Of a stretch of DNA of 64,000 nt, positions 1 through 64,000 are shown piece after piece. Source of the DNA: Mytilus edulis. Its lineage: Eukaryota. Both the position numbers and the translations under genes were made by a program. How positions within the stretch are numbered: the first letter of the stretch is position 1; the number at the start of each line of letters is the position of its first letter. The DNA lies in contig NC_092347.1 of NCBI RefSeq assembly GCF_963676685.1, forward strand, positions 29,140,001 to 29,204,000. Reading direction: 5' to 3'. The notes under the pieces were generated by a model. The model was not told where the DNA came from, searched no databases, and saw only the letters and a list, made by a program, of their open reading frames with translations.

Positions 1-470
1 ATAATTAAAGCTAAGGTTAAAGACACTTAATCATCCATTAAAGTTCCATCTTATTCATGAGTGCCAGTCTTCAGATACTGATATTATTTTGTGATACAGG
101 AGTTACCTAACTTTTTATTTTTTCTTGATTACTGTGGATTCATTATTATTCGTTGGATACCAATTATCGTTTTGGTTTTGTGGGTACAGGTGAACCACGA
201 ATTCAAATGTTCAATGAATAACATATTTTCAATATGCTTTGAATACAGAGAATGGCAAAACCACGAAAATAAATAATCCACAGTAACTTAGTGTTAACTG
301 TCTCTAAAATTTGAACAGTTTCTTTAATTTGAACAGTCTCTTTAATTTGAACAGTTACACATACAGTTGACAAAAAATTATGAATTTACAGTACTATAAA
401 AAACATTCGAAATTTAGTAACATTATGAGATGTATGTTAATGAAATTGTAAATAAGATGTTACTTCATAG

Positions 471-3400
471 GTCCAGAAAGCTTATACACCATCCAAGTCT
501 TGCTGATTTTGGACCTAAAAGACAGATAGTTGTAGCTACTAAATCAGGAAAGGAGAAAGATCAGGTAGTGTTTAAACTGTTTATTACACATACTGATATT
601 CCAAGTACATTAACCTTTATACAATGAAAACGAGAAAACTGGACTATTTGTAGTTATTCTCTTTATAAGTTTCTTTCATCTCATGGCAGATCAACATATT
701 CCTTGATCAAAATATCTAGTATTCTTGAAGAGTATAGAGGTGTATACATTTTACTGCAATTCTACAGTACAGATTTTTTTTGTAAGGCCAATCTTTTGAC
801 ATATCTTATTACACTGTGTATGAATATGTCTTGAAAGCCGAGATAACAGTGATAGAACACGTTTTGCTAATGTGTTGGAAAGTCTTTTTTGCTCTCTACT
901 GTTATTTCACATTTGAATTAGTAGTGCTTGATACTTATAGGCCAGTCCCATAATTCATAGTGGTAACTGGATTGCTGTGATAAAGCCTTTTTGTGTTGAG
1001 GTCCCCAAAGGCATCCATCAACCAAGTAATCTTAAATGAGCATAACAGTGTTGTCATATATCTTTGTGTATAAAGACCATATTTCATAGATGCAATAATG
1101 TAGTCAATAATAAGTTCAATGATTCTAGCTGCCAATGACATTCATCAACTGAAACACAATAAATCAATGTTTTCCCATAGTGTAAGACATTATAATCTGG
1201 TGCTTTTTGAAAAAGTCATAACACACATAAAATCTACTGGTAGAATGTCACAAGCATGCAATGGCTTTGTTTTATCAAGTTTTGCATTAATTAAGAATTT
1301 TCCTTGTCAAGTCCTGTAAAAAGTTGTTACTGTAAGCCCTAACTTTAAAAGCACACAATAAGTATGATGCCATCTGCAGAGGGGAAACAGCCGATCCTGT
1401 CATTAGTACCAACGAAATCTTGTAAAGAAAAATATCACCACCAAAAGAGATTTACTGAATAACTGTGGGTGTACTATAGAAACTTTTATGGATATGACAC
1501 CTGATTTTGCTTTTGTACAGATTTATATTTTGATTTATATTTTCAGAAAACAAGCACAAAGCACAAAAGGAAAGAAAAAGGTGAGGAAAAATCAAGAATG
1601 ATCATTACTGGGATTAATTTAAGATTTGGTTTTTGGAGAAAATATATTAAAGTTATTGTGGAGTTCTATCCTTAATCATCAATTTACTGTTCATTTATTT
1701 TATTTTTTGCAACTGACTGAATATATGTGTCAAGTTTTAAGTTACATTTTTGACTGATCTATTTGCAACAGAATATTTACCATCAGAATGAAAAAGAACT
1801 AATTAGCAATAGTCCTATGAATTTTCCAAATAAAGCACAGAAAGAGAATACATATTGTAAAGTTTCACAAAATTTGTGGAAAGATAACTCTGGTGTTTGC
1901 AGAAAAATAGCTTATTATGTACATGTTTTCCTATAAATTTTCAAAACAAACCTGAAAAAATGGTAAATGTTTAAAATACATATTTTAAGTAAAAAATTTG
2001 AGCCGATTATTTGTAAAAAGTATTTATATTTTAAAATTGTTTACAGATAGAGAGAAGAGGAAGTTAGAGAGAAGACAGTCAGTTGCTGTCATGGAAACAG
2101 TGAAGAACTCAGCAAAGAAGAGGAATAAAGCTTCTCATATTTTGAAAAGTCCTAAATGTAGGTGTACGGTTATTCTTTGTCATTCTAAGAATGTTTCTAG
2201 TCGGATAGCTAAATTATGCTGGTCCTATGTATCAATGAAAATTGTGTATCGTCTGCTTCTTACAAAAGGAAATTACATTTATACAATCAAGATAAAGAAT
2301 AAATGAAATACAATACCACCATGTGACTTAATAATTTACAGACATATACAATATTAGGTCAATGTCAGGAAAATATATGAACTTTTTGTATGAGGCTGAG
2401 AAACTGGGGAAGGGCGAGGTTCTACTGAGCCCTTTCCCAGTTTTGCGCCGAGTACAAAAAAGTTGATATTTTTATGACATTGACCTAATATTGTTTTCAT
2501 GCTGCAACTTGATTTAAAAAAATATAGCTTTTTAAATCGTAACACAAATTTCAAATTCATTTTCATCCCTTTGAACCCCTGACTCTGGAGAAAGTGCCCC
2601 ATGATGAAATTGACATTGCACAAAATAAAGCTGTGTTACTAAATTAAGAAATAAACACAACTAGTTGCTTAAAAATATTAATGGCTCTAAAAACAATCAT
2701 TTATGATTGCTATTCTGGGCATTAGATCAATTTCGAAACCTGGCTTTCTCTGTGTTCCTCGACTCTTAATGAATATTTTCAAACTTAGCTATTGTTTTGT
2801 TTACATACACCAGTGATTTCATTCTGATGGGAGGTAACTAATGTATCAATCAAATTCCCAAAAGGTGAATAATAGGTATATATCATCAAATATTGTCAAT
2901 ATTTAGGACTTTTCATTATTATTTGCATTTAAATGAAAACTAATTCAATTATTTCATGTCATATGGTAATGTATTACTAGTAGAGTTCTTTATTATATAT
3001 TTAAAGGTATTTAAGCATAAACTATAATACATGTTAAAAAATGTAACCCCAAATCAGCAAACATTTATGTGTATTTTACAGATATGAAATCATCTAATAG
3101 GAAACTTGTGTCTGAAACACCATCTCATAAACAAAAAGGTCAAAATATGTGGAAAAGGTTGGAAAAGGAGCGTAGAAGGACCCAGAGTGTGATTGATATA
3201 AAGGTTGTCGCTGAATCTCCTGTCAAATTAGGTAAATACAATATAAATCTACAATACAACATTAGTTAAGTTGATATAGTTCAAGGCTTTTCATTTTATC
3301 CACTTATAGATCTTAAAAGTAAAAAAAAAACTTCTTCCTTTTCTGTTTATTATATAATGAATTTGATATTTGCTTTAATATATACTTTCCTCCTTTAAAT

Positions 3401-6221
3401 TCTTTATCAAAGCATACATAGATTTATGCAAACTGTGTTGTAACTCTCTCTTGAGAGAGAGCTTAGTCACTCAGGGCTAGAAAGATTTGTACAAGTCAGT
3501 TGATGCATTTTTACACAAGACTCAGACTTAAAATGTAAAATTCTTTTCAGTTGCTCTTGAAATTTTTTTCAATTTTATGATTTTTAGAAAATTTACTCAA
3601 TATATTTTTGTCCTACCTCTGACTGTTAGCTGTTTCATTTTAAAAAACACTTGTCACAATATCAGCAAAAAAAAAAGCAAAACTCTCTTCTTTGAACTAA
3701 AATGCAAAGTCATCATCATTTGTCACACATTTGTCACACCTTTAAAACATACAAGTTTTACAGGGATTGCTCTAATTTTAATCATAAAAAACACATTTTC
3801 AAGAAATTTGTTGAATTGCAAGAGCAAAAACAATTTTTTTTTGTCAGCTCACTGCATAACCATTTATACAAATATCATAAACCATTTAGTATTTATCAGC
3901 AAAGTATTTCAGACATATTTTGTGAATATAGATGTTGAATTTGATTGAAAATTTAGATAATTTTGACCTTGTTGAAGAAAACCTACAGGACATCTTTACA
4001 CTTTATAATGATATCATAACAAAAGTAATTTGATATTGATATGGAAGGATATATAATTAGAGAAATTAAAAACAGCCGATTGTTACATTGTTCGTGTTGA
4101 TGTTTTGATAAAGTGTTAAAAAAAGCAAACAAATGTGTAAATCACAGCTGTTTTATTTAAGCTATATTCTTTTATCTGATTTCAAAAGATTTCCTTTTTT
4201 CAGATGTTGTGGAAAAACAAAGTCCATCTGAGAAAAAACAAGCCACACGAAGATCCTTTTACTCTGCAGGACCTGTAAATAGATCTCGTAGCTTAACAAA
4301 CAGCCTTGAACTTGCTGACAGAATTGCTGGCAGGACTAGCAACTTTGTAAAAAAAGCAAAAAGACAAAGTTTGTTTAACTTGAAGTCACCAGACAGAAAC
4401 TCTTCATTTTTATTATCTCAGCTGATGAGTAGTCCAGGTTCAGTGAGAAAAACTCCTGGCAAAAAATTATCATTGAGCAAAGCATTGCAATCACCATGCC
4501 AGAATACTCGCTCAAAAACACCTAGTAAGGCTTTGTCGTCTCAAAAATCTCTCTTTAAAGATAAAAGTCCAAAGAGATCAATAAAGAAGTTGTCATTTAC
4601 ACCTGTGAAGATGTCATCTCAAGAAGTACTAATACCAGATTCACCATGTCTAAATACAAGGTCACACACTCCAATTAAAGGTCAGAGAGTCACTGGAACA
4701 CCTTCACGATCACTAACAACGAATACCTTACTCATGTCACCAAGTCAGAATACAAGGTCAAAAATTACGTCCACACCTACTAGACATAGTGTTAAAGCTA
4801 AACTTTTCATGAAAAGTCCAGAAAATAGAACAGGAAGTAAAACTCCAGTAAAATTTGCAGCACTAGGTGAACCACATAGAGGAAAAAGAGCTCTGAATTT
4901 AAATGATGATGAGCTTGAGATAAATAATGCTACTGTGGTCTTGACCAATCAGAATTTAGTAGCCACAGAAAAATCATCAGCTTATCAGATTGAGACTAAA
5001 ACTGAGAAAGAAATTAATATTCAACCTCAGACAGAGAAAACACCATCACCAACAAAAAGAATGGTTGTAAAAACACCTAGCTCAATTGATAGTTGGCCAC
5101 GTAAGAAAAAATGGACAAAAATTAAATATACTGAAAGTCCTAAACTTAAAATAGATGAACAAGACATTGTGGAAGAAAATGGTTCTTCGAAAAGTTCTCA
5201 GTCAAATGGTAGTAGTTCTGGTGATGATGAGGTAGGAATAAGGATCAACGATAAACTAGATACTGATGATAGACTACAGCTGGATTTAAATAATGAGAAA
5301 TCTGAAGACTTCATGTTTTGTAAGCCTAGAACTTCTTCTAAAAGAAGCTTAGCAGTTTCCCCTGAAGGTAAAACTTATGATTCTCCAGCTAAGCGAAGAT
5401 GTTTCTCTCCATTAAAGAACAACATAAAAAAACTAGACATAAATTCTGGCACTCTTAATGATGGGGAGAAAATACTACTGAAAACATTTGGAAAGAGAAA
5501 TTTAAGTATATCACCTGAAAAGTCTTTATCTTCACCAAATAAAAGGCAGAGAATTTCTTTAAAGTCAATTGAATCACCAAAACAGGGGTTTTCCCTTCAT
5601 TCACAGCTACTTTCAAAGAACTTCTCCAACACATCTGACGTTTTATCTAGTCAGGGCTTCGACACAAATCTTCTCAGTTCACAAGGTAGTGTGAAGTCAC
5701 AAGACTTTCTTTCTCTAACAAGTAATGATTCGATGGACTATTTCTCAGCTTCAAATGATGAAGTCTTCCTATCACCAACAAGAAGGTCAAGAAATTTAGC
5801 CTCCTCACAAAGTCAGGAAACTGAAAGTGCAAAATTGACAGATTTATCAAATATATCATTTGTAAGAACAGATTCACCTGTATTTGGTTCTTCAAAAAAG
5901 AAAAAGCTTGAGAAAAGACTAAAAAGTCTTGAAATAGTTGGTGATCAAGATGTGGAAGATGGTATAAAAACTATTAAAAGTCCTTGTTCAAAAGTGCTGC
6001 AGTCAGAAGATGGGAGTTCTAAAATTTCACCATCTGCCAGGAAATACTCACCAAGTGTATCAGCAAAAAGTCTTTGTCACTTAATTAGCTCCCCTATCTT
6101 GAACTCTCCTGCTACAAGAGAAGGAAAAGAAGATGGTAGTCCTAAAATAGATCAAGACAGTTTAAACATTAGAAGACAAAAAATGTCAGGACGAATAAGA
6201 AGATCATTAATGCAGAACTAA
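471..6221 (+). CDS. TICRR: Treslin/TICRR (TopBP1-interacting checkpoint and replication regulator), 3' part; the 5' exons lie upstream of the window
   Basis: Exons 471-564, 1547-1580, 2047-2157, 3082-3231 and 4204-6221, all with AG/GT sites and matching phases (0,1,1,1), ending in TAA at 6219-6221. The protein has RRQSVA, the paired CDK sites VSETPSHKQ...VVAESPVK (like the vertebrate Treslin TopBP1-binding ETP/ESP sites), RRSFYS, KTPSSIDSWPRKKK and a C-terminal VSAKSLCHLISSPIL, all resembling motifs recalled from vertebrate Treslin, within an S/T-P-rich tail. Confidence 0.88.
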
Positions 6222-6431
6222 ATTATTTTACACAATACAGTAGTTGATTCCTTTATTATGATAAAAGGTTATTTTTCTTTTAAAACCACATAAATTAGAA
6301 AATTTAAAACGTGTCTGATTTTTATAAAAATTTTGTTTCTTAGTCAACTCAGAAACTGTTTTAAATATCAGAAAATGGTTTACTGGTTTGCATTCAAGTA
6401 AATTTGGCATTGAAGTAGACGGTTATATTTC

Positions 6432-6437
6432 AATAAA
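6432..6437 (+). terminator. Candidate polyadenylation signal for TICRR
   Basis: First AATAAA about 210 nt after the TICRR stop; alternative AATAAA sites exist further downstream (e.g. 7245-7250). Confidence 0.3.
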
Positions 6438-7309
6438 TTTATAATTTTGGCTGCTAATAGCTATTAGTTTTAACAAATCTTAATTTTTCATTTTTTCTCA
6501 TTCAGCTTTTATGAAATGTTCTAATAGGAAATTTGTTTGCATACTTTTTAGGTAATAGTAATCTTATTTGCATAATACCTTTGAAAACAGCAATGCCACT
6601 AGATTGTATTCCAAATCAAACCCTCTTGTTTCTAATGATTTTCACTTTTGCTACTTTTATTTATTTATGTGTAACATGGATAAGATACATTTACTTTATT
6701 AGGGTGTATAATTTGTATACAAAACCAAAGTTTGTTGGTTTTCGTCTCGCCTTCGATAGTACATGTACCAGTATACAAGACATATATTTGAATCCAGTGA
6801 TGGTAACAGCAAAAAATGGGTTTCTGTAAAACTTTATTTTCAGAAGAAAATATATTTTTGTGCTCAAAATTATTTCATGCTTGTTAATCATAAATGTTAG
6901 GCCAAACAGAAATTAATTGAATTTCTGAAAACATAATAGGTCAAATCAATTTTATCAAATCAAATAATTATGACAACAAAAGTCCATAAATAAAATTTAT
7001 TTTGAAATATTTTAATCATTGAAGTCAGTGAAGCAACAGAAACATTTAATGTCTTTGCCTAACAAAACATACTTGTTCAGTGACAAGTATTAAACTTAAT
7101 AAAGACAGATTGTTCAATGGATTTGACATGAATTTGTAACTAATAATGATTATGTACATGTGGTTGTAATTAATAGTAATTATGTATATTATTTATCTAA
7201 TTTTTATCATGTATCAAGACTTAAGATCAATCTAATATTTATCAAATAAACTTAATTACAACTGGTCTAGTTTTTTTCATGCCTTTTGTCACAAAATTTG
7301 AAATATAGG

Positions 7310-8032
7310 GATAACATTCCAGCAGGATTGGCAATGGCGCTATTACTATATGTATAAAGCTTTATATCTTAAAAGGTAGCAAATCTGGATGCTTTATTTG
7401 CAAATACAATAAGCTACAAGGTTTTCATATGTCAATTGTCCTCAATCTCATTTTCATGGTTCAGTAATTGCTTGAAAAGAAGAAAAAAATGTCATGTGAA
7501 ACACTCACTTATTATGAAAAAATCAAATAACTTTATTCAGTATTTGGCTTTCTTTCATGGTCTACATGTTTGTTAGACAGGGTTTACCTGATCTGGAACT
7601 CATTTTATGAATTAGTGATCGAGGTTAAGTTTATATGGTCAAGTCTGTATCTCAGATACTATAAGCAAAAGGTAAACAGTATTTGATGAATGGAAAGATT
7701 GTTAGGTGTACATTTCTGACTGGTGAGTTCAATCTGACCTTTACCTTATTTTCATGGTTCAGTGGACAATGTTTAGTTTTTGTGTTTTTGTCTGTTTCTT
7801 AGATAATACTGGTATAAGCAATTGGGCCTCTATATTTGGTGTATGGAATGATTGAAAGGTGTTCATGTAGATCTGTCTGGTATTGTTCATATAACCTTGA
7901 CCTCATTTACATGAATCATTAATAAAGTTAAGTTTAAGTGATACTTGTAGTAAAACCTTTGTATTGCAAACTTTCAACATTTATTCTATCATATATAAAA
8001 CAGGAAAGACATTTCAGTGTGTGCACTCTTGT
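7310..8032 (+). mobile_element. Degenerate HINE (Helentron-associated) non-autonomous element, family D
   Basis: Diverged copy of the family at 8901-9863, 16907-17842 and 61236-62284 (tgacctcattttcatggttcagt units; 3' end catttcagtgtgtgcactcttgtt). Confidence 0.6.
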
Positions 8033-8900
8033 TCTGAAGAATGTGTCCTTTTATTACAAGTTTGCAGTTAATACTAGTAGCGGTTTTTAACATTCATCTT
8101 AATCAAGAACGGGTACTAAGTATAAAAATAAGGAAATACGGTATAATTACCAAAAGGACAAGTTTCCACTGAAGACCAAGAGACAGCAGATCTCAACTGT
8201 GTCATGGTACAGCATTCAACAATGAACAAAACATATAGTGCATAGCAATCTATAAGAGGTCATGACATAACAAAATGTACAAACTAACATCTTGATGTGT
8301 GAACAAAACATATACTATACAACAGCACATGACAACCACTGAATAACAAGTTACTGACCTTGGATAGGCACATACTGAAAGATTAAACATGTTTACCGGT
8401 ATATGAATCTAACCAACCCCCTGATCCTGGAACAATGATGTGATAGCACAACAAAATGATAAACTGAAAACTATTAAGATTGATTGGACTGATATGTGTT
8501 TACTGCCACTTTAAACACTATCAGCTCTATTGGTAAGTTTATATAGGTGTCCAAAGCTTGAGAGAACCAGGGACCATCCATAGGAAAATTGACAGTCCTA
8601 GTCAATCAAGATTATGGGAGTCCAGCACACCTCCCTTTTGTGATCATCAGATCAATACAAAGCACACAAAAGACACAAAGTAAACATCTTAGAGTACTTG
8701 CATTTACTGAGAGCTAGTTCATAGCTAATAACAACAAATCAATAATGTATGACTATGAATACATGTGATAATTGCCACTGGACCTTAAACACCAATCAAT
8801 TTTTTGATCAATTGATATGAAATTTAAACATCAATTGGATGTATTGAAGTTGTAGATTACAAAATGTGGGTTTGTTTAAGGATTTTCAATTTGATTTTTT

Positions 8901-9863
8901 GTCGAGCCTGCAACTTTTGTCACAGAAAGCTCGACTAAGGGATAATGATCCAGCGTAGGCGGTGTTAAAAGCTTTATTTTTAAGAAGGGGGAAGACCTGG
9001 ATGCTTCATACTATGTATATGGATGCATCATGTTACCAAATTTCTGTCAGTCACATGTCCAATGTCCTTGACCTCATTTTCATGGTTCAGTGCCTACTTG
9101 AAAAAGAAGTTAAGATTTTTTGTAATGTTAAATTCTCTCTTAGTATAAGTAAATAATTGCATTAGATGTATGTTTCATTACAATACGTTATTCTGATTGG
9201 CTAATGGCACATCATGTGTTATTCCTTAAGCAGTTGTATCACTCAATAAAACTTCTCATTCATGATTACACGAGGTCCCACAATAAAGTGCACAGGTAAA
9301 TGAAATAAAAACTTGATAAAAGGCGTGTTTTCATGATCCTATAGATAAAAATGTAATTATAAGTATTGAATGCTTTTTTTTTGTAACTTTATAGGGTTGT
9401 AAAAGTGTTGACCGTGCGCACATGTACTTCGGTCAACGCTTTTACACCCCAATAAATTTACAAAAAAGAGCATTCAATTCTTAATAGGATAACTATATTT
9501 GGTATGTGCGTACCTTGCAAGGTCCTCATGCCCATCAGACAGTTTTCATTTGACCTCGACCTCATTTCATGGATAAGTGAACAAGGTCAATTTTGGTTGT
9601 CAAGTCTATATCTCAGATACTATAAGCAATAGGTCTAGTATATTTACTAAGGTGTATATGTTCAACTGGGAGGTGTCATCTGACCTTGACCTCATGTTCA
9701 TGGTTCAGTGGTTATAACTAAGATTTTGTGTTTTGGTCAATGTTTAGTTTTCTTGGTTATGTTAAGTTTATGTGACCGTTGTAATAAGGCTTTATATTTA
9801 GGACTCAACATAATATCAATGATTAGTAAAGAAGGAGAGACATTTCAGCGTGTGCACTCTTGT
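8901..9863 (+). mobile_element. HINE-like element family D, interrupted by an insertion at ~9153-9484
   Basis: 5' inverted repeat gtcgagc...gctcgac, internal repeated units, 3' end agcgtgtgcactcttgtt, T-rich flanks; reverse complement of 16907-17842. Confidence 0.7.
9153..9484. mobile_element. Non-autonomous insertion with a long subterminal hairpin (possibly Crypton-type)
   Basis: Splits the host HINE at ataagtaa|taggataact. Contains an imperfect ~50-bp inverted repeat at 9366-9476 (ttgaatgc...gttgaccg / cggtcaac...gcattcaa) and ttctgattggc near the left end. Confidence 0.45.
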
Positions 9864-11965
9864 TTTGAATTCAAGGGAATAAAATTTTGTAAGGGGTAAT
9901 TGCAAACCAAATGAACCTCTTCCACAGAGTCATCTGCTCTTGGTCAAGGTATTTTTTAAACTTTTGTCAGTTCAATTGTCAAATTGACTTTAAACAATAG
10001 TATTGTTCTCAGTGTAATTTATATACTGGGCATTGGTTAATTTGCATGAAGAAAAAGAGTATCTTCTAAGGAGATAAATATACATATTTTAACTGACAAA
10101 ACCTGCATATCATTAAGATTTGTTTTTCGTTCATTATTTTGGTTTACTTGTATAAACTGTTTTATTGGGCCTTTTATAGCTGACTGGTATGGGTTTTGCT
10201 CATTATTGAAGGGTGTAGTGACTTAACAAATTTGTTTTGTGTCATTTGGTCCTTTGTGGATAGCTGTCTCATTGGCAATTATACCACATCTTCTTATTTT
10301 TACATTAATAATAAAAAGCTGTAAACAAATATCTTCTTTTATTTTAGTAAAAATATATTTTATATACATTTCATGTAAAACATACAAAGTTGATACAAAT
10401 AAAATACTTTATAAACCTTTTTGAGCACATCATCATAATACAAAACTGAGATATCTGTGAGATCTATAAACAACAGATTGATCATCACTTTTAAAATGTA
10501 AAAATATTAAATATTAAATTACTTAATTTTTTATACTTTGAGTACAAGTTGTCTGTATTTTGACACCAACCTTCTTTATTGAAGTGATACAAATGTATCT
10601 TTCAACAATAACCAGTTTCATGTTTTACTTATGAATTAGCGCATACTTCAAGCTAACATTTAGCTTAGTACTCTTTGAAATAAAGCTGCAAATAAGGACA
10701 GTAAAATGGGGGTAGATTATATTTATACTTTTCATTTGTTCAAGTTAATAAATCCTCAAAAATTGTATCATGTAAAAATATGGAGATGTGGTAATATTGC
10801 CAATGAAACAATTAACCACCAGAGTTCAAATGAAGTGAATGTAAACAATTATGGGCAACTGTACAGCCTTTAACAATGAGAAAATCCCAAACTGTATAGT
10901 TAGCTATAAAAGGCCCTGACATTGAAAGAGAAAACCAATGGCACAAGGCATAAAGCAAATATTGGGCTCATTTGGCACTGTAGAATGACAACAATTAGAA
11001 TCCTTGGTTATTTTTTTTTAACCTGCTAATTATCAGTGATTGAAAATGTAAATATGTTAGTTATGATAAAAATAATATAAAAAAGCTGTAAATAACAGTG
11101 GTTTGCTAAATATAAGAAAAGATTCCTATAATAGGAAATAACTACATTATGTACATGATAAAGACTTATATTCTTGTCTTCCATCTTAATAGTTTTAGGA
11201 TCCAAGTAAGGATCTACAGATCATATATGTACTAAACAGTAAATAAAACTTGCATCCAGTGGTTGAATAGTGATATGTACAAAAGTTTATATGTATATAG
11301 AGTAAAACATAAAGCACAGCAAATACATAAAACCCACTTTATTTCACCTTCTAAAGATAGTCTAAAATAAAATTAAAATTACATTGGTGGACCTGGCTTA
11401 TCACTAAATGAATATATGATAGAATCTTATACTTTGCCAAAATATAGATTTTTCCATGCTTTTTCCAAAAATTAATAAAAAGTATGGGTCCCCATGCTAA
11501 TTTTAAAGCTACAAAATGAGCAAATTGCCTAGTTTTGTATAGATTACTCATGAACAGGCACTTTTTAGCTGACATAGCCCACAGGGCCAAGTGAGCTTTT
11601 CTCATCACTTGGTGTCTGTCGTCGTTATCTTTTACAAAATCTTCTCCTCTAAAACTACTTGGCCAAATTTAACCAAACTTGGCCACAATCATCAAGGTAT
11701 CTAGTTTAAAAAATGTGTCCGATGACCCGGCTGACCAACCAAGATGGTCAACATGGCTAAATATAGAACACAGGGGTAAAATGAAGATTTTGGCTAATAT
11801 CTTTGAAACCAAAGTATTTAGAGAAAATCTGATACTGAGGTAAAATTGTTTATCAGGTCAAAATCTATCTGTCCTGAACTTTTCAGACAAATCTGATATC
11901 CGTTGTTGGGTTGTTGCCCCTGAATTTATTATTTTAAGGAAATTTTGCAGTTTTTGGTTATAATC

Positions 11966-12078
11966 TTGAATATTATTATAGATAGAGATAAACTAGAGAT
12001 AAACTGTTGAATATTATTATTGATAGAGATAAACTAGAGATAAACTGTTGAATATTATTATAGATAGAGATAAACTGT
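11966..12078. repeat. ~41-bp tandem repeat, about 3 copies, inside HINE A
   Basis: ttgaatattattatagatagagataaactagagataaactg repeated. Confidence 0.75.
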
Positions 12079-12167
12079 AAACAGTAATAATGTTCAGCAA
12101 AATAAGATCTACAAATAGGTTAAACATGACTAAAATGGTCAATTGACTCCTTTTAAAAGGAGTTATT

Positions 12168-15100
12168 TAGTCCAGCAGATAGGTGCAATATTTGAAGGAA
12201 TTGTGCACTTCGTGTTAAAAGCACCAAATTTTGCTCAAACATACTTCTATCTATACTCTTCAATTTTAGATATGGAGGCAAGCTGGAAATATAGTTAACT
12301 TCCGGTAAAATCCAAAATGGCGGATGCATGTTTAAATTTCAACTTTTCTTAATTCTCTTTCAATTTTTTTTAGTTTAAACTAAAAGAACTGATGTTTTAA
12401 TTGATCTGCATCGTATTAGATGGGTTTCAGAGTTGCTGAAGCAGCAATTTGGATGAGTTTGGTTAACTTCCGGTCGAAATTTCATGTCAAAATTCAAGAA
12501 AAATGTTGACTTTTAATTTGCAAAAGTGAGAAGAATGGTGTAATAGAATCAGGTATTTATTTCTTTGGAGATCATAAAAATTCAATTGATATGGTGAACA
12601 CTACTGTTTCATTATATATTTGAATTAAGATAGACATACACTTCGATAAATCAAGAGACTAAATAACAATTGAAAGATGAGCTCTTAAAGATTTAAACTT
12701 ATTGAGGCGTCAGATAATCGAAGACCAGGTAGTTCGTCCCAAAATTTTGAAGAGGTTGACTGGACTTTAGTTCATTTATATGCTTTGGAAATTAGTGTGA
12801 CATCCATTTACTCTGAATTAGTACACCATTTGTATAGGGAACAGCTGGTGACCACATCCGGTTACAGGAATTTCTCGCTGCATAGAACACTTATTGGTGG
12901 CATTCGGCTATTGTCTGCTCTTTGGTCAGTTTGTTGTCTCTTTGATATATTCCCTATGTCTATTCTCAATGTTAAATGTATAATTTGTCAAAAGATGACA
13001 GACGAATAGCTGCAATGCCCTACACCCTCAAAGTGTATCAATATTGGTACCGGATATGTTACTATGGCTGGAAATCTCGTTAAATACAAAGAACTTCCAT
13101 GTTTACCGTCTACGATCCATCTGTATACACAATATGATGACAAGGGTCTTCCACGTACTACGTACAAAAATAATGCCACATGGCACAAGACCTGCCATCT
13201 AAACACAGAACTAAAGAGAACTAAAATAAGACATCAAAATGATACAGATGATATTTAAAGAAAAAAAGGCAATCGGAGCATGAAACCCACCCGCACAGTC
13301 AATGTGTACAAATGCTTCAGTACACAACTTTATTAGAGAAGCTCAGTGCTGGGAACCTCATTGTACAAGAAACGAAATATCATGTCCAATGTCTTGCTTA
13401 TTCTTATCGACAGGCATCAAAGGTCTCTAATGAAGATGAGACTTAATAAGGAAGAGACGCACGAATAAGCCATGGAATCGCATTAGCTGACGTCATCAGC
13501 TACAATAGATATTCCATAACCAAAGAATATTTAGCACCAGGATTCAAGATGTCAGGTTTTTTCTAGGCGACTAAGGAATCTAGATGTTGACATTGAAGAC
13601 AGACTTCATAATTCAAGATGAAAGAATAGACTTCTTACATTTAAAAATTATGGGTTGTTTGCCTGTGAGAGAGCTTTCACATGTTTGACTCGGATGGAGA
13701 TTTGTCTCAATAGCACTCATACAACTTCTTATATCTAATGCTTGCTTATTTACCTGATATTCAGGAATAAAAACAAGGGAGAGAGAATAAACTTGCTTTC
13801 AAAGATAATATAGAACCCTCGTTTCAGAAAACAGGTGATGATGCCTTTGACTAAAACTAAATGCAGATTTATAAAGCAGTAACAATAATTCGCAGCGACA
13901 TGTTTATTGTTACATTTTGGTTTTCCAGTGAACTGTGAGGAGAATTATGTTCCAAGATCTCTTGTAGCTCTTGTTAGTATGTTGTTGTATGGACAATATA
14001 TAACAACCGACTCTTATAAGCAGGAAACACTAACGATTGCTTGGATATTTATATCTAACAGCTACAAACAAATCCTTAACGTTAACTCTCCAAAGATCCG
14101 TCATCATGCATCTAAAGAAACATATGCACTTAGAAATAATGGTTCACTGTCTGACAGAACACATGAAATAAACATGTTGTTAAGTCGGATGGAGGCACTG
14201 TTAACAGATAACCTGCGAAGATGGATATCAGCTTGACAAGAAATGGCAAGACTTGCTAAAGAGTTTGAGAAGAGGGGCGAAAGATACCAGAGGGACAGTC
14301 ATATATCGATTTCTTGATGAAGAGAACACAACTGACCATGAGCAGAAACTAAGAACTCAAATGTCGTTTATCCATGATGTAGGTTCTGTGGTAGAAGAGA
14401 TAGGAAATCAATTTCTTGAAGACAGCAACGAACTGCTTGTTCTGTATACCAATTAAAGATATAGCTCCCTCAGCAGTTGTTGATACTATTCGTCGTTCGT
14501 TAAATAGAAAAGGGACTTTCCGATTTGATTTTCCTCTGAGTTCAGTATTTTTGTGATTTTACTTTTTAGAACTATTGACAAGATGTAACTATTGTAGACA
14601 ATATAAAGATTGACAGTACAAGGAGACGTTGTCAAAGGCAAACATGCTAACCACGAAACTGATAGAGCTTCTCAAGTGTAGATCAAAACAAAACAGAGCT
14701 CATTCATTTTCTGTCAAATAAACAGATGGATGAACACATTTACGAGATGAGAATCGTTGCTACAGTTGTTACAGATGTATTAGTACTTGTTTCATGTGAC
14801 AACGCAGCTGATATTTATGGGTTACTTTGGGACTGGAAACCACTTCGTATACATTTCAATTCATGAGCTTGCTAACTTTTTAGAACAAGAAAAAACATAT
14901 GCATTGCCTGGTTTCCATGCATTCACTGTATTCGACACTGTGGCATAGATCGCTGGTTAAGGTGAGAGAAAAAAACAGGGGATACACAAATGGTATTGAA
15001 TAATGTCACAAGAGAATACACCGTTGAGAAACCAGGGTTGCGTCCAATATCGTAGCAGCTACGTAGTGATACGTAGAAGTTTGTCTACTGAACGAGTAGC

Positions 15101-15867
15101 TAGTCTAGCTGCTATCTATATCTATGTTGCAGCTATGCTAGCTACACGTTCAATAGTCATACATCTACGTAGCCCTTTGTAGCCGCTACGATATTGGACG
15201 CAACCCAGGTGAGTACTCTGAATGTCGACACCACTATTACGCAATTAATCGAACGATTCATTATGCTGATGTTTGATCGAACAATATCAGAGGTCAATGA
15301 TATTTAACCTTTTGGGACAACATTGCTTTTTTTTTTTATCAAACATATGTATTTTGTCTCTAAATTACGTTTACTTGTGATATTTTTTACCGGAAGTGAT
15401 AAATTTCTGAATAAAATACCCCGAGGGTTTCATAGAAATGATACATTATTTCAAACCATGAATACACAATAATAATATAGTCTACACAGCAAACTTTGGC
15501 TACCAGCTGTGAGATTTGAATAACCATTAATCAGTTATCAAATGCATGTCCGCCATTTCGATGGTAAAACCGGAAGTGGATAAAATCAAGTTTGCCTCCA
15601 TATCTAATTTTGTTAAGAATGATCCAAACTATGTTTCTACCAAATTTTATTCTTTTAAAACATAGTGCACAATTGTTCACCTATCTGCTGGGTAACCATT
15701 TATCAGTTATCAAATGCATATCCGCCATTTTGATGATAAAACCGGAAGTGGATCAAATCAACCTTGCCTCCATATCTAATTTTGTTTAGAATGTTCCAAA
15801 CTTTGTTTCTACCAAATTTTATGCTTTTAACACAAAGTGCACAATTATTCACCTATCTGCTGGACTA
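12168..15867 (+). mobile_element. Academ-superfamily DNA transposon with a decayed transposase/XPG-like pseudogene
   Basis: Perfect 18-bp termini TAGTCCAGCAGATAGGTG / CACCTATCTGCTGGACTA that extend imperfectly, and a 3-bp TSD ATT (12165-67, 15868-70). Frameshifted + strand fragments NATWHKTCH, VPRSLVALVSMLL, LTDNLRRW, EEIGNQFLEDSNELLVL and ALPGFHAFT..DT (XPG H3TH-like). The right subterminal ~175 bp is tandemly duplicated (about 15519-15867). Confidence 0.78.
15036..15205. mobile_element. 170-bp MITE with 3-bp CAG TSD (PIF/Harbinger-like) nested in the Academ
   Basis: TIR ggttgcgtccaatatcgtagc / gctacgatattggacgcaacc; palindromic almost throughout; CAG at 15033-35 and 15206-08. Confidence 0.75.
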
Positions 15868-16596
15868 ATTGTCCTTTATAGTAAACAATTTTTTGTAAAT
15901 TTTTGTACTCTTAAAAAATCTTCTCCTCTGAAACTTCTGAGACAAATTTAACCAAACTTGGTCACAATCATTATAAGGGTATCTAAATTTAACCAGATGC
16001 TCCGCAGGGTGCAGCTTTATACGACCGCAGAGGTCGAACCCTGAACAGTTGGGGCTAGTATGGACACAACATTCAAGCTGGATACACTTAAAAAAAAAAT
16101 TGTTTTGCTTTTGAGCAATTCACTATGCTGTTGAATATTAATCCTCTCTAAAAAAAATATTTGAAGAAATTTTCTTTTTTAATTTCTGAAATCTGAAATG
16201 AGAAAAATTGAACCCCCCCCCCCCCCCCCCCCCCATTTTTTTGTCACCTCCCCCTTTCCCTTATTCCAAAAATGATCTCAATTCAAATTTCTAATGGAGT
16301 TTGCAACAATAACTACTCATTTAAATACATCATAAAATATTAAAATATTAAATGTCATACAGTCATGGTTAAAATTAATATTGATTAATAGTAACTTTTT
16401 AAAAAATAAATGGGGAATGTGTCCAAAGGGCCATATATGATGCCCCTGCTAGCATATAACATTATAAAGGGACATAACTCAAGAACTGTAAAAGTGAAGC
16501 TGCCAAAAATTGAATTAAACTGAGTTTAGAGGTAATAAGCATTATATACACTTTTCATTAAATTTTGTTGAAACAAAGTAAAGAGAACAGAAACTA

Positions 16597-18549
16597 ATAA
16601 ACAGCTGCGCCATGAGCGCATGATACGCCCGACGTCTTGTGTGGAAGTTTTATGCCAGTATCATAAATAGTTTCTGAGAAAGTTTTAAGCAATAACCATT
16701 TATTGTTTTTGAGACACGGCGGGACATGTGACCCACCCACACCCTTTTTTACAAATATCACTAAAATAAAATTTTGAATCAAACCAAAAAGTATACAGAT
16801 CTTTAGATTGATATAACAAAGAAGTGTGTACAGTTTCAAGCAATAATCATAAATTGTTTTTGAGATATGGCGCGACATGTAAAAAAAAAAACCTCCCCTT
16901 TTTTACACAAGAGTGCACACGCTGAAATGTCTCGCCTTCTATACTAATCATTGATATTATGTTGATAGTCCTAGGTATAAAGCTAAGCTTTATTACAACT
17001 GTCACATAAACTTAACATTTACCAAGATAACTAAACAAAGACCAATGAACCTTGAAAATGAGGTCAAGGTCAAATGAAACATGCCAGGCAGACATGTACA
17101 GCTAACAATGCTTCTATACAACATATATAGTTGACCCATTACTTATAGTTTAAGAAAAATAGACCAAAACACAAAAACTTAACACTGTGCAATGAACTGT
17201 GAAAATGAGGTCAGGGTCAAATAAAACCTGCGTGACTGACATAAAGATCATAAAATATTTCCATACACCAAATATAGTTGACCTATGGCATATAGTATTA
17301 GATAAAAAGCCCAAAACTCAAAAACTTAACTTTGACCACTGAACCATGAAAATGAGGTCAAGGTCAGATGACACCTGCCAGTTGGACATGTACACCTTAC
17401 AGTCCTTCCATACACCGAATATACTAGCCCTATTGCTTATAGTATCTGAGATATGGACTTGACCACCAAAACTTAACCTTGTTCACTGATCCATGAAATG
17501 AGGTCGAGGTCAAGTGAAAACTGTCTGACAGACATGAGGACCTTGCAAGGTACACACATATCAAATATAATTATCCTATTACTTATAATAAGAGAGAATT
17601 CAACATTACAAAAAACTTTTTTTTCAAGTGGTCACTGAACCATGAAAATGAGGTCAAGGACATTGGACATGTGACTGACGGAAACTTCATAACATGAGGC
17701 ATCTATATACAAAGTATGAAGTATCCAGGTCTTCTACCTTCTAAAATATAAAGCTTTTAAGAAGTGAGCTAAAGCCGCCGCCACCGCCGGATCACTATCC
17801 CTATGTCGAGCTTTCTGCAACAAAAGTTGCAGGCTCGACAAAAATACTCAATAACTCAAAAATAAAATTTTGAGTCATCACCAAAAAGTATACAGATCTC
17901 TACATTAATATAACAAAGAAGTGTGTAAAGTTTTAAGCAATAATCATAAATCGTTTTTGAGATACGGCACGACATGTAAAACCCCCTCCCCCTTTTTTAC
18001 AAAATACTCAATAACTCGAAAATGAAATTTTGAATCATCACCAAGAAGTATACAGATATTAAGATTAATATAACAAAGAAGTGTGTAAAGTTTTAAGCAA
18101 TAATCATAAATTGTTTTTGAGATACGGCGCGACATGTAAAGAACTCCTCCCCCTTTTTTACAAAATACTCATTAACTCAAAAATGAAATTTTGAATCATC
18201 ACCAAAACGTATACAGATATTAAGATTAATATAACTAAGAAGTGTGTAAAGTTTCAAGCAATAATCAAGAATCGTTTTTGAGATACGGCGCGACATGTGA
18301 AAAAAAAAAACACCCCCCTGTTTTAGTTACATAGTGCCGTAACTCAAAAAGTTTAAATCTTATTTTCACCAAAAAGTATTCAGATCATTTGACCATCATA
18401 AGAAACAACAATATAAAGTTTTATGAAATTTAGATAAGTCGTTCTCAAGTTACGGTGCGACATGTTTACGCCGGACAGACAGACGAACAGACACCGGACA
18501 TTTGTATACCATAATACGTCCCGTCAAAATTTTAATGGGCGTATAAAAA
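16597..18549 (-). mobile_element. HINE-like element family C carrying a ~160-bp satellite array
   Basis: Ends aaacagctgcgccatgagcgcatgatacgcccg and cccgtcaaaattttaatgggcgtataaaaa; (GACA)n near 18475; ~160-bp units start at 17841, 18001 and 18162, with one more before 16906. Confidence 0.68.
16907..17842 (-). mobile_element. HINE-like element family D, near full length, nested in the satellite of family C
   Basis: Colinear and highly similar to 61236-62284; repeated catgaaaatgaggtcaagg units; GCC microsatellite; terminal gtcgagc...gctcgac inverted repeat. Confidence 0.75.
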
Positions 18550-19425
18550 ATTCTTCAATTTTTCCATTTGTAAAGGGGCATAACCCAAGAATGGTAATCA
18601 AAGTGCTTGTAATCACTGAATGGTAAAGACTGCTTTAATTTATCAGTTGGTAGTAAAGTGAATATTGCATTGTATATTGTATATAGCATTGATTTAAGTT
18701 GATTCAACTACTATTCTGGACAAAAAAAGGTAACTCCAATTTTCAAAGCAGATTTCATAAAGCATTGGTTTTAGGTGATTGAACAACCATTCTGGACAAA
18801 GAAAGATAACTCCAATTTATTATCTTGAAACTACATAAATGCTTGTTTTTGGCCCCTTTTTTGCCCTTTATTCCTAGACTGTTTGCCCCATAACCCACAA
18901 AATATATCCCAACCTCCTACTAATGGTATTAAACATTGTGGTAGAATTTCAGAACAATTGAAATACTTAAACACAACTTTTTGTACTGACACTAGACAAA
19001 TGCTTGTTTTGGGCACCTTTGGGGCCTTAATTCCTAAACATTAGGGACCATAACCCCCAAAATCAATCCCAAGCTTTCTTTTGTGGTTATAAACATTGTG
19101 TTAAAATTTTATTGATTTCTGTTTACTTATACTAAAGTTGTTATCTGGAAACTATCCGTCTTTGGACGATGATGACATGATACCAATATAAGACTGCAAA
19201 ATTTTTTGCAGTCGTATAAAAATGTATCTGATGAACCCAACTACCAACCAACCAAGATGGCCCCCATGGCTAAAAATAGAACATAGGGGTAAAATAAAAT
19301 GCAGTTTTGGGGTTATATCTCTGAAACTGAAGCATTTAGAGCAAATCTTACATGGAGTCAAAATTTTCAGACAAATCAGACAACCCGTAAAAATATTCAT
19401 GTTTAAAATGGTGTAAACATTGAAT

Positions 19426-19686
19426 AACAAGAATGTGTCCAAAATACACAGATGCCCCAATCATTTTTTATATTCAGTGGACGGTGAAATTGGGGTCAGA
19501 ATTTGGCATTAAAATTTGAAAGATCATATCATAAGGAACATGTATACTAAGTTTCAAGTTGATTAGACTTCAACTTCATCAAAAATACCTCAACCAAAAA
19601 CTTTAACCTGAAGTGGGACAGACAGACGAATGAACAGTCCAGAAAACATAATGCCAATAAATGTGGTATAAAAATGGGGCATAAAA
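19426..19686 (-). mobile_element. Short HINE-like element
   Basis: aacaagaatgtgtcc...gatgcccc at one end, a gacagacagacgaa microsatellite, and atggggcataaaaa at the other end. Confidence 0.5.
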
Positions 19687-19827
19687 AGTAAATAAACAAG
19701 TAAATGAGTCTAAAAAAACATGTAACATTATCCAAGGAAGATATATAAATAATTAATTATCATATTTATACATTGTCATTATCTTTTCAAACTTTGGAAT
19801 ATTGGTATACCGTTGTTTGACTGTTTC

Positions 19828-22800
19828 TTAGTTTTTGAATTTGATAATTATATCTTGTGTTAACATATGATTAAAGCTACTTAACCCTATATATTTGTCA
19901 TTAATTGTAAATGTTTCACTCATTTTTTGGTTCACCATTAAGAACAAGTCTATGACCGAGATCTTCTCTCCCTTCAAACTCTTCAGCAATTTCTCCATAA
20001 TGACAAATATCCAACCGCCAGCATCTTCCATGTTTAAATTGTGATATGACAAATAACCTGAAAAAAAATCCAACACCATCATTATAAGGGATGTTTTTAT
20101 GTTCATATGACACATTGCTTGAAAACAAGCATTCTGTGAGTATTGTGAGAAAATACATAGCTATAGTCCGCTATCAGTTAAAAATTAATTCTATTGGAAC
20201 AAAATTCTAACTTGATCTATAACTTGTCATAGTGTAAACTATATACATGTAAAAATTATCAAGTGAATACCTTCAAGCATGAGAAAAAAAGTGTTGAAAA
20301 CTGACTCTACACAAAATCATCAGATCAGAATAAAATTTGATCTTGATCAGTAACTTGTCATGATAAATCTCTATACCAATTGTCAAATCAATATCTTCAA
20401 GAATGACAAAAATAGTGTTGAAAAACTGATTATTTAAGTGATTATTCTAAGTCAAAGGACTATAACTCTGCACAAAATCATTTGACTGAAACAAAATTAA
20501 AACTTGATCTGTAACTTGTCATGATAAAACAATATACCAAATACCAAATCATTATCTTCAAGCATGAAGAAAAAAGGTTTGGAAAACTGATTTGGCGGAC
20601 TGACAGATAGACAGACAGACAGAGTGCAAACCTAAATTCCCCTACTGACAAAATCGACGGTACTAAGGGGACTAAAAAAACAGTACACATTGGGGAATCA
20701 CTAATAGTAAGTCAATGCTATTTGGTACATCTGAATGTCATGAAAATTATTTGGCCGTGCATTCTAAATCATGGTCTTTCATGGGTTTTTGATACCACAA
20801 ACTAGTCAAAACATTTACTAAATTTTATCATCGGTATAAGGACATCATTCGTAAATATAGCTCAACGAACATGCAGACTTCTTATACGTTCAGGTATTTC
20901 GCATCCAATTTTTTATGGAAATATTCTTTATAAAGCACAAAGGTGTCAGTATTCACCTCAAAAACTAACAAAACCTTTGAATAGACTTATTAAGAAGGGA
21001 TATAGTTACGATACTGTTGTCAGGTCATTAAAGATTGCATATTTTGGCGTTAATATTGATTCACTTATAGGGTCTTTGCATCAAAACTAAACACATTTAT
21101 TCAAAAACCAGTTGTTGGCATGACACGGGTTATGTTCTTCTCATATATGTTATGATGGTATGATACTAAACCCCTAACGGGAAGGATTGTGCCTGATGTT
21201 CATATGATGAAATCATAGTCTTTCAGTCAGTTTAATTGAAGTCTGGAGCTAGCATGTCAGTTAACTGCTAGTAGTCTGTTGTTATTTATGTATTATTGTC
21301 ATTTTGTTTATTTTCTTTGGTTACATCTTCTGACATCAGAGTCGGACTTCTCTTGAACTGAATTTTAATTTTAATGTGCGTATTGTTATGCGTTTACTTT
21401 TCTACATTGGCTACATTGGCTAGAGGTATAGGGGAGGGTTGAGATCTCACAAACATGTTTAACCATGCCACATTTTTGCGCCTGTCCCAAGTCAGGAGCC
21501 TACTGGCCTTTAGTATGGCGTTCATTATCACTGAACTAGTATATATTTGTTTAGGGACCAGTTGAAGGACGCCTCCGGGTGCGGGAATTTCTCGCTACAT
21601 TGAAGACCTGTTGGTGACCTTCTGCTGTTGTTTTTTTCTATGGTCGGGTTGTTGTCTCTTTGGCACATTCCACATTTCCATTCTCAATTTTATCTATTGA
21701 CTGAAACCTTTGTGTAGGTCTATGATTAGTTCAGGGGATCCACTTATGATAAGTCAATGATATTTGATATGCAGTTGTATTAATTGGCATCTATACATCT
21801 CCATGGATATAGCTTCACCCCCTTAATGTTTATTTCATTGAGAAACCATGTTTTGGAAAATTATCATAAATTCAAAATGCCTCAAGCGAACTCGGGTAGT
21901 TGTACGATTTCTATGGCAAAGAGTGAAGACCAGTCGTAGTATTACTGCCATTCATTTTAGTGCAATTTTTCAGTATATAAATACTTAATCAAGTTGTTGT
22001 CAATTTTAAAAACAGGTTGAGCTATAGGTAAAGTTTTACAGTAACACCTATAAGCAACTCACTGTAAAATTTTAAAAACTACAACCACAGAGTGATGTAA
22101 TGTTTTCCCGCAGAAAAACTAAGTCCATTTATAAGTAAAATACGGAAAAAATGGAATTTTATTTTCACAAAATTTACTTCTGGATACTATCTTATGATCA
22201 TAAATAAGCTTCTGTCCAAGTTTGGTAGAAATCCAGATTATTTAAAAAAGTTATTTAAATTTTTAAAACTTTAACCACAGAGTGTATGTAATGTTTTCCC
22301 GCAGAAAAACTAAGTCCATTTATAAGTAAAATAAGGAAAAAATAAGGAGAGAATTTTATTTTCACAAAATTTACTTCTGGATACTTTCTTATGATCATAA
22401 ACAAGCTTCTGTCCAAGTTTGGTAGAAATCCAGTATGGTTTAAGAAAGTTATTAAAAAAAAAAAGGTGTCACCAAATTCTGTTGTGTGGTTTCAGGAGTT
22501 GAGATGACAAGAACAGGACTGACAGAGGGACAGACAGACGGACAGACTGGTCAAAAATATTATACCCTCCTGGGGTATAATAATAATAAATCAATGATAT
22601 TTAGTACACAGTTAGCTTATCAAAAACATATGGCATTTTCAATGATGTTATTTGGGTCTGCAATTCAGTATTGTTTAAGGACGGAATGTTTTGCATAGTA
22701 AACTGGTTAAAAGTATTTGTCTAGGGAAATTAACTGAACATTAGCATGCATCTCCCCCCTTTCTCCTAGTAAATTCCAGATGAATTCAGCAAACAAGTGC

Positions 22801-25800
22801 ATAACAAATATACCTGATGGTGACGAAAACATAACAATACTGTCTCTGATACATGGCTGTGCTAATTTCCAGGTTTTAGGCCAGGGCATACTATTCAGAG
22901 CCCCTGTTGACAGAGATCTCCCACTGGCTCCAGTTGAAAGTTCTTCTGGTGTCTGTTGATTACCATTTGCAGGTACATGACTCCCAAAACTAGGTACAGT
23001 ATCTGAAAAAAACAATGGTTGAGAATTATAAAGTCATACAATGGTTTAAACAACTGTAGCTACAGACTTAAAGGAGACTTGACACGCTTTTCAATGGTTA
23101 TTTATACATATCTTTCCCTAAAAATACATTAAAAATCTGAATTAAAAAGATAGTCACATTAAGGCACATTAAACATGAACATCAAACACAAAGCACTTAA
23201 TTTTTGGATTAACTTTGAAAGTGTGTCCAAAATCAAAAATCTAAAACATTGTAAAATTGGGCATATCAAAGAACACCAATAATTCATTTTTTTATGAAAT
23301 CTTAATTTCAGACCCCAATTCGGAACAACTTGAATTCTGTGCCTACAATCAAAAATATAAATAAACACTTAGATTTAGCATATCAAAGAACCCTACAAAT
23401 TTGTTTTTTAGAAATCAAATGATGCTCAGTGATATTAATGGCCAATATATAAAATGTATTGATTGTCAATAAATAGTGGGGGTTCCAACCCCCAGAAACC
23501 CCCCTCTGGATCTGTCATTGAGTGTAGTAAATAAAATACTTCAATGATGAGTGACTATCTTTATAAAAATTACTCCTATGGTGAATGTAATAGATAAATA
23601 CTCCAATGATGAGTGAACTTACCCCGTTAATTAAATACTCATATGATTATTCTTAAACAATATACGCCTATGGTGAGTGTTCTTAATAGAATACTCCATT
23701 GGTGAATGTCCTTAATGAAGTACCCCCATGGTGAGTTTCCCTTACTAAATACTCTATTGGTGAGTGTTCTTAATAAAATACTATATTGGTGAGTGCCATT
23801 AATAAATGTACTCCTATGGTGAATGTTCCTTAAAAAAATGCTCATATGTTGAGTGTACTTAATAAAATACTTCTAGAATGAAATTCAAAACAGTGTGGAT
23901 GTGGCCATTGATTGACACATTAAATTCATCCATTGTCTGGGACAATTTAGGTGAACGTTGTATGTAACGACCACTTCTCACTATGTACTTTTTAAAGACA
24001 CTTAAGCTATCGGGTCACCAAAGGTTCTCAACACCTTAATAAAGTAATTCGAAAAATTAATCAGAAATAACACGATGTTTTGATTGATATCAATTATATA
24101 AATCAAAACATAAAGGTTATTCCTGATTCAATTTTCGAATTATTTTATAATTAAAGGCGTTAAGAAACCTTTGGTGACCCCACAGTTTGTATGTCTATCA
24201 TAGGTACGTCGTGAACAGTGGTCGTTACAGACAAACGTTCACGTAAATTGTCCCAGTCAATGGATGAATTTAATGTGTCAATCAATGGCCACAGCTACAC
24301 TGTTTTGAATTTCATTCTATGTTGAGTGTACTTAATAAAGTACTCATATTGTAAGTGTGCTAAATGTTTACAGCAAGTTTAATATTAGCAACTAATTTGG
24401 CATTATATTGTTATGCTTTACTTAATTCTGAAACCCACCACAAAGTATATAAATACAGTTTCACTTACTTTTTCAACTCAGATTTTGAAAATTCCTTTTT
24501 TATTTGAATTCATTTGACCTGAAATACCATTTTGTTTGCAAACTATTACTGTTTCATTACATCTTATTTTTGAACTTTTACTATTCTTTTTCATTTCATT
24601 TGACTATGATTTATATGAATGTTGTCATTTGTAAATAAATTGTTGGTTCTATTTGATTTATGTCTCAATTCTGCCAAAATCTGATATCAGGTATCCAGAG
24701 GATCAAATAGGCAACTACACATTCCAGGAGGGTTACACTGACTGTCCCCCTACTGTTATTCCAATACTGAATATAAAATAAAAGAGTTCTAATGTCCCCC
24801 TTGTTGCACACATTTTTGGAACAGTTTATAAATATCTTAGAAAAATGGAGGATTCAAAGCAAATGTAAATTTTCTTTTTCTTATACTGAACTTTTCCAAG
24901 GGGCATAACTTGTTAAAAATATTTGATCAGCACTGATTTTCAAAGAAAAGGGTCTAAGACATTGCTAATATAAATCTATATATTAATGATATATCAGTAT
25001 AATAATTGTGTGTATAAATAAGGCTCATCTTAAATTATTTATCGCTTCAACTGGCAAAAATAATAAAGACCCTACATACTAACTTGAATGATGCACTCCT
25101 TGGTCTCTCCCTAGTTTAGTCACTGTTCTTTCATCTGATCTATTTCTGCACATCTGTTAAATATAAATACAAATTTACATTCTTGCCGTCCCTGAAAGGA
25201 CATCAGAAACAGCTACCCAATAAGCAAGCTTTAATAGATATATTGTGCGCAAACTTTTAAAAACCAAAGAAAGTAAGCCAATGGTACCTTTGCACTATAA
25301 GCATTAGAAAAATAGCTCTAATGTAAAACATATCTTACAGTAATGATATCTTTTAGAAAAGTGTTTTTCCTGAAATAAAACATTTTTATTAGTGGTAAAT
25401 TGCAAATTTCAATTCCAATTATTCTGTTCAGAACTCAACCATCCCTGCAGTAAGTTACTGTAACTGGTTGTTTTTATTAACATCAATTCAATTGTGCTAT
25501 AAAAAACATCTTCCTTTGATATTTTTGCAGTTGTTGTGTACTAGTATTAGATTTTTATTTTATCTTGATTTTAAAATTAAATCAAAAGGTCAACTTGTAA
25601 CTTGGTACATATATATTCATTTCGATGCACCATAAACTAATTACTTTAAAGGATTAAGGAATGAATGGACTGAAAGGAGCATAGGCAAGAAAATATAATG
25701 CTGCTTTTCTCTTTTAACATTTTAGACAGAGCGTAAACAACTGACATTTCTAGATATGTAAATTACCTTTACGAAAGGATTCAAAGCAATGAACATATTG

Positions 25801-27093
25801 AAGATTAAAGTGCAAATTAAATCATGATAGTACCTGCATGATGAAAATTTTCTGTTTATCTTTAACGTCTTCAAATATTTTCAGCAGCTCATTTACTTTG
25901 TATCTGTTTGATCGCCATGCAATTTCTAAAGACACTTCAATTCCTGTTTTGTCATTACCGGTACTATCTTTTTCAACAGTGTCTTGTTCTTGTTCGACCC
26001 CATGTGAACTGACAGCTAATACAAGATATTCATATCCTCCTTCCTCAAATGTATTTTTCACTGGCAAAAAAATAGTGTTATACTATATACATTACATTAC
26101 AACTCTAGGTTTCCTACCTATCTATTTTATTATGACAGCAATTACATTTATTTTATAGTGAGCTAGCTTAAGGTGAAGGTTAAAACCCAGCACCATTTGT
26201 TTGCACCTGTCCTAAGTCAGGAATATGTTGTTCATGCAGTGGTTGTAGGAAGTTTGTTGATGTGGTTCTTGATCCTTGTTTTTTATATAGATTAAACCAT
26301 TGGTTTTCCAGTTCGAATTGTTTTATACTAGTCATTTTGGGGCCCTTTATAGCTTGATTTTTGGTGTTAGCAAAGGCGTCTTGATGAAGACCGTACTTTG
26401 ACCTATAATAGTTTACTTTTTATACATTGTGACTTGGATGGAGGAGAGTTAATTTTCTCATTGGCATTTATCATTTATGACTTTGAACTTTGACTTTTTA
26501 ACTAATTCCTATATAAACAGTTTTAAACGACAGACCATGGTTATTTAAAAAATAATAACATTTTCCGTATCAAGTTAGTAAGTTGGATAAAACAATCGTA
26601 CGATTTCATTGACACCGACACGCAATTACGACTTCATTTGGTTACTGTAGTTTATGTCCTTTGTGGTTTATAGACATATCGTGGCTCCTAATTGGAAAGG
26701 ATGACAAAATGGACACATGCAGAGAATTGATACTTTAAATTTAAAATCAATGGTGATATCACTTATCTAGCAGAATAAAACTTTAATATTAATTTATGAA
26801 TTTGAGCATTTTTATACAGAATGGACATAATATCAATTTTTAATTTTTTGGCGAAGTTTCCCTTGATTGTTGATTGATTGTTTCATAACAATAATCTCAC
26901 GTGGTTTGATTTATAACTTACAATCCTTTAACTGTTTTTTAAAGTCTTCTGCTTTTCTAGGTGGGGTATAGTTCTTCATATCAATCTTTTCAACTTTACA
27001 TCCTTCAACCTGGCTCCAGAAGGCTTTAAACTTTTCATAATTATCACTTGCACCATCTTCATTTAGAGGAAATATTTTGGCTAATATGCTCAT
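19828..27093 (-). CDS. Divergent caspase-like cysteine protease (clan CD, peptidase C14), 295 aa, no prodomain
   Basis: Exons on the - strand: 27093-26922, 26060-25834, 25153-25084, 23002-22814 and 20057-19828. All introns are GT-AG with phases 1,0,1,1; total 888 nt with no internal stop. Motifs appear in caspase order: YLVLAVSSHG (catalytic His), QKIFIMQ|MCR (QACRG-like, catalytic Cys), RDQGV, linker, DSIVMFSSPSGYLSY, GGWIF, DLFLMVNQKM, LTQDIII. Confidence 0.82.
20200..20680 (-). mobile_element. HINE-like fragment with internal tandem units and (GACA)n
   Basis: Repeated aacttgatctgtaacttgtcatgataaa units, gacagacagac at 20600-20622, terminal cccct...aggggactaaaaa. Confidence 0.5.
20780..21693 (+). 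mobile_element. 5'-truncated Penelope-like retroelement (Naiad-type): RT C-terminal coding remnant, SECIS and 3' tail
   Basis: 20784-21090 translates (one in-frame TGA, one 4-bp frameshift near 20866) as GF*YHKLVKTFTKFYHRYKDIIRKYSS/TCRLLIRSGISHPIFYGNILYKAQR...LNRLIKKGYSYDTVVRSL...LHQN*, resembling the C-terminus of PLE reverse transcriptases. The ORF ends with no downstream GIY-YIG domain. A SECIS follows, then a tail that recurs at 28460-28805. Confidence 0.68.
21141..21207 (+). promoter_or_regulatory. SECIS element, form 2 (selenocysteine insertion sequence)
   Basis: Helix I tcatat.../...atatga; core ATGAT (21152-56) opposite TGAT (21194-97); 11-bp helix II ggtatgatact/aggattgtgcc with one mismatch; unpaired AAA (21168-70); apical mini-stem ccc-ctaac-ggg; located about 50 nt after the element's TAA. 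Confidence 0.8.
22070..22580 (-). repeat. 190-bp tandem duplication within a HINE-like fragment
   Basis: accacagagtg...ttcccgcagaaaaactaagtcc at 22084 and 22274, followed by gacagacagacggacagac and a tataccc...gggtata hairpin. Confidence 0.65.
23535..24352. repeat. ~30-bp minisatellite (aaatactcctatggtgagtgttcttaat), interrupted by a MITE
   Basis: About a dozen degenerate units at 23535-23873 that resume at 24320. Confidence 0.7.
23876..24317. mobile_element. Foldback MITE with long TIRs and TA TSD (Tc1/mariner-like)
   Basis: gaatgaaattcaaaacagtgt... / ...acactgttttgaatttcattc, with inverted similarity along most of both arms; TA on both sides, and removing the element restores a minisatellite unit. 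Confidence 0.78.
26195..26470 (+). repeat. Dispersed repeat family (gtttgcacctgtcctaagtcaggaat...ggccctttatagct...gtctcattggc)
   Basis: Related copies at about 8120-8400 (-), 10160-10280, 10780-10940 (-), 35690-35790 (-), 38250-38525 and 47415-47630 (-). Confidence 0.55.
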
Positions 27094-27263
27094 TCCTCTT
27101 GAATGTTATTGTTGTGGATTCGAAAGTTCCTCTGAAATATTATTGTTGTGGATTGGATAGTTCCTCTTGAATGTTATTGTTGTGGATTGGATAGTTCCTC
27201 TGAAATATTATTGTTGTGGATTGGATAGTTCCCTCTTAAATATTATGGTTGTTGATTGTAAAG
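27093..27263 (-). repeat. 34-bp tandem repeat, 5 copies with alternating variants, directly upstream of the caspase-like ATG
   Basis: ttcctcttgaatgttattgttgtggatt.. alternates with ttcctctgaaatattattgttgtggatt..; lies between a - strand splice acceptor (27266-68) and the ATG at 27093. Confidence 0.85.
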
Positions 27264-28459
27264 TCCTGGAAAAATAATAAAACATTATTTTTGGATTATC
27301 TCTACAAACATGATAAAATATTATTGTTCAATGTATCAAATCAATGATAAATCGAGGACTTTTTTTTTATACTGCTCCCTTTCCTTACTAGTCCTGATCA
27401 GTCCTGCTGACTTCATAGATTTGACTAAAATGATTTTGAACTTGATTTGATATGATTGATATATTGTTGTTTGCTTATTTAAATTGTGTAAACTCAAGCG
27501 TTCTGGTGGTAAATATTCGGTTGTCGTATCTAGGTCAAATATGTCAATTTTGGAATGCAACACATTACAGTCATAATAAATGAATTAATAACAATATGTG
27601 CATCATTTAAGAGTTTGGAAGTGTTTGAATTTAATGAAATATATTAAATGCATGCCAATTTGATAAAATTCATTATTCTGCAGTAGTCAATATACGCATG
27701 TGCAAAAAAAAATATTGGATTTAGAGCATGCATGGTTTATTATCATAAAGCGAAAGAAACACGTCATATTAAAATCAAGTTTTTTCTATAATATCTAATT
27801 GAAAAAATAACTCTTGACAAAAAAAGTACCATACTGAACAGAAAAGGAAATTAAATTTGAAGGAAAATTATATTATGTTTGACTCCAGAATATCACCAAA
27901 ATCAGGCTTTTCAATTGGTATGAAAGTTGCACTTACAAATATATGCCAATTAGTAACAGCTAGGATACTTGCAGATTCAAATAAACTATAGTGATTCCAA
28001 CATTTATTTGGACAAAGATTCTACAAATTTTTCATCAAAATTGTTTTATGGTTGTCAGACTGTTTACAATAAAGGAAGAATCGCTGAGAAATGTTAAAGA
28101 ATTTCAAAATTTATTTGAGTAGAAATGAAGAGAATTTTTTTAACTTATGGACGAAAAAGTCCACAGCCAGGAAAAAGAGTCTTTAGATTAACATCTGCGA
28201 ATGAATAAAATAAAATATACATAAATATTAAAACAATATATAAAAGATGAAGAAATTCACATACTGAAGTAGCTATAGTAACTTGTGTTGTTTTGGGTTG
28301 AGACAATGAGGGCAGTTAAATGTGGCTACCTTCAACATGTTCAAGACGAAAAACAGTAAAAATTCTTGCCAAACAACGTTAACCGTAATGGTGCACGACT
28401 TTTAATGTACTTTCTAGAAGACGATAAAAGATTCGATTGAAATTGACTATTCATGTTTT

Positions 28460-28805
28460 TCGTTTACTTTTCTACATTGGCTAGAGGTATAGGGCAAGGG
28501 TTGAGATCTCATAAACATGTTTAACCCTGCCCCATTTTTGCGCCTGTCCCAAGTCAGGAGCCTCTGGCCTTTGTTAGTCCTGTATTATTTTTAATTTTAG
28601 TTTCTTGTGTATAATTTGGAGTTTAGTAAGGCAATCATTATTACTGAACTAGTATATATATTTGTTAAGGGGTCAGCTGAAGGACACTTCTGGGTGCAGG
28701 AATTTCTCGCTGCATTGAAGACCTATTGTGGACCTTCTGCTGTTCTGTTTTATGGTCAGGTTGTCGTCTCTTTGACACATTCCCCATTTCCATTCTCAAT
28801 TCTAT
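28460..28805 (+). mobile_element. Solo copy of the 3' tail of the Penelope-like element
   Basis: Closely matches 21391-21693 (cgtttacttttctacattggctagaggtatag...cattccccatttccattctcaatt); no SECIS or coding part. A further fragment lies at about 12840-12970. Confidence 0.65.
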
Positions 28806-29159
28806 GTTAATTTTTTTATTAACATAATGGTAACAATATTTATTTGAGATCTCTGACGAATCACAATGAGCAGATAAGGATATTTGGATGAATCACAGTA
28901 AGATTTAAACCAATTTGACGCTAATGGTAGCCAAAAATAACCATTAAACGACTGACAGTTAGTAATTACTATCCTCGAGAATGAGCTGTACGTGTGCACC
29001 TGCAAAAACTAGATTTTTTTTGAAAAAAATACCTTTCCTCTTTTTGCTCGTTTCTATCAGGGACAGCCTATACTAACTATAAAGAAGAATAATCTGTCCC
29101 TGTTTTATGCTCAGACAGAGACATGTAATTGTATTAATTTAAATGTCTCTTGACTCGGG

Positions 29160-29768
29160 CGATGTATGTATGTACATTTGTATGTACTGGTAAATGCCTC
29201 CGATATCCGAAGAACCCCTTGAAAACTGCGAGGGTACAGTGGCATCCATGTACACTCCCTAACGGGATTAATGGAGATGTGTCACTAACGTATGTTTATA
29301 CGACAATTATTTTTCCAAGGACAATCAATCCCCACCCAACACAAAGGGAGTGCTAGGACACCGGGCAGTCTGCAATCTAATTAAAATTAAATCTCTCACT
29401 CGCAGCGACCAAGCATTAAAAAATGAGCGAGTGAGAGATTTAATTTTAATTAGATTGGGCAGTCTGTTATTATGGTGGAGGAAGCCGAAGTACTCGGAGA
29501 GAACCACCGGGCCACTCGGTGGAAACAGACAAACCAGAGAGATATCAGAAGATTGATCTCCAGGTCAAAGTAAGGGACAACTTTGACCAACCCAGGCCCC
29601 CAAAGTACACATTCTAGTTTAAACTCCGGTCTGGGTACCAGAGATGTGTGTGAGAGGGTGAAAATTACCCTTCTGATGTGCTGATATTTTTAGAACCCCG
29701 AGTGAGAATCGAACTCGGGACCTTCAGCACTGTAGCCATCGGTCTTAACCACTAGACCACGAACTCAC
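29160..29768 (-). mobile_element. tRNA-derived SINE with V-domain core (V-SINE-like)
   Basis: The - strand head has an A box (tggtctagtgg) and a B box (gagttcgattc) at 29695-29765; core ggtggttctctccgagtacttcggcttcctccacc (29473-29507) matches the V-domain pattern; (TACA)n-like tail at 29162-29187. Confidence 0.7.
29373..29457. mobile_element. 85-bp MITE with perfect 31-bp TIRs and 9-bp TSD (Mutator-like), inside the SINE
   Basis: caatctaattaaaattaaatctctcactcgc and its exact reverse complement; GGCAGTCTG at 29364-72 and 29458-66. Confidence 0.88.
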
Positions 29769-29999
29769 ACTAATGTCTACTTTCGGTTTTGTAAATTACA
29801 CATTATTTTAAACATGTTTAAAACAGTATCAGCTTTTCAACCCTTTTCATATTTCCCATTCCTTAAATCATATTTTGATTTTGCTCGACGTACCTTCTTC
29901 TTTTTATTCCTCTAGTTGTTTTGTTCCCTGATATTTATTATCAGTATGCAGTTAGCAAAATTTCTACTTTCTGTTTAATTCTTAGAGGACGACAACTCG

Positions 30000-30290
30000 C
30001 CCCCACTTTTCAACCCAAGAGCCAACTCACCCTATTTCCCCAAATTCGCCCCTCTCTTTCTTTTCTACATCGTAAAATTCGAAAATTTGCTCAGTCGAAA
30101 GGTCTAAACACCTGGTGAATGAAAACCTAAATAATTGAAGCTGGAGTGAAGAAGAACATTAATGTTCTTCAAAATTATTTCAAAAGTAAAGGTCAGAACT
30201 GATGAATGAATCTGCCAAATTTGGCGGGAAATAATTTTGTCCAATCAAAATGTAGGTGCTCATTCATCTTCGTAAAAGTAACAATGGCCG
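30000..30290. promoter_or_regulatory. Probable bidirectional promoter (RASA1 / caspase-like) with E2F site and CCAAT box
   Basis: TTTGGCGGGAAA (=TTTCCCGCCAAA, E2F consensus) at 30220-30231, CCAATCA at 30241-47, a YY1-like aatggccg over the ATG at 30284, and a candidate - strand splice donor aag|gtacgt at 29894/29893. Confidence 0.5.
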
Positions 30291-33200
30291 ACAAAAACAA
30301 ATTTTCACCATCAACAAGTGGTCACAGTCTGTCCAGCCCTGCATTGAGCCCTGATGACACAACGACAGAAAATGCAGATGATGAAGATCCTTCATTAGAA
30401 AACCAAGATAATGTTGAGCAGACACTGTTCATCAAAATGAATGCGCCACCCGAAAACCGGTGTGTTTTTCGTTTTAAAATTTTCATTTTGTACATAAATA
30501 TTACAACGTAAAATCACATAGATGATTCAGTCACTGTTTTTGATAATCAGCATGATTTTTGCAAAAATATTTCAAATGCAGGCGAAGTTAAGAAAACAAA
30601 ATGTCTATAAATTAGTTGACAGATCCAAATTAGGATAAATTATAATTATTTCCTGGTAAAACAGCAAATCATAATATCCTTTTAATGGGCTTTAAAATCA
30701 ATTGAACAAATTTATTATCAATATTTGAAGTCGATGCCTCCTCAAAAATCATTTGGCTTATTAAAAATACGATAATGTGAGCTAGGGAGACTTATTTATT
30801 TTAAAAGAACTGATTCGGGGAAGCTTCAAAATGGTACATGTAGCTCTTAGGTCCTTATGTTATGATATTTTGTCTATTTGCGGAATAGAGCTACGGTTCT
30901 GCAACTAGGACTTGCATATTTCAAACTGCAGTGGTACTGTCGACTTATTATTTACTCATCATGCTATGTCATGTCCCAATCTTACATGCAACCAGCGCAT
31001 ACCATTTTATTGCACAAAGAGGAAAATATGCTGAGCAAAAGCACAAAAGAGAAAACCTGCACATTGGGATAGTTTGTGCCAACATGCCTTAAGATTGAGC
31101 ATTTTAGGATCTACTTCAAATGTCAGATCCATCCCTTAATTTATAAATTGGTCATTTAAATATGTTTTCATTTTTTTCTGTTGTTAACAATGACCATCGA
31201 TATATCACACCTGCTAACTCAACTTTAAACCAGGGAGATTCACCCTCACCCTTCTTTGACATAGCTGTTTGGGTTGAAATATTGCAAATCTACAAAAATG
31301 AGAGATCATTGGGATTGCACCTTGTCCATTTTTGGTTTAAATGCAGTGATCGGGAAGGACGTGCGCCTATAGCACATATTGACAAGAAATGGTGCATACA
31401 GTGACAAATGTAAGCGCCCACGTGGCGCATGATATTTTTCACTTTGTTTCAAAATGTTTAGATATCGTCAAATGAATTTCCGATCGTGTTCCGTGCCGCC
31501 ATGTGTGTGTACACAACTGTGTAATGTTCCTCCAATAATAGGAGCACCTATATATTTTTGGGACGTCTCGGGTGTTTCCCTATCATAATAGAACCATGCG
31601 ATTTAACGTCTCGGTGTTTTCCTATTGTAATAATAGAACCTTGCGGTCTAACTGATAACCCGAAAAACGTAATTAACCATCATTCATGATATATTTGTTT
31701 ATAAACAACTTTAAATTTGTTAAATATGGCTAGTACAGACGAGATTTAACTCTAATAATAATCTCATTTAGTTTAGCTTATTATTATTTTGATTGAAGAA
31801 CCCCAAGACTTTTTAGGAATATAATTTTTGTCTCCATAAAAGACGCCTAACTGTCCTTGTCATTTTTTGGTCTTTGGCTCGTTTTCACATTTTGTAAACA
31901 TGACTTCAGCGATTTGTTGTTAATGTACAATGTATGTTCTATGAATGGTACTATATATGTTATTCTTGTCACTGTGATGAAGTTATAATAATACAAGAAG
32001 TGCAGAGGAAATGCCTGAAATGTCCTCTGATACGGAATGTCTCGAATAGGTATGGTATCGACGAAGACCCAAATTTAATGTACAAAAAAAAACCATGAAC
32101 ATGAACAAGGCAACAGTACCAGTTTAAACATTGTAAATAAAGGTTGACTTAAATATTGTTGGGGTTGGAAGAAGTTATTGTATGCTCATTGAAATTGAAA
32201 TAATAAAATCACAGGAACAATATCCATGATTTTATTTAAAATCATAAAGGTAAGTATCAACACCTCTTTGCCAAAATATACTGATATCTTTTTTTTTACA
32301 GAAGTCAATTAAAATGGCCCACTCATTTGACAACATGGCCCATTATTTTTTAAAATGGCCCATTGAATTTATTTTTGAGGGGCCCAGGGCCCATAGTGAG
32401 AAAAACCTTCCAGATCACTGTAAATGTCCCATTCTGATATTCCAAAGGGGTCAAAGAGACACAATAAATTATTACTAGCACATACTTATGTAACAATGTG
32501 CGTCTGTTCATAAAAAAACAAATTGGGATTATCTTGTCAAAAATGTTTCCTTCATGGTCAGCATTATATATTGTCACTTGAAATATCTCAGATTTTCTTA
32601 AATGACACAATAAAATACTAGAATCCTGAATATTTTGTTGACAAAATCAATTCAGCCTATGATTTGAATATCAATTGATCATCACTTAGCATCCCTGGCC
32701 CCCTAATGGCCTGTCAGGGTACAAGGCCTCTGATTGGGTTTAGGTGGCCCCCTTATCCCTAATTGCAATCCTACAAATGTCTCCTTCCAACATGTCCAAT
32801 TTAGATTGGAGGGTGTTTGGCCAGTAATAGTGTTTGAATCAATGAGTATCTAGACTAAAGTTTTCTAGCAAAATGACTTTTTCGATGCTGAAAAACATGC
32901 ATAAGTATTGTTATTATTTGTTAATTTTTCATCTATTTATCATGTTATAAATGTATAGAAATATCTTTCTTGTACATCTAGACCAATGACATTGTCGACT
33001 CATTGAATAAAAAGTAAAAAAAAAAAGAAATGGAGGCATGAATATTACACTATATACATGTTTGCTTTAATTTTCTCTTTGTTAAATTTAATCCTGGCAT
33101 GGTATCAAAGATGAGTTTATTTGTACTCATTATATCATTCTGGAAAGTTAATCATATACATGAGCAGTCAACAATCAACTGGAAAACAAAAGCAGAACCA

Positions 33201-36200
33201 AAATCCCCTCAATTATTCTTTCAACTGATATTGAAAATATATACATGATAAACATGCTATAAATATATGTAAACACATTAAGTTGGAAGATTGAAGAATA
33301 ACCAACTTGACGACAATCTTTTTTTCTAAGGGCCCATTTTTAAATGGGCGTGCAACATTTACAACAAAAAGATGTAAAAAAGAAATTCCTGAATCTATCA
33401 TATGTATGCTATTTGTTCCTCTATGAAAATGAAATAAAATGAAAGTATGTTAATGAAAATTGTGGATTTGTGGAATTAAAGCTTTTCTTTTTGTTGCAAA
33501 GGATTATTACTGTAAATTAATATTACCTCAGGGAATAATCTTGCAGCCAAAATGTGGATTAAGCTTAATGCATAAGTTAACAATATTTTCAAAATCGCTT
33601 TAACTTATAGCTAAGTATTAAATTGTTGCCATCAAAATCAGTATAAAGGCAACAACTAGCTGAAGTGATCTTCAATTCACACAGGTAAACAAAAATGGTG
33701 ACTATAAAGGAAAATCAAGATTTTTGAAACCAATTTAAACAGGATACGTGGCAAGAAGTGGTTCCATTTATTAATCTACCTAGCGGTCTGATGACTCCTC
33801 AAAGAGTTATTGCTCAGGTTGAAATGAGGATTTTTGCTGATTTAAAAGTTTTTATGCTCTTGAAGGGGGCTTAAAAGGTTTACCCTTATCTATCTGTATG
33901 CATGACCTGAAATTTGTTTCTGTTTTCTTACTTAAGTTTGCCTTAACCAAATGAAACTTTTAACATAATTCCTATTTCTACCAAACAGTTGAAATTTGAA
34001 TTTGGCTGGTGTTAGATTCACTGTTCCTAAGTTATGTCCCTTTATAAATGGAAAAACACCTGAATTTGCTGATTAACACTCTACTTTGCCTCAACCAAAT
34101 GGTATATGAACTTTCAACACAAATTATTACCACTAACACATATCAAGATTGAATATGGGTGGCATTACTTTCACTGTTCTCAAGTTATGTCCCTTTATTG
34201 ACTCTTGTTTATATATTGTAGTTACAAGTGGGGGTAACTTTCGTACCATTTATTTGTGTGTGTCCAAAGTATAGAAATTCTATAGAGAAAGTGTAAATGA
34301 TAGATATTATCAGTAAAATATTATCTACAAAAAATGAGCCTAACTCTCAGTAACTCAAGTAAAATTTGAATTACAGCAACCTAGTTCAGTAATTCTTTTT
34401 GTATCCAACTGTTAGTTATGTCTCCTTTTGTTGACTTCTACTGTCTTTTCTTTTTCTTTTTATACAACTTTGTTTGGGTTAAAACTATTTTTTTATCTTT
34501 GTACACAGGTTTATAATTATATTATTGGCATGAAGTTGAAGTACCCTAATACTGTGTGTATCATATCACCATGACCTTTATGTAACCTTGACATTTGACT
34601 TACAAGTCAAAATACTTGATTATATTCTTACATTTATTATATTGGTGGAAAAGTCATATGTGATAATTATACCTGCAAAACACTATAAACTAATTGGTTT
34701 AAAGATGTGATACAACATGTACAATATAGCAATGGAATGTCTATTTGTGTAAATGAATGTCGGTATTATTTTCATTGTATGCTAAATAAACCAAATACGT
34801 TTTTTCCTGCTCTGGTTTCTGTGGGAAACAATTCAAATTAATAAATAAAATAATAATTGAAACAATAGATACTATTTCCTGGACAGGAAGAAGTGATTCA
34901 TCATAGAAACTATCTACAAATATTTGGCATCCTTAAATTATCATGTTAGTTTGAAATATGCTTATAACTGTTGTTTAATTAAATAAAATCCATAAAAGCA
35001 GTGTACCCTACTAGAAATTTAAAAGCATCTTGGCAAAGAGCATGTAGAGGAAAGTTTACAAAATGTAGTTGTTGAAATTCATGATCCAGGATAAACTATC
35101 ATAGAATTTCATATTTACTGTACAATGAATTAACAGTGTTACTATTGAATTATGTTACCTTGATGCTAAAAGAGAGAACAATGTGTACCTAGTATGTAGC
35201 ATAAATTATTTGATGTGATGTTTTTAGGTGGTATCATGGTTGTCTGGGGAGACAGAAAGCTGAAGAAAGATTAAGAACTGCAGGAGAAGTGGGATGTTAC
35301 CTTGTTCGTGAAAGTGAAAGTAACAAAGGATCATATGTATTGTCATACCTAGGGAAAAATGGAATGACTCATTTCAAGTAAGTGATTATTGTTGAATCAG
35401 AGGTGCAAAATACATGTTTACAGGTTATAGTTGTTCTCTAGTGTTAAAGTTACAGTCTAACATTTCATGTACTGGTAATTGCAAGCCCAGTAGGACTTTT
35501 ATTCCTGCTGCATGACACTGTGATGTTTCATTTTATGCTTAGCAATGGTCAATTATAAGAAGTCATGAAGATTTATCAAAAAGAAAAAAAGATTGAGATA
35601 TTATTATGAACAAATATAACTCTGAAGTACATGTATATGTGATTAGTCCCATTTAAAATCATCCTGTCACAAACAAATATGTAATAGATATAAGAAGATG
35701 TGGTATGAGTGCCAATTGCAATGAGAAAACTCTCCATCCAAATCACAATATGTAAAAAGTAAACCATTATAGGTAAAAGTATGGCCTTTACAATGTTTAT
35801 ACAGATCCTTAACTCACACTGAATGTTTCTTTGCCAATTAATGCATATTTGACGAAGTGTCGGGTAGTGTGATTTGGGGTTAATCTTGTTTTACATTTTA
35901 GAACAGTTTCTGTTTATCATCATTATTATGACTAATATGTTCTTCCTCTTTTAAGGATGGATGATGAAGAATTTATATCAGTAGGAGGTGTTTAACTTGT
36001 ATTGCTGTAACTTTAGCATCTTTCATAATTCTGTCAAGGGAAGAACTATACGTACATGTATATTTTTATTATTTTCAGGATTTCATCGTATTGTGGTGAC
36101 TATTACATTGGTGGGAGGCGTTTTGACTCTCTGTCGCTACTTATAGGTTACTACACATCAGTTTCATACTTACTGAAGGAGGAACAACTTAAATCCCCTG

Positions 36201-39200
36201 TAGAACCACCTGAGGTAAATACCAATAGCACAGGTTAAAATATAAAGATAAGAAATGTGGTTATAATTACAGTTCTTGGTTCTCTCCAGCTACTCTGTCT
36301 GTTTACACCAGTAATATAGATATAGGCGTAGGGAAGGACGATAAGAATAAATATTGCAACTTTGAAAAAGGCATATTGTACTCAAACTTTTTTTCTAATA
36401 CATTTGTATGTCAATTGTCAAAATGATTGTGGTAATCCAAAAGGAAAAGTGATGACAATGAATAGAGGTGGCAGTGGTTGTAATGTTAATGTAAATACTT
36501 AGGTTTATTATCTTACCTTTGTAGCCAGTTGATGATAAGAGGAAAGTAGTTGCTATCTATCCATTTTCTAAAATGCCAGAAACAGATGAACTCAGGTAAA
36601 GTTGTTTATTCATTACAAATTTATTTTAATTTGCACTTGAACATACATGTAATAGTAAGTTATACACATTTTATGAATTATATAATAGATACCAAAAGAT
36701 CAACAAGGGTTTAATAGATAACCATCAATTAATTAATTACAGAAAGTACTTTTAGATAAATACAATGTTTATTTTAAAACACAGTTCAAGCGTAAATTTG
36801 GATGGCATCACCATCACCTTTCTCTAGTTATGTCCCTGTATGAATGGAAAAATTGGCAACTTTGCTGTTTCAGCAATCAATCTTTTCTTTGCCTCTACTT
36901 AATGTTATTATTGAATTGAGGTGGTGGTGAAAGTCCACATTACTTTCTCCATTTTAGAGTTATGCCCCTTTATGTAGATAAATTGCTAAATCAAGCTCAA
37001 ATATTGGTTGCATCACTTACATCATTCCAGAGTTATGTCCCTTTATTAATGGGAACATTATTGAATTTGCATTATATTTTGTCCATGAACGCATTCTTAT
37101 TTTATTACGACATCAATTACTTTGTCAAATCTTCATGGAATTTTACGAAACTTAGGGCAGAAGTATTGAACTATGTCCAGTGCACGATGTTTTGTCGATA
37201 TTGTCAACATCGCAATGTCAACTTTATAGTGTCGTTATTGTGTTTACATTGTATCCTATCAATATGTTCTATACCTTTCTGTTTACATCGTTCACATCGT
37301 ATACATCGGGATGTTGACAATATCATGTCGACATCGTGTTTATATTGTATATATAGAGAGTCTATAGCTTTCTGTTTACATCGTTCACATCGTATACATC
37401 ACGATGTTGACAATATTGTATCAACATCGTGTTTATATTGTATATATATATAAATAAAGTCTATACCTTTCTGTTTACATCGTTCACATTGTATACATCG
37501 CGATGTTGACAATATTGTGTCAACATCGTGTATATATAGAGTCTATACCTTTCTGTTTACATCGTTCACATCGTATACATCGCGATGTTGACAATATTGT
37601 GTCAACATCGTGTTTATATTGTATATATAGAGTCTATACCTTTCTGTTTACATCGTTCACATTGTATACATCGTGATGTTGACAATATCGTGTCAACATC
37701 GTGTTTATATTGTATTTATATATATAAAGTCTACATACCTTTCTGTTTACATCGTTCACATCGTATACATCGCGATGTTGACAATATTGTGTCAACATCG
37801 TGTTTACATTGTATATATAGTGTCTACACCTTTCTGTTTACATCGTCGTTGACATCGTATACATCGTAATGTTAACAATATAGTGTCAAAATGTTGTTGT
37901 TGTTGTATATACATTTTTTTTTGTTCTTTTTTTTTAAATAAGTTAACATGGTTAAGCAGTTAGTTATATTGTTAAAATTGTTTCCATTTTTCATGTCGGC
38001 GTCTTTATTGTTAACTATGCCATATAAACTTTGCTCAATGTTAAAGGCCATACGGTTATCTATAGATGTGTCAGTTAGTATGTATGTACTGGAAATTTTA
38101 CTTATTTGCAATCATACCACATCTTTTTTTATAAATACATTTCTGTTTAAATTGTTCACATAACAATGCTAACAATATTGTGTCAAAATCGTGTTTATAT
38201 TTTATATTGAGTCTATGGTACGTAACTAAAAACGTTAAACTAACTGCATTTGTTTGCACCTGTCCTTAGTCAGGAATCTGTCGTTCAGTAGTTGTCGTTT
38301 GTTGAATTGTTCATACGTGTTTCTGGTTTCATGTTTTTTACATTAGACCTTTATTTTTCCAGTTCAAATAGTTTTACACTAATGTTTTTTTGTGCCTTTC
38401 ATAGCTTGCTACTCGATAAAAACCAAAACTCCGTATTAATGACAAACATATAGGGGTTTACTTATAAAAGATGTAACTTAAATAAAAAGTTGTCTCATTT
38501 GAACTTATACCGCATCTTCTTATATGTATACATCGCTATGTTAAAGATTTCAACGATGTAAACAATATTCAAGAGTTCAAACAATGTCAACGTTGTTCAC
38601 ACGACATCGCGTTAACCATGTAAACATAATGATGTTAACGATGTCAACGATGTAAACAATATATAAAAGTTCAAACAATGTCAACAATGTTGACACGAAA
38701 TTGTGTTTACATTGTATACATCGCAATGTTAACGATGTCAACGATGTTAACAATACATAAGGGATCAAACAATGTAAACGATGTTGACACGACATCGTGT
38801 TAACATTGTAAACATCGCGATGTTAACGATGTCAACGTTGTAAACAATATATAAGAGTTCAAACAATGTCAACGATGTTGACACGACATCGTGTTTACAT
38901 TGTATACATCGCAATGTTAACGATGTCAACGATGTAAACAATATATAAGGGTTCAAACAATGTAAACGATGTTGACACAACATCGTTTTAACATTGTATA
39001 CATCGCGATGTCAACGATGTATACATTATATAAGGGTTCAAACAATGTAAACAATGTTGACACTATATCGTGTTAACATTGTAGATATCGCGATGTCGAC
39101 AATATTGAATAAACATCCTTCACTGGACATGAATGGAAGTATTTGCATTTAACATTTAAGAAATGAAATCTTGAGCAAAATTATGAAAATGAAAAGAGAA

Positions 39201-42200
39201 TAATTTTACAAGTTTATACACAAATCCCAGTGATTTTGAATTTTTGAATTTTTGTCAAAGGTTAAAGATTTCAAGTAGTATTAAACTGTACTTTTCTGGG
39301 TCCTCTCGCTGAGCTTAAACTAGGAAAACTATGTTAAAACAGTATGCTTGAATATTTCAGTTTTGATAAGGGAGATGTCTTTACTGTGTTAAATGAGATG
39401 GGAAATTCCTGGTTATGGGTGAAGTCACAGACCTCAGGGGAGCATGGACAGATTCATGGAGCTTTAGTGGAAGATCTGGTAAAGAAAAAAAATTATATGT
39501 TTAAAAGCATTCTGGTCTTTTAGTGTTTCTACCAAGAGAAAATTAAAGTTGATTAACAGGATAAATGTGCTTTGTTAAAGTTAAAGTTATATGATTTAGT
39601 TTCTATATTACTACACACAATATTAATGAGCAAAATTAATTGTGTTGTATAATGTAATCTGTTGTGGTTTAACCAGTATACAATACATTGTATGTTTACT
39701 CTCTTGTAACACAAGTTCCATACTATTATCATTAGTTGCTGTCTTTCATCTTTGTTTTTTTTTGCGTTTATTGATTTGTCAAAATTCAGATATGGCATAT
39801 AGCTGATGAATAGATGAAAAATGCCACAGTGTTTTCATATTTATTTTTTAGAATGGAAACATTGATCCAGACGAGAGTTTATGCTATTTTCAGCCAAACA
39901 TTTCAAAAGAAGATGCTGTAGAAAAGCTAAGACAAGGTAATGTATCTACCAGGGGGGAAAATAACTATTATTGTCAGTATTTAACATGATCCAACCTTCA
40001 ACATCCTGTGCAAAAGCCAATTACAGATGATAAAGTTCACTTAGAAAATGAAATATTGCATAAAACAACTTGGGTTTGAAAGTAATGTGTATACAGTACC
40101 ATTTAATGCTCTTGAGCATTGTTCAAGGGAACAAAATCAACCCTCCGTCACATCCCATATTTTTTGAAACATCGTTTAATCTACCTTCTTAAAAAAATTA
40201 AGTGAACTAAATCAAGAAAGGGAAATCTTTAAAAATAAAAAAGGCAGAAATATATGTATATTGGTAGATATGGCAAATAAAAAGACAAGAGGTTTGACTT
40301 GAAGCAAGGCAGATATGGCAATTTACAAGCCATGAAGATAAGGCTAAAAGTAAGGCATATATGTCAAATAAAAATCTGGAAGATATGACAAATAAATGTT
40401 GCAACATTATAAATAATGAGAAAATATGTTCTTTATTATAGGAGGTCAAGGCAGTTTTTTAGTCCGACCAAGTGAGAACTCACCAGGAAATTATTCGTTA
40501 TTTGTACTATGTGACAAAATAGTACAAAGGTTTAGGATAGAGAAACATGAACGTCAGTTACTGATGGGAGGAAGATACTTTGACAGGTTTGTGTCCTTTG
40601 TTTTATTTTTTAGAGTTGGAAATTTCTCCAATTCTTAGCTGATTTTTCCTTTTTCTGACCGGTTGATTATTTTTTTTAATCAATGTGTAATCAATGGGTG
40701 GTTCGTTTGATCTCAGTTCTTCATTGGTCAAAATTTGATTATGACGTCAAATGTTCTTGTTTTTCTCTGAATTTCTTATTGTGAATTCCTGAAAATAGGC
40801 GACCCTATCTGATGACTTTACACAGAAAGAACACATCTTTTTGCAGGCGATTCAGAAAATTTAAAAATATTGATATCGACTATAAATCTTTAGAGAAACA
40901 GATTCCACCTCAAAATCTCATCCAATGTGATATTTATCCACTCAAGACAGTTAAATTTTAAATATTTAAAACGCTCGGCAAGCATCATGTTTTACATTTG
41001 ACAATTGAACTGTCGAGTGGATAAATATCATTTTACACTAGATGCAGTGGTAAAATCTATATTTCTAGCAATATACTGCTAATAAATTTTAAGAGGATTA
41101 AGCTGTACATTCTAAAGAAAAATTATGAAATAAGCAAATAAACATCTTTAAAACTATATAACTAAACACAAGGATTAGTATGTAGTTTTCAAAAACATGA
41201 CTTACATGCAGCCCAATTAATGCCATATTTTAAAATTTATTTACAAATACCTTGATTGAAAAGTAAATTTCATGCCATGCTATATAATAAAAATTTGTAG
41301 TAACTCACCCTTGGTCAGAAATTCAGAGTGTTTCATTTTATTTTATAGTTTGGATGGTATTATAGAGCGTTACAAGAAAGAAGAAATCGTGGAGGGTTTT
41401 ACACTAGTCACACCAGTAGTTAGGGTAAGGAACTATTATATTTTTACTTCGACCACAAACTTGAAAATCCTTATAACTGGCAGTACTTAGGGTAGGAAAC
41501 AATTCTATTTCTACTTAGCTACAAACTTAAAAATTGAAAAAAGTATTAAAATTTAACTATGTAAAACAAACTCAAAACATCTAGTATTAATGTAATGTTG
41601 TTTATTGTATGCCATATAGAACAGAACAGAACAGAACATATTTTATTTCCAATTAAGGGCCCACAAGGGGCATACAGAGTATACATGAATAAGGCAAAAG
41701 AATATTGATTTGCATAGATACATAGATACAAACAATTTTATTTTTTTTACATACAGTTACAATACAATTACTAACTCATATTCACTTTAATAAATTTACC
41801 AGCAGCATTAAGGACCTGATTGTCTTCACAGTTTAATAAATAAATAAATTTATGCTGATTATCAAGTATAGAAAAATTTGGAATTCTTTGACAAACAAAG
41901 TCAAAGAGAGCATCTCTATCTGATTTAAAATTTTCACAGTTAGTTAAAAAATGGATTTCATCTTCAACACAGCCAGAGGAGCATTTTTTGCAAATTCTTT
42001 CATTTCGTGGAATATTTGAAAAACGACCAACTTCAATTTGAAGCTTATGAGCAGAAATACGTAATTTGCATATAGATCTTCTAAAATCAAAGTTCTTAAT
42101 TAAAGAAAGATAATTTTCATAACCAAAATTCTGCTTAAATTTCACATAATTAAACAGTTTTCCATCAGAAGCTTTATTTTGGCTAGCATACCAATTGCTA

Positions 42201-45200
42201 ATATATTTAGTGTGAATTAATTTACTAGATATGTTCAAAAATTTATATTGTCCGAAATGTTTTACTTCTTGTTTAATTTCAAAAACTTCTAATACTTTTT
42301 TAACAAATGAGAACCAAGAAGTTATGTTAGATTTGTGAAGCTCTTGGCTGCATTTATAAGCATCTTTCAATAGACTGAATTCAGTTGTAAGATTTTCAAA
42401 TCTATACCAGTATTTTACAATTGACTTTACAATATCATAATGTAAGGGGAAATGTCCCAGTTCTGATAATACAGCAAAATTGACACTCCTTTTGTGTACA
42501 CCAAGTATAAATTTAGAAAATTTAAGATGGAGATTCTCACACTTAAGATTTTTAAAAATATTTTCAAGATTAAATAAGGAAGACTGTAATTTATTACAAG
42601 AGACATTATAACCTCCCCATACCTCTGAATTATATAACAGAATGGGTTTAAGGGTATGATCAAAAATATGAACACAAGATTTTATTCCAGGAGACAAATT
42701 GATAAAATCCTTTCTAAGTTTAAAGTAGGCCTTAAGAGCCTTATTATAAAGTTCAGTTTTAGCTAGATGAAAACTTCCAGAAGCAGTAAAGTGAACACCT
42801 AAATATTTGTAATGAGCGACACAGTCAATCAAGTTATTCTGCAGTCGAAAATTCTCCTGAATTTTCCTTCCAGCCTTATTAAAAATTATGACTTTAGTCT
42901 TTCTAATATTAACTTTCAGGCACCAGTCAGCACAATATTTTTCTAGCTGATCAAGTCTACTTTATAAATATATGCATGTTAACAACTAAAGCTATTATGT
43001 AATCATTTATTCAAATTTGACTTTCTTAACAGTATTCTGTTGAGTCTGCAAGGCAATAGTAAATCTAAAAAAAAAACAAAGAAAAACATGTTACATGTTC
43101 ATCCATGAAACAACAACCCAACATGAAAAATTAAACAAATCTAAAAAAAATATGACAGATATGCCTTATTGCTATTTGTCTGCCATTATTGGACATAACA
43201 AACTTTCTTGTAAAATTTTGACGCCACTATGGAAAAGTGATTGTTGTATGGATTCTCAGGTCAAGCGGTGCAGATTTCCAAATAGCTATAAGGTCTATTG
43301 ATAAGGGTAATGGTCTTAGTTTTATTTTCAAATTATTTCGTTTTACAGGAGACAGGTCAGAAGAAGAAGTCAGAGCTTGATGGTTCTGCAGATGATTTGT
43401 ATGAATCAATTAGAAATACTTCACAGGGTACCTTCATCGGGAGAACCAACAAGTTTGATTTCAAAGGATTCTTACATATAAGAAAAGGTAAAGACAATTA
43501 TCCATACAGTTTTTTTTTTAACAGCATGATTTAATGTGCACATATTTTGAAAGAGGTCGTTCAGCAATATTTCAGTAATTAAAAGAGATAGATGTATTTT
43601 TATTTTGATTTTCTGCTGAATTGGCCAAAATCTGTGTCTTAATCAATTTACTGTACCTTGAAAATAACTCGTTAAAGATGTCAGTTCCAGTAACTTTTTT
43701 TCTTATTTTAAGATACCATTATCTTATATTTTCATCAAATTCTTGATCACTCAGTTAAGTCATCTTTTGAATATATTATGATTTCTTGATTTCATTTTAC
43801 TCTGTTTAGCAAGAAAGATACATTATATAATTTACAGGTACACAGAAGAAAAAGTGGAAAAATATGTTTTTTGTGTTGATTGGTAGTGAAAAACAACTGT
43901 GCTATTTAGAAAATGAAAAGGTTTGTTTTAAGAATTGAAACATTGATAGATAGGAAATAACAAATGCACTAAACAGACTCATTACAATCAACATGTTCTA
44001 TCAGGTCAAAGTCCACTCTAGATATTTGATTTTTTTCAGTACATTGAAATTGAACAAACAGGATATTATAGTCCAAGAAGTAGGACTGTCATAATGTGAA
44101 ATAAAGAAATATTTAAATTGTCACTCTTTTATGAACTCTAAACAATCCTGTTTTCACAAACAATATTTTGTTGTCATTGAAGTCCTGACCCGTTGATATT
44201 GCTGTAATTTATTTTCAAGATTGTTTAACTTTGTAAGTGTATTCATGCAATAGTTGATCCCAGCTTTACTTTTTCGCTTTTTTGTAGTTGTTAAAATACA
44301 TCTTTTTTTAAATTTTTTAATTATTCTTGTCATCTTCAAAATTTTAAATTAAATTTATTTTATCTGTTTAAACAAGGAAAAATATTTATTGAAACAATAT
44401 AAATGGAAAATGGCCTCATTATTATCTGCTTGAAGTAGACAATACAAATACAGGGTGATGTTTTCTTTTTTCAGAGATCTCGACCTAAAGGCTTGATAGA
44501 CTTAAATTTCAGCTCACTATATCCAGTCCATGACAGCTTCTTTGGCAGGTATGAGATTATCAGATGAACATGTTTAAGACATATAAGTAAGGAATAAAAT
44601 GAACTAAGTATCAAAATGTCAAATTTCTGCAATTAAAGGAATTTCAATTATTAGATAGTACAAATTTATGCATGTTTTGCCTTCTTGCCATGTACATAAG
44701 TCAAAAGGGCAAATTTGTTCTTTCATTCAAAATTAGTCTTTGATTGTTTAAGTTTTATTGTAGTCTAACATTGAGTTCCTCTTGAATTTTATCTTTACCC
44801 TACAAGTATTACAGGATAGTACTATAACAGATACTAATACAGAAGTAAAAGATGTAACTTTTACATTCCTATAACTGACTTGAATTTCAGTTAGAATCAA
44901 TTATTTTATGAACCAAGCATAATATAAATGTAAAATGTCCAGTTGTTTCCTGTTGATATTTTATCCTTACTATACAATAACTACTATATAATTTCAGACC
45001 AAACTGTTTCCAGTTAATCACCAATGCCAACCCCTACAACCATTTCCAGTTATATTATCTCTGTGCTGAGAATGGTGATGATGCACAGGTAGGTTTAGAG
45101 CTCTAGAAAAGCATTTAAAAAAGTGGGGTATACTGTTTTACCTCTTTGTCTGTCTGTCTGTCTGTCTGTCCGTCCCATGAAAATTTTTCGTCACATTTTT

Positions 45201-48200
45201 CTCAGAAACTACATCATAATGATTTCTGAAATTTGGTTTCAGGGTTTATATACATGTAAGTCAGCTATACCATGTATTGCGTTTTCAGATTCATCACTCA
45301 ATTACTTCCTGCTTAAGGAACACCTACATATTTTTACACTTAAAATTATCCATATTTAGGCGGGGTATATTCAGTGAACAGTAGCTTGCAGTTTAATTTG
45401 TTAATACTGTGTTTCATCAAATTTTTGCATCAATTAGTTCACAATTTAGATTTAGATAGGAAATTTAAATCTTGCTGTGTTTCATTTTTCATTTCATTGC
45501 TTTATACAATGCAATAAACAGTGAATGTTTTAATAGTGTGAATTTTTCTGTAAAATTAGTAATATTAAAAGCACTCCTTATTCTCAATAAATGTGTTTTG
45601 GGGGCATGTTTTAGCAGTGCCAAATGCTTTAAATTATTTGTGAATTAAGATATGATATGACATTTCAGCGATGGTTAAAAGTTCTTAAACCGTACTGTGT
45701 AAACACTCAACCCATCAAGTCACAAGCCATGGCAAGAAGATTGAAGGAGTTACGTACCTTGACGGTAGAAATTGGTGATGCCCCTCAGTTACCAACTAAA
45801 ACCTTACCACACCCTTATTGTATAGTGAATTTAAATAGCACAATTAAAGTTTGTCGGACAGCTGTGAAGGAAGAATTAAAAAGTTACTGGGAGGAAAAGT
45901 TTGTCTTAGAGTAAGTGGTAATTGTCTGAATTCAAATTGTTTCATAGATTATTTTTTTGCAGGAAAAGATATATCTGAACTTTTTGTTTGTTCATAATAC
46001 TCATCTTCACTAGCCAAGGGTTACGGTCCACTCCAGTTCTCTCAACCCTTTGCAGATTGAGCTAACGTTTGTGATATCAATGTTGCGCCATCTATCGTAA
46101 GATTAAAGTTACACCCATTCTGAATACATTATTCTTGACCAATGGTAGCACTTGAACTCTTCAATTTGGAGGTAAAAACACGGTAAAGCCGGAAACAAAA
46201 TATATGTCAACATTCATGCATTTGTGCATGAAACATACACAGGAACTTCTATTAGTTGATTAAAAACTTTCAAGTTGTCACTAAATATAGTCGTATGTTT
46301 AGTGATGTAAAGACTTGTTGCACAATAAACAAGTGGCAATTGTTTACAAACACTTTCTACATCTCCATTTGATCATGTTATAGACGCTTTTTGAGTTTCT
46401 ACTGCAACCAATAAAAATCCTTACCTTTTGTCTCTGAAATTTTATCTCAATCCGCCAAGGGTGAAGAGAACAGGAGTATATCCTAACCCTTGGCTAGCGA
46501 AGATGATAATACTAAAGCATTCCTTGCCAAATTTTGAATATTCAGTATTTTATGTGGACTTAGAAAAGGGTATAAAAGATGAAAATATTTTTTCTTCAAT
46601 TATTACCGTTTTTTTGTAGGATTTAGCTTCCAAGATTTTAAATTAATTAAAACTATGGTTAAACCCCTGCTTCAAAGGTTAAATGCATTTTTCTCAGGAT
46701 CTACAAATCATATGTTCTGAAATTTTATATCAAGCTTTATGTGAGCATACTAGACTGTTATGCTATATACTTATGAGTTATCACTACTAGATATCTTTCA
46801 ACTTTATGTCCGTAAATTCTTATAGTGGGGGTATCATAAGTATACAATAACTCGCATTCTTTCATTTTCCTTGACATAACAGAAATGGGTATGAATTTTG
46901 TCAAATATACATAATTTATATAAATATTTTGATATGAGCGTCACTGATGAGTCTTATGAAGACGAAACGCGCATCTGGCGTACTAAATTATAATCCTGGT
47001 ACCTTTGATAACTATTTACACCACTGGGTCGTTGCCACTACTGGTGGACGTTTCGTCCCCGAGGGTACCACCAGCCCAGTAGTCAACACTTCGATGTTGA
47101 CATGAATATCAATAATGTGGTCATTTTTATAAATTTCCTGTTTACAAAACTTTGAATTTTTCGAAAAACTAAGGATCTTCTTATCCCAGGCATAGATTAC
47201 CTTAGCTGTATTTGGCACAACTTTTTGGAATTTTTGATCCTCAATGCTCTTCAACTTTGAACTTGTTTGGCTTAATAAATATTTTGATATGAGCGTCGCT
47301 GATGAGTCTTATGTAGATGAAAAGCGGGTCTGGCATACTGAATTATAATCCTGGTACCTTTGATAACTATTTACTTATTAAAAAAAGTTTGCAAAATAGA
47401 ATACTTACTACTTAGATATAAGAAGATGTGGTATGAGTGCCAATGAGACTCACACTGAACAGCAAACTATAAAAGTGCCCCAAAAATGACTAATGTAAAA
47501 CCATTCAAATGGAAAAACCAACGGTCTAATCTATATAAAAACAAAGAAACACTTATGAACCACATCAACACCTACTGAACATCAGGTTCCTGACTTCAAG
47601 CAGTTGCAAACAATTGCAGCAGGTTTTATAAGTTACCAACCTTTACTCCTATCTGAAACAATAGTGTTATTCCTCAACATAGAAAAACAAAATCTGTATT
47701 TAAAAAAATATGTTTATTCTGTGGGATATCATTTAAGTAATGCTATTTTTCTCTTTATTGTTAGAGATATACCAAGTGATGTAGATGGTTTCAGCATTAA
47801 TGTTTATAATCAAAATAGAAGATCAAAAGATACAGAAATTGGTAGGTCTTAATTTGTGTTGTTCTTTATATGATGACTATGTAGATATGATCACATCATG
47901 TTATTGTTCAGTTCGTTGTTTGAATATCCTGTAGGAGCAAAATTATATATTAGCTACACATTGGATGTTTTGTCAGCAACTATAAAGGAAGATTTATAAT
48001 TACAAATTGCATACTTTACTCTATTTGTCTCTCCCTATACAAGAAAATATGAATTAGGTAAAAATTGGAGGAAACCGCTAAATTCCATAAAAGTGTACTA
48101 AAAGTTGAACTCTTTTTAGCTCACCTGGCCGAAAGGCCAAGTGAGCTTTTCTCGTCACTTGGCGTCCGGCGTCCTTCGTCGTCGTCCTGCGTTAACTTTT

Positions 48201-51200
48201 ACAAAAATCTTCTCCTCTGAAACTACTGGGCCAAATTTAACCAAACTTGGCCACAATCATCATTGGGGTATCTAGTTTAAAAAATGTGTCCGGTGACCCG
48301 GCCAACCAACCAAGATGGCCGCCATGGCTAAAAATAGAACATAGGGGTAAAATGCAGTTTTTGGCTTATAACTCAAAAACCAAAGCATTTAGAGCAAATC
48401 TGAGAGGAAGTAAAATTGTTGATCAGGTCATGATCTATCTGCCCTGGAATTTTCAGATGAATCGGATAATCGGTTGTTAGGTTGCTGCCCCTGAATTGGT
48501 AATTTTGAGGACATTTTGCTGTTTTTTTGTTATTATCTTGAATATTATTATAGATAGAGATAAACTGTAAACAGCAATAATGTACAGCAAAGTAAGAACT
48601 AAAAATAAGTCAGTATGACCAAAATAGTCAATTGACCCACTAAGGAGTTATTGCCCTTCATAGTCAATTTTTAACAATTTTCTTAAAATTGGAAGATTTT
48701 CAATAACATTTTCCACAGAAAGTACTGTTATAGATAGAGATAATTGTAAGCAGCAAGAATGTTTAGTAAAGTAAGATCTACAAACACATCACCATCACCA
48801 AAACACAATTTTGTCATGAATCCATCTGTGTCCATTGTTTGATATTCACATAGACCAAGGTGAGCGACACAGGCTCTTTAGAGCCTCTAGTTATACCTTT
48901 CTCCCTCAAGAATGCTTAACTTCTTAAATTCTTAGATGACAAACTTGTTATGTGTATGACATAGTCTGTGTTAAAGGAGTATGTTCATGACATAGTAGTA
49001 AACTGTTTATGTTTGTCACAGTAGTAAACTGTTTATGTTTGTCACATTAGTAAACTGTTTATGTTTGTCACAGTAGTAAACTGTTTATGTTCATGACATA
49101 GTAGGAAAATGTTTAGGTTTATGTCACAATAGTAAACTGTTTATGTTCATGACATAGTAGAAAAATGTTTATGTCATAGTGATAAACTGTTTTTATATGT
49201 TCATAACATAGTAGTAAACTGTTTATGTTAATGTTTTAGTGATAAACTGTTTTTATATGTGAATGACAGTGTTGGATTGTATTTTACAGCTCAGATTGTG
49301 ATAAAATATCAAGATTTTGAGGCTGGAGAGACCCTTGATAAATGGTATCCCTTACATCCTTCTAATAGTATAATAAAAGGCGGTGATGTGGGCTCCATTA
49401 GAATCAGGGCTAGGTACCAACATGAGATTATCATGCCTGAAGATAAATACTCCACATTAAAGGAGGTAAGACCGACCACTAGCAAGGTTTCTAATCCCCT
49501 AAAAGTAAAAGCTCTGAATTAAAAGTACTTTAAATTCAGAAATTATTGCGAAAAATGCGACAGAGTTGTAAATGCAATAATTTAAACTTGCATTTTGAAA
49601 TATTTCATATGAATTAAACATGTTAAACAAAATTGTAAAAATTAAAATGGCAGTTGAATCTAAAATGACAAAATTGCAATAATTTCTGAATTTACAGTAG
49701 TTTTTAAAGGAACCGGATCTGAGGCCATCAAAAGCATGGGTCAGTTCCAACCTGCATATTATCACGGCGAAGGATAAATGGAACATATTACTGTTGAAAG
49801 AGATGCTGAATACAACTCTTTTTGTGCTAATGTGTCATAAAGCAATAACCAATTAATCAATGAATACAACTGAAATATTATATTGAAACTTTGTTAGGTG
49901 TTTATATTCTGTGAAGATGTTAGGAAATCAATTAAATGTTAAGTATTTATAAACTGTTAAATTGGGTAGATATTTATCATCAGTTTATTTTTGACACTAA
50001 TAAGCTTGGGATCTCTTTGTTAGCCATATAACTAAATCAAATATTTTTGTCTTTAAAGTTCAAAGAGGGTAATTTTGGGGAAATTTAAACCTCAGAACTC
50101 ACTTTTAACTCTTCTTTATTCAAATTTATTTTGTTTTTTTTGGTAGTTATATTATTTAAGTGTCTTTATTAATTTCAGCTTATATTAAATGGTGATCTGA
50201 TAAACTTATTAGAACTTTTCAACATGTGTAGCAGTGAAAGAATTCCACTAGCCAAAGCTTTACTACAAATTTTCAGACACGAAAAGCAAGAAAAAGTTAT
50301 ACTGAAAACTATGAATGATTTTGAAATTAATAGAGAAGGTAGGTTATTAGAAATATTGATTGATTGTTTGCTGGAACTCCAGTGGCAAATATGTCCTTCA
50401 TGTTCAGGAAGAGAACAAATGAACAATTAAATCAATAAGTATATCCTGCAATTAGCTTGACATGTGCTTGGATTAGCAATGAAATAAAGTCTAGCATTAT
50501 AGCAAGGTCAAGATGATCCAGAGCATTAAAGTAAGATGAGCTTTACATTAATTAATAACCATTAATAATGAAATGGAAAAAAAAGTTGGAGCAATAAATT
50601 AAATACATTTTGATTAGTTTAAGGATTTGATAGAATTCTGTAATCCATTTACTAACAAAATATTTTATGAAAAAACAAGAAACAATTCATTTTCTGATTT
50701 ATTGATTCTAGTTACATTTGTAAATGATGTTTTCACACAGATGTAGATGAAATACAGATGCCGATGAAATACCATGGGTAAAATGGTAAATGCTATATAT
50801 TTTCTACATTCTTCATTCATGAGCCATCAAATTTCACAACTCTGTACATTTCATGCTGATATTCCTATTATATTTCAGAGGAAGTATCTACATTATTTAG
50901 AGCTACGTCTCTTGCCACAACATTAATGGACCAGTACATGAAAATGACGGCTTCACAGTTTGTCAGTGACGCTGTCAAGGAATATATCCTAAAGATTATA
51001 GACAGTAAACTGTCGTGTGAGGTGGGTACTTTAGTAATTTACAACAATTGCTCTTTTTATTAATTGAAATTTTATTTTAGTGCATGAACAAAATCAGTTA
51101 TTTTGAGTTTTATCAGGAACAAGATGTTACTGTATACAAAAATTGTCTCTTGCAACTTTTGTTTTTAACCAAAATTTGTATGGATTATTTTCAGGGTTAG

Positions 51201-54200
51201 ACCATGTTAGTATAGTCAGACCTCAGTCTCATTTTCATTCTTCAGTAGTCTGGTTAAGTGATCAGGAATGGGTCTGTTTATCAATAACTAGGAATGATTG
51301 GTCAACAAATGTTTGGAATGTGGGTTGGTTGCGAGTAGTATATACCATCACTCTTAGTTTAATACCATTGAAATTCTTTCTGATTTTTAAAGTGGGAAAT
51401 GTTGGGTTGTTTTGTCACGTTTGAAATAACATTGTGTTTATTTTTAAGATACTGCACATTATAGCAATAGGTCAACTAAATTTTGAAAAAATGTAATGAG
51501 TGTAATGTGTAAATATCTGTCTGGCAGGATTCATCTGACCAGGACCTCATTTTCATTTTTCATTGGTCAAAGTTGGGTTTATTTGGTGAATAGGAGTGTT
51601 TTTCTGATACTTTAAGCAGTAGGTCAACTATATTTGGTGTAAGGTGTCCATGTCCATCTGACCTTGACATCATTTAGATCATTGATAATGTTTAGTTCAT
51701 ATAATATCTTCAGTTAATCTTTTATCATAAAGACTTTTAACAAAAAATTAATCATGTTCACTAAAGCAGTAGAGAAATTTCAGCATAGGCACTCTTGTTG
51801 AACTATACAATAAAATGGAATTATTTTACATAGGAAATCATATGGTTTTGTGGTTGGAATTCTAATACATATAACAGTATTATCTGGTATTATACATGTA
51901 AAGTGTCTGTATGATGATATTTTACTTAGGAAATCATATAGTTTCGTGATTCTCCTACATATATTATAACAGTATTATACATATGAAGGGTCCCTATGAT
52001 GATATTTTACATTACAGTTAAATCCAGCCATGTTAGAACCAAATGAAAACATAGTCACTAACAGGGATAACTTTCAGAAGAATCTGACAGAAATGACGGA
52101 GAGTATATTTAATTCTAAAGACAGCTGTCCGCCGTAAGTGTATAGTTTGTTAGTCCTCAGAATATTAGAATGTGGACATGTTGTCTTCTATATGTGTAAA
52201 CCATTTTGTGTTAGTCCTTTGTAACTATTCAAATATAGTGTGATGGCAATGTTACTGTTCATTTGATTGTCTTTTTCTGAATTTTCTGGTGATTGGTGAG
52301 GCATATCTCTGTGTCAACAGTTTATTGTTGATTTCAGATGTGTAGATAAACCAGGAATATGTTTATCAAAGTGCAAATTTATGTGGGCTTGTATGCAGTT
52401 TTTGGCAGAACCAAATAAAAAAATCAAATATATAAAAAAATATTACAGTATTTTTCTCAATCCACAAAGAAATTGATATCCATGAAAATTTAGATATCCA
52501 CACTCCTAATCTGTGTTGTTTTACCCAACCTGAAACAAATTATACCTTACATTAAATCAGTCCATAAATGAAATTAAGTGACAGGCAGATATTCATATCA
52601 TGATATATAGAGAGAAATGACGAACAGAACACTATTAGAATCCTGATCTGAATCAGTCAGAACAATCCTCATTTAAACATAACATTTTTTTGTAAATGGA
52701 AGTCAGCTGAGATATTTCTACCAATGAAATGACATTTAGTGTACTGAAGCCATAGATTACGTCTGAATAAGATTTGTATATCTTGTCTGGCTTGGAAATA
52801 AAGCCTTGGGTCAAGATTTCAGTTTTCATATCAGCTTAAATTTTTATTTTTTGATATATTTTTTTTGTTTTTTTGCCTGAGACATTATTTCTTTAAAAAA
52901 AAGTTAAAAAACATAGCAGTTAATTGATAATAACATGTGAAGGAAGAGAAATTGGCTGAATGAATTAGGTGCTACTTGAAAAGAAATAGATATACTACAA
53001 TAAAAACACATTGAACAAAAAATGTATGACCAATCACCATGTTCTGTCGTGTTTGATTAGGCCTATTTTACTTCAATGTTTAAAAACTTAGCTATTAATG
53101 ATATTATCTTTTGTAGAGTTTTACGCTATATATGTGGTTGTTTACAAAAGACTGTTGCTGTCAAATGGCCCAGTGATGACAGTGTGAAGACGAGGGTTGT
53201 AAGGTAGGATAGTTTCAGACCATATGCATTTACATATTTCACAAAATCCAAAAGGAACCTTCTCAATGGTCTTTGGTACATGTGCTCTTTTATAGCTTCA
53301 GAGCTGCAGCTTGTCACAACTACAAATCTGACTTTGCTTCTCTGTTGAAAACAATATTATGAAGCAAATACTTGGTGGCTATGAGTCAAAATGATGTGTC
53401 CATGCAGTGTGAAATTTTCTTGTCTCATTGGCAATCATACCAAATCTGCATATTTTTATATTGTTGCAAAATGTCAGTTTGTGAGCTAGCACATTAAAAA
53501 TATAAATCAGAAGATTTTATCCTTTTTATGATGCAAGTATAAATATTTGCTGCTCAATGAAAGTAGAATATTTTATAGTAACTTTTCTGATTCAACAATG
53601 GGATTGTGGTTAACAATCTGATTGATTCGTCAATCAACTAAATGTTCACATATAAAATAATAAGTTTAAATTACTGTGATGTTTAATTCATGGGAAAGTG
53701 TGACAGTTACTGGTTTCACAATATTAAAGATGTGCATTCAGAATTTCAGTTATGATTTTATTTCACAAAATTTTTGAAATCTCGTTAATTTGATCTTGAA
53801 TTTTGACCTTTAATCAGTGGTTTACAATGATTTAGTTCACACTTTATTCTGAATTTACAGTATACATATTCAACATTTCTTGTTTTATTACATTTCAGTG
53901 GTTTTGTATTTTTACGGTTATTGTGTCCAGCTATTCTGAATCCAAAGTCTTTCAACTTAATTACAGGTATGTTATGTTTCTTAGGGTTGTACCCAACACC
54001 TTGACTAAAATTAATTTGGCGCGTTCAATTTTCAAAAAATATTTACTTTGACCCTTTGAAAATAATTTAAAAATTTCAGAAAACTTGAACCAATCACTTT
54101 CTTAGAAAAAATGGTTGAATAGATAGCAGTTTGACAAACACTTTATTTTGATCATTGAGAAGCTAAATATTTCCTTAACAATACAAAGTGATTAAAACGT

Positions 54201-57100
54201 ATAGCTGATTTTACAGAGTTATCTCCCTGTAGTGTTAGGTACCACCTTAAACAATCAATTTAATGAAAATAGACCAGTCGTTTACAGAAAATAACATTGA
54301 AATTTGTTTGTAAAGTTTTAAACAGCCCACATGATAAAGAAAATATTCATTTCTCAAGCCTATTATTCATTCAACAAAAAAATGAGAAATATGTTTCTGG
54401 TTTTAATCATCAGTTATGGGGTGGAATAATTGATTGATAGTTTATTATTTGTTGAAAACTAATTCTCTGTAATTTTTGTGAGTAAAGGTTTAAAAACAGT
54501 GAATTTAAATATTTAAAATCATACAAAATTCTTGTATAAAGCTTGTATGCATAAATGATATCTGGTATCCATATAATTCCTTTTCCCTCAATCCTTAAAA
54601 ATTGATATCCTGGAAATATCATTCACAATTATGATTATGCATTTGTCCAAACAGTTTCATGAAGAAATGGTTTCAGGTTGATAGATCATTCAGTGAAAAT
54701 AGTTTTTTTTTAAAGAACAGTTTTTAATTTGATAGAATTTTGAAACAAAGTCTTATGGCAAAGAGATTGTGAAATACATGGTATTTGCTGTTTTCATGAT
54801 GTATTTCACAACTTGTTATAAACAAGATAACAACACAAGTTAACCAACAAGACAACAAAACATTAAAAAAAAAAATCAAGAAATAATAATTCGCTGTTTA
54901 ATTGTTAATTGTTAATATAAAGAAAACAATGTATTACAATACACTGTTTAATACAGAAACTCCAACAGAGACAGCTTCCAGAACCTTGAAGTTAATAGCT
55001 AAAGCCTTACAGAACTTAGCCAACCTTGTAGAATTTGGTGCAAAGGTAAGATTTATTCAGTTCTGTTCACTATTTACAATTTTTTCTGATTCCAATATGT
55101 ATGACATGTTCCTGGGCTATCCGTCACCACAAAAGATGGACACCAAAAGTTTGGATAGAAAAAAAAAAATTCTGACTGTACTTCAATATTTGTTCAGTTA
55201 TTTTGCCATCTCAGTACTTAAAGGTAGCGGGAAAATATGTATTAAAAAAAATTAGCATGTATTAAAAGCAGCTTTTAATAGAACATGGTGGATCTTACCA
55301 GTGGTTGTCCAGAAGTATTTTTTAATTTGAAAGGTTTTGTTTTGTATCCTAGTGTGATAGATGGTACAGGAAATGTTTAGATTATTGAATAATATCAATG
55401 ACTCTCACGATGTGAAAGGAAAAAAAAACTTTCTTAACTGACACAAAATGAAAAAAGTGCATCTAATGCTAATCAGCTCATTACATTATAAAACAGATTT
55501 CTTTTCAAACATTGAAGTCAAGTTCTATATATTATACTTTCTGCTTGTCAAAACTATTTTGTTATTTATTCATTGGATTAATGTTAGGACTGTTACTACA
55601 GAGTAACATAATGAATAATTCAATTCTTTTGTTTTCAGGAATCGTTCATGGAAGTTATCAACCCATTCATCAAGAAAAATAAGCCAAGAATGGTTATGTT
55701 CCTAGATAATCTATCTGTAAGTTTTGAGCATTTTTCCTGATTTGGAAATTAAAATCAATCTTAACAAATATTTTGTGTGGTAAAATCTCTATATATTCAA
55801 TTCATATTATGTTGATCTTCCATTAATTTAAACCAATTATATCTTTAGCCCTTTTAAGCCAACTTAATATAATATTCTCACAGGTTATTAATAAAAAAGT
55901 TAGATATTGTTATAATTTTAAACCATTCACTGCATCCTTAATTTAAATATTTGTTAAACCTTGAATTTTAAGATAAACAAAGATCAGATCTGTGACAGCC
56001 AGACAACAGAATCGGTAGTGGACGATCTAGCCAGAGATTTGGCTACGGTACATCAGATATGTGCCACACACCTAAATGATCTGAAGAAACTCAGTGAAAC
56101 AATGGTAGGAATAACAATTTGGTTCATTATCATAGCTAAATACTTTCATTTTATCATTGACAATTATAAATTTTGAATTTTGAATTTGACAATGGTGTAA
56201 AAATTTGTTTTCAATAGTCGAGAACATAATACAACATCATATTTAATATCTATGACAACAGCCAATATAAAGATAAGAATAAGTGGTATGATTTACAGTG
56301 TGAAGTCTCCTTTAGACAAAATGACATAGACATTAACAACTCAGTTTATGATTAACTCTACAAATCTATACATTGACATTACCTTAAAGTTCAGAAATCA
56401 TCAAAGCTTAATTGAGGAATCAAGTTTTTTTCTTCTTCAAACTGAAATGTATTGATGCTAATTCAAAAGTTAAACACACATTATCAGAAACATAACATTT
56501 GTAATAGGTCAACATTTCAAAGTAATAGAAATAATGATTTGATTTTTTTTCTTTTATACTTACAACTTCAAATTTTGGTCTAAATATACTATTTCAACAA
56601 GTTTGTTATCTCAACTCTTCTTAAACCACACAACAGAATTCCATGACACCCTGTTGATAATTAGGACATATTATGTTGGTGTGCATAGCATTAGGAAATT
56701 ATGATTCAATTTTGTTAATAGGAGATACACCATTTTCAACTATTAATGTTGTCATTGCAACTCTTCTGATACCTCACAATAGAATTTCATGAAACTTTTT
56801 AGTTAGTGTGGACATAATATGTAGAGTGCATATCCACAAGAAATTTATTATCAGATGATTTTTACATGAATTAGGAATCTTTGAACTTTAACAGGAAGCC
56901 CATGAGGTTTTGTTTTACGCAGTAACAGTGTGGGGGAGTGGGGATGAGTGGCTCACAATTGTTCTTTAGCTTATACTGTACTTGTTTATTTTAATTGAAA
57001 AGTCTTAATTTAACGTAATTATGATTTTCAGCCTTCATTAAAGCAACTGGTTGCAGTTACAGAAATTTTGACAGATCACAAGAAAAGATATATGACTTGA
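30284..57100 (+). CDS. RASA1: Ras GTPase-activating protein 1 (p120 RasGAP): SH2-SH3-SH2-PH-C2-RasGAP, 926 aa, 24 exons
   Basis: Exons 30284-30459, 35228-35377, 36079-36214, 36525-36595, 39361-39478, 39852-39936, 40442-40586, 41349-41424, 43349-43487, 43838-43920, 44475-44548, 44998-45088, 45669-45910, 47765-47841, 49290-49465, 50179-50338, 50879-51021, 52018-52133, 53117-53203, 53899-53966, 54957-55045, 55639-55716, 55973-56104, 57032-57100. All introns are GT-AG and phase-consistent (2781 nt). Motifs: APPENRWYHG, YLVRES, TDELSF (SH3), FLVRPS, KKWKNMFFVL (PH), PHPYCIV (C2), arginine finger TLFRATSLA, GFVFLRLLCPAILNP, AKALQNLAN. Confidence 0.96.
37175..39128. mobile_element. Non-autonomous TIR element with large inverted subterminal tandem arrays (foldback/CMC-EnSpm-like) in RASA1 intron 4
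   Basis: Ends gtccagtgcacgatgttt / aaacatccttcactggac with AT on both sides. Left array of ~90-bp units at 37190-37890; right array of related motifs in inverted orientation at 38530-39110; central spacer contains a dispersed repeat. Confidence 0.72.
40695..41060. mobile_element. Degenerate non-autonomous element with long subterminal hairpin
   Basis: tgatatttatccactc...gacagtt / aactgtc gagtggataaatatca inverted repeat (about 40928-41030); layout similar to 9153-9484. Confidence 0.4.
41619..42961 (-). mobile_element. 5'-truncated non-LTR retrotransposon (LINE, probably RTE-X-like) in RASA1 intron 8
   Basis: Uninterrupted frame about 42961-41771: end of RT (WCLKVNIRKTKVIIF, YKYLGVHF), LRISAHKLQIEVGR, and CCHC-like RICKKC...EDEIHFLTNC; 3' UTR with AATAAA and a (TGTTC)4 tail at 41619-41638. 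Confidence 0.85.
45120..45402 (+). mobile_element. Short HINE-like fragment with (TCTG)n
   Basis: gtggggtatactgtttta, tctgtctgtctg microsatellite, 3' gtgaacagtagcttgcagtttaatttgtt. Confidence 0.5.
46002..46505. mobile_element. 504-bp MITE with ~60-bp TIRs and 8-bp TSD
   Basis: catcttcactagccaagggtta... / ...taacccttggctagcgaagatg; ATAATACT at 45994-46001 and 46506-46513. Confidence 0.82.
46938..46981 (+). ncRNA. Minimal type I hammerhead ribozyme, copy 1
   Basis: gcgtca-CTGATGA-gtctt(atg)aagac-GAAA-cgcgca-TC-tggcgt; stem I gcgtca/tggcgt; predicted cleavage after C46975; one mismatch in the palindromic stem III. Confidence 0.85.
47293..47336 (+). ncRNA. Minimal type I hammerhead ribozyme, copy 2 (more degenerate)
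   Basis: gcgtcg-CTGATGA-gtct(tatgt)agat-GAAA-agcgg-GTC-tggcat; core intact, stems I-III mutated; predicted cleavage after C47330. Confidence 0.7.
48116..48892 (+). mobile_element. Intact HINE (Helentron-associated) element family A in RASA1 intron 14
   Basis: 5' subTIR agctcacct with nearby gtgagct, (GTC)n microsatellite, 3' subTIR aggtgagc and 3' hairpin aggctc-ttta-gagcct, inserted at TT. Confidence 0.8.
48985..49262. repeat. ~26-bp minisatellite (agtagtaaactgtttatgtttgtcac) just upstream of RASA1 exon 15
   Basis: About 10 degenerate tandem units. Confidence 0.8.
53981..54250. mobile_element. Kolobok-like MITE
   Basis: Imperfect TIR ggttgtacccaacac / gtgttaggtaccacc, with TTAA on the right and TTAG on the left. 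Confidence 0.45.
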
Positions 57101-59058
57101 TGAAAGAAGAACTAATTGTGAATGTGTTCAAATCCTTATTCGATCACTTGTAAAAGTGAATCTGATTGGTTCATTAAGTGTAGTTCACTTATAGAGCAAC
57201 TGATTGGTTGATTATGATCCACTGGTTTCCTAGCATTACCTTTATGTTGAACCAGTATAGGCTGTGATATAACAGTAGTGGCAGATTAACATTAGCTTTA
57301 AACATTGGCCACCATTGATGCATTTAACAGATTTTTTTTATGTCAAAGCTGTGATCTTTAAGAATTCAAAAGGCCTTCAAAACTTATTTTCTTTTCAAAT
57401 TATGTGTTTGAGTGAACTAAATTTAAGTGTTAGCTTAAAAACATAAATTCTTTAAAGATATATGCTACTTTATGGAAGCAATCTTCATTGTAAGAATAAT
57501 GAATATTATTAAGAATTCACTCATAAAGAAAGGGAAATAACTTATGTCGTGCTCTGTTTTGAAATTGGTCTTTGTATTTGTTTATTGATAGCATTGTTGT
57601 TAATGTATGACATAAATGATGAATTGGTGCCTCAAGCTTATGTGTTCAAATAAATGTATTTTTTCTGCCTGTGATACTGATTTGTAAGTGCTTTAAACTT
57701 TTATATTTCTCATTACATTATTGGAAAGATAGAACATTCTGATATCCAATTCAGGCAACTTAGATATCCTTTAACTAAGAGCCTCCTTTTGATACTTTTT
57801 TCTCTACCTGTTAATCATCCTAAACATTAAATTCATTTATAAATCATGTTAAATATCTATTGTCCCAAAGAGATTTCTGCTACATTTTCATCTGCAAAGG
57901 AAGTAAATTATATGAAAGTTTTTAATTATGTGTATATTTTAATCTATTTTTTTATCAGATTTGTTATAAAAATCACAATTTTTTTTTATGGATATTTTTA
58001 TTTAATAACTTTTCAGACTAAACACTTATTGGTACTGAATATTTATTTTATGCTGACCAAATCAATTAAATTGTCATAATAAAGGTATACATAGCACCAT
58101 TTTGGAATAATATGAAATAAGTGCCTTCTTATTACATGCAAGGTACTGAAAACCCAGCATTTGCTTCTACTACGGAAAAGTATTGAATTGAAATTGCACA
58201 CCAACAGTATACAAGAAAAAGGCAGCAACAGTCACTTTAGTTTGCTGTTACTTTACAAGGTGGAAGTCATTTAAATAATTCCTGTAAATTCATTATTATT
58301 CATGGAATACCAATTTATGTGGATTTCGTGGTTTATAGGTGGACCATGCATGATTTTCAATGTTTTGTAAAAATAAAAAAAGTCGATATGCAGATTTCAG
58401 ATATAAAAAAAATACAATCTTTTTTCTCAATCCACCAAAAAATTGGTGCCCACTAAAATATAGAATCTACAATAGTGGGTTTTGGCATACTTGGAAGATG
58501 TCTGTAGTTTGAGACCACAGTTCATAAATGTAATATTAATCAGCCAACTTGTTTGTAGTTCTATACAAGTCTTACATTGTAGCTTTGAAACAAATTCAAA
58601 CTTAAAAAATATTTTATTTGCTAATAAATGAGAGAGATAGCAATTAGGAAATGTTTCAAAATGAAAATTTGTTTACTAAGCCATGTTTTACCTGTAGTTT
58701 CTTTTCACATTCACACATACCAGAATACAATTCTAATATATGTTCTTTATTTCCTTATAGTTTTTGATGTCCATGTTAACATTTAGTCATACCACATATC
58801 TCCTGTCTCTTATACAAACTGTTTGAAAAAAAGTCATAAACCTGTGCCAAGTTAATAAATTATCATTAAAATAAGCCTGTGTCTAACATTTATTGTCTGT
58901 TTAATATCAGGGAATCCTTTCATATGTGGGCTGGCTCATGTCTTTATTAATGTCAAAATTCCTACAAGGAAACAACAATTAATTACTCTGTTAATGATAG
59001 AATTGAAAGTTTTTCATGATATAGAAATAAGCTTTAATAAGTCTTCATATGCTTGATT

Positions 59059-60032
59059 ATTTATTGCAAACCCAATTGTACCTTTCCATAGATTCACCTG
59101 ATAGTTAACTGACCATTTAAACTTTTGGCAGTTAGTTCTATTGTCCCATTCAACAAATACAACAGGTATAATATTTGTTCTCTGTTTAGTTTATTCACTG
59201 GGACCTTTAAATTTCTTCTAAGAGAAATCTATCACTCATTGATAAATCTACCTCAGTAAAAAAATTATCTGCTAAATTGATGGAAATAACATGTTTACTA
59301 TTAATTAAAAACTGTATATAAGTTTGAATTTAATTATATTTTCAATCTGTTGAATGTAAACACTAAAATAAAACATTAATAAAAGTTGATTTCTGAAAAA
59401 AATCAACATTATTCCTATTTCAAAAAAAAATTGGCAAAAAAAACCTAAAAATGGTGATGTTTATATATTTATGCCTTATAAGTATTCTATAACTAAACAA
59501 AAACTAGAAAATGCAAATTTTGACAAGAACAATACTTATTTTTTTTTAAACCAAACTTTTTATGGTTAGATTAGTATTTATTTTGAACAGATTGAAAAAA
59601 ATATTATTAATGTTGAAAAAAAAAGTAAAAACACAAAAATACTGAACTCCGAGGAAAATTCAAAAAGGAAAATCAAAAATCAAAAGGCAAAATCAAAAGT
59701 CCAAACACATCAAACGAATGGATAACAACTGTCATATTCCTGACTTGGTACAGGAATACACACAAAATCATATGCAGTTTTTTTTATTAATAGTAAACAT
59801 GTTATTTCCATCAATTTAGCAGATAATCTTTTTACTCAGGTAGATTAATCAATGAGTGATAGATTTCTCTTAGAAGAAATTTAAAGGTCCCAGTGAATAA
59901 ACTAAACAGAGAACAAATATTATACCTGTTGTATTTGTTGAATGGGACAATAGAACTAACTGCCAAAAGTTTAAATGGATAGGTAACTATCAGGTGAATC
60001 TATGGAAAGGTACAATTTGGTTCGCAATAAAT
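59059..60032. repeat. Long inverted repeat: ~260-bp arms (59059-59319 and 59770-60032) with a ~450-bp spacer
   Basis: For example tacctttccatagattcacctgatagtta and its reverse complement taactatcaggtgaatctatggaaaggta; few mismatches along the arms. Confidence 0.88.
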
Positions 60033-60689
60033 TGAAGAAAAATTAAACAAAAATACACTCTTGTATTATAAATGCTTCTTGTTTGAAAAGTCAATGTCCA
60101 ATTTTGTTGTCGGGTAATCATACCACAAAAGTTCTTGGTCTAGGAATATTATATGAAATTTGATCAAACTTTTTATGAAAGTTTATCTACTAACATTGTA
60201 GTGTTAATTTTTAGATGATTTATAGATTGTCATTTGCATTTGGTTCTAGAAACTCTCTAGACTAAGTTTTAGGAGGTTTCCCTTTACATTCGGCATTGTC
60301 GTACAAAGACGCTTTTTTTGCCAGTTTATAACATTTTTATGTATGATAAAGTATGTTTATGAATTTCTAACATTTCTGTACATATGAAAACATAATTTAA
60401 TATTTATATTTGACTTTAATTTAAATCCCTTAAATAAATTATTGATTTTTATTTGATTTATTATATTAAGAAAGTACATAACAGTCATATAAGTTAGCTA
60501 TTAAGGTAAAAATAGATTTTTTTTAATGATATTTTGTAATATTTTAAAGAAGCACATGTGCAATATTTTAATTAAAGTGTGCAGTCTCTGGCTGCTGAAA
60601 TACATAATGGTTGTTTTCTATATTCTGGATGTTTTCTGGATTCTCATTGGTCAATATCCATATTGTTTCTGCTTTCAATCGACAATGCA

Positions 60690-60945
60690 GGGGCATTGTA
60701 GGCTGAGTGGTCTAAGTACAATGTAGTTACAACTGTAATCACTAGGCAGTCAACACTGAGGTTGTGAGTTGGAACCCTGCTCGTGTGTGTGCACTCAACT
60801 CAAATCTTTATTGACTAGGATTGTCAGATTTCATAACAAAGGTATGTGTTTTTCTCCTGGCACTATGGCTTCCCCCATCAATAAAAAATTGCCCCATCAA
60901 AATAGACCAAAAGTGGTGCTTAAAATTGGCTTTAAAACACCAAAA
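60690..60945 (+). mobile_element. Degenerate tRNA-headed V-SINE-like copy
   Basis: A-box-like taggctgagtgg, B-box-like gagttggaacc, decayed core tgtgtttttctcctggcactatggcttcccccatc. Confidence 0.45.
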
Positions 60946-61235
60946 GTCAAATCAATCTACAATGCAGCATCTTTTCAAACCTTATAATACACTACTGATT
61001 ATAAGAGTCTAGTACAACAAGACAGTTCTACATGGATTCCGGATGAAATTTAATCTTAATTTCATCTGTCTGAAAGTACGTAGCTAATCTAGATCAAAAT
61101 TCTAAAGGAATATTGTATGGTTGATTCTATATTAACATTCTTTGTGAATTTAAACAAAGGAAAAAACATTGCCCCCAATTTTTGAATTTTAATTATCCAT
61201 CTAAAAAAATATTGAAAAATCTTACAAATTTTCTT

Positions 61236-62284
61236 AACAAGAGTGCACACGCTGAAATGTCTCACCTTCTTTACCAATCATTGATATCATGTTGATAGTC
61301 CTAAATATAAAGCTTTATTACAACTGTCACATAAACTTAACATTAACCATGAAAATGAGGTCAAGGTCAGATGAACCATGACAGGCAGGCATGTGCAGTT
61401 TACAATTCTTCCATACAACAAATATAGTTGACCTATTGCTTATAGTTTAAGAAAAACAGACCAAAACACCAAAACTTAACACTGAGCAATGAACCGTGAA
61501 AAGAAGGTGAAGGTCAAATAAAACCTGCACAGCTGTCATATATAGATCATAAAATATTTCCATACACCAAATATAGCTGACCTATTGCATATAGTATTAG
61601 AAAAAAGGCCAAAACTCAAAAACTTAACTTGACCACTGAACCATGAAAATGAGGTCAAGGTCAGATGACACCTACCAGCTAGACATGTACACCTTACAAT
61701 CAATCCATACACCAAATATAGTAGACCTTTTGCATACAATACAAGAAAAACAGACCAAAACACAAAAACTTAGCTATAACCACTTAACCATGAAAATGAG
61801 GTCAAGGTCAGATGACACCTGCCAGTTGGACATGCACACCTTTCAGTCCTTCCATACACCGAATATACTAGACCTATTGCTTATAGTATCTGAGATATGG
61901 ACTTGACCACCAAAACTTAACCTTGTTCACTGATCCATAAAATCAGGTCGAGGTCAAGTGAAAACTGTCCGACAGGCATGAGTACCTTGCACGGTACGCA
62001 CATACAAAATATAGCTATCCTATTACTTATAATAAGAAAGAATTTAACATAAAAAAAAAACTTAACTTTTTTTCAAGTAGTCACTGAACCATGAAAATGA
62101 GGTCAAGGACCTTGGACATGTGACTGACGGAAACTTCGTAACATGAGGCATCCATATACAAAGTATGAACCATCCAGGTCTTCCACCTTTTAAAACATAA
62201 AGCTTTTAAGAAGTTAGCTAACGCCGCCGGATCACTATCCCTATGTCGAGCTTTCTGCCACAAAAGTCGCAGGCTCGACAAAAA
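61236..62284 (-). mobile_element. HINE-like element family D, full length
   Basis: Colinear with 16907-17842 with a different number of internal units; same termini. Confidence 0.75.
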
Positions 62285-62629
62285 CTTGCATAAGCTGTAA
62301 AGAAATTGCATAGGGCTGATTATTTTCAAAAATTCATCAAAAAATTGAACATTTTTTCTTTCATTACAAATTTATTTATTACACTATTAGTTGCTACTTT
62401 AATCCGTAACCGTAGACTCAATTTTTATTGTTACATTCGTAATTAACCGGTTCCTTACCCAACCTTGCATTTCGGCAATTAGTCTGCAATGTAACAATAA
62501 TATTTTTCTTATTGTTACACTTCCATGTAAACGTATCCAGTGCCTTATTATTATGACAAGAGCATGGACATGTATCTCTGATAAAAAACAGCTATGGTTT
62601 TTTTTCACTTTTCAAATACATTGTATCTT

Positions 62630-63705
62630 TCACAACTGTGGGCTAACACAGTGTTGCTGAAACAACTATGGGCAAACTGGCAGAATGGCTGAAACGACTA
62701 TGGGCGAACTGGCAGTCTGGCCGAAACAACTGTGGATAGTTTTTGGCAGTGTTGCTGAAACAACTGAAAGCGAACTGGCAGTATGACCAAAACGACTATG
62801 TGCGATTGGCAGTGTTGCTGAAACAACTGCGGATGAACTGGCGGTATGGCTGAAACGACCGTGGGCGAACTGGTAGTGTGGTCGAAACAACTGTAAGTGA
62901 ACTGGCAGTATGACCAAAACGACTGTGGGCGAACTGGCAGTGTTGTTGAAACAACTGAAGGCGAACTTTCAATGTGGTCGAAACCACTGTGGACGAACTG
63001 GCAATATATGCAAAACGGGCTGAAACGACTGTAAAACGTTTTTTTGGCGATGTGGCTGAAACAACTGTTTTTAAACTGGAAGTATGGCCAAAACAATTTT
63101 GGGCGAACTTGCACAGTTGCTGAAACAACTGTGGGCGAACGACTATGAGCCAAATGACAGCGTGGTCCAAACAACTGTAGGCGAACTGACAGTGGAGGTG
63201 AAACGACTGTGGGCAGTTTTTGGCAATGTAGCTGAAACAACTATGGGCGCAGTAAGACCAAACACTGACTGGGCGAGTTTCTCGCAATGTTGCAGAAACA
63301 ACTGTAAGCGAACAAACATTGGCAAACTATCAGTATGGCTTAAATAACTGTAGGCGAACTGGCAATAAGGTTGAAACGACCGAGGGCCAACTGACAGTCT
63401 GGTCGACACAACTGTAGGTGAACTGGCAGTGTGGCTGAAATGACTGTGGGTAGTTCTTGGCAGTGTTGCTGAAAAAACTGGAAGCGAGCTGGGAGTATGG
63501 CCAAAACAATTGGGCGAAATGGCAGTGTAGCAGAAACAACTATGGGCGAACTAGTAGTATGACCGAAACGACTAAATGTATGGGCTGCATGTTTTGGTGA
63601 TATTGCCGAACAGGCATGTCTTTTGGCCGAAACGACTGTGGGATTTTTTTGACAGTGTTGCCGAAACAACTGTTGGCGAACTGGCAGTATGGCCAAAACG
63701 ACACT
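62630..63705. repeat. ~30-bp degenerate tandem array (ggcgaactggcagtatggccgaaacaactgtg)
   Basis: More than 30 degenerate units; accounts for the overlapping low-complexity ORFs at 62666-63798. Confidence 0.85.
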
Positions 63706-64000
63706 GTATCTGTTCAACCTGAGTGATGTGGTTCTTTTTGTTTGGATGCCAGACAAGGGAAGAGTATCGACGACTGGACGGGAAAGTGGTGTGTACATGA
63801 GGTTTTTAACTTGACGTGTTCAGTGGTTTTTTTATAAGTTTATACGAAGAGATGTATAGCATAACACTTTTCACGATTAAAATTCATTTGCCAGTCCTGT
63901 TCCCATTGTGCTAAACTAGATAAATCTTTTTCAAGTAATTGTGCATCAGAATTATTATTTACATTTCTTACAATAGGCAGTCATCTGCAACAAGTCTTGC

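What the first reader, a model, noticed from the sequence alone, without database searches (positions are those of the whole stretch)
19828..27093. Caspase-fold protease with intact His/Cys dyad but apparently no Asp-specificity pocket
Seen: an open 295-aa spliced ORF with SSHG and QMCRN, the latter split across an intron and so invisible in the ORF track. Where caspases have R-x-G-T/S-x-x-D (Arg179, caspase-1 numbering) it reads NEDGASDN, and where they have Y-x-S-x-R (Arg341) it reads YLSYH. The Gly after CR is Asn, there is an acidic insertion after the His, there is no CARD/DED prodomain, and the linker has no Asp after RDQGV. Inference: a lineage-specific caspase homologue with altered, possibly non-Asp, P1 specificity or a regulatory role, and with a different activation route.
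Basis: partly seen in the sequence, partly recalled or inferred. Interest (0 to 1): 0.7.

Follow-up and report, generated by a model that had tools for sequence, protein, structure and literature searches.

The report
Mussel caspase with charge-flipped specificity site
A real, spliced mussel gene encodes a caspase-type protein that keeps its catalytic residues but has an acidic residue where caspases carry the arginine that grips aspartate, so it likely no longer cuts after aspartate and may instead cut after basic residues or act as a regulator.

Summary
The gene is real. Five GT-AG exons on the minus strand give 295 aa, identical to RefSeq Mytilus edulis XP_071167473.1 ('uncharacterized'). 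RNA contigs support the junctions, Pfam Peptidase_C14 passes its cut-off, and the AlphaFold2 model (pLDDT 84.7) matches true caspases (Z about 21.5) ahead of MALT1 (18.6). One feature is distinctive. By alignment Arg179 is Glu in 15 of 15 clade sequences that cover it, with the L1 loop cut short, whereas 38 of 38 nearest relatives keep Arg. His, Cys, oxyanion Gly and Gln283 persist down to about 50% identity, and the 341 substrate loop is unusually variable. Best reading (0.45): an active, non-Asp, probably basic-preferring protease. Main rival (0.35): a weak or inactive regulator or decoy. No residue-level superposition, dN/dS or assay was possible. Verdict: a new variant of a known, highly diversified family.

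The parts
26922..27093 (-). Coding exon 1 (aa 1-57): beta1, shortened L1 loop, E12 at the Arg179 site, D17/N18 on helix 1
   Evidence: (X1 rec 4, X3 rec 9, 0 differences)
25834..26060 (-). Coding exon 2 (aa 58-133): SSHG with catalytic H77 and oxyanion G78, extended beta-hairpin (aa 77-106 in the model), Q133
25084..25153 (-). Coding exon 3 (aa 134-156): M-C135-R-N-R, D150 (likely equivalent of caspase-3 D169)
22814..23002 (-). Coding exon 4 (aa 157-220): Asp-free linker, conserved WPKTWKLAQP segment, first small-subunit strand
19828..20057 (-). Coding exon 5 (aa 220-295 + stop): S223, Y224, H225 at the Arg341 site, variable 341 loop, beta6 strand
27094..27265 (-). 5' UTR part of exon 1, made mostly of a 34-bp tandem repeat (4.9 copies); in-frame TAA at 27108-27106; candidate acceptor at 27266
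   Evidence: RNA contigs reach 27120; acceptor inferred from sequence
30031..30221 (-). Probable non-coding first exon, head-to-head with a RASA1-like gene (splice to 27265 inferred, not seen)
   Evidence: contig pieces 30030-30221 with loose ends; G|GTGAGT donor

Best explanation
This is a spliced, prodomain-less member of the mollusc-expanded caspase group, single-copy in this assembly, that is likely an active His/Cys protease but likely no longer cuts after Asp, being predicted to favour basic P1 residues. Shown: gene structure, transcription, caspase fold, intact S76-H77-G78 and Q133-x-C135-R136. Shown by alignment only: Glu at the Arg179 site, a non-basic residue at the Arg341 site, and an L1 loop several residues shorter than in relatives. 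Inferred: the S1 floor, which carries two Arg in caspases, is here lined by E12, D13/D17, N18 (Asp in 11 of 15 clade rows), Q133 and a variable residue 225, so it would repel Asp and could accept Arg/Lys, or a polar residue. Inferred: with no conserved linker Asp it would be activated by dimerisation or by cleavage at a non-Asp linker site (E178 or R186), not by the usual caspase cascade. Speculative: the fast-changing 341 loop suggests an immune or host-pathogen role.
For: E at site 179 in 7 of 7 covering clade rows against R in 38 of 38 covering relatives; 15 of 15 with fragments added (not independent, about two lineages). hhalign puts D13-N18 on P95-D100 of P0034, next to its invariant R94 (probability 99.85%), and that profile aligns its Arg to caspase-3 R64. 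The model has helix 15-26 with pLDDT 93-98. Catalytic surroundings are conserved against the 49-52% identical lineage: His strand 10/13, Cys strand and L2 16/26, L2' 9-10/10, beta6 12/15, against linker 9/44. In clan CD the charge of helix-1/L1, L4 and L5 residues sets P1, and basic P1 is the commonest preference (PMC4357240 section 17; PMC2064784 passages). Bivalve caspase-like proteins thought inactive have lost the His or Cys itself (PMC7836458 passages); here both are kept. Linker Asp present in 47 of 47 relatives but absent in 3 of 8 clade rows and never at a shared position.
Against: The Arg-specific signature is incomplete: Gln283 is kept (Asp in para- and metacaspases), site 341 is H/D/G/T/S rather than Asp/Glu, and this protein has Asn, not Asp, at site 185. 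40% of core columns (101 of 251) are invariant in six full-length members, so joint invariance of His and Cys alone has a chance of about 0.16. With L1 shortened, E12 may not point into S1; no coordinates were returned, so this was not checked. The variable 341 loop also fits relaxed constraint. Raw-read depth on the bins of exons 2-3 was under 1 in the parts of runs X21 and X24 that were read. No activity data exist.
Confidence: 0.45

Rival explanations
1. A catalytically weak or dead caspase-like regulator or decoy: it would act through its conserved dimer strand and L2' segment (heterodimer with canonical mussel caspases, in the manner recalled for cFLIP-L) or by soaking up caspase inhibitors with its variable 341 loop.
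For: Both S1 arginines gone, L1 shortened, no complete alternative pocket. The best-conserved blocks include non-catalytic ones (L2' 9-10/10, beta6 12/15). 341 loop variable at 7 of 13 columns against 5 of 139 elsewhere in four unnamed near-identical sequences. At least 154 caspase exon matches in the genome offer many possible partners.
Against: His, Cys, Gly238 and Gln283 are kept in every row that truly covers them, whereas inactive bivalve homologues are described as losing the dyad (PMC7836458 passages). An invariant Glu at site 179 suggests selection on that position rather than decay.
Confidence: 0.35
2. Still an Asp/Glu-cutting caspase, with the basic pocket rebuilt from another residue (K21, R138 or H225) or working at low efficiency.
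For: Gln283 and Ser339 kept. Legumain supplies an S1 Arg from a different element (PMC4357240 section 17), so alignment can miss a substitute. K/R at 21 and R138 are conserved in the clade. A related oyster enzyme with QACRS cleaves DEVD (PMC11543851 passages; I did not see its S1 residues).
Against: An acidic patch (E12, D13, D17, D/N18) sits at the S1 end of helix 1; H225 is not conserved; R138 is shared with relatives that keep Arg179.
Confidence: 0.13
3. A misfiled paracaspase (MALT1-like), as the local match QMCRNRSD to DMCRKRND might suggest.
For: MALT1 was the top PDB sequence hit of the clade profile, at E 0.68; MALT1 Z 18.6 in the fold search.
Against: That E-value is not significant. 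All 33 hits of the 60 whose sequences I read, and all 47 non-clade rows of A3, are clade fragments or caspase-type proteins (46 Q and 1 E at site 283). It has Gln283, a 53-aa linker, SHG rather than GHG, and no C-terminal Ig domain. Caspases score about 3 Z units higher with lower rmsd. The genome has separate paracaspase-like loci (L021, L023).
Confidence: 0.03
4. A decaying or transcribed pseudogene.
For: Low read depth; long stem branch of 1.48 changes per column.
Against: Full-length open proteins in M. edulis, galloprovincialis, trossulus and californianus, a near-full one in coruscus, and a 49-52% identical lineage; core 101 of 251 invariant against linker 5 of 44; spliced RNA.
Confidence: 0.03

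Closest known systems
Bivalve/gastropod caspase-3/6/7-like group with long inter-subunit linker (PMC11543851); Mytilus caspase-3/7-1 to -4 (PMC3037946)
   Same: No CARD/DED, post-His hairpin insertion, non-Gly after CR, frequent Arg341 loss, D-x-G after the Cys. The nearest named full-length hits are bivalve proteins (Tegillarca, Saccostrea 'caspase-14-like', Mytilus 'CASP2'). That these hits belong to the published group is inferred from shared features.
   Different: Arg179 is Glu (Arg in 38 of 38 relatives; Arg179 reported conserved in all six caspases of PMC3037946), L1 shortened, Met before the Cys, linker of 53 aa by my count (63-286 in the published group, by their borders) with no conserved Asp.
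Vertebrate caspase-3, -7, -9 (MEROPS C14A)
   Same: Fold (Z 21.4-21.8, rmsd 2.3-2.6 A over 195-202 residues), His237/Gly238/Gln283/Cys285/Arg286, Ser339, aromatic 340.
   Different: No Arg179 or Arg341, 15-20% identity, His-to-Cys distance 58 against 42, Asn at the caspase-3 V266 site.
MALT1 paracaspase and metacaspases (C14B)
   Same: No basic S1 residues; acidic residues at the start of helix 1; activation without an Asp cut is possible.
   Different: Keeps Gln283, lacks Glu/Asp341, has a long linker, no DD/Ig domains; lower structural score (18.6 and 17.4).
c-FLIP-L pseudo-caspase
   Same: Caspase fold (Z 16.7); a possible model for a regulatory role.
   Different: cFLIP lacks the catalytic dyad and has DEDs (recalled); this protein keeps the dyad and has no prodomain.

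Membership tests
Peptidase family C14 (caspase fold) | Caspase domain and fold | tested here: met
   Pfam PF00656 46.9 bits > 21.4; Foldseek E 4.9e-10; VIA Z 21.8
Peptidase family C14 (caspase fold) | His/Cys dyad after beta3 and beta4 with Gly next to His | tested here: met
   H77, G78, C135 in 8 of 8 clade rows, aligned with 46, 46 and 47 of 47 relatives; dyad geometry not inspected
Caspases sensu stricto (C14A, Asp-specific) | Arg179 in S1 | tested here: not met
   E12 by MAFFT and hhalign; alignment-based, no residue-level superposition
Caspases sensu stricto (C14A, Asp-specific) | Arg341 in S1/S3 | tested here: not met
   H225; D/G/T/S in orthologues
Caspases sensu stricto (C14A, Asp-specific) | Gln283 | tested here: met
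   Q133 in 13 of 13 covering rows
Caspases sensu stricto (C14A, Asp-specific) | Cleavage after Asp | not testable with these tools
   needs an enzyme assay
Caspases sensu stricto (C14A, Asp-specific) | Asp maturation site in the inter-subunit linker | tested here: not met
   0 Asp in 53 aa; D150 aligns to caspase-3 D169 and by spacing in short relatives, but to D175
Paracaspases/metacaspases (C14B) | Asp at 283, Asp/Glu at 341, Asp at 185 | tested here: not met
   Q133, H225, N18; signature from PMC2064784 and PMC4357240
Paracaspases/metacaspases (C14B) | C-terminal Ig domain and DD/Ig prodomain (paracaspase) | tested here: not met
   protein begins at beta1 and ends at beta6; upstream in-frame stop
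Mollusc caspase-3/6/7-like long-linker group | Phylogenetic placement inside the published cluster | tested here: inconclusive
   quick tree of 54 rows: clade SH-aLRT 100 on a long branch, sister group unresolved, no published reference sequences or outgroup included
Mollusc caspase-3/6/7-like long-linker group | Linker of 63 aa or more | tested here: inconclusive
   53 aa between G152 and P206; the paper's borders differ
Pseudo-caspases (cFLIP-like) | Loss of catalytic His or Cys | tested here: not met
   both kept

The most novel reading that the evidence does not exclude
An animal enzyme on the true caspase scaffold has reversed its S1 charge (Arg179 to Glu) and become an Arg/Lys-specific protease by a route different from paracaspases. 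It would belong to a hidden set of mussel caspases that repeatedly left Asp specificity (a second case with Leu179 and Asp283 sits at L078/L079), with a substrate loop diversifying in an immune arms race.
Probability: 0.27. Interest if true: 0.78.

Novelty: new variant of a known kind. Interest (0 to 1): 0.45.

Why it matters
Caspases are defined by cutting after Asp, and the switch from ancestral Arg/Lys to Asp specificity is described as one-way and unexplained (PMC2064784 passages). A natural caspase-scaffold enzyme with an acidic S1 would be a ready test of how clan CD specificity is rewired. It would also mean that Asp-based substrates and inhibitors, widely used as apoptosis markers in mussels, miss part of the repertoire. 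If it proves inactive, it is one more divergent member of an already large bivalve expansion and of modest interest.

Tried and rejected
Single exons gave no Pfam hit; only the full protein did. Homodimer prediction: no answer, score 0.01, no evidence either way. dN/dS not run: no orthologous DNA came back from metagenome contigs (587 pattern matches, 0 confirmed). No longer fused form among 7815 candidates of 533-2000 aa (weak evidence). The run search listed no holder on record as RNA; support comes from the lays. The Atlas did not hold P0001; P0012 gave caspase clusters at 0.93-0.94. The MALT1 motif resemblance was rejected (E 0.68; CR-x-R is common in relatives). I first read D150 as the caspase-3 D175 cleavage site and dropped this because short relatives and one search place it at D169. 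The careful tree did not finish; the quick tree is reported. The Treslin_M search found nothing anywhere, controls included. Earlier scan findings: nothing in 4 look-ups. Literature: five locus or accession ids, 0 papers; 'caspase + bivalve + arg179 + substrate specificity' gave only PMC3037946; searches listed nothing on this gene by title or abstract start. Six terms found nothing in the searchable supplements of PMC11543851; one picture-only file could not be searched. Subscription journals and bioRxiv supplements were not visible.
Full report
1. Is it there? Yes. Five exons on the minus strand (27093-26922, 26060-25834, 25153-25084, 23002-22814, 20057-19828) with four GT-AG introns give 295 aa and a stop. 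The translation is identical to M. edulis XP_071167473.1 (P0007) and differs at one residue from M. galloprovincialis LOC143071877 (P0001), so the gene is already annotated, as 'uncharacterized'. Of the 24 runs listed I laid six. Contig X3 rec 9 runs through exons 1, 2, 4 and 5 with a 70-nt stretch where exon 3 belongs. X1 rec 5 holds exon 3 exactly, with loose ends matching exons 2 and 4. The 25153/25834 joint is listed for one contig and one raw read, which seem to come from a diverged copy. Raw depth is low. An in-frame TAA 15 nt upstream of the ATG lies within the RNA-covered exon, so there is no prodomain. In this assembly the gene is single-copy: exon 2 gave 1 match, and P0012 gave the five exons plus one weak hit at E 0.07.

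2. What fold? Pfam Peptidase_C14 scores 46.9 bits against a cut-off of 21.4. AlphaFold2 with a 55-row alignment gave pLDDT 84.7 and pTM 0.81. The exhaustive structure search ranks three caspase chains first (Z 21.4-21.8, rmsd 2.3-2.6 A, 195-202 residues), then MALT1 (18.6, rmsd 3.6), a plant metacaspase (17.4), cFLIP-L (16.7) and legumain (15.1). That model was fed mostly caspase rows. A model from the seven clade rows alone (pLDDT 62.7) also hit caspase-7 and -9 first.

3. Relatives. Close homologues are confined to Mytilus (67-80% identity; edulis, galloprovincialis, trossulus, californianus, coruscus) and to unnamed records at 49-52%. A profile search of 1.84 billion representatives gave 60 hits at E <= 0.001: clade fragments, then divergent caspases from E 2.5e-13 down. 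Of ten hits looked up, five clusters carry names in their representatives, all bivalve. A quick tree of 54 of the 55 rows (P0002 left out for its aberrant C-terminus) gives the clade full support on a long stem, with unresolved sisters and no outgroup.

4. Which oddities are special? Against the 47 non-clade rows of alignment A3: the residue after CR is non-Gly in 30 of 47; site 341 is non-basic in 26 of 47; the His-to-Cys distance is 50-69 in all 46 rows with the His (58 here, 42 in caspase-3). In the model the 'acidic insertion' is an ordered hairpin, and it is about 10 residues shorter in some orthologues. The intron after Gln283 recurs in 3 of 21 parsable top caspase loci of this genome and in L078/L079. 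Published work agrees: QACRS with DEVD activity in oyster (PMC11543851; passages and section 6 read), Arg341 substituted in Mytilus caspase-3/7-4 with Arg179 kept (PMC3037946; passages and section 6 read), and large bivalve expansions with degenerate members (PMC7836458; passages read). This genome gave 154 caspase exon matches, a lower bound.

What remains special is site 179. It is Glu in 7 of 7 covering clade rows and Arg in 38 of 38 covering relatives (9 have gaps); 0 of 38 relatives lack both basic residues. With fragments added, E12 and D17 are invariant in 15 of 15 covering rows, D13 in 13 of 15, and site 185 is Asp in 11 and Asn in 4, this protein included. These rows are not independent. 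The register rests on MAFFT, hhalign, the link to caspase-3 R64 and helix 15-26 in the model. The segment between beta1 and this site is several residues shorter than in the relatives. In the genome I took 40 of the first-exon matches. I left out three similar ones and those starting past the site, and looked at two paracaspase-like loci separately. 38 of 40 keep Arg179 and 2 have Leu. This count favours Arg, because the Pfam search missed this gene's own first exon.

5. How it likely works. The catalytic parts are kept: S76-H77-G78, Q133, C135, R136, S223 and an aromatic at 224. Against the distant lineage the His strand (10/13), Cys strand and L2 (16/26), L2' (9-10/10) and beta6 (12/15) are far better conserved than the linker (9/44). 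This argues for purifying selection and moderately for catalysis; invariance of His and Cys alone has a chance of about 0.16 at the core's 40% background. In clan CD the charge of residues on helix 1/L1, L4 and L5 sets P1 (PMC4357240, passages and section 17 read; PMC2064784 and PMC12550167, passages read). Swapping two Arg for Glu and a variable residue predicts loss of Asp preference and, less firmly, a taste for Arg/Lys. The paracaspase signature (Asp283, Glu341, Asp185) is not met, so the basic-P1 step is an inference, and a polar P1 or no activity remain open.

The linker has no Asp here and in 2 more of 8 clade rows, against at least one in 47 of 47 relatives. D150 most likely equals the structural caspase-3 D169 (one search aligned it to D175). 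Activation by dimerisation or by a non-Asp cut is therefore inferred, not shown.

The 341 loop (residues 221-232) is unusually variable: 7 of 13 columns against 5 of 139 among four near-identical unnamed sequences, and 11 of 13 against 10 of 38 in the same exon among five Mytilus proteins. In 7 of 9 control pairs of relatives the loop was at least as conserved as the downstream flank. The region was chosen after seeing the alignment, and mosaic copies or relaxed constraint could explain it, so this is a lead only.

6. Comparison and verdict. It is a C14 protein of caspase descent, but it fails two of the three S1 criteria for an Asp-specific caspase and also fails the paracaspase criteria. It works, on my best reading, more like a C14B-type enzyme on a caspase scaffold (0.45); a regulator or decoy is close behind (0.35). 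I found no paper on this gene (and the other searches named under Tried and rejected), within a library that lacks most subscription journals. Two other loci in the same genome (L078, L079) carry Leu179, Asp185 and Asp283 on a caspase-type exon plan. They fit the basic-P1 signature better than this gene and show that S1 remodelling has happened more than once in mussels. Novelty: new variant of a known kind. Interest 0.45: a clean, testable prediction inside a family already known to be wildly diversified in bivalves.

Noticed in passing
L078 (G000:C11:73026000-73033500) and L079 (G000:C11:73080500-73090000): Two caspase-scaffold genes (SSHG, KLFFID|AC with the same phase-0 intron) with Leu at Arg179, Asp185 and Asp at Gln283, the S1 signature of Arg/Lys-specific para- and metacaspases; site 341 appears to be Met in L078. 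Possibly a better case of a basic-P1 animal caspase.
   Followed up: partly
L022 (G000:C8:27292212-27295478): Another caspase-like exon with Asp at the Gln283 site (KLFFIDACR).
   Followed up: no
L021 and L023 (G000:C4:18.85-18.89 Mb): Paracaspase-like exons (FGHG or CGHG, LDTCR or LDICR); the label rests on recalled MALT1 motifs.
   Followed up: no
window 30284-49519, + strand: A RASA1/p120 RasGAP-like gene (SH2, SH3, C2 exons; best PDB hit Ras GTPase-activating protein 1, E 7e-21) starts about 40-80 bp from the probable first exon of the caspase gene, head-to-head, suggesting a bidirectional promoter. RasGAP is a caspase-3 substrate in mammals (recalled); the adjacency may be chance.
   Followed up: partly
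window 27093-27258: A 34-bp tandem repeat (4.9 copies, 88% matches) fills the 5' UTR right up to the start codon.
   Followed up: no
window 4161-6221, + strand: Open 686-aa Ser/Thr-Pro-rich frame, probably a large last exon; no Pfam hit above cut-off. A resemblance to the TICRR/Treslin tail is recalled only; the Treslin_M search was uninformative.
   Followed up: partly
window 41771-42961, - strand: Open 396-aa frame inside an intron of the RASA1-like gene that looks like the C-terminal part of a LINE retrotransposon ORF (recalled); no Pfam hit.
   Followed up: no
runs X1 and X3 laid on window 25084-26060; proteins P0004, P0012: A diverged expressed copy with a 36-nt shorter exon 2 is present in these runs but not in this assembly; P0012 looks like a mosaic of the two types. 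Suggests presence-absence variation or inter-species alleles with recombination.
   Followed up: partly
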